A stretch of 64,000 nucleotides of DNA, taken from Phaeosaccion multiseriatum. Taxonomy: Eukaryota; Protista; Ochrophyta, other classes. Each line of letters begins with the position of its first letter. Within the stretch, counting starts at the first letter, position 1. The notes under the pieces were generated by a model. It saw only the letters and a list, made by a program, of their open reading frames with translations, was not told the origin of the DNA and ran no database searches. Below are positions 1 through 64,000 of this stretch, one piece after another. Location of the stretch: NCBI GenBank assembly GCA_965112735.1, contig OZ218950.1:2976001-3040000 (forward strand), read 5' to 3'. The position numbers were made by a program, and so were the translations under genes.

Positions 1-913
1 TCGAAGTCCGTCCAAATCGTTGTGGACTACTGGGCGGAGAGTGCCGCTCTCGTGGGCAAGGGCAGGGGCGGAACCCTGATGGACGTGGTGCTAGAGGAGA
101 GTAGAGGACTCCTGTACGCGTCGGACGCCGACGGGAGCATCTTTAAAGCGAGAATGGATGGAGCCGACATGCAGACCCACGCATTGGCGCCTCGTAAGCT
201 GCTGGAGCGCCTCGTCAAGCTGCCTCGCAATCGGAGGCCGGACGGACTGGCCATCCTGCCCAGAGCAGCCGTCACTGCGGGAGTGAAGGACGACCCTACC
301 GAGGTGAGGCAGGGGTTGGCAGGCGGGCGGGTAGGGCAGGCAGACGGGTAGACCAAGCGGGTAGGCGAGGGAGGCAGGCAGACGGCGGGTCTTGTCATTC
401 GCGCGCGCTGTGGTGAACGGCCTCGCTCTTTTTCTCTGACTCCCTCTCTCTCTCTCTCTCTCTCTTGCTGCCCCCCTTGCTGCGGCCATCGACCGTGTAC
501 CATGCGATCCTGCTCAGATGCGCTTGTTCTGGACGGAGGCGGGCGTTGAGCACTCCCTCAAGGCGTCGACCCTCTCCGGCACCAGCGTGCGCACTGTCCT
601 CAGCACCGCCTCCACCTCGACCACCAACAATGCCCAGGTGGAGACGCCCCTGTGGCCGAGAGGAGCCACCTTGTCCCTGTCCAGCAGCAACGACGGAGAC
701 GATGTGACCCTGTATTGGGTGGAGTACATGGGGAAAGTGAGCAAGCTGAATGTGGGGCAGGCGGCGGCTCTGTCGGAGAGCAGGCGGGGCGAGGCGGTGG
801 AGGTGTTGGTGGAGGAGAGCGACGCGGCGGGGCGCATCTTGCGGGGCCGCATTGCCAAGGAGCGGAGAGGGGGGCACCAGGAGGCCTACTACGTGCTCGC
901 TCAAACGTCTTGA
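1..913 (+). CDS. 3' part of LDL-receptor class B (YWTD-like) beta-propeller protein; exons <1-303, 518-913
   Basis: Repeated LYASD..IFKARMDG, RPDGLAI, RLFWTE..LKASTLSG, LYWVE motifs; phase-0 GT(304)..AG(517) intron joins ORFs 22..351 and 518..913. Confidence 0.6.
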
Positions 914-1904
914 AGGCAGTGATCCAGTCATAAAGAGGTGAACACGAAATAAGAAAAATAGTTGATTAGACCCCTAATCCATGGCTGGCCCGCCCTTTGA
1001 CCATTCGGCCGTCAATAATCAATAATAAGCCCATTGTAGATTGTAGTCGACAATTCGACCAAAAAAAAAAAATGGGTAGTATGTAGGACGAAGGGCCCAA
1101 GAAAAGAATCAATACAGCCTGGAAAAATAAATATAATCATCAAATTGATTTATTAAATTAATCAATGGTCAGAGAACAGCGACAAGTCAAAGCGGCACAT
1201 GAATGGTCGTGGTACACAGCCTCCTGCAGGTCCGAGACGGCTCTTGTCTCACTGCACAGTCGATGTGACGCGGCCTGGCTGTGCTCCGATTAGATGGCCT
1301 CCTGCGTGGCGTCATCATCGCTGCTGTCGACGGACAGAGGAGTCTTGGACGAATGGGCTGTGGGCTTCTCATCTTCGTCGTGCTGCTCCTCATCGTCATC
1401 CTCGTTCTTCTCCTCCCGGTCTCTGCAAATGGAGGCCGAGACGGCTCTCGTCTCACTTGCACTGCAGGTCCGATGTCCCCCGACGCGGCCTGCCGATGTT
1501 CAGCTCATATGGCCTTTTACGTGGTGTCATCATCGCTCTGCCCACCAAAGCTGATGAGCTCCTCGAACGCCGTAAGAGCCGGGGTAACTGCTGTCGCTCT
1601 CGCTGTCAGAAGACGGGGCGCTTATCGCTGCGTCGAGCTTTCAGCGCGAGGCTGGGCCATACACAGAAAGGCGGCGAGGGAGAGAGAGAGCAAGAGAGAG
1701 AAAAAACAAACAAACAGCACAACACTCAGCTCTTCGGTCCTTCTCCCATGGTTTTCTCCCCCTCTCTTCTCGTCGCTAGTCTCACTGTCTCTCTCTCTCT
1801 CTCCTCTCGCCACCTGTTCTGTGTCTCACCTCGCAGCCGCTGCCAACAGCTCCTTCCCCTTCTGACGACAAGGGCGAGGAGGGGCATACGGGTAGGCTCA
1901 TGTG

Positions 1905-2211
1905 CAGCGCCCTGCACTTGCCGATCGAAGTCGTCCACAAGATCAACAGAGTGGTCCCCCCCTCCATCGAGGGGGGGAGAGTTGATGAGTACGAAGTAGC
2001 TAGCAGAGGTGGGCATTGCTTGGGTGCCGACTGCCTCCTTAACATCTGCACATAATCCCATCATGGGTCTTCCCTCTCCTGGCACTGTCGGGATAATGCG
2101 CAGATGGTAAGTAGGCAGGCGGCACCCAAGCAATGCCCACCTCTGCTAGCTACCTGCGATCGAGGGGGGGGGTTATTGTGGACTTCTTCGATCGGCAAGC
2201 GTAGGGCGCTG
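1905..2211. ncRNA. Long imperfect hairpin, candidate miRNA/siRNA precursor 1
   Basis: 1996-2059 pairs with 2090-2153 (64 bp, first 34 perfect, 5 mismatches); outer stem ~1905-1940 pairs with ~2176-2211. Confidence 0.5.
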
Positions 2212-2236
2212 AACTTTTCCCTTCTCTCCTTAGGGC

Positions 2237-2364
2237 CTCCCAACTCGACAAAGCAACAAAACGAGCACTCCTACTCAAAGTGGCAAGAAAGCGAGGAGGG
2301 CCAGTATCGCTTTCTTGCCACTTTGAGTAGGAGTGCTCATCTTGTTGCTCTGTCGAGTTGGGAG
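2237..2364 (-). ncRNA. 58-bp hairpin with 12-nt loop, candidate miRNA precursor 2
   Basis: 2237-2294 pairs with 2307-2364; all 3 mismatches are A.C on + and G.U on -. Confidence 0.55.
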
Positions 2365-2485
2365 CGCCATGAATGTGAATAGGAGGAAGGAGGGAAGGAG
2401 AAGAACCCCCCTGGAAAAAGGGGGGGAGTAAAATACGCTCTCCCCTCTCTCGTGATAGAGCCTTACTCATCAGCAGCAATCAACG

Positions 2486-3537
2486 ATGGTGTTTTTCTTT
2501 GAGTCCAGCTGCGCTCATGTGATGTACATGGGCAAGGACAAGTTCGAGAATGAGGATTTGATCCGGTAAGGTCGAGTGTGGAGGCCTGAGTGCTCTGCCA
2601 TCAAGTGGGGGGGGAAGAGCAGGGCAGGTTCCTCAAAGGGATGGGAGGATTTCTGGCAAGAGGTGATAGTTTCGCTGTGTGAATATGAGGCTAACGCAGG
2701 GCCCACTCAGGCAGAGGGGGCTAAGGCAGAAGAGGAAGGGTTGAAACAGAGGTGATGAATTCTCATGAGTGGGCTTCCTTAATTGACCTTGTCTTGACCC
2801 TGCTCTTCCCACAGGTACGGTCTTCCCGAGGACGTGTGGTTTCACGTCGACAATCTGTCCTCTGCGCATGTGTACCTCCGCCTCAAGAAGGGCGAGAAGC
2901 TGAAGGACGTCAACCCGGACACACTGGTCGAGTGCGGGTCTCTCGTCAAGGCCAACAGCATCGAGGGGTGCAAGAAGGGGCACGTGGACGTTGTCTACAC
3001 CAAGTGAGTAAAATGAGCGCCCCAGGCAGGTAAACCTTGTCTACTACTGTGCAGCAGACTCTCGGCATCGAATTAACCCTCCTCTTCGCGCAAGACATAC
3101 ATGCTGCCCTACGTGTTTGGAGATCTTACACGAACTCGTATTCTTTCGACCTGTGCCACAGGTGGCAAAACCTGAAGAAGACCAACGGAATGGTGGACGG
3201 CCAAGTGGGGTTCAAGGACGAATCGAGGGTGCAAAAGATTCGCATCGAAAAGAGCAACGCGATTGTCAACGCGCTCAACCGCACCAAGGAGGAGAGGCAC
3301 CCGGACCTCGCCACGCTGCAGCAGGAGAGGGCCATTGAGTACCGCAAGGAGCAGAAGGAGCTGAAGCGGCAGGCAGACAAGGCCGAGAAGGAGCTCAAGG
3401 CCCAGCACGAGGCAGCCAAGAAGGCCCGCTCCTATGACTCGCTGTTTGAGGGGGATGCCAAGGCCCCCACCAACGCGGAGATGGAGAGCAGCGCAGATGC
3501 AAGCGCCTCCGTGGCGTACGAAGACGACTTTATGTGA
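2486..3537 (+). CDS. CCDC25: CCDC25/Jlp2-like NFACT-R (DUF814) protein; exons 2486-2565, 2815-3003, 3162-3537
   Basis: Spliced product [75 protein letters not shown] matches the family signature. Confidence 0.93.
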
Positions 3538-4146
3538 AGGAGAGAAGGGAAGGAAAGGAAAGTGAAGGGAAGGGAAGGAATGAGAGAAAGGGAGGAGCCC
3601 GTGGGCCCCTTGAGAGTCGAAATCCGCCGGTGCTGCTACCCTGGTAGCCAGCAGTGAGAGGGGAGGTCAGCGGCTGGTACCCACAATCAGGTTGGGGGGA
3701 GGGGGGGGGCTGACGGACGGAGGACGGAGGGCGTGGTGCTTTTGAGGGAAGAGCGTACGCCGCAGCAGGAGGAGGACAAGAGAACTGCGATTATGATTTA
3801 CAGGAGCTGCTGCTGCGCCATTTAAGGCGGCAGCTACTCGAGAGGATATTGCTTTGCACACGTGTGGTGTGCTTCGCAGTGCATCGAATGACTGCTCTTT
3901 GTGTGGCAGTGCGGGAACTCTACAGCTACAGTACTACAGCTTACGTACAGGGCTCGCCCGAGCCACAGCACACATGGATGGGGACGACCGACCAAGCGAG
4001 CCGAGCCGAAATGAGGAGCCGAAACCGCGGGGGTTGACACACACACACTCACGCGCACACACACACACACACAAGTACGTGTGGTGCGACTTTGGGGCAG
4101 TGAGTGAGTATGTTTTGCTACGATTGCATGAGTGTGCGGTGTGGCG

Positions 4147-4537
4147 CTACGAGTTCATGACGACGCGGACACCGCCCAGCTCTTCAATCTTGTGCGGGAA
4201 GGACGCGTCGATGGAGCCCATGAAGATGAGGTTCTTGGGCACATTGAGCTCCGTGGACAACCACTCGATCAGGGCAGGGCTAAGGGTCCTCTCATCCGAC
4301 TTGACCGTCAGCAGGCTGATGCCGTAGCGGGGATAAATGCCGTTGAACTGTGTTTTTGCCGATTAGCGTGGAGAGAACGAACGAACAAGCGAACAAGGCG
4401 GTCGGGGGCAGGCAATTAAGGACAGGAGCGAAAGAAAGCGGAAGCAGAAGGGGTGAGGCGTGTGGTGACTGAGCTCTCCTCTTCCATGACGTGACTGGCT
4501 ATGGAGGGCTTTGGGCTTCCTTCCTTCACAGGGGAAA

Positions 4538-4595
<58 letters not shown>

Positions 4596-5275
4596 GCTCC
4601 GCACGGTGCCCCTTCCCCCTTGTGTGACGGGCGTTGCATTGCAGGATCATCTCTACTTTCTGTAACGGACCAACGGCCTGCTCTGTACACATTCTATCCA
4701 TAGCTGAAGGGGCAGAAAAGCAGAGAAGGGAGCATGTACATAGAAGATGGATCACCCGTCCGTGGCGATTCATCCTGTCCTGCCTGTCCTGCCCACGCTG
4801 ATAATATATTTCCCAAAAGGAACACAAAAGCTCCTCTCTCAAGCAAACACGCTCTTCTCTCTCTCTTCATCACCACTACCAAGCTCCTTTTCTCTCTTCT
4901 CATCCTCCCCCCTTACCTTATCGCAGAGGTCGGACATTCCCTTGACCGTGGCGGCCTCCACGTCCCTGGAGGAGAGCATAAAGTGCGCCAGGATGATTTG
5001 CTTGGTCTGCTCATTCTCTCTGATGTACAGAATGGCCTTGTTCGTCTGATATGCATCGGCGTGCTTGACTAAAAATACGACAGGGCAGTCCAGTGCCTGA
5101 AGGGCGCGGGAGGGGGGGGGGGGGGGGCAACGTATCAGCGTCCGTTTTAATTAAAAGTAAAATAATAGTAGTCACGGAATGGGCAGCTTGCTGGGTCCGC
5201 GCACGAACACACATACACACATCAACACAGACATGAGACACGCGCGCAAACACATGTACACACCCACATACACCC

Positions 5276-5311
<36 letters not shown>

Positions 5312-8300
5312 ATACACACACACACATACCCACACACCCACACCCACATCCACACCCACAGACATGAACACATACCTGTCGTACTTTCTCGCGCATTCCG
5401 TCCAGAAAGGCCCTCCCCTCGAACCTCTTCTCGAGCGCTCTCAAGAGGTTCACTCTCATGAACATGACGAACAGGATGGTGGCCACCGCAAACAAGTACA
5501 GCAGGAAGTATGAGAAGCTCACAGGCTTGCCAACCACATTGGCCACCACCGCTGCCACGCACACACAGATGGCGAGCACAACCGTGCCGATGTGGACGGG
5601 ATGCGGCCTCGGAAGGTTGGGCCGTTTGGCCTTGAGGAGCAGGCAGCCGAATGCAAGAGTCACCAGCACGCCCAGAGACGCAAAGGTGAAGACGTCCGAC
5701 ATTAGAGACAAGTCTCGGTAGAAGAGATACACCTTCATTGAATAGAGAGGGGCGAGGGGGGGAGGGAGGGAGGGAGGGAGGTGGATCACAAGAGCAGTGA
5801 GTACGTCTGTGCGAGTACTCACAAAAGAGGGAAATAGCGCATGCGGTACGGTTAAGAAGGACACAAAGACACCGCCATGATGGCCTTGCCCCACCCACCC
5901 ACCTGTGAAGAGCACAGGAGGAAGAAGAGTACGATGATGACCCACTCGGTGCCCAAGTTACTTTGCAGGAGCAGAACTTGCGGCAGGCATCGATCCTTGG
6001 CCATGCTGCGCAGCAGGCCAGTGGTGCCCACAAAGGCTGATAAGATGGCACCCGACAGCACCACGAAGGCGTCCAGGCAAATCACCAGACGGAAGATGGC
6101 TGCGGTGGTAGTGGGAAGGACAAGGGCGGGGGGTGGGGGGGGGGGGTAAAGAGGCCGCAAAAGTGGTGGGGGGGTGTAGTGCGCTGGGCGGGGCTTTAGG
6201 CTCTATGCATATTCGAGAGGGTGGTTGTATACATGTAAAGAGCGGGTGGGGGTCGAACTGAAGTGGGTATAGTTGGGTACAGTTGGGTCATCCTTCTGTG
6301 GGTATAATGGAGGCGCACAGAGGCGCACGCACGCACGCACGCACGTCTACATTGCACGCTGCTCTATGTGATACACCAGTGGCTTGCTCTCTGCCGTTAC
6401 ACACATACATCCCACACTGAATTCACGCACTTACATCCCAGACTGAACTCATCGCCCGTCCCTGGGAAGTACTTGTGCTGAAAGTTATGCCCGATGGTTG
6501 TCGCCTGGAGGGGAGCGGGGTGGGGTGCGGCGGGGCGGAGAGTGATGGGGTGGGGCGTAAGGTTCATATACCAAACCGACCAACCAAACCACATGGGATC
6601 TCGACGGCAGGCCCTCCTACCCTGCTTCCCCTCCCCTCTCCCCCCCTCCTTCCCTCCCTCCCTCCTCCCCCGTCCCCCCTCCTTGCCCACATACCATGGC
6701 TGATAGCACCGTGGCTTGATTGACCACGATGTCATCCATCGGCAGGACCGCGAAGGCCAGCATGCATATGGAGACGTTGAAGACAGAGAAGGAGGCCCAG
6801 CAGTTCTGAAGCGTCTTTACAAACACACCCTCGGCCTGTGTGGACATACGGGGGGGCAGAAGCATGTGTAGAAGGAGCAGGAGGAGTAGGAGCAGGGGCA
6901 GTAGGAGCAGCAACAACAGCATGGAGGAACCAAAGACCTCAGACCACAGGCGGGGGTTTGGAGAGGGAAGAAAGAAGGAAAACAGCCGGCGTTTCTCTAC
7001 AACCTATCCACCCCCCCCAACCTGTGGCAGGGTAACGCTAAATCAGGCTCCTCTCGGAGTCCCACCAGAGACGACACCCCCCACAGGCGGATCAAGCGGC
7101 CACCACACACCATCCCCGAGGCTCCCTCCTCCCCTCCTGCCCTCCTGCCCCTCTCACCTGCTGTTGCACGAACTGGGCGCTGCTCTCGTAGCCCAGGACC
7201 TGTGTGTGTGTGTGTGTGTGCGCGCGCGTGCGTATGTGTGTGAGTGTGCGGTTCAGAGAATTGCAAATGTACTCACAAGAGTAGAGCGGGCAGACAGATT
7301 CACAGATTCGGAATAGTAGAGCCGGCCCTTCCCTTCCATCCTCCCTTCCGCTACCAGTCATTCACTCACTCTCTGCCTCCCTCCCTCACTCCCTCACTCA
7401 GTCACTCACTTACTCACTCACTCACCGCTGTGGAGACGCCATAGAAGAGGGCAATGAGAATGGAGCCTCTTGAGTCCAGCACAAGCTTGCCGTAGTCCTT
7501 GTGGTGCGGACCGCGGAGGTTGAGGTCCAGAGTGAGGTTATTCCTGATGCTGTTTTCAATAGAGGGAGGAAGGGAGGGAGGGAGGGAGGGAGGGAGGAGA
7601 GAGGAAAGACGGCGGGGGCTCCCATCATTAACCGTAACGATCAATTGGCGGAGCGTTGGCGAGCGAGGGAGTGGTGGTTTCGGGTGGAGCTAACAAACAC
7701 ACTCTTACTTAATACTACACCTTGCTCCTTGACCTACACGCTCTTACTTCGACTTAAAAGATATTATACAGCGACCCCAATTCCACTTCCACAGTGACCC
7801 CAATTCCACTCACACGTGAGGGTTTTCGTATGTGAACCACGCCGCGCTGAGGATGAGGAGGCACAGCGTAATGATGTGCCCCACGAAGATGCAGACGGCC
7901 ACGCGACTGTTGACCGACAGAGAGAGAGACAGGCAGAGGGATAGGAGGGTGGGGTTGAGAAGGAGTCTGTACGTAGAGGAAGGGGGTCGGATGGATGTAT
8001 GGAAGGACGGATGGGTGGACGGGTGGGTGGGTGCGTGCGTGGATGCATGGATGGACGGATGGATGTGCAGGAAAGACACAAGGGCCGCAGAGAAAGCTGC
8101 AAATGACACTTGGGGGCTTGTGTGGGGGGGAGTGGGGCGGTGGGTGAAAGGAGCAGGAGAATATCCTTGCTCTTCACCCTTACCTACTGGCAGTAATACC
8201 GAGCAAAGAGAGACACCCCACGAGAAAGAGCAGGGCGATGGCGTGTGAAACGGGTTCAACGAAGTCGAAGCTCTGCTCCAGGTAGAGCATGGCAGCAATG

Positions 8301-9111
8301 GCAGACACCATGCCTGTGGTGATGAAGGACATTAGGGTTATGGACGCCGCTACAGCTGCTTTGCTCTTGCTGCTTTGTCAAGTGGTTGGAGGAGGAGGAG
8401 GAGGAGGGAGGAGGGAGGAGTAGGAGTAGGAGGAGGAGGAGGAGGAGGAGGAGGAGGAGGAGGAGGAGGAGGAGGAGGAGGAGAAAGAGGAGAAGAGGAG
8501 GAGGACGAAGAGGAGGAGGAAGTGGCAGCGCAGGATAGTTAAGAAGAGAAGGTGTGAGAGACTTCCGAGAAACAAAGAGAAGCAGAGGGAGAAAGGCGTT
8601 GAGACGAGATGAGCGGATGTAGCTGTTCAGATTGCCTCCAGCCAAGACACAAGAAATCCCAAGGCAAAGCAACATAGTTGAGCACAAAAAAAATGTTGTG
8701 AATAGGCCTTCTTTGCCGTGCGACGATGCCACGGGAGGCTAACGGGTTGGTGAGAGAGGCACAGAGCGGAAGCTACGCCATTGGGCCCTTAAACAAGGAC
8801 ACCGGTACTCTACTGACCTGGTGGCATTGAGCAGGAGGCTGTAGCTCCCGCCGTTCATGGGAAGCGCCGTAATGCTCTCTGCGTAGATGCCTCTGAACTG
8901 TTGGCAGGTAGGTAGGTAGGTAGGTAGGTAGGTAGGTAGGTAGGTAGATAGGTAGGTAGGTAGGTTGGTCAGATAGTTGGGCACACACACACAAACACAC
9001 AAACACACACACACACACACAAACACAAACACACACACACAAAGGGCGATGGGGGGGTGCAGAACAGCCGCGCAAGCATCGCTTTGGGATCGGCAGTGCA
9101 GCAGCAGCAGG

Positions 9112-9145
<34 letters not shown>

Positions 9146-10007
9146 AAAGGCGACACGCCAAAGCAAAGCGAGAGGATCAAGTCCCCACTGCCCGGTCCGC
9201 CTGCTCACAGCCCCTCACCATGTAGAGGACGAGAGAGACGCACACCATGCACAGCGGGGCCAAGGGGCCGGCGCTGGACGTGACCATCCCTGTCGCGTAC
9301 AACACGGAGGACAGCATATCATTCCCACTAATGGCGGTGGCCGGCCATTCGCCCAACAGCGGCTCTTTGGTGGTGCCATCGTTGACGCGCCGCCTCGAGG
9401 CCTCGATGATCTCAGACGAAACGTCAGCACTGCCGTCGGACGGGGAACAAGGCGTGGGTAGCGACACGTCAGCAAGCAAAGATTCGTGAGCAAAGGCGAG
9501 CGAGCGAGGGAAGAAGATGCACCCACCACATCAAACCCTTCAATCTCTCCTCCTCTTCCCCTTCGGCAACCAGGTCAGGTTAGAGTTGGAACAAGTAGCC
9601 CTTCCCTCCCGCAATGGTGCAAAGAAGGCATCCAAACTAAAACAAAAACGACAAAGCTGGACGAGGGTAAGCAGGAGCAAGAAGGACACACTCAACTGTA
9701 CATGCGATCCCCAAGCGTGTTGCTCCCAGTCCTGCAGCCGAAACTTGTTCGCATTTGTAACACGCTTGGCATGATACTGACTCGTCGTGGCGTCGTAGCT
9801 GGGGAAACGCGTCCTTCCACCTGTGCCCAGCGTCTCCATGGCAAAGGTGGTTCCATTGGCATCTCTCACACCAAGGGAATTAGACTCCCTGCCGGTTGTC
9901 CTCCCCCTTTCATTAGTGCCATTGGCAGAAGCAGTGCGCGGGAGGAGAGCCTTGGCCTCGAGCAAATTCGCCCTCGACTTCTGTTTCTTCCCCGCGGCTA
10001 GCGGCAT
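4147..10007 (-). CDS. APC-superfamily amino acid permease, multi-exon (start inferred)
   Basis: Exons encode LGEWPATAISGNDMLSSVLY, FRGIYAESITALPMNGGSYSLLLN, LDAFVVLSGAILSAFVGTTGLLRSMAKDRCLP and many TM segments; C-terminus KNLIFMG..ELGGVRVVMNS* ends at 4147. Confidence 0.85.
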
Positions 10008-10335
10008 GGTGGGACGCTCACGTGTTGGGCAGTTTGTGATGCTATCATGTCGATCAACCCATCGACCCGGTCCCCTCTAAGTTCAAACAGTTCAAACGGG
10101 AGACTTCTGGCAGCTTAAATGCGAAGTCGTCTCTCCAAAGTGGATCGGGTCTCAATCAATAATCCAAGCCCTCCCCCCCCCTTATCTTTTAATCTCTTTC
10201 GTTCCTTTGTTCTTACCCTCGTGCTTCTAAACCGGTTCGGTTCGGGGTGGATTCCAGGTTTCTGCACTTGGGCCTCTTCCCCCCCCAACTATGAAATCTG
10301 TGCATTAGATGATTAGACATTAAACGAGAGAAAAA

Positions 10336-13300
10336 ATGGGGAAGAGGAGGCGATACACGTGCGCTGATACCCGTCGATTCAGTGGTGGTGGATGTGCGAC
10401 TGCTGCAACCGTGGCAGTGTGCGGCTGCGCGGCGGTTCTGCAGAATGGGGTGGGTGTTTCAGGCTTGCATGTGGGCGCCCCTCAGCCCCTCGGTGCAGCT
10501 GCTGAGCGGCACGGTTTGAGACGTGGAGGAGGGGGAGGAGGAGGGGTAGGGGGAAGAGAAGGAGGAGAAGAAAGGAGCGGAGCCAGGGAGGATGTTAGGC
10601 CCCGGGCCTTACGATCGGTACCGTCGAATGGGGCATCAGAAAGAGATGGAGCGAGGCGGACGGGGGAAGTCATGGACTGGGTCGGTGGGGCGAGGCCCCA
10701 GCAGAGGAGTATTAATAGCAGCAGCAGTAGTAGTAGTCGGAGCAGTAGTAGTGGTAGCAACCCAGGGGATGCTACAGCGGCAGGAAGCAGCGTGCCTGCG
10801 GTTGGGCGACAGGCGCGTCGGCAGCAGCAGCCCCAGCAGGGGTCGGCTTTGTTGAGGACCAGCGCACCGGAAACTGGGCCGCGGAGGTCAATAGAGACAA
10901 AAACATCACCCCACACCCCCCCCTATAGAGCCGCTGCACGTGGTGGTGCCCGTTACAGCCATGGGAACAACCAGCCCAAAGCCAGAGGAGGGAAAGGAGA
11001 GAAGCACTGGCCCACTTCCCGACAGCCCATCTTTCAGACTCTTACAAACAAGCAGTTTACGTGTATTCGCAGGATCCAGAAGCTGGGTCGAATAGGCCTG
11101 CCGAAGGCGGCGGTGAAGGTGTTCAAGAAGGCCCTCAAGAATGCGCCACACCAGTTCGGAGAGCCGCTTTGCATGGAGTTCTACCGAGCGGGGCTCAACG
11201 CTCTCGGCAAGGCTGGCGAGGTCAGGCAAGCCCTCGAGCTGCTCAGGGAGATGGAGGCCAAGGGCGATGAAGCGCTCATGCCGGACGCTTCTTGCTTCAA
11301 CTGCTGCCTTCAGGTAAGAGCGGGTGGGCTCTCTATCCTTCTTGTTGGAGTGCACATCAGACCACCAACATCTGCCTTCCTGACTCTGCGTTTTGTTCGG
11401 TAGTGCCCAGTCTGTACATCTCATGTTAACGCTCTGTCGCCCCCCCCCCTCCCCCAGGCCGCAGCACGGGGCAAGAAGCCTCAGGTGGCCATGAAGCTCA
11501 TGGAGGAGATGCGGCAGAGAGGGGGCAAGTTCGCGCCAGATGACGTCAGCTACACATTCGCTGTACAGGTAGGTCAGGCAAAACGGGCAGACAGATAGAC
11601 AGACCGACCGACCGACAGGCCAGTAGGCTAGTATTGTGTAATGAGAAGAGGCCTTTCAGCCGGGGCTGGGGCAAGCAACTACCGAGTGGATGGGCGTTTG
11701 GCTTGGCAGCTGCCCAAGCAGGCGATACACCCCAGGTCCTCTTCCAACTTGCTAGTGCTGCTTCTTTTCCCCCCATATGTCTTCCTTGGTGCAGGCGTGC
11801 TCGAGGGTAGGGCAGGTGAAGAATGCGATGGCTCTGCTCGAAACCATGAAGATGGACGACATTAGGCCAAGTACGCGCATATACACGTACGCCATTCAGG
11901 CAGCGGCCAAGGTGTGTATGTATATTATGCCAGGAGGAGGGTGGTGGGCCTCTGGTGGTGTGTAGCACCGTCTCGTTCCGGCACACACACCACAGCCGAC
12001 CCTTCCCCCTCTTCTCTTGCTTACCCCTCCTCCCCCCCCTACACCCCTTGTGAACTCAATGTTACCATAGGCGGGAGCTCCTAATATGGCTCGTACCCTG
12101 TACGGCGAGATGCGGCTGAGGGGCCTCCAACCGGACTCCTTCACCTTCTCGGCTCTGATGGAGGTGAGTGAGGGTAGCGGGTGGGGGTAGGGGAGGGGAT
12201 GAGGAGAGAGGGGAGAGGAAGGGAGATTTGTCGGACCCCTTTCCCTTTGTCTACCAACGATGATGACGCGATTGAAGTTTGAGCTGCTCGCGTGCATGCT
12301 TCGTCCTCCCGGCCGTCAACAAACCCCACTCTCCTCCTCCTCCTCCTCCTCCGCCTCCTCCACCTCCTCCTCCTCCTTCGCCGTACTTCGATCGGACCCT
12401 CCTGCGTGATGATCGCAGTCGTGTGGAAAGGCAGGATTATGGGACAGAGCGCAGTCCACCCTCACAGACATGCGCTTGATGGGCATTGCCCCATGCGCTG
12501 CGTGCATGAACGGCCTCATCCTCGCGTATTCCAACGCGGGACTGAATAAGGAGGCGGAGAAGGTGCTCGATAGCATGCTTCTGCGCCACAGGGAAGACAG
12601 ACATTCGGAGAAGGGGGGGGTGGTGGTGGTGCAGCAGCAGCAGCAGCAGGAGGAGGAGGAGGAGCAGGGGGGGGAGAAGCAGGAGCAGCGGAAGGAGGAG
12701 AAGCAGCAGGAGCCCCTCCTGCCTGTGGCGGATAGCTACACCTTCGGGAGCGTCCTTGATGCCCATGCCAAGGCCGGAGACGCGGTTTCAGCGCTGCGAG
12801 TCTTGTCCAAGATGCCGATAGAGGGGGTGCCCATCACATCGCACTGCTACACCTCTGCCATTTGCGCGTGCGGTAAGGCGGGGAGGTGGAAAGATGCTCT
12901 GCGACTGTTGGAGCACGACATGTATTATCAAAAGGCGGCACCAGAGGCGCGCTGGAAGCACACGGGCTGGGTGCAGAAACGCCAAGCAATGTGGTTGTTC
13001 GAGGTGGCAGGCGTGCCGGGCAAGAAGCAGAACACCAGAGACAGGAAGGAGCGCCGCCCTGAGGAGAAGCACCAGCAGAAGCGCTGGGGCCGAGGTGGGG
13101 GGCTTGATGCGAGCCCCTTCCATGCTGCCATGAGTGCTTGTGCCCAGGCGGGGCAGTGGGAGGAGGCGGAGAGGCTCCTACCACGCATGCGAGCGCACGG
13201 GCTGACTCCGGGCAAGCTGGCGTACAACTCGGTGCTGCATGCCATGGCGAGGGCGAGTCAGTCCAAGCCGGCGCTGGCCTTGCTGTGGGACATGGAGGAT

Positions 13301-14446
13301 ACGTTTGGCGTCACGCCCGACGTTGTGTCGTTTAGCACTGTGATGGACGCATGTGGGAGGGCGGGCAACCCCAGGGGTGCGCTGCGGCTGCTCTACTCGA
13401 TGGAGATGCGGGGCATCAAGCCAGATGAAGTGGCCTTCGGGGTGGCAGTGGCGGCATGCGCTCGCACGGGCATGTTCCGCCAGGCCGAGAAGATTATCGA
13501 GTCGATGAAGGCGGAGTACGGCATCACGCCCTCCGAGGCGGTGTACACGGCAGCCATGCACGCATGTGCCCGAAGAGGCAACTGGCGAAGGGCCGTCTTG
13601 CTGCTGGAGCGCATGCAGACAGACCACGGAGGGCAGAGGAGCGAGACCTCCACGCGGGCCTTTGCCGCAGCTATCCACGCCTGTGGTGTGGCGGGCAACC
13701 CCAGCGCTGCGAGAGACGTGCTAAACCTCATGGCAGAGGCGGGTGTGGAGCCTGATGTGTACTGCCTCAATGCGGCCATCCATGCATGCGCAGTGGCAGG
13801 CGAGCCCACTCGATGCCTGCAGATTTTGTCGTCCATGCGCGAGCCCACCGTGGTGAGCTACAACACAGCCTTGGATGGGCTGGCGCGCGCGGGCCAGGCG
13901 CATGTCGCGACCGAATTGCTCGACAAGTTAGAGAGGACTGCGGGGCTCGTGGCCACGGAGATTACCTTCCTCACGGTACTCAAGGCCTGCTCTCGGTACC
14001 GATTCTCGAGAAGCATTGGCAGCTGGAGGTACCATGGCACAGGCTCAGAGGCGGATTTGGAGTCGAGGCAGCAGCAGGGACATGAGAGCCAACGCTGGGA
14101 TGGCGACCATCACAATGGGCCGGTGTGGGAGATTGTGGAGACTACCCTCGACGAGATGCGCAAGCGGGGCCACCCCGTCGGCACTGTGGCGCTTGGGTAT
14201 GCCGTGCAGGCTGCTCAGCAAGCGTGCGGGGACGGGGGAGGGGAGCCGGCGGCCAAGGCACTAGGCAGACTAAAGCTGCTCCAGAGAGAGGTGGAGGAGA
14301 GAGAGTTACAGGCGAAGCTTGCCACGGATCGCAAGGAGACGGAGTGGAACATTAAGCAGTTGCAGCTCAAGGAAGAGAAGAACAAGAGGAAGATGCTATT
14401 GCTCGCGAGGGAGAGGAGGGAGGCCGGGGAAGGCCCCCTCAGGTAG
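10336..14446 (+). CDS. Pentatricopeptide repeat (PPR) protein; exons 10336-11313, 11458-11568, 11795-11911, 12071-12163, 12419-14446
   Basis: Many ~35-aa PPR units (PDVVSFSTVMDACGRAG, PTVVSYNTALDGLARAG); phase-0 GT-AG introns restore the frame. Confidence 0.92.
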
Positions 14447-14778
14447 GGGTAGTACTGGAGGCAGGCCCTCTTGGGGCTGAATAGAGCTAATTGGAAGAAA
14501 ACAGAAATAGAGGTTATTATTGTACGGACAGCTTCCCTTATCAGAGACTATACTGACGGCTTCGATGCCTCAGCTCTTCCAGTCGCGGGGCCCCCAATGC
14601 TACATCCACCCCTTTGCCGCGACTCTTGGTCAGGGACTTACACAACACAGGCTCCAATCCTGTGTTGCGTGTGTGGCGCGTCTTGCTTTGGTTTGGGCCC
14701 TTCACAGGCGTTCAGCACGTACGTCATCGGTGACTCGGCAAAAGCCAAAGCCAACGCTCACTTCTTCAGCAATGTGCC

Positions 14779-16803
14779 TCACAATCTACATCTGCTTTCG
14801 TTGGGTGCAGCAGCAGCACCAACGGGACGAAGACTGGCAAGGCCGTCCTTCACCACCGCCACCGCCCCCTCCCCACCCTTGTGTCTTGTTCGTGTTGTTG
14901 TTCCCGGCTCGAGCTCCAGGGGGAGTGCCCACACTTCGTATGAGAGGCGGAGGTGGGCAGGCGCAGCGTGAGAGCGCTCTTGCTGCTGCTGCTGCTGCTC
15001 GCCGTGAGAGGCTTGTGCTGCTTCTCCTCCTGATCCTCCTGCACCCCTTGAAGGGCTTCCTCCTTGTGCTTCTTCTGCCTCTTGCTCTTCCCAGATGCGC
15101 ACCTGCAGTCTCTGCCCAGGCAAGACTGGCTTTGTGAATCGGCCTCGAATGGAGTAGAGGCGCAGGTCGGTTTTCCTGTCTTGAGTGTACTGCAGAAGTG
15201 CTCTGACATGCGAGGGGCAGCAACAAGAGCAACGAAGTTAACACAGTAGTAGACTATTATTAGCAACCCATATATATGTATATGTGTGTATATATACGCA
15301 GAGGAGGGACTCTACAGAGGGGGGAGGGGGAAGGTAAGTCGCTTAGCAAAGGGGGTGAGGAAGACGTTGTCGTGCCTCGGCTTTCCACGCTTTGTGTTCC
15401 CTCTCCTTTCGGCCTCCCTTACCTAACGGCGAACCCAAAGGAACACAGGCCGTGCAGAATGGGGTTTTGGAGGCCCAATTTGTTCGCCGCCGCCGGATCG
15501 ACATGTAGCGCGTTGTAGTCTCCAGACAGACGATACAGCAACGCCTGTTCGGGCTGTGTCTGGAGGCAGATAACTGCATCCGGGGTTTGGTTATGGCCGC
15601 GGAGAGGGTTTCTTCCTACAATGGGAGGCTTGTTTGCTTCCTCTTGGCTCCCCATGCCTACTCTTCCTCCATCGTCGCCATCTGCCGCGTCGCGGATGTC
15701 GCACTGCTCTCCTCTCCGTACATGGCGTAGAAATGCCCCCTGTAGAAAAGTCCCCTGGATTCCCACTTGTGTGTGTTGGTCCAGAGGCGTGGGAGCGAGA
15801 GAGACAAAGAATGAGAGAGAGCAGAGAAAGAGAGAGAATGAGAAGGAGAAGAGAGGGGGAGAGAGACTTTCAGTCCCGGCCTTTACGACGGAATCAGAAA
15901 AAACGCTCGACCCGCCACAAGCCATGTCTTGGCACACCGGTGCAGTGGCATGAAACGAAGCTCATGAACGCACCAGCCATCTCCGTCCCGTGCTCATTGG
16001 AAAACACAGTCTTGGTTCGTAGCAACGTGCCCCTCTTCGTCTTCGTAGCGCTGAGGAGCGAGGACACCGCCCGCAATCGCCCTCCACGGGGGTCCAAGGG
16101 TCGACGCACTATAAGCTGCTGATCATAGTGCAGGATTTGAGAGTGGCTCACTGGGGCCTCCCATACCATCTCTGGCGGCAGTGGCGGTACCAGACATAGA
16201 GTACGGCCTGCGGCACAACGGAGACGATGAGGTAGTATAGTGACAGGACGGAGGGGGAAAGAGGGGGAGGGGGGGCGGAGTACAAAGAACAGGAGCAAGG
16301 CAAGCAAGAAACAAGCACCATTGGGAGGAGGTGAAGAAGAATTAACGAGGAGTAAGTTGGGAGAGGACGCTGCACTGAGCCGAGAACAGCAGCGACAAGG
16401 GTAGGCCTTCCTTGCACTTCGGACGATTGTTGACCACTAAATTCCTCAGCCATTCATTGCCACGCCATTACAGGGCAATGCTTCGCTCACCTGGAAAGGG
16501 CACCACATTGTTCGACGTCCCCTTGAAAGGGAGGGCGAGCACGAATGTGGGGAAGGCCTCGAATGCTTCGTGGCCTGCAGCAGAGGGTTTCAGCGAAGAT
16601 TCCCGCCAGTTCACTCATTAGAGATGTGAGAGAGGAAGAGAGGGGCAAGAGAAGGGAGGAAAGACCTTACCTTCATAGAGATACCGCAGATCTGAGCCCC
16701 TCCTGCTGCCACATCCAATGCCCAAAGCGTAGATCAGCAAGTCCTTGGTGTTGTAGCTGAGCGTATGACACCGTGCGCCCTTGACCTCTTGCCTGCCGTC
16801 CAT
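14779..16803 (-). CDS. Peroxisomal enoyl-CoA hydratase 2 (MaoC-like double hot-dog fold)
   Basis: DLLIYALGIG, DLRYLYE, FPTF, hydratase-2 motif YRLSGDYNALHVDP..ILHGLC, RFTKPVLPGQ; C-terminal -CRL* fits the PTS1 consensus. Confidence 0.9.
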
Positions 16804-17599
16804 GCCTGCTGTCCATCGCGGCGTTTGTGCGGTTTTGGTATGTACATTACATCCTTAAGTGCCATCCCTTGATTCTTCGCGTGTTGGTGATACTTCGTGG
16901 ATCTTTTCTTTCCCCACTGCTGTGCAGCTGGAGCACCTGCATATTTCAGGCCGGGGAGCTGGTCCTGGCGGGCAGTGAAGGGGAACAAGCCTCCTCGGGT
17001 AAGAGGGGCTCAGGCTGGGCAGTGAACAACTTCTCGGAGGAGGGCCAAGCCCGGCACCAGCGGCAGCGGCGGCAGTGCTGCTCACAAAGGGAACTTCTAT
17101 ATATACCAGCACTAACAGTGTGAGCAGGTTTATTTGTGTCAGTGTGTCTGGGATGAATTGTGTGAGTGGAGTGTGTGAGTGAGTGAGTGTGTGTGTGTGT
17201 GAGTGAGTGAGTGAGTGAGTGAGTGAGTGCGTGAGAGTCACGAGAAATAGAGGAGTGTTAGGTGCAGTGAAAGGGTAGGTGCAGGTCGGAGTGTGGCAAG
17301 AGAGCTAAAGAGAGGAGAGCTTGTGAGAATGTGAGGAGAAGGAGGGGAGAAACTCTACTAGGAAGAGGCTTTCGGCCCAGGCAAGTGGCCGCGATGGAGG
17401 AAGAAAGGTAAAGAGGAGAGCGAGAACGACACACACGCAAAGAGAGAGAAAGAAGCAAGAGGAGGGAAAGGAGAGAAGGTGAGACGTGTCGGGACGCAAT
17501 CGCAAGTCAGGGGGTGCAAGGTCGCGTGCCCGCAGGGAGAGGATCGTTGACATACCTACATACCTCAGGCAGGGTCCCTGCTTCAAATGCGAGGGCTGT

Positions 17600-17691
17600 T
17601 CAACCCCTGATACACTATCCGCTATCCGCTATCGCCGGCGCGCTATCCGCTACGCTATCGAGAATGTGGGCGATAGTGTATCAGGGGTTGA
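17600..17691. mobile_element. MITE-like element A (20-bp perfect TIR TCAACCCCTGATACACTATC; TSD GGCTGT)
   Basis: TIRs 17600-17619 and 17672-17691; GGCTGT at 17594-17599 and 17692-17697; internal GCTATC repeats. Confidence 0.8.
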
Positions 17692-17703
17692 GGCTGTGTG
17701 TGT

Positions 17704-17827
17704 TCGGCCCCTGACACGCTTCTGAGACAGGCCAGCCCAGAAGCAGAAGCAGGAAGCAGGCCGGCTGGCGCCGGCCAGAAGCAAAAAAAGCAGGAAGCAG
17801 GGTCGCCTCAGAAGCATGTCAGGGGCC

Positions 17828-17829
<2 letters not shown>
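17704..17829. mobile_element. MITE-like element B (TIR TCGGCCCCTGACAYGCTTCTGAG; flanked by GTGTGT)
   Basis: 23-bp TIR with 1 mismatch; GTGTGT on both sides (within TG repeat); internal GAAGC repeats. Confidence 0.8.
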
Positions 17830-17869
<40 letters not shown>

Positions 17870-17870
<1 letters not shown>

Positions 17871-18817
17871 CGGCTCCAGACTGGACTATAAACCTATACT
17901 CTAGGCCGGCCAGTTTTTCTCCCTAGGCCGGCGGTTCTTGGCCTAACCCCTGGGTCACCTGACACTGGGGTATGCTCATAAGGTGGGGTGAGTCCATTGG
18001 GCTAACTCGCAGGACAACCAAGCAAAAAAAAAATATTATTACTACTACCCCCTCCTACGCGCACTCGGGGCATGTCCATGATCTCTCGGTCTTTCTCCAA
18101 CCTTAAGCAACGAACGTGGTACTTCTTCCGCACGTGTCCTCATTGCGGCAGAGGATGATGGTCCCGGGCTTATCATTGTCGTTGCATACAGCACAGAAGG
18201 TTTCCTTGCCGTCCTTGTTCAGAAGCTTTTGCTTCGCCTCATGCACCACCGTCGGCCTCACCGGCTGGTTGTAGTTCTGCTTCCCTCGCCTCCGACGTCT
18301 GGAGCTGACTTCCTTCGCTCCATCGTCGCTGCTCTCGTCCTCGCTGCTATCCACCATCCCTACTTCAAGAAGCGCTTCCCCTTGAATCCGCTCCTTCTCC
18401 GCTACGTTGACGAGGGTGCGGCACGTCGTACTGCTCCTGCGAAAGCAATGCTAAAGCCCTCCATCGTTGTACTCGTTGCGCCCCCAGTGGCATGTCGAAT
18501 CGAACTCCATCCCCATACAAGGCCTGGAAACTGACTCTCGGAGGTAAATTCAACCCTGTACCTGACGTCACCATCAGGAGGGGCAGCGTCAGTGTTGGTC
18601 TCACTCTCCACAGGACCATTGTACCGGCATTTGGGCCTTGGCGGCTTGATGAGCTTGCTGCCTCGCTTGCCCGCCCCCTTTCCTTGCCGCTTCTCCTCGA
18701 CAGCATGCTCCCCGGGGGGGCGGCGCCAAAAATAGGGCTAGGCCGGGGGCCTGCAGCCCCCCTAGCCCGGCCGAATTTCGTCTCTAGGCCTAGGTTTATA
18801 GTCCAGTCTAGAGCCGA
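17870..18817. mobile_element. ~950-bp TIR element carrying a frameshifted PHD-finger coding fragment
   Basis: 27-bp TIR TCGGCTCYAGACTGGACTATAAACCTA with 1 mismatch; subterminal CTAGGCC repeats at both ends; no TSD seen. Confidence 0.75.
18055..18611 (-). pseudogene. Decayed PHD-finger protein fragment inside the TIR element
   Basis: CAVC..IILCRNEDTCG / KYHVRCL / WTCPECA* = C4HC3 ligands spread over three frames. Confidence 0.7.
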
Positions 18818-19041
18818 ATTGACCTCACGAGGGTGCACAACCATCGTAAATTCCAGGCAGCAGCCAACATTTGATCTCACAAGGCTACACAACCAGCATA
18901 GCGTCACCTCCAACGCGAAGCTTTGTTGTGCGTGGACGAGCATTCAATACTACGGTGCAGGACCGTTCGCAGCTCGTTTGGATGAGTTGATGCACTCCCT
19001 CTCCAGCATGAACGGAGAGTTTGATGTGGTGGACACAACCA

Positions 19042-22000
19042 TCAGTCGCGTCGATGTCCACAGCGCCGGCAAGTGAGCCAATCCCAGGCCCGATACATGG
19101 CAGTGACGCCCTTGTTGAGGGCGCCGCCCACGGCCTGCTCCCATTGCGGGACGAGCGAGTCTCCGTTGCCCGAGCCGCGGCCGCGCCTTTGCCGTAGTAC
19201 CATGCCCATAAAGTTCTGCTTCAAAAAGTGTGAACTTAGCTCCAGCGCGGAGAACACAAAAACCTTTTCGCGGATTGGATCGACGATGGACGACACGGGA
19301 CACCCAACACATACACAGAGGGAACGGCAGAGGCAGTACGAAGCACAAAGAAGAGTGGGGGTGAATGAGACCTTTGTGCCAACGTGCCTTTCTTCCCCTT
19401 CCCACTGCCTTCTCCCGTATCGCATCTCGCCTCTCCCCTCCCGCCTCTCCCCTCCCCCCTCGTCTCTCCTCTCCTCCCCTTCCTCACCAGAGTGTAGACT
19501 ATGAACCTCAGAGATTGAGAGAGTTCGCAACTCTGTGAGTCCTCGTCCAGATTATAAAAGTAGTACTTCTCACAGGCCGGACGGGTGCACTCATTGGTGC
19601 TCAGGTCGTAGGACTGCATGCCCACACAGACCACCTGCCAGGGACACAAAACCAGTGAATGAAATGAATCATGGAGCGCATGTTAGTGGACTAGCAGTGC
19701 AACGCAAAAGTTCAAAGCAGACAGTCACAAAGAAACAAACAACGAGCCCACTCCACACTGGCAAACACAGCCGTATAGAGCCTTTTCACAGAAGCCTTCT
19801 CTCGTTGGACCAACCAAACCCACCGGTGCAGCACAGCTCGCCTCCGCGGATGCTTGGCTCTGTGCGTCTGTCTCCTTGTTGGCAAAGCCCACTCGCGGTG
19901 TGTCCCAATCGAGCACCGTGTAGAGGGAGCGTAGCGCCATACTACCGAGCACGATCCGCGGTCGGATGGGCTCGTAGCGGAACAGGGGGAGCGCACGGCT
20001 CGGGGTGTCGGGATAGATCTGCAGAGAGGAAGAGTGAGTAGTGCGCCCACAATAATCACGCAAAGGGGGGCATGATCGTGAGGAGGAGGAGGAGGTTGCA
20101 GGGGCAAGTCGTTAGTACATCAGGTGGAAGAATGGAAAAAGGCAAAAGAGTGGCGTTCGGACGACCCACAGCCCTAGACACACACGCCAATGGGAAAAAC
20201 ATCGACAGATCGACCAGAGCCAAAATAGAGGACGTGAGGACGTAGAGAGGGCACAGCATCCTTGTGTTCTCTTACCGATAAGCCGCGGCGTAAGCACAGC
20301 GCAAAATTTCCGTTCTCATCCGTCTCATTGGTCCGCAGTAAGGCGCCCAAGGGGACCTTGAGAGGCTCACCGGTGCGGCTCACTCCGAAGGTCAACCACG
20401 GAAGGTCTGCTGCACTCAGGCCGGAGTTCACCTGAGGAGGAGGAGGAGGAGGAGGAGGAGGAGGGGAGGGAGGAGGATGAATTGCGAGGATTGAAGATAC
20501 GTGCGGCGGGCGGGCCAAAGAGAGAGGCAAGGATGGCCAAACATACACGTGAACATGCCCTTCCTACCCACCCATTGAGGAAAGAGACAAAACCCGACTG
20601 ACATATCATGGGAGATCAACCCTATGCCACACTTGGGCCGTGCCAGCCACAAGGCAATCCGCACGCCCCTCTCTCCCCCTCCTGCACGCTCTGTTCCCAT
20701 GGGTATGGCACGGTATGACGTACATAGCATGTCGTTTGCCCCGCCTCGTCCACAGGACAAGGTCGATTGACGGGTGCCCAGGAGGTGAGGGCATCGAACA
20801 TCTCCTCGGGGAGGGTGATACATGCGGCACCGGTGTTCACCTCGGCAGGCCACACCACCGTCACGTTTGCGAAAAGGTCCACGCCACACAGGCTGAGATC
20901 ATAGAGGCTGGAGAGGAGGAAAGGGGGAGGAAGAGCACAAGAGAGGGGCAAGCGGAGAGGAGGAGGAGGGTGAAAGAATAGGGGAGAAGAAGGGCAGGGG
21001 GGGGTTGCAAGGTGCAGAGTCCCAGAGGGTCGGGAGGAGCGGTAAGTGGTAGAGCATTGGTGACAGTGAGGGCGACAGATGAAGCACGCACGTGGTCCTT
21101 GCCTCTCTGTCCCCTCCCCCCTCTCTTTTCTCTCGGACCACCCCTCCTGCTGCTGGGTCAAAGCCAAAGCCATACGCGAGTGTTGTACTGTGTTCCTTTC
21201 GTCCATCCATACCTGAAGGAGTGTCTGTACGAGGTGGTGGGATGCGCATCTTCGCCCCACTGCAGAGTGTCACTATACGCGGCATCTACCCCCCCAAGGG
21301 CGAGAGAGGAGGAGGAGGACGAGTCTTCTGCATTCAGGTCTAGGGCAACCCACTGGTGACAAGCAAAGAGAGCGAGTGAGAGTGGGACAAGATTAGAGAG
21401 TAGCGAGTGCGTGGGGGGGAGAATAAGAGGAATACTTGGTGTTTTTTGCCTCGTGTGGTAAGGGACCTTCCAATCACATCATCTTCTTCGTCAGCACACC
21501 AACAACAGCATGTGGAGCAGTCCTCGAGGCAGCGTGTGGGTTCGTGCGCGCGTGCGTGTGTGTGTATATGTGCGTGCGGCCGTCTCACCCGTTGGTCCGG
21601 CGGGGCCACGGACAGAAGCATTTCGTAGAACGCCGTGTCGCTGCCGACCTGACCGAAGCAGGTGGTGGTACGGGCCAGCCCCAGGATACCACCAGCCCGC
21701 TCGTATCCGTAGTGCAGCTCCTCGGAGGCGTCGCTCACGTTGAAGGTACCCAAGATGCCCGCGATGGAAACGTTTGTGCTGCGGTTTGTCGCACCCGGCA
21801 GGCTGACCTAGTTGATTCAAAAGGTATTGATGGGAGTAGGTCATGAATTGGTAAGGTAGGAGCGGAAGTGGGGGCTTATTGGAGGCAGGGATGAGTATCA
21901 GGGGGGGTTGGAGCTTCTCGGGTTTTCGTTTCGGGGCGAAGGGGTAGATACAGGAGAGGGGGGGGGGGGGCTGCCTTCCCTCATGCCTTCAGCCACTTAC

Positions 22001-22782
22001 CGTTTCTTCATACACGTGGGAGGAGTGGTAGGGGCCGTCCTCCGCAGTACTACCGAACTCGATCACCATACCTGGGATGGCGTCTAGCGGCGACTGCTCA
22101 GCTTCGAATGCAGATGTGCCCAGATCGTTGACAGCACTGTGTGGAATTCCTCCGCAGAAGAAGCGCTGTGTGGCGGAGCGGAAGAGTGTCGGCACCAGCA
22201 GCGGCACGAGGAGGAGCAACAGCAAATGCTTGTAAGGGCGGCAAGGAGAGAGAGAGAGAGAAAGACGAAGACATGGACTTGCCTCGCAATCAAGACCACC
22301 CTCTCCTCCAGCCAACCCACCTCACCAGACTCTGTCGAGTCATTTGCCTCAAAGCAAGTCGTGCCACTGACGACCCAGCTTGGTTGCGTCGCATTGCAAT
22401 CCCGCACGGCAATGTAGCCTGTCCCCGTATCCACCAGCATGTCCGTCATGCGTTGCACCCCCCGACCGACCAGCGTGCTGGTATTCGTCGTGCTGTTCAC
22501 CACCAGCTGCTGCTCTGACCCCACGTCCAGGCTGGCTGTGTACTGGAACCCAAGGTTGCTAAGCGGAATTATGAGGGTGGGGGCCTGGGATGCGTACACG
22601 CTGTTGCGTCTGTCGTCTCTTTGCCGAACCGAACCGAGTGCAAGCAACCCTATGAGCGGGCTGGCCGGCCATCTGCGTCCCCGCCGCCTCTTCCTCCGCT
22701 GCCGCAGCCGCTGCTGCTGACGCTCAGATCTCTGCTGCTCATGGCCGCAAGAGCAGCAGTGGGCGCCGCTGTGGCTCTTCAT
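19042..22782 (-). CDS. Pepsin-like (A1) aspartic protease-fold membrane protein; second catalytic motif reads NTG
   Basis: YTASLDVG..LVDTGTG, GILGLA, LYDLSLCG, VNTGAACITLP, IVLGSMALRSLYTVLDWDTPRVGFA, then a Cys-rich linker and hydrophobic C-terminal segment. Confidence 0.8.
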
Positions 22783-23137
22783 TCCTTGTATTGTCGGGCA
22801 GGGCAGGGGAACGGGGGGCAAGAAAGGGGATTGGGAGTTTGAGTTTCAGAGAGATCGCCGGTTTAAGTTTCAGATCGCCCGTTCTTTGAAACGCTGCATG
22901 TACAGCATAGTAGCGCCATCTTTATACCCACCACCGCTGCCTACTAAAGAAGGTGAATGATCTTGCTTGTCCTTCAGAAGGTGAAATACCTAGGATTTGC
23001 TGAAGAGGCTTGGCCCTGGCGTAGACGGCATCGGGGCGTCGTTTAAGAGAATTCAGGGGGTCGTCACTGCAATAAGCAACAAACAAAAGACGACCTAAAG
23101 ACGACGTGTGGCAAAGGCATTACTCCGTGTGGCAAGC

Positions 23138-24205
23138 ATGGGCGGAAAGGTTGGGAGATGGACGAGGGAGGTGAGTTGGAGCTTCGTCAACAGAGGATGA
23201 GGAGGGTATGAGTCGGTGGCGCATGGTTGGACGTTGGGGTGGAAGGTCTTCTTTAAGATTCGGGAGGTTTGTCCTGGTCAAAGGAGAAGAGAAGTTAGAG
23301 CTTCATAGCAGGGACGAGATGCCGCGTGGGCTGAGACGGATTGCTTTGTCTCATGCATGTGCCCGCCTGCTTATTGCGCCCGCTTGTGATGGTGCTTTGT
23401 CTCATCACGTTTTTTTGTGCCCTCTCGTCATGATGATTGCCTGCAGGAGCACGAGGCCTTTCTGCAGGGGCTTCGAATGTATGGGAGGGAATGGAAGCGC
23501 GTTTCGCAGCAGGTGAAGACGCGGAGCTCTGCGCAGATCAGATCGCATGCTCAAAAGCACTTTGCGAAGAACGGAGCAGTCGGAGAAAAAAAATCAGGGG
23601 GAGGAGCGGCTTGCCGCTCGGGCCCTGCATCCAGATACCCTAAGCTTTTGCAGAAGAAGAAGCAGCCACAGCAGCAGCAGTATGGCCCGCCGCTACCGCA
23701 GCAGCCTTCGCAAGAGTATGGCAGCGGGAGATGGGTGGGTGCATCGATCGACCACCTCAAGGAGAGGTGGGATCTGCTCAACATTTCCAACGAGCGCGGA
23801 AACGCAGCTCACCATCCTCCTCCCCCAAGGCTACAGCAGGCCTATGCTTGTGCATCCCCCCCCCCCAATAAGAGTGGGAACAGCTTGAGCTTGCTGTGGA
23901 ACGCCTCCCGCGCGGCGGGCGCGATGGTAGATGTCTCTACTGCTGCTACTGCTGGTGATAGTGGTGCCGCGAGCCACACATACGTGTCTGATGCGACGGG
24001 GAGCTGCAGCGAGAGTGACTCAGCGAGTACTTGCTCAACACGGAGGCTGCCGCATACCGCAAGTTTGAGCGATCTTGCCGAGAGCGAGATCATCGCTCTG
24101 CAGGCCTTGACGGGCTCGAGTGACCGACCGACGCTGAAGGGCTACTCCCCCAAGGCGGAGGCGGGAGGGGAGGGAGCAAGCGAAGCAGCGACTTGTGGGG
24201 CATGA
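23138..24205 (+). CDS. SHAQKYF-class Myb transcription factor; exons 23138-23170, 23447-24205
   Basis: Spliced GRWTRE/EHEAFLQGLRMYGREWKRVSQQVKTRSSAQIRSHAQKHF. Confidence 0.9.
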
Positions 24206-24656
24206 AAGGAATGATCTATGGCTGTATAGGGGGGGAAGGGTGAGAACAGTAGTGTTTAAGAACTGTGAAGATCTGAGAGCTGGGGGAGTAGGGGTAGGTG
24301 GAAGGGGTGGAATTGATGATGGGGAGAGGCTCCAGCTTGATCGACAACATGAAACTTGTACATACAGCAAGGAACGGGAACACTTAATTAAATAGACCGA
24401 CCGATAGTATTCACAGTAAGAGAGTTGGTGGAGAGAGAAGGAAGTGTAGACTAAAGCTCCGCCGCCGTAAGAGCTGGCGCGGAACAAGAAAGTGCACACA
24501 AACACACACGAAAAAGTGGGTTAAATTATACATTATATTTACATACCGAACAGTTCCCCGGTGGCCCTCCCCTCCCCTCTTCTTCTCTCTTCGCTAAGGA
24601 TCGAGTCTTCTTCCTCCATTTGCGTGTGACGAGACTATCATGCTAACATGCCATTA

Positions 24657-26853
24657 TTACCTGTCCGCCTGAGCTGGGCCTTCTACAAGGGCGATGGCGT
24701 GCTGCATGTGAGGGTCCTCCCACAAAACGCCACCAGCCCCTCCCCTCCTTCATCTTCCCTCCCCATTACACGGCACCACCCCCCGCCACACGGCACCACC
24801 CCCTGCCGGCACCTCCCTCCTACGCCACAGTCCGCTCTCGCGGCTCGGTCCAATGGCAGCTTGACCCGCCAGTCAGAAGGGGAGGCGCTACGAGACAGAA
24901 CAGATGCCCTCATCAGAAGGGGCCTGCGCCTGCCTCGAAGAGCTTCTCCATAATGCCGCTCCCTTGCTTGAGAAGGATAGGCAGAGCGGCCGCCGTCGTT
25001 GCGAGCATCGTCCGCTTCTGCTCGGTCGTATAGCCAGATTGGCTACCCACGACCGTCATGTATTTCTCCTACAATACGAGTTCCGAGCAGAGGCAGAGAA
25101 AGGACGAGGTGAGAGACACAAAGGCAGGGCAGGAGGACAAGTCATTGAGCAGGAGGATGGTGGGCACCCACGACCGAAAGGCAGGAGGGGGGGACATACG
25201 CCCAACCTTCTGAAAAGCGATACGATACATGAGTGGGAGGTCGCCTGCTCTGCAGAGTGAGCTATGCCAGCCCCACACAAGCCCTTTGCGGTGACCGCAG
25301 ATGCACACTCACAATGATGCCTCGCTTCTTCGGCGCCATGGCCTTGGTCATTAGCTCTGCCTCTTCTGTCGAAGAGATGGTCGCCCAGCTGCAAACACGC
25401 ACACACAAGACGAGCACAAACCCGAGAAGAGTCTCCGTGAGCGACAAGACACAACCAGTGCGAGAGGGAGAGGGGCGGGGGGACTGTACACTCTCGGACA
25501 CACATATGGCGGAACCAAACAAACAAAAAGCACTTTTTAAAGTGCAAGCGCAGGCCCGACCGGGTCCATCCCCCCATCCATCCAAACAAGGAGCGCGCAG
25601 ACAGAAAAAGATACACAACGAAACAAAACCGCCATTCTAACCGCACAGAATACCCTACCGGTGGAGCTTCTCCTCGAGCAGCTTGGTAGATGGATTGCTC
25701 CCGTTTAACCGAAGGTTCTCCACCCTACCCAGCAGGCCCAAATAGACTTGGCACACAGGCACACCGTTGACCCCTAGAGCTCTCTTCATGGCGCGGGTGG
25801 CGAAACGGTCAGACACATCCACCTCGTAAAATGACACCCCAGTGGGATACGCCTGTCGCAGCCGCTTCAGAGGCCCCTTCAGCAGCTTGCAGCTGCGGCA
25901 CCAGCTGGGGAAGGAGGGTGGGACGGTGGGACGGTGGGAGGGAGGGAGAGATGGGAGGGTAGGACGGGGGAAGGGAGGGAGGGAGAGTGAGTGAGTGAGT
26001 GCGTGATTGAGTGAGGGAGGAAGGGACGCGATGAATGAAAGTGGGACAAGCAATGAGGCAGGGAGCCAGATACCACCAAGGCCCACGCCCGAACTGAGAC
26101 TCATGCGTGCCTCGGGCGTGACCCACTCTCGTACCTGGCCGTGAATGTGGTGACCATGATGGTGTTTCCTACTCCCCGCTCGTGATTGTCCGCGTGCCTC
26201 CGCACCAGCGCGTTGTACTGCTCCACCGAGGTTATCACCTCTGCCTCCTTCAATTCACCCTTCGTCATCTCAGCCTTAATTGAGCTTCTAACTTTCCTTG
26301 GTGTGGTGGCACTCGCGGTGGCACTGGGGATTGTCACTGGGGGTGGCGGGGGGCACTGGAACTTCGAGGGCACGACAGAAGTTTCCACTCGAAGAGGGAT
26401 TTGCTCCCCACCCTTGCTGCTACCATCAGCCCATGGCTTTGGAAATACACCGCTCGCGAAGCTCGGCGTGGAAACTCGAAGAGCACTACTGCTACTCTTC
26501 CTGCTTCTCTTCCCACCCTTGCTGCTACCATCGCCCCACGACTTCAGGAAAACACCGCTGGCGAAGCTCGGGACGGCGGAAAGGGCTTCAGAGCTGCTGC
26601 TGCTGCCGCTGGTGCTGGTGCTGCTGCCGCTCGTGGCCACGGGCGGCGGCGGCGGGCACCGGAATTTTGAGGCCGCTCCAAGAGCGCTACTGCTCCTCTC
26701 TCCAGTCCAGGGCACTTGACATCCGCTTGGCGAAAACGCTAGGCTCCTCCTGAGGCAGAGGAGGAGCGCCGCCGACAACCCAATTCGCCACTCAGGCCTC
26801 TGTCTCGTCCTGCTTCTCCTACTTCCCCTCACGGTGTCCACTTCGTCCGGCAT
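24657..26853 (-). CDS. Putative plastid-targeted atypical thioredoxin (WCRSC) with C-terminal extension
   Basis: Hydrophobic signal ending SLA-FSP; spliced FTA./WCRSCK..FYEVDV..GVNGVPVCQVY; further in-frame exons to stop at 24657. Confidence 0.75.
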
Positions 26854-27200
26854 CTCACCCCTCTATTTGCTTAAAATCTTCTTCCTCCTCTCCTCGCTGC
26901 TCGTAACTAATAAAAGGGTGTTCAAGTGAAAGAAAAATGCGTCAGTTTTCGTTTCAGTGGTGTGGTGTTTATAAAAAAAAAAATAGAGCACCGACTTTTT
27001 TCTTCTTCTTGAGGAAGGCCCGCCTCCGCTGCCGACGGCGGCCAAACGGGTCGATAGCACGTGAGGCAGGGGTTGCTTGAATAGGGGACCATGCCCGAGG
27101 CGCCCTCAGAGACGCGGGCGGGGGCAATACTACTCTACTACCCCACCAAACAACCCTGTGGTCTGCAAATCCAAGCCCCGGGGCGGGGGCACTACTACCA

Positions 27201-27398
27201 TCGGCCCCTGACAAGGTTCTGAGGCGACCCAGGCCAGAACCTGGAACCTGGCCGGAACCTGGCCCGCTGGCGAGGCTTGGCAGAGCAGCCTTGGCCTTCA
27301 TCATTGCCTTAATACATGGCTTTCCCCCAGAACCTGGAACCTGGCCGGCGGGCGCCGGTCAAAACCTGGAACCTGGTTCCCCCTCAGTCAGGGGCCGA
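27201..27398. mobile_element. MITE-like element C (TIR TCGGCCCCTGAC; TSD CTACCA)
   Basis: 12-bp perfect TIR; CTACCA at 27195-27200 and 27399-27404; internal AACCTGG repeats. Confidence 0.85.
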
Positions 27399-27726
27399 CT
27401 ACCACAACATCGAACCATACCCTCTTCCTCACGCTGGTAGTTTGCAAGCCCCGAACCCCTCCCTCTCTCCCTCTCTCCCTCCCTCCCTCCCTCCCTATTC
27501 GCCCTACGCTGGAGGTTGGTAAGCCCCCCTGCCCGGTCCTCAGTCCCCTCGCTCGCCAACCCATCCAGCACCCCGGTCTCTCATATGACACACACAGAAG
27601 TTTCGGAAGAAACGACTAAGGACGCATCTGTTCTTCACCTCGTGTACCCTCCGTGGGTAGGTGGTGCGTGCTTTTGCCAGACCTCGTCCCTTCTCTTGCT
27701 CCCCTGCTCTGACTCTGGCACCCGAG

Positions 27727-27879
27727 TCGACCGCTGCCGTGCTACCAACACATTCTTCGGTAACATACTTCTAGGCCCTGGGCCGCCGGCGGTAGCAGGG
27801 AGCAAGCCGGCTGACACAGGCGGTAGCAGGTAGCAGGCCTGCTGACGCCGGTGGTAGTGGGTAGCACGTCAGGGGTCAA
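27727..27879. mobile_element. Degenerate MITE-like element D (TIR TYGACCSCTGMCGTGCTACC)
   Basis: 20-bp TIR with 3 mismatches; internal GGTAGC repeats; no TSD retained. Confidence 0.6.
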
Positions 27880-29127
27880 ACACCGCTCCGCACCACCCGC
27901 TCGGGCAGCAGCAGCACGTCCGAAGCGAAGTGACCATCATGGGGGGGCAGGACGTACATGGAGGTATGTGCCAATGGACACTTCTCAGAATCATGCGCCT
28001 TCTTCTCCAGTGCCAGTGCCGTGCACTGTATGAAGACTGCACACCACCGCGCCCTGGCTTGCCTCATGCCCCTCTACTGATGGCCCCGCCCAACAAGCGC
28101 CTGGCTGGCCTGATGCTCAGCCCCCGAGTGTTGCTTCACGCGGCGCGCATGGAGTCATGGAGCGAGCGAGGCCGGGAGTGCCAACCACCTGGGCTTCCGC
28201 GACTCCGCTCACGATTGGCACCGCTACCCTGTCGGCCAATACAATCTGGGGCGGCTTCGGGCTTCTTCCACTCTGGCGCCAAGGCCATGCCGAACGCTCT
28301 GGAATAGAGAGCTTGCTCCTAGAGCGTGGCAGGACAACCGATGTGAACGTGGTTGGTGACCTCTGGGCCTCAAACCCCTTCTCCAACTTCACCTTCTCTT
28401 TCCCCAAAACAACGTGAAGTCTTGCTTCGCCTCCACTGCCTTGCAACAAGACGTGATCCGTGCCAATCAAAAATCGCATAAAGTCTCTACCCGGCACCCC
28501 CCCCGTGACGTTCTCCTTCCGCTTCTCCTTCCTGCGCGGACTCTGAATGCTCTCAAAAACATTGATTAGGTGTCTCGATTCAAAGGCCTCCTCCTTGGGG
28601 GAGGACGTCGAAACCTTTTCTGGCACCCTTGCACTCCCTTCTTTCCCTTGCAGTTGCTGCCATACTACTTTGTCGGATTTCTCCAATTCCTCCTTTTTCC
28701 CAGCTCCTCCTCCTTCGTCCTTAATGTGAGTGTTTTGGGTTTGGGGGGGTGTTGGGTGCTTGGGGGCTTCTTCTCCGGGACTATTCGTTAGCTTCCTCTC
28801 TTCGAAGGTCCTTCTCCTCGTGGGCCTCGTCCTCGGCTTCGTCTCTTGTTTGCAACTATTTCTTGCTAGCCTCCGTGGCGTCATCCTTTTCTATTTGTTG
28901 CTCTGAATTGAACGCAGACAGCCTTTGGGCGCTGCCTAAAAGTAAGCAGTTGAATTTTCTCTCTGAGTTGTGCCGAGGCAGCTCTCGGAGAATGAGAGAG
29001 AGAGAGAGCCACAGCAAAGCAACCACAACTTCAACGCTGGAACAGTCTGAGGATGACTGATGCACATGTAGCCGTTCGAACGGAGGAGAGGAAAGGGGGC
29101 GGGTCCGCGTGAGGAAACGTGAAACGC

Positions 29128-32100
29128 CCATGGGTTGGCAGCGAGGCGCGAGGCGCCCCAGAGCAAATGCGGACGACTGGATTGTAAAGAGCCCCACATT
29201 TCGCTATGGAACTAGTGCAAAGGGCCTACTGCCGAGGAACCCTGGCCTGGGAGGCCCCTGTGGCTCCTCAGGGCGAGAAGGGGGCAAGTATCCGTCGCCT
29301 GCCTTTCCTCTGGTGAGTAGTACGACGAAGGACGTCCACCGAGACGACGATGACGAAGAGCAGAGCTGTAGTAGTATTTTCGATGAAACTGAAAGTGGTC
29401 AAAGCTCTGCCTGTTCGTCCCAGCAGCGTGCAGCTGAAGGTGGAGGGCCAAGTCACTCGTTCACGCTCACAGAGCGCTGCCAGTGGCAAGGCACCTCGAG
29501 GAGGGAAGGCACTCTCCAGTACTCGCGGAGCCTATCCCCCACATCCACTCGGACTGCAGCTGTAAGGCTTGCCGTCTCCTCCGTGGAACAGGAAGGGCCC
29601 ATGGAACCGGAGTCGTTTTACCTCCCAGATCGCACAGCCGGCGCGGGGGGCGGAGTGTGTCGAAAGAATGTGCTGCTGTCAGCCTTTGTCACCCCCGCTA
29701 CCACGGGGGCAGCCGAAAGTAGCGTGAGCCCCTACGACATGGAAAGTAAGGCTGAGTGGGAGACGCGAGTGGCGAACATGACGCTGGGGTTGGCGGAGAC
29801 GGTTCGGGAGGAGGCGTTGTGGAGGGCCAAGAAACGGGGAATCGCCGAGCAGGATCCTCTGCCCCCTGTGCCTCAGGTCTACGACGCGTTCGAGTGTCTT
29901 CCTTCCACTAAGACACTGTCCCAAGCATGCTACGCTCAGCCGGACTTTTGGCCCAACTTCGAACACACAAAATACAGGTGTGAGGGGGGTTTGGTAGAAA
30001 GAAGGTGTAACGTCTGAGCGAGGCATTGTGGAATGGGCGGCTCGAGGCCTCGCTTCGGTTTGGGGGGGCATCAAGGATAGTCAACCCCCCCCTATGTAAA
30101 CAGGACGTCTAAGTCAAGTCCCCTTTATCCCCCCCCCCCCCCCACCGCGCACACAAATCCGCAGGGGCAAGATTCCCGTCGAGATGGAGAAGCGGAGAGC
30201 GGACTGGCTCATACCTCATGGTAGCGTGTACGCCAAGAAGGGGCAGAAACAGGTAGGATGATGCATTCCTCGCCTGCCTTCTTAATCTACTATTGCTGGC
30301 ATCATTGCCTCTCCCCATCTCACGAAGGGAGAGATTTGTATGCAGCCTGTTTCTCAAGAGGTGGGCATGTGTATACTCTTCAGTTGGAGAAACCTTTGAT
30401 GTGAAGGTGGCCTTCTCGGTGTCTTTGCACGTATTGTGTACAGACAGTGAGTGCAGTCTCTGGTCTCTCTACCTCTCCCCCTCTCTCCCTCTCTCTCCCT
30501 CTCTCTCCCTCCACCCCTCTCTCTCTCTAACACAAAACTCCGCCGCATTGTCGCTACCTTGCTGTGAGGCGCAGGTCCTGTTCTCAGACACCGGCGTCGC
30601 CCTGGGCCGCTGTGAGAACACCGCCTACTGGGAACGCTTGGCCTGGTTCAGGCGAATTCAAGAAGCGCGAGAGCAGGGTCAGAACGGCCAATCGTCGCTA
30701 CTCACGGCAATGTTCGCACAGCACGAGGCAGACGCCGGCAAGAGGTTCGACGCCGAGGTGGCAGAACTGCGGCTCAAGAAACTGCAGCAAAAGATTGCCC
30801 TGATGATGATGGGCAATCTCAAGTCTCATTTCCTAGCCTGGGCCAGGTACTCGGCCGCCTCGAAGAAGATTCGAAAGACTTTTGCGCTGCGAATGTTCGG
30901 CACCCAGCAGGCGTGCTTCTCTGCATTGCGCAGGCACGCACTGCAGAGCATCAAGGTGAAGAAGCTCGGGGCCAAGATCTTTATGGGTGCGCTGAGGGCC
31001 TGCTTCGTTGCCATCAAGGGGCACGCACACAAGAGTAAGCGAGTGCGTCAGTTCGTGTCCAAGAGCTTGGTGAGTGGGGCAAGAAAGAGGGAGAGGGACG
31101 AGAGACAGAGAGTGTGGGAGGGGGAGAGGAGGAGGAGGAGGAGGAGGAGGAGGAGGAGGAGGAGGAGGAGGAGGAGGAGGAGGAGGAGGAGGAGGAGGAG
31201 GAGGAGGAGGAGGAGGAGGAGGAGGAGGAGGAGGAGGAGGAGGAGGAGGAGGAGGAGGAGGAGGAGGAGGAGGAGGAGGAGGAGGAGGAGGAGGAGGAGG
31301 AGGAGGAGGAGGAGGAGGAGGAGGAGGAGGAGGAGGAGGAGGAGGAGGAGGAGGAGGAGGAGGAGGAGGAGGAGGAGGAGGAGGAGGAGGAGGAGGAGGA
31401 GGAGGAGGAGGAGGAGGAGGAGGAGGAGGAGGAGGAGGAGGAGGAGGAGGAGGAGGAGGAGGAGGAGGAGGAGGAGGAGGAGGAGGAGGAGGAGGAGGAG
31501 GAGGAGGAGGAGGAGGAGGAGGAGGAGGAGGAGGAGGAGGAGGAGGAGGAGGAGGAGGAGGAGGAGGAGGAGGAGGAGGAGGAGGAGGAGGAGGAGGAGG
31601 AGGAGGAGGAGGAGGAGGAGGAGGAGGAGGAGGAGGAGGAGGAGGAGGAGGAGGAGGAGGAGGAGGAGGAGGAGGAGGAGGAGGAGGAGGAGGAGGAGGA
31701 GGAGGAGGAGGAGGAGGAGGAGGAGGAGGAGGAGGAGGAGGAGGAGGAGGAGGAGGAGGAGGAGGAGGAGGAGGAGGAGGAGGAGGAGGAGGAGGAGGAG
31801 GAGGAGGAGGAGGAGGAGGAGGAGGAGGAGGAGGAGGAGGAGGAGGAGGAGGAGGAGGAGGAGGAGGAGGAGGAGAGACGAAGGGACGGAGAGAAGATGG
31901 GGAGGGTGGAGAGAACGGAGGAGGGAGGGAGTGAGAGAGGGCGGGACGTCGAGGAGAGAGAAAAGGAGAGAGAGGTCCTTTCCTACCCCAGCCACCTTGA
32001 TTGAGCGAGGGACGAAACTTGACATTCACCACTTTGTGCAAACACTCTCACCACCGCACTTTTCCTCCTGCCCCATGTGTTCTTTGTGCTCCACACTGTG

Positions 32101-33028
32101 GGGATGAATCAGTTGGGTGTGACGCAGACAGTCTTTCAGGCGTGGAAGGTGTGGAGCCATCATGAAGCGGAGCACCGCCGAGAAGCCTTGGACAAGGCGG
32201 TGGTGGGACAGAGGGCAATGGTCGCGATGGGCCAGCAGCTACCGGTGGCCTTTCGCAGTTGGAAGATGCTCACCATGGCGGAGAGGCACAAGAGGCGTCT
32301 GCGTCGCAATCGAGACCGTCGGATGAAATGCCTCAGCTTCCAGAGGCTGAAGCGCAATCACGACCTCTGCAGGCAGCACCTGGCCTACCGCAGACGATTT
32401 ATGATGCAGAAGGTAAGGGGAGGGGAGGGGGGGGGAGGGGAGGGGAGGGGAGGGGAGGGAAAGGGGAAGGGAGGGTGGAGATATGAGGGGTAGAGGAGGG
32501 GAGGGGGGGGGGAGGGAGGGGAGGAGAGGAGAGGGGAGGGGGGGGGGGGAGGGGAGAGGAGAAGAGAGGAGAGGAGAGGAGAGGAGAGGAGAGGAGAGGA
32601 TAGAGGCATTGCGGGGTTTGAAGAGTATCCTCCTCTCTTGAGTCTCTCCCTCACTTTGAGATCTCACACGTCTGTATCCTTCTCGTGCCTTCGAACAACA
32701 CACGCGCGCAGGTGTTCTTTGGGTGGCTGAGAGGCATTGCGGTCATCATTGACGACCGTCTGAGGCACAAGGTTAACCATTCGGCCTTCTTTGCGCTCGG
32801 GGCTGGGGCTGTCTTTGTGCATCGGAGGCAACAGGCGCCCGGGGCAGGGGAAGATGGGGATGTGGCAGCCGCAGCACCGCAAGGAGGAGGAGGAGAAGGA
32901 CTGATGCCCGTCGAAGCAGGAGGAGCACCAACACCACAAGCAGTAACAGCAGCAGAAGTAGAAGAAGAAGGAGGAGGAGGAGGAGGAGGAGGAGGAGGAG
33001 GAGGAGAAGGAGGAGGAGGAGGGATAGT

Positions 33029-33108
<80 letters not shown>

Positions 33109-33623
33109 GAGGAGGAGGAGGAGAAGCGGCAGACACCGTTTCATCAGTCCAAAGTCAGCCCACGGCCCCGGCAGACGAGGGGGGGGTGGTAGCGGAAGAA
33201 GCAGCAGTCGCGGTAGCAGGAGACACTGCTGGGGAAGCAGAGTCTGCACGTGACAACCCTATGAGTCTACCAGAGAATGCGAAGAAGTCCAGTAGGCCAA
33301 AGCCCAGCCGGAAAAGGGCGAAGGCAGCTAAGCAGTCTTCAGGAAAGTCCGCGCGGACTGCTGACCCCGACAGTGAGAGCAAGAGCAAGAGGAGGATGGC
33401 TGACCGCCATAGTGAGAGCAAGAGCAAGAGGACTGCTGACCCTGACAGTGGTAGCAAGAGCAAGAGGACTGATAACCCTGACAGTACTACCAAGAGCAAG
33501 AGGAGGACAAGCAGGACGGAGCGGGCAAAAAGAGAGCGAGACAGGGACAAGAAGGACGAAGCAGATCCCTCGCTTCCAACGGGAGAAAAAGGAGAACGAA
33601 ACAGGAAGGAAGCGGGGGGGTGA
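29128..33623 (+). CDS. Hypothetical protein with Sfi1-like F-x-x-W helical repeats and low-complexity tails (about 5 exons)
   Basis: Exons ~29128-29977, ~30165-30252, ~30575-31069, ~32113-32412, 32712-33623; repeats HFLAWARY, VFQAWKVW, AFRSWKM, VFFGWL. Confidence 0.55.
31126..31875 (+). repeat. (GAG)~250 pure microsatellite in an intron
   Basis: Uninterrupted GAG run between the GTGAGT donor at 31070 and the acceptor near 32112. Confidence 0.9.
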
Positions 33624-34516
33624 GCATCGTGTCTCGAATATGTCTCTTTCATGTAGAAGTAGTTAATTTGCTTGTCAAGCAAGTCTGCGCATTTAGGCCG
33701 CGTCGGGACGGCCCTTGTACGTGAGAGCAAATGTACCTATTGGTTGACATCGCTTAGATACACCATAAACGCAGACCATAAACGCGTTATGCAGCAGCGG
33801 ACCATCTTGACTTCCACCTATAGTCTCCAGGCAAACAGGCACTCCTTCCTCTCTCGTCTGAGCCACGGCTCAGGCCTATGGGGGGGGGGCGACAGGTCAC
33901 GCCGCAGCTCACCACACAGCTCGCCACGACAGCCCCACGCTGCTGAACCAGCCCGGAGGAGACCAAGGCCAGGGGAAGGTCGCGCTTTGCATAATCCTTC
34001 TCTCACAGACAGTCGCGTGGAGAAAGCCCTCTCCTGCTCAGGGCACACGGCGATGTCCCCTCGGGCAAGGGCCTTTCTCCTTCTTCAATACTCCGATGCG
34101 TTGACCACCGATCCTTTGCTGCCTAATCTTGCGTACCATACCCGACCCGAGTCCCAGTGGCTGGGGCAGTGAAGGCGCCAAGCGGAGAGATGGTTGTGCC
34201 CATAGCACCTCTGAGGCCACTTGAGGGGGAAATTCATACCTGCCACGTCGCCCTGCACCCCCTCCGACTAGCGCTGTGCGGTACTGTGGGCGAAAGCTAC
34301 TCTCTCGCCCGCCGCAATAATGGCCGGGGGCTGCAGCGAAGGGAAGACTGAGAGTGAGAGTCCAGCTTGCTTGACTGTGCAGCCCCCCCATAGGAGACGA
34401 TACGCCCCCCTTCCCCCGCTGTCTTGATGTGTCCTGTGAACTAGCGAGCGCCATTACAGCGCATCCCCTCTCTACCCCTCCGCCTTGGCGTCCTCACGAC
34501 TGCGCCCTCAACCTCC

Positions 34517-35073
34517 TTAGTCCTCCAAGGTGGTCCCGTACAGAATGGGAAACAGCTCCCTCTGCACCTGCCGGATGAAGGGATCGTGTCGATAGTGATC
34601 GGACATGGTCTCCTTCCACTCCTCCGGGGGGGTGTTCCTCAGAGTGATTATCAGCTCCTGCGTCTGCGCGTGGCAGCAGAGGTGCGAAGTGGGGGGGGAA
34701 GTGGGGGTGAAAAACGGCTTGATTGCACGACGAAAGGCGAGGGGCCTCCCTCGGCCTCTCCGACCCTCCCACTCACCCTGTAGTCCTGTAGCATTCCCCT
34801 GAGCTGCACGTCTCCCATGATTCTGTCCAGCGCCTCCTTGGACACCTGTCTCTCCCCTCTGCGCCCCTCCGGCACGTACTCTTCGCTCTCCCTGGGCTTG
34901 TCCCAAAGCACGCCTTGTGAGCCTCTGTGCGCTCCACCTCCAGTCCGCACACTTGCACGTGACTGCCCCTGCAGCTGAGCAGGTGCGTTGGGCGGAGGAG
35001 CCAGCAGGAAAGCCGACACCGACCGTCCAAAAAGGACTACAGCAGTTGCTGATGCCAAAGCTCCTCCCTTCAT
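34517..35073 (-). CDS. Small putative plastid-targeted hypothetical protein (2 exons)
   Basis: MKGGALASATAVVLFGRSVSA-FLLAP (ASAFAP-like); intron ~34776-34663 joins MLQDYR to TQELII..TTLED*. Confidence 0.7.
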
Positions 35074-35213
35074 TGCTCCTCAGTCCTGTTTGTTGATGGG
35101 AATCGGGCCTGTGTTGCTTAAGACTGGGCCATTGACTTGTACGTTGAGCTTTTGCCGCGTGTCCGGAGAATTCATTCCATCTCCAGAAAGCGCCACTTAC
35201 ACAAGCACAAAGG

Positions 35214-36436
35214 ATGAATCGTCTTACGCTACTCGCTTTGGGGTCCATGTTGAGTCTCGCGGCTGCTGGCGGGTTTTGGTCGGAGCTGGAGGAGGCAGAG
35301 GGGGGACAAGAGGAGCACCCAGCCAGGTTGCCGCCCGCGCTCCCATTCGCTCCTGGGCAGCCAGAGGCGTGGCCAGACTCCTTCTTCGCCAGCGAGCTCA
35401 GGTACGTTCCCTGCCGCGCTCTTCCTTGTTCCTCTCCTTCGCTTCTTTCCACACAAATCCTTCTTTTTTTTCCCCTTCCCCCCTTTCCCCTTTATCTTCC
35501 CTTCTCCTTCTCTCCATGCCTCACCCTACCCCTTCTCCGTCTGCCTTCTTCTCTCTCTCCTTCTCCCCCTCCCTCTTCCCTAGGAATGGGAGCACTCCGG
35601 CCGGAGAGAGCACAGGACCACCGCAGCAAATCCTCAAATATTACGACGCTCCGCGCTTGAGCATGCTGCAAGAGTGCAGCAGGGAGGGAGTCACATCCAG
35701 CTTTCTCATTCGTGGGACCGATAGCTGGGTGTTCAATGAGCAAAACCAGGCATGCGAGTACCTTCAGCTACCCGTCGGTATCGTCACCCAGGACTGGTTT
35801 GTGGGAGGCGCCTACGAAGGCACACAGGTGGTGAACAGCGTCCTATCGAACAAGTGGGTCACTCAAGATCACGAGTACTACGAAACAGTGGAGCATCCCA
35901 AGCGGCCGACACGCGTTGTCACCCCCCTTGACCAAAAGGTGAGACTGTCCTGCAGCTTCTCGGGCTGATGCCCTGAGTCTTCTTCCTTCCTGTCAGTCCC
36001 ACTCATTGTCCATCTGCTTTGACCCATCACTCAGGGCAACAAGAACCAGGAGGATTATGGCGTGTTCCAACCAATGTCATTCGAGGACAACTTTTTTGAG
36101 GTGCCCGCATACTGCCCCAGCGCTCAGGAGCAGGGGGAAGCGAGGATCAGCAGCAGCAGCGGTGGCGACACCTCAGGCGGGGCCCTCCTGGAGAGGCTTT
36201 GGGCTGGCTCATGTCCGAATCGCTATCTCCCGACGACAAGTACTCGATCACGACCTCTTCCTCCTCCTCGCCGTCTTACGACCGCTCTTCCTCCTCCTCC
36301 TTCTCCTCCTACTCTTCGTCAAGCCCGCGAGGAGGGGCTTGGGCTTGGGAGGACGAGATTCTCGCCGACCCGAAGGAGTGCTTTCTCCCCGTGTCCGCCC
36401 CCACCCAGCCCCCCGCAGAGGGAGCATTCTTGGTAG
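35214..36436 (+). CDS. Secreted ependymin-related (EPDR/At4g14100-like) protein; exons 35214-35401, 35584-35938, 36034-36436
   Basis: Signal peptide; P..WPDSF, YYD, C..VGIVTQDW..GAYEG, EYYE..RP, FEVPAYC motifs recalled for this family. Confidence 0.7.
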
Positions 36437-36764
36437 CAGCAGAGTAGCAACCGTCAACTCCGTTCGGCCGTGAAAGGCACCCACACACACACACACACAG
36501 TGTACATAGCTTATGTTTATACAGCGGGATTAAAGAACGAAGGCCTAAGACTGACGTGCCGTTGCTTGTTCTCGCTCTGAGGAAGGGTGAGTAGGCAGAG
36601 AAGCATGCGTTCTGAGAAAGAGCCACCTTAGTGTAAATAAAATGCACCAATCCAGTAGCATCGCGGGTTTCGGCTCGCGCTTCCCATCGCTCCTCGCCTG
36701 AGCGAGGTGTAGGTGGCTCAAGCTCAGCCATCGCCTCGCCGTGTCTCCTTGCCAGCTCCTGGGT

Positions 36765-37502
36765 CTATTCCACCTCCCATTGCTGCTGCCGTATCACCAA
36801 CTGTTGCTGCTCCTCTTCCTTGCCATGCGTCGCTCTCGTCGCAGCCAAGCTGCGCTCCTCGTCCGCGCTACCGCCTCTCCCCGCGACCCCTTCCCCCTCC
36901 CCCCCGCCCACCCCTTCCGCCCCTCCCTCCTCCCATCTTGCTGAAGCCTCGCACTGCGCCCTCCACATCTCCCCTCTCGGTCCCCTCCCATTCCCTTTCG
37001 CTTCCTGCCCCTCGCTCCACCCCCCCTCTTCTCAATCTCCATCTCCTTCATCTCTCTTGTGGCGATTCGCTGAGCCTCGTTGACGCGCTCAAGCAGCACA
37101 AGCACAGCGTCCTCATCGGTCTCAAGGGCAGGCAGCTTACGACCGATGAGACCCTGGGGAGGACAAGTGATTCTCAAAGGCCGTGTGTGTCAAGGGTGCA
37201 GGAAGAAGACTGTTTGCAGAGCAGTCACGCGGCCGCCAAGTCGCAGCTGGTGTGGATAGCTCACCTCGCCGCCGAACTTGTTGAGCGCTGCGAGGCCCTT
37301 CTCGAGAGGAGAGCATAAAATGGCACAAGTACAGGATCCGTCAAACCCATGCTTTCTTCCCCTCCTGCTCGTCTTTACGCACCGAGCGGTACACTCGCCG
37401 GGATGCCACTGCTGCTGTACCACCAACTGCTGCCTCTACTACTGCTCCTGCCGCCGCCGCTGCTGCTCTCTCTCTGATATCCGAGGCATTCGTCGGCCCC
37501 AT
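36765..37502 (-). CDS. Possible small hypothetical protein (multi-exon, model uncertain)
   Basis: Coding-like segments MGPTNASDIRER.., LEKGLAALNKFGGE/gtgagc, cag/GLIGRKLPALETDEDAVLVLLERVNE. Confidence 0.35.
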
Positions 37503-37908
37503 CTCTGACCCCTGCCTCTGCCAGGAGCCCCCACGGCAGTATGCGGTGGGCAGGGGCAGGGGGGCAGGCACTGACCGCACGGGAAAGGGCATCGGTGGCC
37601 CACCTTCAGCTAGGTAACGATACCGTCAAGCGTCAAGCGAGACACGTACGGGGTCGAAACAGTTCCCTATCCACCCTTAGCACCCGACGATGAGCTTCTT
37701 CCCAGAAACTCAGTGGTCTTTTCTGTCTTCAGCGCCGGAGTGAGTAAGAGCGAGGTCCAGCCCCAAGCTGCTCGGAAAGAGTGGCTGCAGCCAAGCGTAC
37801 GAGCCACTTCCCATCGCTACGCACATACCCTCACATGTACTTTGCTGCTCGCTGTACTCTACTCATCCAAATGCGCGCACCGCGGACCGAGTGTATATAG
37901 GGAGAGGC

Positions 37909-38664
37909 TCAGTCCGAGGCGACCGTCCTGGCCAGGAAGCAGTTCATGGGCCGCCCGTCGGGCAGCCTCGTGACGGTGTCGACAAGCACCTCCCAGCCGC
38001 GCGAAGGGCCGAACCTCTCACGCAGCTCTCCCACTTTCAGCACCTGAACGAGTGCGAGAGGGGAATGCGAACAGTGCATTGGTCAGGCAGGCAGGCAGAG
38101 AGAGAGAGAGAGGCGCACACACGTTGACTTTCATTCATTTTACTTCACGTATTCATTCCAGTAAGAGGCCTTTGAAAGTAAGTGTGTGTACTGTATGCAT
38201 GGGCCCGAGGCTCCAACGCCGAGCAAGCGGTGTTCAGAGAGGAGAGAGAGCTCCCCCCACTCACTCGGGCCCCCCTCATTCACTCAGTCACTTAGTCTCT
38301 CAGTCACTCATTCACTCATTCACTCAGTCACTCAGTCACTCAGTCACTCCCTGCCTCCCTCCCTCACCATCTTCATGTTTTTGGGGCTGTGGTGCGGCCA
38401 AGGCTCGCCCTGCTCCTCTTCTTGAAAAGTGTAGTGAAGTAGATACCCACCTAATTAAGAGAGGAGGGCGCGGGGCACGGCAGCACAGCGGTCGTGAGGG
38501 AGGAGGAGAAAAAATACGACGTACACACACACATGCGCACGTACCTGGCTTTCTGACGAGGCTCTCCAGCGTGTCAAAGGAGGCCCTGTTGAGATAACGC
38601 ACCACCATCACCAAGGCGAACACAGGGGGCTCTTCCTCGCGTTGGCTCCCCTCCTCCTGCTCGC

Positions 38665-38701
<37 letters not shown>

Positions 38702-38962
38702 CGAGATGCCGAGTGTCCGGACGCCCCTCCCGTGCTCTGCGGCTAGCTGCAAGGTGCCGCTGGGGGTGACCTTCCCCTGCCACGTCTGTGATGGGAGACA
38801 AGCGAGGACAAGCGAGAAGGTTAGGCGCTGAAAAGTTTGGAATCAGCCGGAGGAGAATTGTGTCGGCATGAGGGAAGGGGGGGGGGGGGGAGTTTCAGCA
38901 GGTGCTTCGACATTCTGTTGGCCTCCCCCTTCCAGCTCTCCCTCTACCTCTTCCTCCCTCCC

Positions 38963-39003
<41 letters not shown>

Positions 39004-40391
39004 TACACACACACATACACACACACATACGCCCTTCTCCCTCCATCTCTCGTCGACATTCACGACTGTCCTCCTCTTTCTCCTCACCTCAACCCTCTCC
39101 TTCACGCCTGCTCTCTCCGCGAGGCGCCGAGTGCGGTCCAACACGCGTGACCAGCAGTCCACCCCCGTCACCGTCCAGCCGCGACAAGCCAGGTAGGCCA
39201 CGTCCCTCCCGCTACGGGAGCGCGAGGGGGAGCAAGAGGGGGTAGTGGGGAAGCAGCAAGTGGGGCGGCGCGGAGATGGTCTGGCCCGTCAATGGTCTGT
39301 GCCACACAAAGCGTCGGAGTCACACATGGAGCCGAGCTCTTCCGATGTTCCCTTTACGGAGCTTTGCTGGACCCTTGCCCTGCTGTCCCTGCTACTCTCC
39401 TCGCCCCCTCCCAAGAACCTTCTGCCGCCCCGTCAGAAGGGCGACTTTTCATGACCCGCTCCCACGCGTCTCTCTCCTGTTTCTCTCACCTTCCGCAGCC
39501 CACGTCGAGACAGGTCAGGGGGGTCTGCCGCGCCTTGAGTCTATACTGCTGAGTGGGGTGCTCTTCCTCCACCTCCTGCTCTCCCTCCCTCGCAGTCGCC
39601 AGCAGCACCTCCTCCAGCCCGCTCACGATGCGCGCCAGAAAGGGGCACGGCTCGAAAAACAGACCTTCGCGACGCTCCTGGGGTGACACCGCCCCGGATA
39701 TCAGCAGTCCCTGCTCGTCAGCCGCCTGCCACAGCTCGGGGGTATCCAGAAGGAGCAAGTTTCCTGCGTATGGGGCACACGAGCAGGGGACGGAGGAGAG
39801 TGTGGGGACGAGAGGTTAGTCGAGCACCACCCAGAGATTCACAGAGCGTGACCATTCTCGTGCATGAACAAAGGGAGCAACGTGCCTGCAGCATCTGGCC
39901 TGGCCAATAGAAGCTTCGCGTACAGGGCCCTCCATTCCCTCCTGGGCAGCAGCAACACAAAGGGCTGCTTCTTATCCGGCAGTGAGAACCACCAGTCCTC
40001 TGTCCATAGAATTTCGGCCGGTATGCCGCAGGATCCCACCAGCCGACGTTGAACAAAGTCGACATCACTGGGTTGGAGTTTGCGCACGAGAAATGAAAAG
40101 GACACAAAAAAGCAGGAAGGGTGCTTAGCTCCCAAAGGCTCGTGAGGCATCTCGAAGGACCCTGCCCAGGCTGTGTAAGAAAGTGTGAGAGAAGCCCCAC
40201 CTTCGTAGATCAACGACGGGAACGCGCTGTGCGCTCGGCAGCCCTTGAGGATCCTTTTGCTGCACCTCACTCCACCCTTTCAAAATCCTCCTGGATGCTT
40301 GCAGTCTCGCTTGCTTCGCCCTTTTCCAGGTAACAACCAGTAGCGCTCCCGTTGCTGCAAGTGCCGCAGCAAGAGCCCTGCTCGGGGCCAT
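37909..40391 (-). CDS. Rhodanese-like plus class I SAM methyltransferase (TehB-like) fusion with N-terminal hydrophobic anchor
   Basis: VVDLRS..F..RRLVGSCGIP; CLDVGCG..GRDVAYLACRGWTVTGVD; VVRYLNR; LPDGRPMNCFLAR; stop 37909. Confidence 0.8.
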
Positions 40392-40515
40392 GTTTGATAT
40401 TTCTCGAATGAAGAATCGCCAAATCTGTGAGTCAGAGAACCAACTGCTTTGCTTTGGTGGTCGCTCGTAAGTCAAGAGATTTTCATTCCCGGCCCTTCTC
40501 CCTCCTCTTCTTCCG

Positions 40516-42039
40516 ATGGGGAGCTTAGGAAAGCTGGGGGGCCGATTGGGCTTTGTGGGATTGGGGGCTATGGGAAGTGGCATGGTGCGGCAACTTGCGC
40601 AGAAGGGGTTTCCTCTCAGCGTGTTCGACAAGAAGGGCAAATCCCTTGAACCTCCTGCTGCTGGGCAAGTCAGCCTCACTGCCTCTCCATCTGCACTCAT
40701 GGAGGCAAGCGACATCGTCTTCCTGTCTCTTCCCAGTGAGGCTATCAGCCGCGAGGTTGTATTCGGGCCGGACGGCCTCGTGCAAGGGCTGAAGGGCAGA
40801 GGAGGAAGAGCAGGAGGAGGAGGAGGAGGAGGAGGAGGAGGAGGGGGAGGGGGAGAAGACCAAGGAGTTGGCTCCCCCGCTTGGAGCAAAGTCATTGTTG
40901 ACCTCGGGACTTGCAGCCCAGCGAGCTCTGTGGAGCTCCGCGATGGCCTCTCCCCTCATGGGGTGGCTTTCCTAGACGCGCCCGTCTCCGGCGGGCCGGG
41001 TGGTGCATCGTCGGGTCAACTAAGCATCATGGTAGGCGGAGACAAAGAGCATTTTCAAGAGTGCCTACCTGCTTTCCAGGCGATGGGGTCGCACATTTCC
41101 CTCATGGGACCCACCGGGTGAGTGAGTCAAGAGCTTGAGGAGTCATTCGTCGGGAGGGGGGGAGGGCTGATCTCTTTGAAAAGAGAGTCGTAAGACATGA
41201 AAATCAAATTCTCTTGACGTCCTGCATGGGCTGAACACTTTCACTTTCTTCCACAGCGCCTCAGTGGCTGCCACAAGTAGACCCACCCGTTTCACCTCCG
41301 TTCCTACTGCCCCTACTCCTACTCCTACTGCTGCTACTGCTCCTGCGCTAGGGCTGGCTGTGCTGCAAAGCTCGTGAACCAGATGCTAGTGATTGTGCAG
41401 ACTGTGGCGGCGTGCGAGGCCTATACCTTGGCCCGCTCGCTCGGGGTGAGCGACACGCGGAAGCTGCTGGACCTCCTCAGCGTGTCTTGGGGCCACTCCA
41501 CGATGCTCTCCAAGAACCTCGAGGATCTCATTCGGGCAGAAGAAGAGGGCGATGAGGTACGTACGGGAGGAAAGGAAAGAAGCAAGGAAGAGGAATCAGA
41601 TAGGGTGGTACCAGTCTAGCGAAAGCGTGTCCCTGCCTGTCTTGATGGCCCACTCCCAATATTTGCCAGCTTCCCATCTCATTGAGGTGGGGGGAGGGGG
41701 GTGTGAGCCAAGTGCCATCTTCCGCAAGCTTCGTCTGTTCTTCGCCCCATCTCCTTTACCCCAAAAATGAAGGTACACGTGAGTTTGGCCGACCCCCCCC
41801 TACCCAACGAATACACGCTGCTTTCCTTGCCCTCACAGGCGCTGGAGAAGTCACTCGCCCCCATCAGAAACCTCAAGAAGGATCTGGAGCTCATTCGAGC
41901 AACAGTGGAGAGCGTAGGGTTGAAGCTTCCCCTCCTGCCCGCTGCGGGGAGGGTGTTTGACACGGCCATGCTGAAAGGGTTTGGGGAGGCAGACTTTGCG
42001 ATTGTTACCAAGTGCTTGCACGACGCGGGCCTCAACTGA
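40516..42039 (+). CDS. Beta-hydroxyacid dehydrogenase (3-hydroxyisobutyrate/tartronate semialdehyde reductase family); exons 40516-41117, 41352-41557, 41839-42039
   Basis: GFVGLGAMG, FLDAPVSGG, GAGCAAKLVNQ (catalytic Lys), KDL, GFGEADF. Confidence 0.92.
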
Positions 42040-42068
42040 GCGAGGGACGGAGGGACAAGAGCCTTGAT

Positions 42069-42118
<50 letters not shown>

Positions 42119-42922
42119 AGGGCGGGGGGGGGGGGCACTGAAGCACCGGCCCTTATTCTCGAAGGGCTTCCTTCGAAAAGGGGCACACCCAGTGGCGGCT
42201 GGACTTAGCAGAGGAGGAGAGGCAGCACTGTTTGTTGGTGGTCGACACATCGAAAGCGGGTGAAAGTGTGGCGTTTGGCAGGGCCTGTTATCTCTCGACG
42301 ACCCGCCCCGCAGCAGGAGAACCGTGGTGTTTACGGTGAAGCGATGCAGAGCTGTGTGGCGTGCCCCCAAAGCCCCACATAGCACAACTACGGACGATGG
42401 ATGCCCCTCCCCTCGCCCCTGGAGAGTGAGCGGAACACAGAGTGTGGAGCGTCCGCCCCTCCCCCCCCCTCCGCTCTCAGGACCCAAGTCATCGGGCCGA
42501 CGCGTCAACACTCGACTGCTCTGACATGTATGCCCAGAGAGAGGGAGAGAGAGGGAGACGATGCACGCAATGAGAGAAACGAACAAGTCGGAGTACGGTT
42601 ACGATCGAGCCTATTCTCTCTTAACCGTTCGGCTGGAGACGATGGACCCTTCTCACTCCTCTTGCAGTGTGATCATGTGCAGCGCAAACACTGTCCTTCT
42701 GGAGGAGTGTGGGAGGTAGCCGCTGCGCTGAGGAGTATCAGGATAGGCAGAAGGCAGAGGTGGTAAGTCACAGCTGTTTCTTGGTACATGCAGGAAGTGG
42801 CATGATTAGGCCTGGTTTGCCACCCTAAACAAACACCATTTTATATATATAAAAATCAAAACTACCACATTGTTCTTACGTAATAAAAGTAATGCAATCT
42901 CTTCTTTTCCTTGTGCATCGAC

Positions 42923-45900
42923 TCACTGCTTGCGGGCCTTAAAGTCGAAACTCCACGGGCCCTCAACCTCGTAGGAGGCGTCGGACCCACTGAGAACCTG
43001 CTCGCGGCCGCGCAGGATGGGCTGTCCCGTGAAGGTGTTGTACTTGAGTTGCCTCGTCTCGCCCAGCACGCCCTGCCACTCGGTCAGGTCGGTGTCGGTG
43101 TCAGTGGGGTAGCCGACAATGAAAGTGTCTATGGAATGCGAGTGGCAACGTTCCACCTCTTGGCGATCTATCGTGTGCGCGTGTGGGGGGGGGTAACGGT
43201 CGTGTAACGGTCGGCGTCGGAGGAGCGTATGAGTTGGTCAGGTCGATAACATCCGAAGTCGAAGCCAAGCAAGGCAGGGGCAGGCAATTAGAGCTTCAAT
43301 TCGCAAGTCGCGGGCCTCCGAGGTCGGCCGGAGGACAAGGTATGTCAGGTGTGTATCGGGACAAACACCGGCAAGAAATCAAGAAGCCTCACGTGGGATG
43401 GGAAACGCAACAGCCACGCCCTCTGGAATCAAAATTAATGCAAGCCAATTGAAGCAGATTACTCACACTCAATGTGGAAGTCGAAGGAGTCCACCGTCTC
43501 GATGTAGACGGAGGCCCAGCCGCCGTTCTTTTGGTACAGCTCGCCGGTCTTCATCTTTTCGTCGTACCAAGGCAGGCAGGCCGCCCCGTCCTCGAACTTG
43601 GACAGGCGAGAGTGAACGAGGGCCAGCGCATCATGGCCTGAGGGATCAAGATCCGTCTACGGCGGGCGAGTAAAAGGGACAAAGTTAAGCACCAGTTACT
43701 TACACATATACACGAAGGTATCAACTTCCGTCAGGGGTGTTCGCTGTGTGTACAAAGACGAGCAAGAAAGGCTTCCCTCCTTGTGCGGCTTTGAGCGAGA
43801 GCGGCTACGTCGTGCGTGCTTGCCTGCGTCACTTGATTTCGACTCACCCACTCACCCACTCACTCACTCACTCACTCACTCACTCACCAGCCGGCGGCGC
43901 CGCTCTAGGAGCTTCGCCTCAGTCAAACGCTTCTTCTCGGTGAGCAGGTCGTTCTCCATATGCACGTCTCGCTTGTAGGTGCACGGGCCGTACGCGTTGA
44001 ATACATACATTAGTCCCCCTCCGCTGAGGGCATAGGCGCCAGGCTTGGTGATGATCTCCTCGTTGAGCACAACGCGCAGGTTGCCCTCGGCCAGACAGGA
44101 CTCCACCTCTTCGTCGAGCGGGCAGCCGGGGAAGAAGACGTCCCTGTCCATCACCTCGATAAGGACGCGGTCCGCCACGGAACCGTCTTTGTTCTTGAGC
44201 GACATGGCGTTGGCAGTGAAGTACGTCTGAGGCAGGCAGGTGGGTGGGGGAGGAGGAGGAGGAGGAGGAGGAAGAGGAAACAAAAACAGCAAAATCAGTG
44301 TAGGAAGCAGAAAGAGACTCTGTAGTCCGAGGACAAGCAGGTAGCGCAACTCACTCACCGGGTTGAGGCCATTCTCACACTCCAGGAAGGCATTCAGCTT
44401 CCAGTTCAGGTCAACCCTGGGACTCGTAATTCCATTGTACCAGCGCTCGTCACGCCCCTCAAAGAGAAATACTTGCTGCTGAAGACCGAAGATCATGGGA
44501 TCCCCACTGCCGCCTGGATTGTTGATGTCGTCGTTGTCTGTGAGGATGGTCACTGAGGAAAGGTCGGAGGTGCACACTGCCTCAGTGGTACACACGATGG
44601 CCTCCACCCGCAGCGCTCTCCCCACCGGGGCAGTGTCTAAGGGGGTGTACGTGCACTGGGAGGTGTTGCATCCTTCCCCTTCCAGCTGGACGCCGTCCAC
44701 AAGCCAGCGGTACAGCGCAGGCTGGGCATCCCCGCTCGCCTGGGCTTGGAACGTTACTGAATCTACGCCCATAGGCTTGGCGATGGTGTAAGGCTCTCCT
44801 GCGTCCAGCATCAGAGGTTTCCGATCCCCCTGATGACAACCGATCAGATCAGATCATGGGGTGAGGCAAGCAAGCGAAGCACACACGCACAAAATTATAT
44901 GTGGCGGAGTGCGGGAGGGGGGGGGGCACAGGCTGGGAATACGCTATACAGCTATGCATCCATGTGTTTCCCACTCTCTCCCTCCCCCTCTGCACCATGA
45001 CTTCTTCTCGGTGTTCCCTCTACCCCCCCTCTCTCTGCTCTACCCACTCGCTCCTGTCTCTCCCTCTCTCCCCCTCGCCCTCTTCCTCTCTCACCCCATG
45101 CCTCTCTCTCCCCTCCTCTCTTTCCGCCCATGCATGTCGCACCCCCCTCCTCTCTACCACCGCTCTGCTGCTCTCTCTCACCGCATCGCCCGACCGACCT
45201 CACCCATACCCCTCTAGCTGCCCTGTACCTCACCTGTCCAGCCGGCGGTGGGGGCGGCGACTCCACGGTCAGCATAGTCTCGGCTTGACTGCAGAGCTTG
45301 GCCGTGTTGCAAGCCTCAAGGCTGACCTCGAGCACCCCTACCTCAAAGGCCAGGAAGGTGCACACGAGGCCTTCGCAGCCGAGATTTCGATCTGCGACAA
45401 GCCAGCCCAGGACCATCTCCCTCCCGTCCGGATCGTAGGTGCCGCTCGCGTCGAACGTTACGGAATCGCCGTATTGGGCCGTGTATGGCGCGTCCTCGAA
45501 CGTGACAACGGGCACCTGCGAGTGCGGGAGGGAGGTGTGGGGCGGGGGGTGCGGCACGGGCGGGGGATCAGGGCAGGGGAGGGAGAAGAGAAGAGGCAAG
45601 AGAGGCAAAAGGAAAAGAGAAGAGAACAAAAGTAGCTAGGCAAAAAGCTTCTTGTTGTCCTCTCTCTTTCTGTGTGTGTGTCCGCGCAGCCGAAGCAGCC
45701 AGCAGAAGCAACTTACGCTGAAGGTTATATTAGTGGGACGTCCGGGCTCGTCGAGGCCGACAAGAGGAGCAAGGCCTCCGTAGTCTTCCAGGGCAGCCTC
45801 AAACGTTAGTGGGATTTCGGCCGGTCTCTCCTCGGGTGGAATGTCATCGGGCCTGTCGCACAGAGGCAAGATAAGAGTCAGGAGTGCGTACAGCAGGATG

Positions 45901-47916
45901 CTCCGCAGAGGAGATGAAGGAGAGTCAACCAAAGCTTCTTGCTTCGCCAAGTGAGTGAATCACGGCCGGCCGCTGACTTCGACGAGCAGTCCAACCATTA
46001 CCCCCCCCCCCCCCCCCAAACTAAACTCACTCTCTGCTCTCGAACTCGGTCTTGATGAGCTGGATCAAGTTTTCGTCAGCCTCCTTGTCGGAGGCAGGAA
46101 CTGAATCGGTGGCTAGGGACGGCAGCACATTTCAGGACGAGGAGGGAGAATGAGGCTTGTTTCAATTGCCAGAGAAGACAGCGGAAGGAGTATAGCGAAG
46201 CAAAAGTGAAAGCAAACATGCACCCCTTGTTCCCCACTCTCCTCTCTCGCAACCTCCCTCATCTGGTGAGTCTCACCATTTTCCCACTTATTCTCGAACA
46301 CTTCCTCGTTGAGTAAGTCCAAGGAAGTTCTTCTTCTTTGACTCTGCAGCAACAAAGCTCTTCTCTTTCTTCTTTGACTTTGCAGCGCCTCTTGCCGCTG
46401 CTCCTGCTGCTCCAGGCTCTCCTGGCGCTGTGGTGTTGTTGCCTGCCCAGACTCTGGTGGTTGACTGTCAGGGCCTTGGGAAGAGGGACTAACAGAGGCA
46501 CCCTCGACTTCCTCCACTTCCTCCACCCCCGTAAGCCGCCTCGAAGAAGTGTAGCTGTTGTTGGGGTCTATCTGGTCGCAGTCCGTGTCGCAGCTCAAAG
46601 TGGGGTCGCAGCAGGTATTCTGTTGTCCGAATCCGTCCCTGGGGTCTTCGTATTCCCTGCATTCGTTGAAGTCGATGAGAGGGTAGGGGTATTGCTCCTC
46701 GTTGTCAAACCTGTTGTGGAAGGTATAATCATAGTGATACCCCGGCCCAAAATACTCGGAGTTTGAGTAAAAGGTGAAACTGATGCTCGCGAGTGATGTA
46801 ACGCAAGGCTTCGAAAAGAAGGCCATGCACGGAGGGGAGGGCGGGAAAGATAAAGAGCAACAAAAGAAGGGAATGACGGACGTCAGAGTTGGCTTGTGCC
46901 CCCGCCGTCACTGCCGCCCAAGACAGCGTCGGAAAGTCGTACTTTCAGCCCCTAGTAGATATCCACCAAAGTTCTCGATCCCCCCACAGAGTAGCCAAGT
47001 CAGTCCACCGGTCAAGCAACAACTTGCTTGATACTTACGATGCAATAGAAGTCAGCGTCATGCAGGGGCGTGGGCTGAGCCTCCCCCTGGATCTCCAATA
47101 CCGCTCGAGGCACGCAAATGTTGGTGTCGGAGCAACACGGGCGGTCTGCATCGGGGTTGCAACCGTGAAATTGAATGCCACATTTCTGGCACGTACGTCG
47201 TCGGGATCCTGGGTCGGCACCTGGGACAACCGCACAGGTCATGTCGCCGCAGCACCATTGCCCTTGAGCCTCGAGACCCCATCGCGGCCCCGTCTGAGTT
47301 TCCAGGTTAGCTCCAGGGTACTCTTCTTCAAAGAGAGCGGCAAGGTCTTCTCCCGACTCAAGGCCGCCACTACACTCCTGCCCTTCCGTTTTGCATCCCT
47401 GCTTGGGCGGAAGGCGGAGGGTGGAAGGGGGTAGGGGCGGATGGCAGACAGGGGAAACAATCCGAGAGTGAGCGAGCGCACAATACGGTGTGTACGGAGA
47501 ATAGCGCATGGCCAAGCTAACCGCAGACACGGCCAGGCATAAGGGCAGGCATAAGGGCAGGCAGGCAGGCAGGCAGGCAGGCAGGTAGCACCAACCATGT
47601 CCCTCACCACTCACAACTCACCAGCAAGGAGACGCCAAGTGTGTTGAGCAGTCCCCCGAATTCCTCTCGCGACTTGTCCTGGTTGGCTTGCTGGGCGTCC
47701 GTTAGCCCGTTGCCTTCGATAACAACCCCCTCTCCTTCGATGAAGCTTAGGAGGTCTTGTATCTTGGTGTTGATTTCATCACTCACTTCGCTCGCCAGAT
47801 CGCCGATATCTGTTGCCCACGTATGGCACAGGGACGTCTCAAGGGTGAGGGGCGAAGTGCCCATGTCGGCCTCCAGCTGTGCGTTCCAGACCCCCAACCG
47901 GAAGAGAGAAAGGGCC

Positions 47917-47974
<58 letters not shown>

Positions 47975-50900
47975 AGGGTGAGGGGATGAGAACTTTTGGG
48001 GTCGGCCTTACCTACCCCAGCGCGGCGGGACGATAGCTATATCCAACTCACCTCAGCCGAGATTGTAAAGAGCTGTAAAGGACCAGAGTCTATCCCGCCC
48101 ACGAACTCGAACGCCAACGCAACTTCAAAGGGTACTCTTCCTCCAGTCAGCAAGTTAAAGTTAATCCCCGCTCCGACCACGGTGCTCCACCCAGCCAGTT
48201 TGTCTGATCCAAGAATTGCCATGGAGACAGCCGCACCACTCGACGGGCCTACCCCGTCTCCAATGGTTCTCGACATACACGTGGAAAAGGTCGCAACCAA
48301 CTTCTGTTTATCCCCTCGGAGGAGACTCAAGGGGTCTTCAAAGAGACTCAAGGGGTCTCTGAAAACATCGAGAAGGGAAGTGCCGCTGTCCAACCAAAAG
48401 CCGATGGTGAAATCGATATCGTTTGCCGCGAAGGCAGCAGCTATATCGACGTCCTCGACGTTACTTTCCCTGAAACTACGCGTCGCGAGCAGGGCGGTGT
48501 GAAACCGGTTGGTCCATAGCGATCCCAAACCAATGGTGAACTCAATGCCCCCCATGCCGAGCAAGAAGCCTAGGCAGGCAGTGCAGGCAAGGGGCAGGAC
48601 AATGATATGGCAAGATGAAATGGCAAGCACATAACAATAGAGTATTCAGACACGGGCGACGTTCTTCCCCTGGACCCCTTCCTTAGCTAGTAGCGGTATA
48701 TAATAAAGCAAGAGGAACAACAGCCTCCCCTGAGACGTACCGGGGCCAAGCATAGACAAGGGGCCCAGCCCCTGACCCACGGCGTTCCAGGGACTCAAAA
48801 AGAGAGTTACGAGCATTGCTACCGCGTAGAAGTTGCCGCAGTCGCGAGGCTCTAACCCGGCCAGCGGACGCGGATCGTCCATGACCTTGTTCCATGGAGG
48901 GTTGCCCCCCAGCCAGGCAAACGTGGGCACTATTTCCTTGTACATGAAGAGAAATGTGTCCGCCTGGCATGCACCGAAAGATTGAATCTCCGACTGAAAG
49001 CCGAGAGGGGGAGGGCACGTTAGTGGGGGGTGGGGGGGCGTATCTTCCAACTTCCAAGCAAGGATCACCCGCCCTCAATTCATAGCTACTTACGTACCTG
49101 CATCCAGTCCACCACATGCCCCAGAAGGTCTTTAAATCCGTTTTTGATCGGTGGTGGTGCGCTCGTCATGTTCTCGTTGACCCCATCATCCTTGAAATAA
49201 CTGATGACTCCCTGAATAGTCTTGCAGACGCTCTGTGCGGGACCACCACGCAGAGAGATGCAAAAAAAGAGGCGAGACATACAGAGAGAAAAGGGGAGGA
49301 GGCTCAGACACACTGGCTGCAGCTAGTAAGCTCAGACAAACAAACAACAACTCGTTAGTGGGAGGAGGATCTCATACACAGCAGATAGAGAGTTAGTGGG
49401 AGGGGGCTAGGCTCGCCTCGCCTCGCCTCGCCTCGAGCCCCACGCACGTGCCTCCATTGGCCCCGCCTTTTAACTTACGTTACACACTCCCTTGGTTTGC
49501 TCGCAGAAATCTCCGCATTCTTGTTCGAGATCTAAGAGTGGAGTGACCGTTGCACTTGTACAGTCTCCCCGTGTACGTTCGCACCAATTGATGCAGTTTT
49601 GCTGGCCACCACAATAGGACTTGCACTGTGTAAAGCAACTGGAATAGGACGGGTTGGGAGGGGATAGGTTAGCATGGTTGGGGTGGAGAGAGCTGCTTAG
49701 CTAGAACACATGAGGAGAAAATGTGGGCGTGTTGCAACCAAAAGGGCTCGGGTTCACAGCAAAGTTGGAGTTCGCGCCGCGTGTACATGTGTGTGCTATT
49801 TACTTACGGTTGTCCGTCGCAGCTTGTAATACCCTGGTCGCAATCTTCCGTGCGGACACAACTGCGGTCACAGCTGCGCGTGCATCCCGAGTCACAGTTC
49901 CTCCCTAAAAAGTTGCAGCCTGCAGAGCAGACGGGAGGGAAGCAGCGTGTTCGTTAGTCTATGAAGGGCAAGAAGACGAAGAAAGTTGTTGCGCCCAACT
50001 CACCCGTAAGGCAGCCCCGGTCACAACCTCGGAAGCAGCGCCCGCCATGATCGCAGCTCAGAATCTTGCTCCCGTCACAGTCTCCTGTGAGATAGGAGAA
50101 TGGGCGGGAAGCTTTGTGAGGAGAAGAGAAGGATGCTTGCCGCAGAGGGGGCCCCAGTTCAGTGGACGAAATCACTCACGGGTACAAGAGCCATTACAGG
50201 AACAGCGTTTTCCCCCAATCTTGCAGGGTGCTGCGCAAAGATCGGCAGCGAGGTTGCAGACGCCTTCTGCTAGTTCTGCTGCCACGCCTAACGCTTCACA
50301 TCCAGCTTCGCATACATATGCGATGCCGTCGCATACGTCGGAGCATTCCGAGGAAATCTCTTCCAACTTTCGGTGCGGGTGGTGCATGGGGTCATCGTCG
50401 TCCTCTCCATGCTCGTTGTACGTCTTCGCCGTTGCCCTCTCCTCCTCTGGGAGGCTGAGACGTCGTCGGGAACGCTGGACCATCCTGGAAACATGCGGCC
50501 ACGCACACAGCCAGTTCAAAGATCAAGAACAGAGATGCATGGTGGAGAGTGAGAGAGAAGGGAGGGAGGGAGGTGCGAGTGGTGGGCAGACATACATGGC
50601 TCGCCGCATGCCTTCTTCCCCCCGACCCATCCCCGCCCAGCCAAACTCAGCCCCCACTCACGATTTCATGACGGGGTACTCGATGCCGCTTATGCGTGGG
50701 TTCTCCACTTCCTCCAATATCTTGCGCGTCATGTCATCGAAGTCTCTTTGTAGTCGCTTCGCGGCGGACTTGCTTCCGCTGCTGGCGTCAGGACCGAGCT
50801 TCCGTCGCGGGCCGTTTTGGTGTATGTTCGCGTCGAATTTCGAGTGTTGGAAAACGTCTTCGAGAGGACAATACGGAGGCCGAATCGAATCGATGATCTC

Positions 50901-53866
50901 TCGCTGGTGGTGTTCGATGGCGTCTCCGTTGTCCTCTGCTTCTCTCTTGAGCCCTCCCAGTCGGTCAGCTCGTATCGCCCACTCGCTATACTCAGACAGG
51001 TTGAGACGGACAGGGAGAAGGAGAGAGGATTAAACAACGAGGTGCGTGCGTGCGTGTGTGAGGTGGGGTGGGGTGGGAGGGGGATGTGGCATGGATTGCA
51101 CCTCAAGTATGCCGTATGGACAAATGTACAACTGGACCTCCTTCACTTCACTCACGCGTCTGTCAGCAGCAGAGTGACGGCTCCTTGTAGACGCCGGCCT
51201 CGCTCGTCGGTCATAGCGGACAAGAAGGCCTGCAGGAAGGTGTCGAGGGCCTTTTCGGAGTCGTTTGTCGCCTCGCCAAGATAGGGCAATGTCTTCTCAA
51301 GACCGTACTGCTCGTTGGCCAGTTGGTCCTCCACGTTGTTGACTGCCTCGCATGCGCGTGGGGTCAGCTCGGAAACCATCTTGGAGAGGGCGTCGGTCAA
51401 GTACGTGATGGCGAACGAAGAACACGATTGCTCTTCGTCAGCGTCAGGTGCCATCTGCGAGGCAGCAGCTGTCGTGGCACAAGGCAGGATGGAAGTGGGA
51501 AGAACGCGCCGCCAGCCCAGACCCTCAACCGGCGAGTGCACAATCTTGTCGATGGCGCGGAAGGCGGCAGCGTAGAGCCGGGGCTCGACAGAGACCTCCT
51601 GGCTGTACGACTGCGAGAGAGAGGGGGGGCGGGGGGTGGGGGGGTTTATACAGGGGTTATTAAGGGCGAGATCTTGCAGGCAGACACGCTAGATGATATG
51701 GGACTGTGCCCCCTTTTCAAACAAGAACAGTCTGACAAAGGAAACGTCAACGACAGCCAGACCAACATAGTGCACTCTGCCACATCGCCTCTTCGACGGG
51801 TTGGAGCCGAGCAGCCACCACAAGCGAGTCGGGGGGGGGGAGGGGGGGCAAGTCTCACGTACCAAGAGGGAAGCACGGAGGAGGTCACCAAAGGCGAGGT
51901 TGTCACGGTGGAGGGCGAGGGTCACGTGGGTAGAGACATTGTACCCTCGAGACGTCTTCAGCAGTGGCGAAGAGGGCCGGCAACAGGTATGCGCAGTGGG
52001 CACGCAGATAGGGGAGGGAGGAAGGGGTTAGGGAGGGAACGCACAAAGGACACACGGAGGAATGGGAACAGTTGATGGATCGAAGGAAGCAAAGGAAAGG
52101 AGGGATGGAAGGAAGGAGGGAAGGCGAGCAGGAAGGAAGGGACGGCGGAAGGGAGGGTACATGGATGAGAGGGAGACAGGGAAGGGAGAGAGGCAAGAGA
52201 AGGAAGAAAGGGAAGGACGCAAGGAAGGGATGGAGAGTGGGTGGGAGGGCAGGAGTGAGGGCGGCCGGAGGGTGGACTAGGAGGGAGGGAAGGAGAAAGG
52301 GAAGGAGGGAAGCAAGGGCGGAAGAGGGGAAGAAAAGGAAGAGAGAAAGGGAAGGAAGGAAGGAAGGAAGGAAGGAAGGAAGAGGCAGAGGAAGGGAGAA
52401 GAAGCGAGCGAAGGGAGAGAAGAAAGAAAGGAACGATGGAACGACGGAAGTGGGCTTACCGTGGCCGAGTGTACGATGCCCTTGGGGAGGTAAAGCGAGT
52501 CCCCGACAGTCATGCTGACATTCGAGCAGCGCATCGAGTCTCGAATGAGGTGCGTCGTGCAGCCCTCGATGGACCCCATCTTTGCCTCCATCTGAGTCAC
52601 GAAAGGGGAGAGACAGAGGACAGGGAGAGAGAGAGAGATGATTAGCATCGACGACTAAACCTCAACCACTCTGGACAGCAGCAAAAGCAAGAGCAGGCAC
52701 AGCAAAAAGATCAGAGTCTAGCCTATGGGTGATGAAGGGAGGGAGTTGGTTGTTATGTGTGCAACTTTCCTTCCTCACCATATCGGAGAAGTCTGCCGCT
52801 GTAAAGGGGTGGGAAGGGTACTTGCTGCGCTCCTGCGAGAGGCGCCACGACACGAGACGAAGGGTGGGTGGTGTGGCGGGGAGGGGGGAGAGCAAGAGGG
52901 ACATTTAGCGAGCAAACGACAGGGAGGATTGCCACTTTGCAAGTGGTCAAAGCATTGGGTTGACAGACAGAGGTGCGAAGGGTATAGAGGACGAGGACGA
53001 GGCAGGATGAAGGTCAGACATGACTGGCTGTGGCAAGATAGAGTCAGAAAGACCGATATTCATCTCGACAGTTCTCGCTCCCTGGCGCCTTGCTTGCCCC
53101 CCCCCCCCGCGCGCCCCTCCCCCACCTCCCCATTCACACCCCCCTGTTTCGCGCTCTCTCACCTCCTGGAGATCAGCGAAGGGCATGCAGAGCTCCCACT
53201 CTTTCTTGCCCTGCAGCTGCACCACGAAGACATCGTACATGTCTGTGTGCGGCTTGAGCGCCACTGCTTCAGGGCCGGAGTGATCTGTGTGTGGCAAATC
53301 GCGAGGGAGAAAAAAAGAAAAAGGGGTTCAGAGAATGCACGAGTCTACTACCAGAGCTCTGCGCTCATGGTGCGTTGTAGGTCTCCTTTGTTGGCAATTG
53401 GCTCTCGCCTCTGCGTCTGATAACGTTCTGTGGCGGATACTCAGTTACACCCTTTACACCCTGCTGTCAATGGCACTGCACACTGTCCTGCTCGGGAGGA
53501 AAGACAAAAAGGTGAAAGGAAAACACTCCAAGAACGCCGTGGCGGACTTACAAACGTTCATGCTGGTGGTGGGGTGGGTCGGGTGCGGTAGACAGACAGA
53601 GAGCGCCGATCATGTCGGGGACGTAGGCAGGGGCAGATGGGTGGACAGAGTGGCAGGCCGGCAGGCATACGCAGGGGGGGAGACAGGGAGAAGGGGGGGG
53701 GGGGGAGGGAGGAAGAAAGAGCAGGAGGAAGAAGCGGAAGGGAGGAGAGGCGGGTGAGCGAGACGACATGCAATGCGTAAGCCATGTTTCCCGGGGCGGA
53801 AGTCTGGCTGGCAGCCCGGCATACAGGCCGCAAGCAAGTGGGCAGACAGACAGGCAGGCCGGCCGG

Positions 53867-53901
<35 letters not shown>

Positions 53902-54748
53902 ACACGTAGGCTGGCAGGAGGCCAGATATACACCCCCAACACTACAGGACCCACTTCGTCAGGCAATAAGTCAAGACACGACACTTGCTACGGGGGGGGG
54001 GTTCTCGCTATGACGTCGAGGAAGAGATACGACCGAGGAAGAGAGACAGAGACAGATAGACAGAGAGAAAGAGAGAGTGAGTGTGTGTGAGAGAAAGAGG
54101 AGGGCGCGCGCTTACCTCACAGGAAGGCTGAGCTGCTCCTGGAGCTCGCGGTGGAACTTCTGAAGCTGACTCGACATGCTCGCCTCGTTCTGAACCGTGA
54201 TGACCGCGGAGCCTTTCCTGTCCTCCTCGACGAACTTCACAAAGGCCTCGTACGTCATATCTGCGGGCATGGCCGTGCTGCTTCCCCAGCTCCTGAACTG
54301 GACCTCGTTCTGGCGGATGAGGGGCTCCAGGTCACGCTGGGTGGGAAGCAGCAGTGCGGACGGGCAGCAGGCAGGGAGGGAAGGGTTAAGAGTTGGCCTG
54401 GTACCAGCCCGTGTGTGTGGCTGGGCATCTTTCCTCACCTCAGCAACAGAAAGCGGGAAGGTGTTCACCAGAACCGTGGATCCGGAGGCCGACACGCCCA
54501 GACCGCCATTGTACAACGCGTGGGTGCTGCTCTTCCAAGCACCATCAGCCGCAGTAGCAGCGGCCGAAGTGCTATTGGCGTCCAAGTATGCCTGAGTCAC
54601 GGAAGCTCTGCCCAAGGCACTGCGATGCAGGAAATGCGCCCCGTACTTGCTCTCAAAGAAGGTGGAGACCTTCGAGGGGCCTCCTACGAGGTAGGAGAGG
54701 GCACTGAACCTCGCCCCCTCGGAATCAATTGCTGGTGGGAACTGTTGT

Positions 54749-54780
<32 letters not shown>

Positions 54781-55135
54781 ACCTTTCCAGCGCGTCTGGG
54801 AGGTCAGGGGGGTACAAATACTTTGCATGAGCGATCATGTTCCACGGACCAAGTGAAGGCACACCAGTGATGCAGCAAAGAAGGGGGAGGAGCGCAGGAA
54901 GGGGTTTTACGCAGTTCTTCATGGGGGCAAAGTGAAGAATTCAGACCCAAGTCACACGAGGGGCGCTCCTTCTTACATGGTGAGCGGATGGGGAGAAACC
55001 GAAGGAAGCTGGAGGACTTCCTGCTGCTGGCGAGGGCAATCCGAAGAGGTAAAGCACGAGCGTGCTAAACAACACACGGGACCGAGAGCGCGCCCGCTCA
55101 CCAACGTGGGAACCTCTCCCAGGCATGCTAGACAT
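42923..55135 (-). CDS. Large multi-exon protein: signal-like N-terminus, ROX/NO66-type JmjC 2OG-Fe(II) oxygenase, Cys-rich repeats, PKD-like and VWD/root-cap-like (GDP) domains
   Basis: MNVY..ALKPHTDMYDVFVVQLQGKKEWELC, GDSLYLPKGIVHSAT, STHVTLAL; C-rich exons; VTFDASGTYDPDG; GDPMIFGLQQQVFLFEG. Every intron checked is GT-AG with matching phase. Confidence 0.75.
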
Positions 55136-55503
55136 ACCAACAATGATGAGTGCCCTCCCTGCGCACCAGTGCAGTATGTTCCCTCTACCCCCCCCCCCGA
55201 TCCCCCCCTACCCATATTTATATGCGGCATTTCTGTAAGAGGTGGAATTCATATATATTACACCCTTAAGGTGGAATTCATATGATACGTCGACAACTGT
55301 GACTTTCTTTCCCTGCGCACCATCTCCACCACCACCGCCATATGTTCTCTCTACCCCTATGGTAATTTCTTTCCCTTGCGCTGAGTGCTGCCTGCGCTTG
55401 ACGAGGAGCTTGAAGAGCTTATGTTTTTATTTTTTATTTTTTAATTTAATTTTTTTAATTTTTAATTCCCTTTTTTTCTTTTTCCGCTCGGTTTCGAATG
55501 GTT

Positions 55504-55770
55504 TCGGCTCCACCGCACGGCTTCTCTGGCCCCCCGATAAGCAGAAGCCTGAGGCGGCCTGCGGCCGAAAGCAAGAAGCCCGGGGCTGGGCTGCGGCCAG
55601 AAGCCTGCATAATCTCCCCCCGCCCCCCCCCCCCTCCCCCGAGCCCCCATGAGAAGCCTGAAGCCCGCCCAGCAGACCGCTGGCCTGCGGCGAAAAGCCC
55701 GCGTTGGCCTGCGGCCAGAAGCCCGAAGCCTGGAGGGGGCTATGGCCCAGAAGCCTCGCTCGGCGCCCCA
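55504..55770. repeat. Cluster of GGCCTGCGGCC-AGAAGCC repeats; probable degenerate TIR element related to A-D
   Basis: Starts TCGGCTCC..GGCTTCT; multiple GAAGCC copies; right end only weakly complementary. Confidence 0.45.
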
Positions 55771-56246
55771 GAGCAAATGCGGAGACTGGATGGTACACCC
55801 CCCCCCCGCCATGGAACTAGTTAGTGCAAAGGACTGTAAGAGAGCTCACTCACCTTTCTAGAGACACCCAAATGACCCCCCCGGCCCACCCCCTTCCCCC
55901 CAAACTACTGGTTAGCGAGTTTGAACATGCGCATCGTGTTGCCTCTTCGTCGAGACAAGTCGAATGCCGGCATCGTTGCCTCCTGCAACCTCTTCAAGTT
56001 CAGTTCTACTAGTTGCAGCATGTGGAGGTCTAACAAACTGAAACTCCTGTTCCTTACGTAAGGGCCATGCGGGTCTTACGTAAGGGTGTCTTGCAGCCCA
56101 GAGGGCCCTTCCCCCCCCCCTAAAGGGCCTCCATCGCCGACTTGAGTAGTTTTTGTTACGCTCCCCAGGTAGGGGTGGGCAAGGGGAGTGCAATACCATC
56201 CTCAAACTCTTTTCCGCTTTAAAATGAAAAAAAAATGAATACATTC

Positions 56247-57433
56247 TTAAAGTATGAGGACGGCATGGTTTGGGGGCGTGTCCCCACCGCTTCTCCTTCT
56301 GTTGCCGACCACACCGCTATAGAATCCTTTCGCCAGCCACCCGATGCCTCTCGGCACCGCCATGGATATACGCTTGGCCGCGCCTTCCGCCTCACGGTCG
56401 TGATGGGCTGTTGCTGTTACTATTGCTGATCCTGCTGCTGCCGCTGCTGCCTCCGACCTTGAGCCTGATTCCAGCCCAGTTATACAGGGCGTATCTTCCC
56501 CTCCCTCCTCCTCCTCCTCCTGCTGCTGCTGCTGTTGCTGCTGATCCTCCTCGGGCAGGAATAGCCCATCTTTCGTGGTAATCGTCGATCGCTCCAGATC
56601 CACAGACTCGAACAGGGCCGCCCGGTCCGGGTCCTCGTCCAAGACAATATCCAGCTCCTCCTGCTCCTCCTCCTCCTCCTCCTCCTCCTCCTCCTCCTCC
56701 TTTCCGTACTCTTGCTCCATCCTACTCCTCATCCTTCTACTTCTGCTGCCGATGCCCTCCTCGTCAATTTCCAGCACACGGTCACTTAAATCTTCCACGG
56801 CGGAAGCCATGCTGTAAATGCTGTTGCTCGCTTCGCTACTGCTCAACAGGCTATTCTCTCTCCTCGCCTTGCTAGCGCTGCCCCCCGCTCCAGATGGCGG
56901 CCGTCCCTCCGAGTAGAGGGTTCGGGCGCCTCCTCCCCCCCTATCTCCCGGCCCTGCCCTTCGCTCCATTTCGTCCTCCTCCCTCAGGAACATGACCGCC
57001 TCTTGCGATGACACTTTCAGCCTCGCGTCCCGCAATTCCCTCTTCAAGTCTTCAATCTCCAGCGTGAGCCTCATTTCCGCCCCGTCTTGCTCCTCCATTG
57101 TCCTCCTCACGGTCTCACGCAACGCTTGCACGAGGCCGTCTCTCTCCTCGATTTGCCGTTTCGAGCTCGCCACCTCCAGTTGAAGGCCCTTCATGGCAAC
57201 ACACATTTCTTCTCTATCGAGCATGTCTACGAAAACGCTTCCGAAACTACCACCCCGACTCAGACTCGCTCTTCTCTGTCCCATGGGCACCGGTGAATCA
57301 CCTGCTGCTGCCCTGCCCTCCCCCCTCTGTGGCTGTAACCTCTCCGAGTCAGATCGCATCATGGCGAGCTCCTGTTGCTTGACGCCCGCACTCGGCTCGG
57401 CGTGCCCCCCTTTCGCCTCCTGCTGAATTATCA

Positions 57434-57504
<71 letters not shown>

Positions 57505-58484
57505 TGCTGTAGCTCCAGGAAGGCGATGTGAGCCTGAGCCATTTGCATCTTCTCCTTGAGCTTGCTCTTTTCACTCGCCAGTGCCGCCACCTCCATGGCG
57601 AACTTGGCCTGGACCTTGCTCTCCAGCTGCTGGACCTGCTCTGCGGATATCCAATAACATCCGCTGCCTGCTTCATTGGCACCACCAGTCCTACTGGAGA
57701 GTCCCTCTTCTTGCTCTTCATCCTGCCCTCCACCTTGCAGCACCTCCTGCTGCTGCTGCTGCTCCAGTCGCCCTCGGTTTGCTCTCTCCCCTCCTCCTTT
57801 GGTTGATATAACACCCGCCTCTGCTCGAGCGAGAATCTCGTCAGTGTCCACCGGTCGTCCCAGCCCGGCCCAAGCAAGCTCGAGCTCATGCTCGCCCTGA
57901 GCCTTCTTCAGAAGTAGCGCCATGGCCTCTTGTAGCCGGCATCGGAGGCCATCAAGTTCCCTCATCGCCTCTCCACCACCGCCGCCGCTCCCGTCACCGA
58001 CGAGGCTTCCGCCAGCTCCAGGGCGGCTTTGGTGGGTTCTCAGCAGGGCCCTACATTGGTCGAGCGCCCGGCACAGCTGCACATCCAGAAGCACGGTCAG
58101 CTCCATCCCCTGTTGCGACTGCCGGCCGACCTGATCAAACAGTGCAGTGGCGCTTTGGTGGGCCTCTTCTCGCTCCCCCGTCGCCTGTTGCGGGTACTGG
58201 TGTTCGTGTATGTGGCCCCCATCTTGCTGCCGCCCATGCTCCCCATTGAGGTCGGTGGTCTGAAGCGAGGAGCTCGCCTTGTGCGGAGAAGGGAACGAAT
58301 CGGAGGACACAGCCGCTGCTGCGTTTCCTTCGCGAGCCCTCAGAGCCGTTCCGATCCTCTCGGCGATGTCAGGAGCACGCTCCTGATACCTCTTTAATCG
58401 GCTCGTCATGAAGCTGGCAATAGCCGCAGGTTGGGGCTGAGGCGAAGGGTACTGTTGGTCTGTATGCCCCTGCCCCTGCCCCTG

Positions 58485-58532
<48 letters not shown>

Positions 58533-59099
58533 CTGTGTCCCTCGGCCACCACTCTCTCCGTCACGGTTCTGCGCATTTGAGGCCGTACGCCGCTTCCGTC
58601 GATATGACTGGAGATGTCGCCGGCCCGACTCCACTGCAGCTGTCGACGTTCCCCGCGGGGCCTTCTTCTCATGCGCCACTCTTGCCACAGGCTTACCGAC
58701 TGGCCAAGAGGCCTTGCTACCACCAGAGACAGGGGACCGCTGGCCAGTCACAAGCTCCCCTGCCTTGTCCTGCTCGGGGGGCTGCCGACCAGGTCCATCT
58801 GCATCATCGGTGGCGGCCGACGGGGGAGGGCCAACGGGAGGAAGAGGCACCTGGGCAGAGCTACCGACGCTTCTCACCACTCCAGGATGTGGAACCTCCC
58901 TCTGGTAGGCCTTAGCTCCCACCCCTGCTGGTTTGCTGTCATGGGGAAAGCCTAGTCGTTGAGGGGGTGGGCCAACGACGGGTGCTGTTGATCGAGGTGG
59001 TGGCCGAGCAGGCGACGGCGTGCCAAAGGTGGGCAACCCGAGACTTTCTGCACCGTCTGCAGATGCGTCTTCTACAATGTCGCTGAACCAATTCTCCAT
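56247..59099 (-). CDS. Single-ORF low-complexity coiled-coil hypothetical protein (~950 aa)
   Basis: 2.85-kb open frame with heptad-like segments (LESKVQAKFAMEVAALASEKSKLKEK; LEVASSKRQIEERDGLVQAL), poly-Q/E. Confidence 0.75.
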
Positions 59100-59169
59100 C
59101 GCAGGAGGCAGAGCCACGCAAAGGGAGGAGGATCAGGAGCAGTAGGGGGAAGTGCCAGCCTGTGAGTCA

Positions 59170-62050
59170 GAGTGGAGAGCCAACTTCTCCCTTTAGTTTT
59201 TTCTTCAAATGGCCACTTCCACAATCGCATCGATTTTCGGATCTACACCAGTTTCGATGCGATTTACGTTACAAGCTCGCGGCTACCCCTATGTTTAGGG
59301 GTATGCCGGTCACGGTCATGATCTGCAAATTCAAATCCATGGCGGGGAAGTGGGAAATCTGGATGAGAAAACAGGGAGGACAGCGTCGATAGCGCACTGC
59401 AAGCACATCACTGGATGCAGCGTGCTTAGGGCTTTAAGAATGCTCTCTGTGACCTTTCTCCTACTGATCATCTTCAGCTGTAAAAACGCCCTCCAAGCGA
59501 AAATTGAAATGGCCACTCCGGAGCGTCCTCACCACCTCCGGTACTGGATCGATGTACTTTCAAGCATGCAGAAACGCCCTGCGGCAAGAAGACAAGAGTG
59601 ACACTGGCTGTCGCACCCAGTGGAACCAGGAAGGAGCAGAAGCGCTATGGCAGCGTGTGCTCTAAGGAGCACGTCCAGGAGACGGAGGATGAACTTCTTG
59701 CGGAACGAATGGAACGGGCCAACATCAAGACGCCGCCGGCAAAGAGGAGCGAGATACAGCATCGGTGGGCTTCGCTGGTGAAGGGGTCCAAGTATTACTC
59801 TCCCAAGGGTGTATCAGAGTCCGCAGCGAAGAAGAGGAAGCTCCGAGACGGCGATTGGGGGGAGGAGGGTCCAGCTGAGGATACGGCCGGCATGCTCTTC
59901 ACAGAGGCCGCAAAGAAAAGCAGAGAAGCTGCGGAGGCGAGGGAGAGGCAAGAGGCAGCAAGCAAGAAAGCAGAGGGTCTTGCGGAGAAGCGCACAGCCC
60001 TAGAAACGGCGAGGCCGAGATGCAGCCTCAGAAGCGGAGCAGGGGGTGACGCAGCAGCACAGCAGCAGGAGCAAAGCCTTTCTTCTGCGACCAGGTGGAG
60101 TACTACGAGGGCGACGCCGAGCTTGCTGCGCTTCACTACGGGCTTTGCACCTACAAGGCGGCTTGTGTGAAGGGAGCCTGTGACGACTGCAAGCCCGGCG
60201 TGAAGGGTATCCCCCATTGTGAGTACAGCGACGGAAACTACACGCACACGGTGCAGGTGATAGAGTGGGCGCCAGTGGTGACAAAAGAAGGGAAGAAGCA
60301 CGACCGGCAGAACGTGGTTGTGGAGATGACTGTGGCCGAGCTGTCTAGGAGGGCCGAGCAGTACCTCCGGCAGAAGTACATCCGGTATCATGTCGCGACG
60401 AAGGTGCAGAGGCTTGCTGCCGAGGTGACTCTGAAGCGACTCAAGCCCCATCAGATCATAATGGGGATGGACTTTTCGGAGAAGCATAAGCTCCGCGGTA
60501 CGTCAGAGCAAGAGGGGCGCCCACTTCTCTCCCCTCCCGTCCTCCCCCCACCCTTCCTCCCTCCTCTCCCCCCCCCCCTGCTCCCTCCTTTTCCTTCCTA
60601 ATGTATTCGTGTGTTTCTCTCCTGCTCTCCCTTTCATCAGGCGCGTTCTCTGTGACCTGCGGCACATGTCCGTCCGCGATGCTCATGATTTGCTACGTGC
60701 ACTGCCGCCCCAGGATGTGGGGGGGGAAGCCCGTCCATGACGTGCACGCTCAGATTTTCATCTCCGACGACTCCCTTCAAGACCAAGCCTTCCATGAGCA
60801 CTGCTGCAGCCTCATGCATCAGGAGTACAAGGGATACTTCAAAAATCACGGCCTCAAGCTGAAGGAGTGGATCAACGTCACTGACGGGTGCGCCAAGCAG
60901 TACAAGGGCGCAAAGAACTTCGCCTTCGTTGCCTCCTGTCTCAAGTTGTGGGGGGTGAAGATGACGCACATGTTCCACACCACCTCGCATGGTAAGGGGC
61001 CCCACGATGGGCTTGGGGGTACCATCAAGGCCATGGCATCGAGGAGGACGGACATGGGGGAGAGGGTGATGAACTCAGCGAAGGACTTTGCCGCCTTCGT
61101 GACTGAGATGTTTGACACCACCGCCCAGCCAATGTCGGACGAAGACTACTTTGGAAAGGGCTGGACACCTTTCACAGCCCGGATGACCCGTGTGAGGTTT
61201 ATTGCCGCCGGCAGCATTCAGCGGGAGGACGTGAACATCAAGGGCATCCAGGGCACCCAGAGTATATACCACTACGAGGGCGATGTGGAGAAGGGTGGCT
61301 TCGTTTCGGAGGCCACGATTGGAGCGTTCCATCAAGGCCAGGACTATGATGTTGCGTACCCACTTCATGTTCGCACGATGAGCTGTAGCTGCACCCCCTG
61401 CAGCAAGGGCGAGTACGAGGACTGCTTCGCCGCGCGAAGAATGGGCAAGGCGACCTGTTTGGGGGGGAGCCAAAGCTTGTGTACCTGTACCAGTCTATAG
61501 TGGGAGACAAGGGCCCGCTTCTCACTCGGGCCAGTGTAGTCGCGATGAACCGGCCTACGTTGGAGTCTTGCTGCGCACGGGAAGGGATTAAGTACTCGAA
61601 AGGGACCCTCAAGCAGGGGCTGGTGCAGCTCCTGTTGGCGCGCCTTGCGTCCCGCGAAGCACCCGCGGAGCAGCCTGTGACGCCCGTTGTAGAGCCTTCG
61701 GCACCCCCAACACCTCCCACCACCCCTGCTGTCCTCTCTAGCCCGCCCCCGGCCGCTCCAGACACTGCTGTCATGATATAATTGACATAAATCTTACAGA
61801 AATTTTACTTTTAGTGCTTTTAATTGACATAAATATTACTTTTAGTGTTTTCAATATTTCTCCCAACCCCCCCTTTCTCCCTCGCCCTTCGTTTCTCGGC
61901 AGTGCTGCGAACCGGACGACAGCTCTTCTTGTAGAGGGCATCCTTGCGCAGATTCTGACCTACCACACACCTTCGTACACCTTTCTGGCCAAGAGTTACG
62001 AGCTTTGGAAGCTGGGGCAGAGCAGCGATTGTGGAAGTGCCCAATTCTTT
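59170..62050 (+). mobile_element. Decayed Sola2-like DNA transposon; transposase with frameshifts, one intron (60498-60640) and a SAP-like C-terminus
   Basis: Catalytic-like motifs MDFSEK, TDGCAKQYK, TSHGKGPHDGLGGTIK; CSCTPC; imperfect inverted repeat 59207-59228 / 62025-62046; family call from recalled motifs, ends approximate. Confidence 0.75.
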
Positions 62051-62155
62051 AAAAATGCAGCTGGGGGTAGTCGAGTAAAGGCCCGCTGATCTCCGGAGCG
62101 TGCATAGCATTGCTGAGAAGAGCAGTTTCAAGATTTGTTAAGAAGAGCAACTGGA

Positions 62156-62845
62156 ATGCGGTGGCGAGCTTTCGCGAGTGCGGGCTTGGTTCAGATTGGG
62201 GCCCATGGCGCTCAAGCTTTTGTTTGTGGCTCTTCCCTCGCGTCATGTGTAGCTTCGTATTTATACGGTACGTCCCTTGCCCTTCCCTGCGTCTCCCCAG
62301 TGGGCGTCCTCCTGAACCCCATTCTTCTTCTTCTTGCTCCGGGGAACACAGGTAACATCAGCAGCCGACGATGCCTATCAAGCGGGAGCGTCTCGCCTCC
62401 CCGGCAGCACACACTAGCCTGGAAAACGCCAAACAAGGGAATGATTAAGTTCCAAGCGTATGATGGCGAGCTACTACGGACAGCGGCTTTGAGGGAAGGC
62501 CTTGTTTCGCCACATAATGAAAAAGCCAACGTGATCAATTGTCGAGGCCTCGGAACCTGTGGGACCTGCTCCGTCGAAATCGAGGAGCCCATCGGAGACC
62601 GCAATAAGGTGGAAGACTTTCGCCTTTCCGTTCCACCGGGGCACAACAAAGAGTCGTCCAAGGCCTTACGCTTGGCGTGTCAAATTGTGGTGCGAAAAGA
62701 CTTGACCATCACCAAACGAGTTGGGTTTTGGGGACAGTACAAGGAGATGGCAGAGCCTTCCGAGCCAACCAAGCCTTTCGGACAGCTAGAATATGTTCTA
62801 GATCGCACGTCGTCAAAGTCTTCGGGCGGTGGGAACGAAAACTGA
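62156..62845 (+). CDS. 2Fe-2S ferredoxin-like protein with N-terminal presequence, intronless
   Basis: NCRGLGTCGTCSV..E..RL..LRLACQ..GFWGQ (C-x5-C-x2-C...C). Confidence 0.85.
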   Translation: MRWRAFASAGLVQIGAHGAQAFVCGSSLASCVASYLYGTSLALPCVSPVGVLLNPILLLLAPGNTGNISSRRCLSSGSVSPPRQHTLAWKTPNKGMIKFQAYDGELLRTAALREGLVSPHNEKANVINCRGLGTCGTCSVEIEEPIGDRNKVEDFRLSVPPGHNKESSKALRLACQIVVRKDLTITKRVGFWGQYKEMAEPSEPTKPFGQLEYVLDRTSSKSSGGGNEN

Positions 62846-64000
62846 TGCGTCGAAACAAAGAATCCGTGCGTTGATGCCCCCCCCCATGTATGTATGGAGG
62901 AGGGAGGTGGGAAGAGGAGGCATCGACATCTCGGCAACAAACCTCATCGACCCATTCACCGTCCCACAGGAGGAGGATTCTTGGAGGTGAGAGATGTAGA
63001 CACGGCTGGGTTTCCCGCGGCCCTGCTGAGGTCACTCTGTTCGAACGTGTTCGAGGAGTATTCCCCGGTCGGCCCCAGGCATGCTTTCTCTGGCCTCCAG
63101 TAAGTCAGAAGCCAGGGGGGGGCTACGGTTGCGGCCAGAGACGAGACACTGCACCTAAAGCCCACATCAGGGCCTCGACTTTTTAGCCAGAGTAGGGTAT
63201 GCGAGAGAGGAGAGCCGGGAAAGAGGGTTGGGTAGGAGGGCATGCATCCTGGGGAGCTTCATAGCATACTCGCTTGAGATGGTCGATTGTCAACCTCAGT
63301 CAGACGGAAATAGAGTAGAATTAAGAGTCCAGGAGGGTATATGAACTAAGTTTCGAGCTTGGGTCTACGTCTCATGGGCTCTCTTCCAACTGTTGTACCC
63401 TACCCTGGCCAAAGCTCGACACCCCGTGCCCCAAAGAGGAAAAGGGTACGCTCATAATGTAAGTACGAAGATCCTTGCACCAACTTCTTCAGCCGCGGGG
63501 CCGGCCTGGCCTCCGGCTCCCGCACCATATCCTCTTATCCTCATGGGATGGAAGGATGGAATGAGAATAGAAAAGAAATAAGTCAATAAATAGCCCATCG
63601 GCCGTGCCCCCAGGGCCTGAAGCCCTAAATGAAAGAAAAGCGTTGAGCAGGGACGAAGAAGAAAGACTCATTTGTGGGGGGAGATTGCCCCTGTCGTCTC
63701 CGGCAGGGGCACCCAAGTCCAGCTACGAGACAAGAATGTTCTCAAATCTTCGCAACAAGCGACAGGACCATAGACTGCCGCAAGAGGGGGAACCGCTACA
63801 GGAAAGTCCTCAGCAGGGGCCTGTGGAGCAGCCTCCTCCCAGCAGCCGCGAAACGGAGTCCAGAAACGGCGGCACCAGCAGCAGTGGGAGCGGACACTCC
63901 AGCCGCGCACCCTCTCTCCAAAAGTACTCTGCTGTCAGCGAGCGTCAGGCGAGGCTTGCGGCTGCTGCTTCCACTGGGATTGCGGTTGCTGCGTCATCAT

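What the first reader, a model, noticed from the sequence alone, without database searches (positions are those of the whole stretch)
17594..27879. TIR-element family with 6-bp TSDs and a swappable hexamer shared between TIR and interior
Seen: four small elements share a 14-nt outer TIR, TC/T-RR-CCCCTGA-NNN, followed by a hexamer at positions 15-20 that differs per element. A (17600) has ACTATC, B (17704) GCTTCT, C (27201) GGTTCT, D (27727) GCTACC. Each interior reiterates its own motif (GCTATC, GAAGC, GAACC, GGTAGC). B and C share the same skeleton with every AAGCAGG changed to AACCTGG (CCCAGAA..GGCCGGC.GGCGCCGG.CA..). A and C have perfect non-repetitive 6-bp TSDs. Knowledge: 6-bp TSDs with TC..GA termini do not fit the usual hAT, Mariner, PIF, MuDR, CACTA or Sola signatures. 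Inference: a possibly undescribed DNA-transposon group with a conserved cleavage end and rapidly re-programmed transposase-binding sites, giving subfamilies with orthogonal specificity.
Basis: partly seen in the sequence, partly recalled or inferred. Interest (0 to 1): 0.82.

Follow-up and report, generated by a model that had tools for sequence, protein, structure and literature searches.

The report
Mini-transposons with switched internal docking motifs
Four small non-coding jumping-DNA copies in this alga share one end sequence and a 6-base insertion footprint, but each repeats its own 7-base motif inside, probably as docking sites for the enzyme that moves them; the layout is familiar, and only the end and footprint combination is unusual.

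Summary
A (17600-17691), B (17704-17829) and C (27201-27398) are intact miniature TIR elements with TCRRCCCCTGA ends. A and C have perfect, non-repetitive 6-bp target duplications. D (27727-27879) is a decayed copy without one.

Public reads show the family is highly repeated. Other copies break away exactly at A's two ends, and most of them end in TCGA.

Each element reiterates a private 7-mer that also forms the inner part of its TIR (GATAGCG, GAAGCAG, GAACCTG, GGTAGCA). The own-versus-other count matrix is diagonal. B and C differ mainly by the same two-letter change in every aligned repeat.

I read these as MITE subfamilies with a constant cleavage end and subfamily-specific binding arrays. 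This architecture has been shown experimentally for Emigrant/Lemi1 and is known for CACTA and hAT elements. The 6-bp duplication with TC..GA ends failed the tests for P, Dada, IS3EU/GingerRoot and hAT.

No transposase lies in the window. A fifth element, E (17870-18817), has similar ends and a broken PHD-like remnant. This fits earlier scan notes of a P-like, PHD-ending transposon with TCGA ends and 6-bp duplications, but I could not test that link.

The scan has found this same pattern before on other DNA of this genome. "Orthogonal specificity" remains untested.

The parts
17594..17599 (.). left copy of the 6-bp target duplication of A (GGCTGT)
   Evidence: the right copy is at 17692-17697
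17600..17691 (.). element A: a 92-bp MITE with a perfect 20-nt TIR (TCAACCCCTGATACACTATC). CGCTATC heptamers run at 17615-17652 around one GCCGGC
   Evidence: Read contigs of other copies diverge exactly at 17600 and 17691 with discordant flanks
17692..17697 (.). right copy of the target duplication of A (GGCTGT)
17704..17829 (.). element B: a 126-bp MITE with a 23-nt TIR (1 mismatch). It has seven [GA]AAGCA repeats, all direct in the sense of the right TIR, around a GCCGGC..GCCGGC palindrome. The flanks are GTGTGT within (GT)n
   Evidence: The A-B junction is spanned by read contigs from three runs of one sample, X2-X4 (table 8)
17870..18817 (-). element E: a 948-bp non-autonomous element with a 27-nt TIR (TCGGCTCCAGAC..., 1 mismatch) and CTAGGCC subterminal motifs at both ends. 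No TSD is visible (GTGTGT versus ATTGAC). It is a related but separate family
   Evidence: The left end 17878-17945 is high-copy in reads and the interior is low-copy
18060..18450 (-). open frame inside E that ends in a broken PHD-like finger: C-x2-C-x11-C-x5-C, then a stop, then W-x-C-P-x-C
   Evidence: Pfam PHD scored only E=0.098. The word search and the exhaustive search found no relatives
27195..27200 (.). left copy of the target duplication of C (CTACCA); the right copy is at 27399-27404
27201..27398 (.). element C: a 198-bp MITE with the same ends as B. It has seven [GA]AACCT repeats in three arrays (about 27237-27262, 27330-27350 and 27362-27382), an exact internal 22-nt duplication, and a 75-nt unrelated centre. 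The right TIR lacks the inner heptamer
27727..27879 (.). element D: a 153-bp decayed copy with a 20-nt TIR (3 mismatches) and no TSD. GGTAGCA doublets sit in a 31-nt module repeated 2.7 times (27784-27866)

Best explanation
A-D are non-autonomous cut-and-paste DNA transposons (MITEs). They belong to one abundant group in this algal genome.

Shown:
- They have terminal inverted repeats and carry no gene.
- A and C have a 6-bp target duplication.
- The genome holds very many copies, whose flanks diverge exactly at the element ends.
- Each element carries a private heptamer that forms the inner TIR (positions 15-21). The same heptamer is reiterated 4-7 times inside as direct repeats, mostly as doublets beside GCCGGC-type palindromes. 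In B, C and D the doublets lie 31-32 nt apart.

Inferred:
- A transposase supplied in trans cuts at the conserved outer 11-14 nt (TCGRCCCCTGAYR) and makes 6-nt staggered cuts in the target.
- Its sequence-specific DNA-binding part docks cooperatively on the inner-TIR heptamer and the internal arrays. Lemi1 does this on Emigrant, and the Hermes BED domains do it on subterminal repeats.
- The four heptamers are a stepwise series, one or two letters apart. They mark MITE lineages descended from different master or autonomous lineages.
- The likeliest partner is the P-like, PHD-ending transposon with TCGA ends and a 6-bp duplication that earlier scan notes describe elsewhere in this genome. In this window only element E, with TCGG ends and a PHD-like remnant, points that way.
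For: - Ends and TSDs. A generic TIR+TSD scan finds only A, B and C against 0.2 hits in shuffles.
- Mobility and abundance: summed contig depth rises from about 76-121 in the flanks to 12,000-207,000 over A and 2,000-84,000 over B. Loose ends sit at exactly 17600 and 17691 with low flank agreement (0.42-0.51). Other copies end in TCGA.
- Motif correlation: the count matrix is diagonal and period-7 arrays are present in all four elements.
- Concerted switch between B and C: 8 of 12 substitutions are the same two-site change.
- Regular doublet spacing: 7,24,7,24,7 in D, with 25-nt gaps in B and C.
- Shared sequence beyond the terminus: A and D share CACATTCT.CG.TA next to one TIR.
- Precedent for binding of reiterated inner-TIR halves: PMC1636448. 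The Hermes abstract is PMC10368747.
- Precedent for several transposon subfamilies each with its own MITEs in one genome: PMC1562414.
- Element E and its PHD-like remnant.
- Leads only: earlier notes s1-350129, s1-352604 and s1-352635.
Against: - No transposase is present in the window. No autonomous copy could be fetched, so neither binding nor the partner's identity is tested.
- All interior repeats are direct and partly contiguous with one TIR. Slippage would produce the same pattern.
- C's right end lacks the inner-TIR heptamer, yet C has a perfect TSD. Read consensus suggests other copies share this end. So the heptamer may not be needed at both ends.
- Read fragments hint at further variants (GGAACCC, GGAACCA, GAAACAG). 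That looks more like a continuum than discrete classes.
- D has no TSD, and B's TSD is uninformative.
- No empty-site allele was seen in the four runs laid.
- The sample is only four elements.
Confidence: 0.6

Rival explanations
1. The elements are MITEs, but the heptamer arrays are neutral by-products. On this reading the inner TIR sequence was copied inward by replication slippage, small segmental duplications or abortive gap repair. Each lineage's arrays then simply inherit the founder's TIR variant, and the arrays play no part in transposase binding.
For: - The arrays are direct tandem repeats of period 7, and in A they abut the TIR.
- C contains an exact internal 22-nt duplication, and D is a 31-nt module repeated 2.7 times. 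Duplication inside these elements is therefore ongoing.
- Among other copies, reads show variable repeat numbers and indels in the arrays (tables 4 and 5c).
- C's right end works, or once worked, without the inner heptamer.
Against: - B and C keep the same array layout around the same palindrome while every repeat carries the same two-letter change. De novo slippage would not be expected to rebuild the same skeleton.
- Doublets recur at a regular 31-32 nt.
- The same design occurs in four lineages, and a related design occurs in E.
- Reiterated inner-TIR halves are bound by the transposase in Emigrant (PMC1636448).
Confidence: 0.25
2. The elements are moved by a transposase other than the P-like propeller/PHD enzyme. 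Candidates are an integrase-like IS3EU/GingerRoot-type enzyme or a Dada-type enzyme, both of which make 6-bp duplications, or a still unseen family.
For: - A 6-bp TSD is the rule for IS3EU/GingerRoot and occurs in Dada (PMC10045372; PMC3706591).
- Described P elements and their MITEs make 8-bp TSDs (PMC1562414).
- The link to the P-like element rests on unchecked notes and on a weak PHD-like remnant (Pfam E=0.098).
Against: - IS3EU/GingerRoot ends are TA..TA or TG..CA, not TC..GA.
- Dada has no TIRs and inserts in small-RNA genes. Here the TIRs are 20-27 nt, the target sites vary, and there are no tRNA or Rfam genes.
- Several earlier notes independently report TCGA ends and 6-bp TSDs on the P-like element.
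Confidence: 0.15
3. These are not mobile elements. On this reading they are host palindromic or regulatory repeats, or structured-RNA genes, that merely look like TIR elements.
For: - All fold into strong hairpins as single strands (z = -3.5 to -6.7).
- They cluster in two intergenic spots.
Against: - A and C have perfect 6-bp flank duplications of unrelated sequence.
- There are hundreds of contigs whose unrelated flanks begin exactly at the element ends.
- No Rfam match scored below E=0.7.
Confidence: 0.02

Closest known systems
Emigrant MITE / Lemi1 (pogo-like) of Arabidopsis (PMC1636448)
   Same: It is a small non-coding TIR element in which the inner half of the TIR is reiterated as subterminal repeats, contiguous and in the same sense at one end. 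In Emigrant these repeats and the TIR are footprinted and bound cooperatively by the transposase. This is the best experimental model for how A-D probably work.
   Different: Emigrant belongs to Tc1/mariner-pogo, with a TA target and different ends. It shows no series of subfamilies with switched motifs behind a constant terminus. No binding is shown here.
CACTA (En/Spm) and hAT (Ac/Ds, Hermes) elements
   Same: These have a terminus conserved across the superfamily plus family-specific short subterminal repeats that bind the element's protein. This rests on established knowledge, and PMC1636448 cites it as reviewed. The Hermes BED domains bind subterminal repeats asymmetrically (PMC10368747 abstract).
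   Different: CACTA elements have CACTA ends and a 3-bp TSD, and hAT elements have an 8-bp TSD. Here the ends are TCGRCCCCTGA, the TSD is 6 bp, and the arrays are nearly all direct heptamer doublets.
P elements and P-derived MITEs (Drosophila, Anopheles; PMC1562414)
   Same: They use cut-and-paste transposition and have TIRs of tens of nt. Several subfamilies coexist in one genome, each with its own MITE families. Earlier scan notes assign the likely partner to a distant P-like lineage.
   Different: Described P elements and P-MITEs make 8-bp TSDs and have 27-31-bp TIRs. Here the TSD is 6 bp and the TIRs are 20-27 nt. The partner transposase was not seen here.
Dada and IS3EU/GingerRoot superfamilies
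   Same: Both make 6-bp (Dada 6-7-bp) target duplications.
   Different: Dada has no TIRs and targets snRNA/tRNA genes (PMC3706591). IS3EU/GingerRoot ends are TA..TA or TG..CA (PMC10045372). Neither matches A-D.

Membership tests
MITE (non-autonomous class II TIR element) | terminal inverted repeats on a short element with no coding capacity | tested here: met
   TIRs are 20-23 nt in A and B, 12+ nt in C, and 20 nt with 3 mismatches in D. The elements are 92-198 bp
MITE (non-autonomous class II TIR element) | target site duplication of fixed length | tested here: met
   A and C have perfect 6-bp duplications of unrelated sequence. B is uninformative and D has none. The shuffle control gave 0.2 hits
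MITE (non-autonomous class II TIR element) | many copies at different sites | tested here: met
   Depth is 100- to 2000-fold above the flanks, and discordant flanks begin exactly at 17600 and 17691
MITE (non-autonomous class II TIR element) | autonomous partner sharing the ends | not testable with these tools
   There is no transposase in the window. The genome is absent from the protein collections. Only unchecked notes are available
P superfamily | 8-bp (7-8-bp) target duplication | tested here: not met
   The TSD is 6 bp in A and C. P elements and P-MITEs make 8 bp (PMC1562414)
P superfamily | P-type transposase encoded by the autonomous copy | not testable with these tools
   No autonomous copy was reachable. 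The E remnant found no relatives
Dada | no TIRs; insertion into snRNA or tRNA genes | tested here: not met
   TIRs are present. No tRNA was found and no Rfam family matched. The target sites differ. The criteria come from PMC3706591
IS3EU / GingerRoot | TA..TA (or TG..CA) termini with a 6-bp TSD | tested here: not met
   The TSD length fits, but the termini are TC..GA. The criteria come from PMC10045372
hAT | 8-bp TSD | tested here: not met
   The TSD is 6 bp. The criterion comes from established knowledge
CACTA | CACTA termini and a 3-bp TSD | tested here: not met
   The termini are TCRRCCCCTGA and the TSD is 6 bp. Only the architecture, a constant end plus family-specific subterminal repeats, is alike

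The most novel reading that the evidence does not exclude
The heptamer series may mark a set of coexisting transposase lineages within an undescribed P-related superfamily that has a 6-bp TSD and TCGA ends. In that case the DNA-binding domains would have diverged stepwise together with their docking motif while the cleavage end stayed fixed. This would be a natural lock-and-key series of mutually non-cross-mobilising transposon/MITE pairs in one genome.
Probability: 0.25. Interest if true: 0.7.

Novelty: new variant of a known kind. Interest (0 to 1): 0.45.

Why it matters
If the heptamers are docking sites, and each subfamily has a matching transposase variant, this genome offers a compact natural series for studying two questions. 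The first is how a transposase's DNA-binding specificity and its sites co-evolve one letter at a time. The second is how MITE subfamilies escape or keep cross-mobilisation.

The end and TSD combination also helps define a DNA-transposon lineage that current superfamily signatures do not cover.

As it stands, this window adds four or five more copies to a pattern the scan has already met several times in this genome. The architecture itself is a familiar one.

Tried and rejected
1. Pattern scans for paired ends in public collections. The viral contigs gave 15 hits, all chance matches inside phage genes. The metagenome contigs gave 3 hits, all long palindromes in high-GC bacterial contigs without the element's features. 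Neither scan yielded relatives.

2. Looking for a transposase in the window. Pfam was run on 128 ORFs of 125 aa or more, plus the ORFs around and inside the elements. It found only PPR, MaoC, thioredoxin, NAD-binding, Myb and Fer2 domains.

3. Using E's PHD-like remnant as a seed. The word search gave 0 hits and the exhaustive search of 1.84 billion representatives gave 0 hits.

4. Sampling other loci of the genome through paralogues of the window's PPR protein. The best hits were only 27-35% identical (Ectocarpus, Hapterophycus, dinoflagellates). The genome is therefore not in the protein collection, and the look-up of encoding contigs could not reach it.

5. Looking for empty-site alleles. 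No read contig skips A or B. Contigs from both samples carry the A insertion. Contigs from three runs of one sample span the A-B junction.

6. The findings look-up by sequence with E came back blank.

7. Rfam and tRNA scans found nothing relevant.

8. Paper searches for a P-like or NHL transposase in algae, and for brown-alga MITEs, found no description of this family.
Full report
**What is there**

The window is GC-rich (about 58%), intron-bearing eukaryotic DNA. Earlier scan notes call the organism an alga. The best protein matches of a PPR gene in the window are brown algae, at only 27-29% identity.

At the stated coordinates the four elements exist as described. TYRRCCCCTGA occurs seven times against 0.6 expected, and all seven are the ends of A-D.

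| Element | Coordinates | Length | TIR | Flanks |
|---|---|---|---|---|
| A | 17600-17691 | 92 bp | perfect 20 nt | GGCTGT both sides |
| B | 17704-17829 | 126 bp | 23 nt, 1 mismatch | GTGTGT, inside (GT)n |
| C | 27201-27398 | 198 bp | 12 nt, then lacks the heptamer at the right end | CTACCA both sides |
| D | 27727-27879 | 153 bp | 20 nt, 3 mismatches | none (CCCGAG versus ACACCG) |

The right end of C lacks exactly the 7-nt inner-TIR motif.

I also ran a blind scan of the whole window for any TIR of 14 nt or more with a perfect 6-bp flank repeat. It returns only A, B and C, plus two overlapping hits in a long palindrome near 2003-2146. Twenty dinucleotide shuffles gave 0.2 hits on average.

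**Are they mobile and repeated?**

I laid the contigs of four public runs of the same organism (two samples) on 17300-18300.

- The flanks have a depth of 76-121.
- Summed depth is 12,000-207,000 over the left part of A and 2,000-84,000 over B.
- Between 114 and 1,470 contigs per run lie on this one kilobase.
- Contigs of other copies leave the reference exactly at 17600 (leftwards) and 17691 (rightwards). Their flanks disagree with each other (agreement 0.42-0.51), so these are the true ends and the 6-bp repeats lie outside the element.
- Loose ends three bases inside each terminus read CGA. Most other copies therefore end in TCGA, whereas A has TCAA and B and C have TCGG.
- Contigs from both samples carry A at this site. 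Contigs from three runs of one sample span the A-B junction. No contig skips an element, so no empty site was seen.

The tool warns that depth is not a copy number. I therefore say only that the family has on the order of hundreds or more copies.

**The motif observation**

The repeated unit is really a heptamer:

- A: GATAGCG (read on the minus strand)
- B: GAAGCAG
- C: GAACCTG
- D: GGTAGCA

Tandem Repeats Finder reports period-7 arrays in all four elements, and a 31-nt module repeated 2.7 times in D.

Counting the core pentamers in every element gives a diagonal matrix (given strand plus opposite strand): GATAG 5+1 in A, GAAGC 6+1 in B, GAACC 6+2 in C and GTAGC 4+1 in D. Every other cell is zero except one. 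In A, B and D the single opposite-strand copy lies in the other TIR. C has two, one of them in its left TIR. So the interior copies are nearly all direct repeats in the sense of one end.

The heptamers come mostly as doublets beside GCCGGC-type palindromes. The doublets recur every 31-32 nt in B, C and D.

B aligns with the right half of C. In that block, 8 of 12 substitutions are the same two-site change (AAGCAGG to AACCTGG) in four aligned repeats. The same change distinguishes their inner TIRs.

A and D also share sequence next to one TIR (CACATTCT.CG.TA). They differ by GATAG versus GGTAG.

Ordered A, D, B, C, the four motifs are one or two letters apart.

**A fifth element**

Directly after B and a (GT)20 run lies E (17870-18817, 948 bp). 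It has a 27-nt TIR beginning TCGGCTCCAGAC (1 mismatch), and CTAGGCC motifs repeated near both ends. No TSD is visible. Its left end is high-copy in the reads and its interior is low-copy.

On the minus strand it holds an open frame ending in a broken PHD-like finger, with four cysteines in PHD-like spacing, a stop, and then W-x-C-P-x-C. Pfam gives PHD only E=0.098.

E is probably an internally deleted copy of a gene-bearing element. That fits earlier notes of an 8.4-kb P-like transposon that ends in a PHD finger and has TCGA ends, a 6-bp duplication and direct subterminal arrays (s1-350129, s1-352604, s1-352635). Those notes are unchecked leads, and I could not test the link:

- The window has no transposase domain.
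- The remnant finds nothing in the word search or in the exhaustive search.
- The genome is not in the protein collections.
- Pattern scans of viral and metagenome contigs gave only chance hits and bacterial palindromes.

**How it most likely works**

Shown: these are short TIR elements that inserted with a 6-bp duplication and are very numerous.

Inferred:
- A DDE-type transposase supplied in trans recognises and cuts the conserved outer 11-14 nt, and joins the ends to 6-nt staggered cuts in the target.
- Its sequence-specific domain docks on the inner-TIR heptamer and cooperatively on the internal doublets.

The regular spacing, the conserved layout with every repeat switched between B and C, and the recurrence of the design in four lineages all favour function over accident.

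The experimental model is Emigrant/Lemi1. There the transposase footprints the TIR together with repeats that coincide with the inner half of the TIR, contiguous and in the same sense at one end (PMC1636448). That paper also cites subterminal binding repeats in Sleeping Beauty, pogo, CACTA and hAT elements. Hermes binds its subterminal repeats through several BED domains (PMC10368747 abstract).

The main rival is that the arrays are neutral products of slippage and small duplications seeded from the TIR.

For this rival:
- The repeats are direct and tandem.
- C carries an exact internal 22-nt duplication.
- Repeat number varies among copies.
- C's right end lacks the heptamer although C has a perfect TSD.

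Against it, slippage would have to rebuild the same skeleton after the motif changed.

I put the binding-array reading at about 0.6 and the neutral reading at about 0.25.

**Comparison with known families**

Membership tests:
- Described P elements and their MITEs make 8-bp duplications with 27-31-bp TIRs (PMC1562414). The TSD criterion is not met.
- Dada makes 6-7-bp duplications but has no TIRs and inserts into snRNA/tRNA genes (PMC3706591). This is not met: no tRNA or Rfam gene is present here.
- IS3EU/GingerRoot make 6-bp duplications but end in TA..TA or TG..CA (PMC10045372). This is not met.
- hAT (8 bp) and CACTA (CACTA ends, 3 bp) fail on established criteria.

Whether the group is undescribed depends on the partner enzyme, which I did not see.

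The idea of a constant cleavage end with family-specific binding repeats is itself the textbook layout of CACTA and hAT elements. Several subfamilies each with their own MITEs in one genome is also known for P elements in Anopheles. "Orthogonal specificity" is untested. Read fragments hint at further motif variants (GGAACCC, GGAACCA, GAAACAG), which might mean a continuum rather than discrete classes.

**Verdict**

This is a real and neat example of MITE subfamilies with a switched reiterated motif behind a shared terminus, in a lineage with an unusual 6-bp/TC..GA signature. It is a new variant of a known kind.

The scan has already met the same pattern on other DNA of this genome (s1-360317, s1-365198, s1-357314, s1-352776, s1-342317, s1-336391, s1-357405). 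This window adds copies rather than a new phenomenon.

Noticed in passing
window 17870-18817: Element E is a 948-bp TIR element with TCGG...CCGA ends, CTAGGCC subterminal motifs, and a broken PHD-like finger on the minus strand. It is probably a deletion derivative of a gene-bearing transposon. Its flanks (GTGTGT / ATTGAC) show no target duplication, which I cannot explain.
   Followed up: partly
window 17594-18817 and 27201-27879: The insertions are clustered. A, B and E lie within 1.2 kb, with A and B only 12 bp apart. C and D are 329 bp apart. C lies about 350 bp upstream of the ATG at 26853 of a minus-strand ORF that continues into a thioredoxin-like exon.
   Followed up: partly
ends of A, B, C and E: Positions 3-4 of the terminus vary between elements (TCAA, TCGG, and TCGA in other copies). 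Both ends of any one element carry the same variant. Compared with a canonical copy seen in the reads, A shows three CpG-type changes mirrored at both ends. Some process seems to keep the two ends of a copy identical.
   Followed up: partly
window 27386-27398: The right TIR of C lacks exactly the 7-nt inner-TIR heptamer, although C has a perfect TSD. A read consensus (loose end at 17780) suggests other copies share this shortened end.
   Followed up: no
window 27234-27255 and 27327-27348: C contains an exact 22-nt internal duplication. It also has a 75-nt centre unrelated to B, and read fragments show this centre joined to GAAGCAG-type arrays in other copies.
   Followed up: no
window 17979-18172: Read contigs show a second version of E's interior at about half depth, with about nine substitutions and several small indels. 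This is either a second haplotype or a second copy.
   Followed up: no
window 1996-2153 and 2237-2364: There are two long, near-perfect inverted repeats with 64-nt and 58-nt arms. Other first-stage notes have already flagged them. They have no TC..GA ends and are not part of this family.
   Followed up: no
window 10336-14446: Two adjacent plus-strand ORFs carry PPR repeats. The best database relatives are brown-algal proteins at only 27-29% identity, so the genome has no close relative in the protein collection.
   Followed up: partly

Follow-up and report, generated by a model that had tools for sequence, protein, structure and literature searches.

Within a 64-kb stretch of DNA from the alga Phaeosaccion multiseriatum (the window), a hydrophobic leader, a hydroxylase module and a long Cys-rich sequence lie in succession on one strand, which raises the question of whether they form one gene and what kind of protein it would encode. 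The sequence indicated that one 27-exon gene probably joins a leader, a MINA53/NO66-type hydroxylase and a large Cys-rich surface-type protein.

Gene model and coding signal

Using strong-consensus GT-AG sites only, 27 exons were joined on the minus strand from 55135 to 42923 (Table 1). The 26 canonical GT-AG introns all had GT[AG]AG donors and compatible phases, with a median length of 184 nt (range 84-553), and the resulting single frame of 2,127 codons started at the ATG at 55135, stopped at the TGA at 42925-42923 and contained no internal stops. The splice sites were picked with the frame in mind, and each one was of consensus strength. In leave-one-out codon scoring, the expected frame ranked first in 26 of the 27 exons and the score was positive in 25, exons 1 and 8 being negative. 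The exon chain, its phases, the coding signal and the catalytic residues are directly established. The window is abundant in microsatellites, and the upstream neighbor of the predicted fusion gene ends 1.1 kb before its ATG.

The original prediction had described a single phase-consistent spliced frame. The 27-exon chain was indeed open, but it closed from exon 3 to exon 5 only via an 11-nt micro-exon at 53562-53552. Of the ag-11nt-gt candidates within the 830-nt gap, it alone combined a pyrimidine-rich acceptor with a GTAAGT donor and an N-x-Y product. To the JmjC fold, this micro-exon contributes the N-V-Y strand.

Table 1. Exons of the predicted fusion gene in order of translation
Exon	Coordinates	Strand	Residues (aa)	Features
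1	54977..55135	-	1-53	ATG, Arg-rich n-region, hydrophobic core VLFSTLVLYLFGL, AAG|S cleavage-like site; donor cat|GTAAGA
2	54439..54795	-	54-172	Poly-Q, then N-terminal part of JmjC module; LLR +0.22 in expected frame
3	54116..54336	-	173-245	Ends in phase 2
4	53552..53562	-		11-nt micro-exon CATGAACGTTT; S-M-N-V-Y across junctions; frame restored
5	53163..53284	-	250-290	HTD iron ligands, GKKEW lysine; Pfam JmjC_2 match
6	52779..52832	-	291-308	
7	52460..52591	-	309-352	Second iron-binding His in LPKGIVHSAT
8	51863..51955	-	353-383	STHVTLAL with HxT motif of MINA/NO66 clade
9	51156..51610	-	384-535	Helical extension behind JmjC; donor gc|GTGAGT overlaps in-frame TGA 51154-51152
10	50662..50985	-	535-643	Bridge exon, charged, His-rich, PRRKL; donor tc|GTGAGT overlaps in-frame TGA
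11	50180..50484	-	643-744	SRRRL, HRKL, acidic run, CxxxC ladder begins
12	50004..50084	-	745-771	CFRGCDRGC
13	49808..49919	-	772-808	CDSGCTRSCDRSC
14	49479..49638	-	809-862	Cys ladder ends
15	49098..49232	-	863-907	
16	48741..48993	-	908-991	Short hydrophobic stretch AVAMLVTLFL
17	48052..48569	-	992-1164	Gly-rich orphan region
18	47622..47876	-	1165-1249	
19	47039..47398	-	1250-1369	Second Cys-rich region
20	46277..46808	-	1370-1546	Cys-rich part, SRRL, then acidic, Gln-rich, basic low-complexity stretch
21	46031..46112	-	1547-1573	
22	45717..45852	-	1574-1619	
23	45234..45515	-	1620-1713	PKD-like module (VTFDASGTYDPDG...GWLV)
24	44359..44829	-	1714-1870	Second PKD/Ig-like module, then GSGDPMIFG = C-terminal domain start
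25	43888..44226	-	1871-1983	Terminates in ERRRRL
26	43467..43656	-	1984-2046	
27	42923..43167	-	2047-2127 + TGA	WQGVLGET motif; AT-rich sequence beyond stop

The JmjC oxygenase module

The searches supported an intact JmjC module of the ROX type (MINA53/NO66/YcfD, Pfam JmjC_2). Exon 5 alone matched JmjC_2 (PF08007) with 35.3 bits (E 9.4e-9; cut-off 22 bits) and the exon-7 ORF with 19.7 bits (E 6.6e-4), while MINA53, NO66 and YcfD were the top PDB sequence matches of the module. The predicted intact H-x-D...H domain was borne out by HTD in exon 5 together with the second His, which lies in GIVHSAT of exon 7 and completes the Fe(II) triad, and the 2OG-binding Lys follows 13 residues past the Asp, with PHTD...GKKEW aligning to PHYD...GEKHW of MINA53. 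The sequence STHVTLAL of exon 8 carries the HxT motif, which in strand 8 marks the MINA/NO66 clade (Iyer et al., 2010, Table 1, PMC2938197).

Exons 9 and 10 add 259 aa past the barrel, long enough for the ROX dimerization and winged-helix domains, with no signal in PDB, Pfam or Atlas; no winged helix could be recognized in either exon. The homology search detected no relatives of the N-terminal half.

One gene or two

The junctions of exons 9, 10 and 11 bear on whether the JmjC module and the Cys-rich/PKD-like part form one gene. Introns 9 (51155-50986, 170 nt) and 10 (50661-50485, 177 nt) are near the gene's median length. Exon 10 had a codon score of +0.33 in the expected frame, the highest of all exons, with the signal present also before its first Met, and between 52600 and 48900 this strand offered no ATG with a hydrophobic leader behind it. 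Because the introns are typical, exon 10 is coding before its Met and a downstream leader is missing, one gene is favored, and on this reading of the sequence we consider it quite likely that the two parts belong together.

The principal competitor is a pair of adjacent same-strand genes, namely an intracellular ROX-like JmjC protein ending at the TGA at 51154-51152 or 50661-50659 and a separate Cys-rich/PKD-like gene behind it. In-frame TGA codons do lie directly behind exons 9 and 10, at both critical donors, where unspliced RNA would end the protein, and a protein stopping at the first would have 187 aa past the second His, close to bacterial YcfD. Exon 11 opens with S-M, which makes an ATG usable at 50483, and the characterized ROX enzymes are all intracellular (PMC6006756). 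However, a stop at the TGA of intron 9 would truncate the ROX layout, because its three domains require about 220 aa behind the JmjC domain (PMC6006756) and exon 9 by itself provides 151 aa. The 170- and 177-nt gaps, which carry strong splice signals, are too short for a 3′ UTR, a promoter and a 5′ UTR, in contrast to the 1.1 kb that separates the upstream neighbor. Moreover, the coding signal of exon 10 precedes any Met, its open stretch has no in-frame ATG upstream, and a start at 50483 would leave the Cys ladder and the PKD-like modules leaderless behind MVQRSRRRL. We therefore regard two genes as unlikely, though still the most serious alternative. Homology searches found no homologues of exon 10, nor of the other exons beyond the JmjC core, so that cross-species support for the architecture is absent from these searches.

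Cys-rich regions, C-terminal modules and basic motifs

The Cys-dense repeats of the original prediction exist in exons 12 and 13, within a ladder of 32 Cys per 180 aa that includes 16 CxxxC motifs. The helical/hydrophobic region placed behind them lacked a convincing transmembrane segment: besides the leader, the sole 19-residue window to reach a mean hydropathy of 1.5 corresponded to a strand in the first PKD-like module. No kinase or SH2 matches were obtained, and the protein thus does not show a receptor layout with a membrane span and an intracellular SH2 or kinase domain. Exon 17 had an AlphaFold2 single-sequence pLDDT of 31.5 and no relatives in metagenomes.

Exon 23 contains the motif FDASGxxDPDG...W and has a weak likeness to PKD domains, but its Pfam matches were sub-threshold (PKD_4, E 0.0094; PKD, E 0.07), with PKD (PF00801/PF18911) scores of 16.4 and 13.6 bits versus cut-offs of 27 and 23.5. 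The AlphaFold2 model of exon 24 was a seven-strand beta sandwich of low confidence (pLDDT 51.7) with no significant fold match. The GDP-type VWD/root-cap domain found no support in Pfam, PDB sequences, Atlas or homology searches. Its motif is GDPM, not GDPH; none of exons 24-27 gave any Pfam match, even at E 10, and the searches yielded no homologues of 179-569 aa and no root-cap/VWD cluster in Atlas.

All five basic motifs were present in the spliced frame, at aa ~595 (PRRKL), ~649 (SRRRL), ~680 (HRKL), ~1458 (SRRL) and ~1979 (RRRRL). They had been read as punctuation between Cys repeats; instead, three fall within the linker that precedes the ladder, one past the second Cys-rich region and one in the putative C-terminal domain. 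A mechanism in which a protease acting at R-x-L sites frees the enzyme and dices the tail into wall peptides first hydroxylated in cis thus appears improbable. It would draw on the three sites clustered right behind the enzyme module, on the removal of RXL domains documented in diatom biosilica proteins (PMC5525289), and on an enrichment of R[RK]L (6 vs. 0.87 in shuffles) and [RK][RK]xL (8 vs. 1.4), although the shuffle control disregards the natural clumping of basic residues. Against it, the ladder repeats have no intervening site, and RRRRL and GRRL are embedded in the C-terminal domain and the helical extension, respectively. The diatom RXL domain comes within about 30 residues after the signal peptide, and repetitive peptides are freed at RXL (PMC5525289); no domain is so placed here, the first post-leader R-x-L being at aa 173 within the JmjC module. 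The precedent also comes from diatoms, and the host need not be one.

Leader and translation start

The predicted hydrophobic leader VLFSTLVLYLFGLPSPAAG is present in exon 1, which was judged signal-peptide-like by eye and can be spliced in phase onto the JmjC module. Secretion of the predicted fusion protein is somewhat probable. The poly-Q run directly behind the leader is unusual in a secreted protein and counts against a luminal model.

If exon 1 were unused, the same single gene could start at the ATG at 54828, just upstream of exon 2 and in frame with it, and encode a leaderless intracellular protein of about 2,000 residues whose Cys ladder binds metal and is not disulfide-bonded. Exon 1 has no codon-usage signal, poly-Q runs and membership in the ROX lineage typify nuclear proteins, and metal binding is possible for CxxxC ladders. 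However, exon 1 has a good donor, the phase-0 acceptor of exon 2 lies 33 nt inside the ORF beginning at 54828, and the leader shows a textbook n-h-c layout with A-x-G ahead of the predicted cut. A further leader-like ORF is found upstream at 54922, and the PKD/Ig-like modules and a Cys content of 3.5%, clustered in ladders, are typical of extracytoplasmic proteins, so we rate the intracellular reading as rather improbable. That the locus is decaying or mis-assembled and its frame an accident of splice-site choice is very improbable. The choice of sites did take the frame into account, the scores of exons 1 and 8 are negative and microsatellites abound, but 27 exons and 2,127 codons are stop-free, all sites are of consensus strength, the correct frame of 25 of the 27 exons has a positive score even if the exon is excluded from training, and the catalytic residues are intact.

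Working model

From the spliced frame we infer a single transcript that includes exon 1, and a luminal location, hydroxylase activity and substrate for its product. The protein would run from the leader through the ROX oxygenase with its helical extension, a charged His/Arg-rich linker, the CxxxC ladder and an orphan middle to the second Cys-rich region, two PKD/Ig-like modules and an orphan C-terminal domain. The hydroxylase would enter the ER and act in the lumen of the ER or Golgi, compartments that offer Fe(II), 2OG and O2, while remaining tethered, at least initially, to a secreted protein of the matrix or adhesion type, and it may hydroxylate side chains of the tethered protein or of co-secreted proteins. 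We consider this model, a luminal protein hydroxylase tethered to a secreted matrix/adhesion-type protein and encoded by a single intron-rich nuclear gene, to be the most likely one, with an even chance of being correct.

The original prediction was thus partly confirmed: the frame, leader, JmjC domain and motifs stand, and its reading as probably one gene with an intact ROX-type module and a leader that can be joined in phase is supported, while the motif placement, the PKD and VWD assignments and the R-x-L polyprotein are not. A more speculative and doubtful extension is a small family of secreted ROX-type enzyme-substrate fusions, in which Arg/His of the R[RK]L motifs and the His-rich linker, or Asp of the Cys-Asp ladder, would be hydroxylated in the ER. 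If true, such a self-hydroxylating fusion would be a matrix-protein modification undescribed in any eukaryote.

Comparison with known systems

Diatom silaffins, cingulins and Sin1 are likewise secreted precursors with basic-x-Leu motifs (PMC5525289). Their RXL domain, however, stands directly behind the signal peptide and ahead of Lys/Ser- or Asn/Gln-rich regions, a layout that differs from the algal one, and no homology was found between the fusion protein and the diatom RXL proteins. AspH and the collagen prolyl/lysyl hydroxylases are alike in concept, being Fe(II)/2OG oxygenases that modify Cys-rich or matrix proteins within the secretory pathway, ahead of export, but they belong to other superfamily branches (not JmjC/ROX) and are separate enzymes, unfused to their substrates.

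MINA53 (RIOX2), NO66 (RIOX1) and YcfD share with the algal module JmjC_2, HxD...H, the 2OG lysine, the N-x-Y strand, HxT and a helical region behind the barrel. They are proteins of about 370-640 aa, nuclear/nucleolar or cytoplasmic, with a winged-helix end (PMC6006756), whereas the predicted algal protein adds a leader and about 1,500 residues of surface-type sequence, and a winged helix was not recognized in it. The signal-peptide-like leader, whose use we infer, argues against an intracellular site and a ribosomal-protein substrate.

The assumption that ROX enzymes are confined to the cell interior is outdated. A similar design was already predicted in 2010 for a choanoflagellate, Monosiga brevicollis, in which extracellular JmjC domains of the MINA/NO66 clade would be joined with Cys-rich extracellular modules (Iyer, Abhiman, de Souza, & Aravind, 2010, PMC2938197). 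By published description, these predicted fusions, like the proposed algal one, place a MINA/NO66-type JmjC domain outside the cytoplasm in one polypeptide with Cys-rich and Ig-like modules. For the Monosiga type, the predicted layout is that of a receptor with a membrane span and an intracellular SH2 or kinase domain, whereas no span or kinase was seen in the algal protein. There, the JmjC domain is instead combined with a CxxxC ladder, PKD-like modules and orphan domains, and the host is an alga. The algal chain, phase-consistent, with typical introns and no alternative leader, may set a JmjC domain and Cys-rich modules behind an export signal in one polypeptide. The Monosiga fusions are predicted to hydroxylate cell-surface proteins (PMC2938197).

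Gene model and coding potential

The JmjC enzyme module and its Cys-rich tail lie in an intron-rich, eukaryotic locus on the minus strand, where the exon chain was rebuilt from the DNA with splice sites restricted to consensus strength. The resulting model comprises 27 exons that together form one frame of 2,127 codons (6,384 nt) with zero internal stops. Its ATG and TGA exactly match the ends given in the original prediction, which had claimed a secreted JmjC oxygenase fused to an R-x-L-punctuated polyprotein. All 26 introns are GT-AG, and every donor reads GT[AG]AG or GTACG. The coding score was a codon-versus-intron log-likelihood per exon, with the scored exon excluded from the training set. 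The expected frame ranked top in 26/27 exons and was positive in 25/27, the exceptions being exon 1, which encodes the leader, and exon 8 (93 nt). None of the plus-strand ORFs across the locus matched a Pfam family. The sequence observation is real and beyond chance. Homology and fold searches were run exon by exon, and the exons were joined only for motif counts, Cys spacing, and hydropathy.

Coordinates of the gene and other features in the window
Feature	Position	Strand	Description
Gene model	55135-42923	-	
Start ATG of the model	55135	-	
TGA stop	42925-42923	-	
Alternative in-frame ATG	54828	-	
Second signal-peptide-like ORF	54782-54922	-	in intron 1; other frame than exon 2
Micro-exon (exon 4)	53562-53552	-	11 nt
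Intron 9	51155-50986	-	170 nt
Intron 10	50661-50485	-	177 nt
Linker, exons 10-11	50180-50985	-	aa 536-690; 17 R, 9 K, 8 H, 32 D/E
Intron microsatellite	43840-43887	-	
Intron microsatellite	47920-47975		
Intron microsatellite	53840-53900		
Upstream neighbour	56247-59117	-	single 956-codon ORF; rich in poly-Q and coiled coil
Trinucleotide microsatellite	~31070-32000		pure, ~0.9 kb
Pentatricopeptide-like repeat ORF	12470-14446	+	658 codons, intronless

Simple repeats were also found in the introns of the gene, with (CA)n within intron 17, (CTGC)n within introns 3 and 18, and a (GTGA)n repeat at the intron 25 donor that gives donors in all three phases. Elsewhere in the window, the trinucleotide microsatellite has no stop in any of the six frames, which read as poly-E, poly-G, poly-R, poly-P, poly-L, or poly-S. 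Exact-sequence look-ups of the upstream neighbour ORF gave no public record.

A micro-exon restores the frame of the JmjC domain

Exon 3 ends in phase 2 and exon 5, which carries the HxD motif, requires one base, so that a direct junction leaves the frame unclosed. All ag-11nt-gt/gc candidates in the 830-nt gap between them were enumerated, and a single one, the 11-nt micro-exon CATGAACGTTT, combined a GTAAGT donor with an acceptor rich in pyrimidines. Together with the split codons it encodes S-M-N-V-Y, yielding LPV-SMNVY-HSGPEAVALKPHTD. Both the splice signals and the repair of the frame were observed directly in the sequence, and the spacing from the N-x-Y strand to HxD equals what we take to be that of MINA53 (SNVYITPAGSQGLPPHYD). 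A micro-exon of 11 nt coding for a core strand is a caution for gene prediction, since its omission frameshifts the whole protein.

The enzyme module resembles ROX oxygenases

Exon 5 alone matched Pfam JmjC_2 (E 9.4e-9, 35.3 bits, cut-off 22), and the exon-7 ORF matched the C-terminal part of the same profile (E 6.6e-4). In the PDB sequence search, the top matches of the exon-5 region were the ROX enzymes MINA53, NO66, and YcfD. PHTD...GKKEW of exon 5 was aligned with PHYD...GEKHW of MINA53, so the residues for iron binding and the 2OG lysine are preserved, and the second iron-binding His sits in LPKGIVHSAT of exon 7. With HTD and the second His present and the JmjC_2 match above the cut-off, the intact H-x-D...H domain originally described was confirmed. 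Exon 8 contributes STHVTLAL, the HxT motif listed for the MINA/NO66 clade by Iyer et al. (PMC2938197).

The ROX dimerisation and winged-helix parts were not recognised in the PDB and Pfam searches with exons 9 and 10, neither of which gave a signal. PDB sequence searches with the N-terminal ORF and exons 7, 9, and 10 returned no ROX match, which was obtained with the exon-5 region alone. A search of 1.84 billion representative proteins with the 240-aa N-terminal ORF, a poorly conserved query, yielded no credible relative; the sole match, P0001, was rejected as spurious because it is a coiled-coil protein with repeats, classed by Pfam as ATG16/FPP-like. The word search and metagenome scan with exon 10 found nothing, and the Atlas look-alikes of exon 9 were uninformative. 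The module is thus a divergent member of the ROX clade and apparently active.

One gene or two

If transcripts ended between the enzyme and the tail, two genes would be present, and the downstream one would set the Cys ladder and the PKD-like modules behind MVQRSRRRL. Exons 9 and 10 end with gc|GTGAGT and tc|GTGAGT, and at either site unspliced RNA would at once reach an in-frame TGA. Introns 9 and 10 are close in size to the median intron of the gene (184 nt, range 84-553), and junctions 9-10 and 10-11 have compatible phases and good acceptors. Exon 10 has the top coding score among all exons, and this holds upstream of its first Met, before which its open stretch contains zero ATG; therefore, the coding sequence of a new gene cannot begin with exon 10. 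On the minus strand between 52600 and 48900, no ATG was found with a hydrophobic leader behind it. In ROX enzymes, the barrel is followed by a dimerisation domain of ~90 aa and a winged helix of ~130 aa (PMC6006756), whereas exon 9 supplies 151 aa after the barrel. By contrast, 1.1 kb separate the end of the upstream neighbour from the ATG of the JmjC gene. Because of the typical intron sizes, the phases, the exon 10 score, the missing second leader, and the ROX length, splicing across 51150-50170 is favoured. We consider it likely from these features that the JmjC module and the Cys-rich tail form one gene, and a fusion of enzyme and tail is probable.

The leader

Exon 1 encodes an Arg-rich n-region of 20 residues, a hydrophobic core of 13 residues, and P-S-P-A-A-G before the likely cut, and has a GTAAGA donor in phase 0 that is compatible with a phase-0 acceptor. 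Against an export leader count the absent codon-usage signal of exon 1, the in-frame ATG at 54828, which would yield a leaderless protein, and the second signal-peptide-like ORF (MKNCVKPLPALLPLLCCITG...), which may have arisen by chance or serve as an alternative first exon. Plastid targeting is unlikely: a PAS|F motif lies 13 residues past the hydrophobic core, but the c-region would then be too long. On balance, the export leader is somewhat likely to be in use, partly because the tail has a surface-type character that requires a leader, and a secretory reading of the protein is plausible.

The Cys-rich tail

Behind the charged linker, the ladder of CxxxC repeats starting in exon 11 contains 32 Cys per 180 aa with 16 CxxxC spacings, including both Cys-dense strings quoted in the original prediction. 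It is followed by an orphan region that includes a short hydrophobic stretch but in which a hydropathy scan found no convincing membrane span, and then by a second Cys-rich region. For exon 17, the metagenome scan found nothing and the AlphaFold2 model was of low confidence (pLDDT 31.5).

Two modules bear the PKD signature FDASGxxDPDG...W, but the Pfam scores were under the cut-offs and the low-confidence beta-sandwich model of exon 24 (AlphaFold2, pLDDT 51.7) had no significant fold match in Foldseek. The C-terminal domain contains the motifs GDPM and GVLGET; its proposed likeness to GDP-type VWD/root-cap domains found no support in Pfam, PDB, Atlas, or homology searches. No match came from the word search with the C-terminal ORF (325 aa), and the Atlas look-alikes of exon 27 were uninformative.

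Basic motifs

R[RK]L occurred 6 times versus 0.87 when residues were shuffled, and [RK][RK]xL 8 times versus 1.4, although such shuffles disregard the usual clumping of basic residues. One R[RK]L falls within the enzyme's helical extension (exon 9), three in the linker, one past the second Cys region, and one within the C-terminal domain; with no site between the ladder repeats, this placement misfits an R-x-L-punctuated polyprotein. ROX enzymes hydroxylate Arg and His, so one may speculate that the basic and His-rich linker motifs are hydroxylation substrate sites, not cleavage sites. It is possible that the enzyme is cut from the tail within the linker. The account combining cleavage with self-modification is unsupported. 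Diatom biosilica proteins have an RXL domain within ~30 residues after the signal peptide (PMC5525289), whereas the algal model has no RXL domain in this position.

Comparison with known JmjC proteins

Enzyme and candidate substrate on one polypeptide would, if true, be a tractable case for finding hydroxylation targets. To our knowledge, the ROX/JmjC_2 enzymes studied to date are all intracellular and act on ribosomal proteins, and extracellular versions are known to us solely from computational work of 2010 that predicted them in one choanoflagellate. Iyer et al. (2010) described an expansion of the MINA/NO66 clade in Monosiga, with extracellular JmjC domains that are joined to modules of the Cys-rich GCC2/3, Ig, disintegrin or Sushi type and, inside the cell, to SH2 or kinase domains, and predicted that these hydroxylate surface proteins (PMC2938197). 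From stramenopiles they reported extracellular FIH1-type versions and no MINA-type ones (PMC2938197). Our search for the phrases "extracellular JmjC" and "secreted JmjC" turned up no paper with either, including none later than Iyer et al. (2010). As a kind of protein, the JmjC/extracellular fusion is therefore one predicted earlier, in 2010; if true, an algal leader, an intact JmjC domain, and a Cys-rich surface protein in one product would mean that this design arose or spread beyond choanoflagellates.
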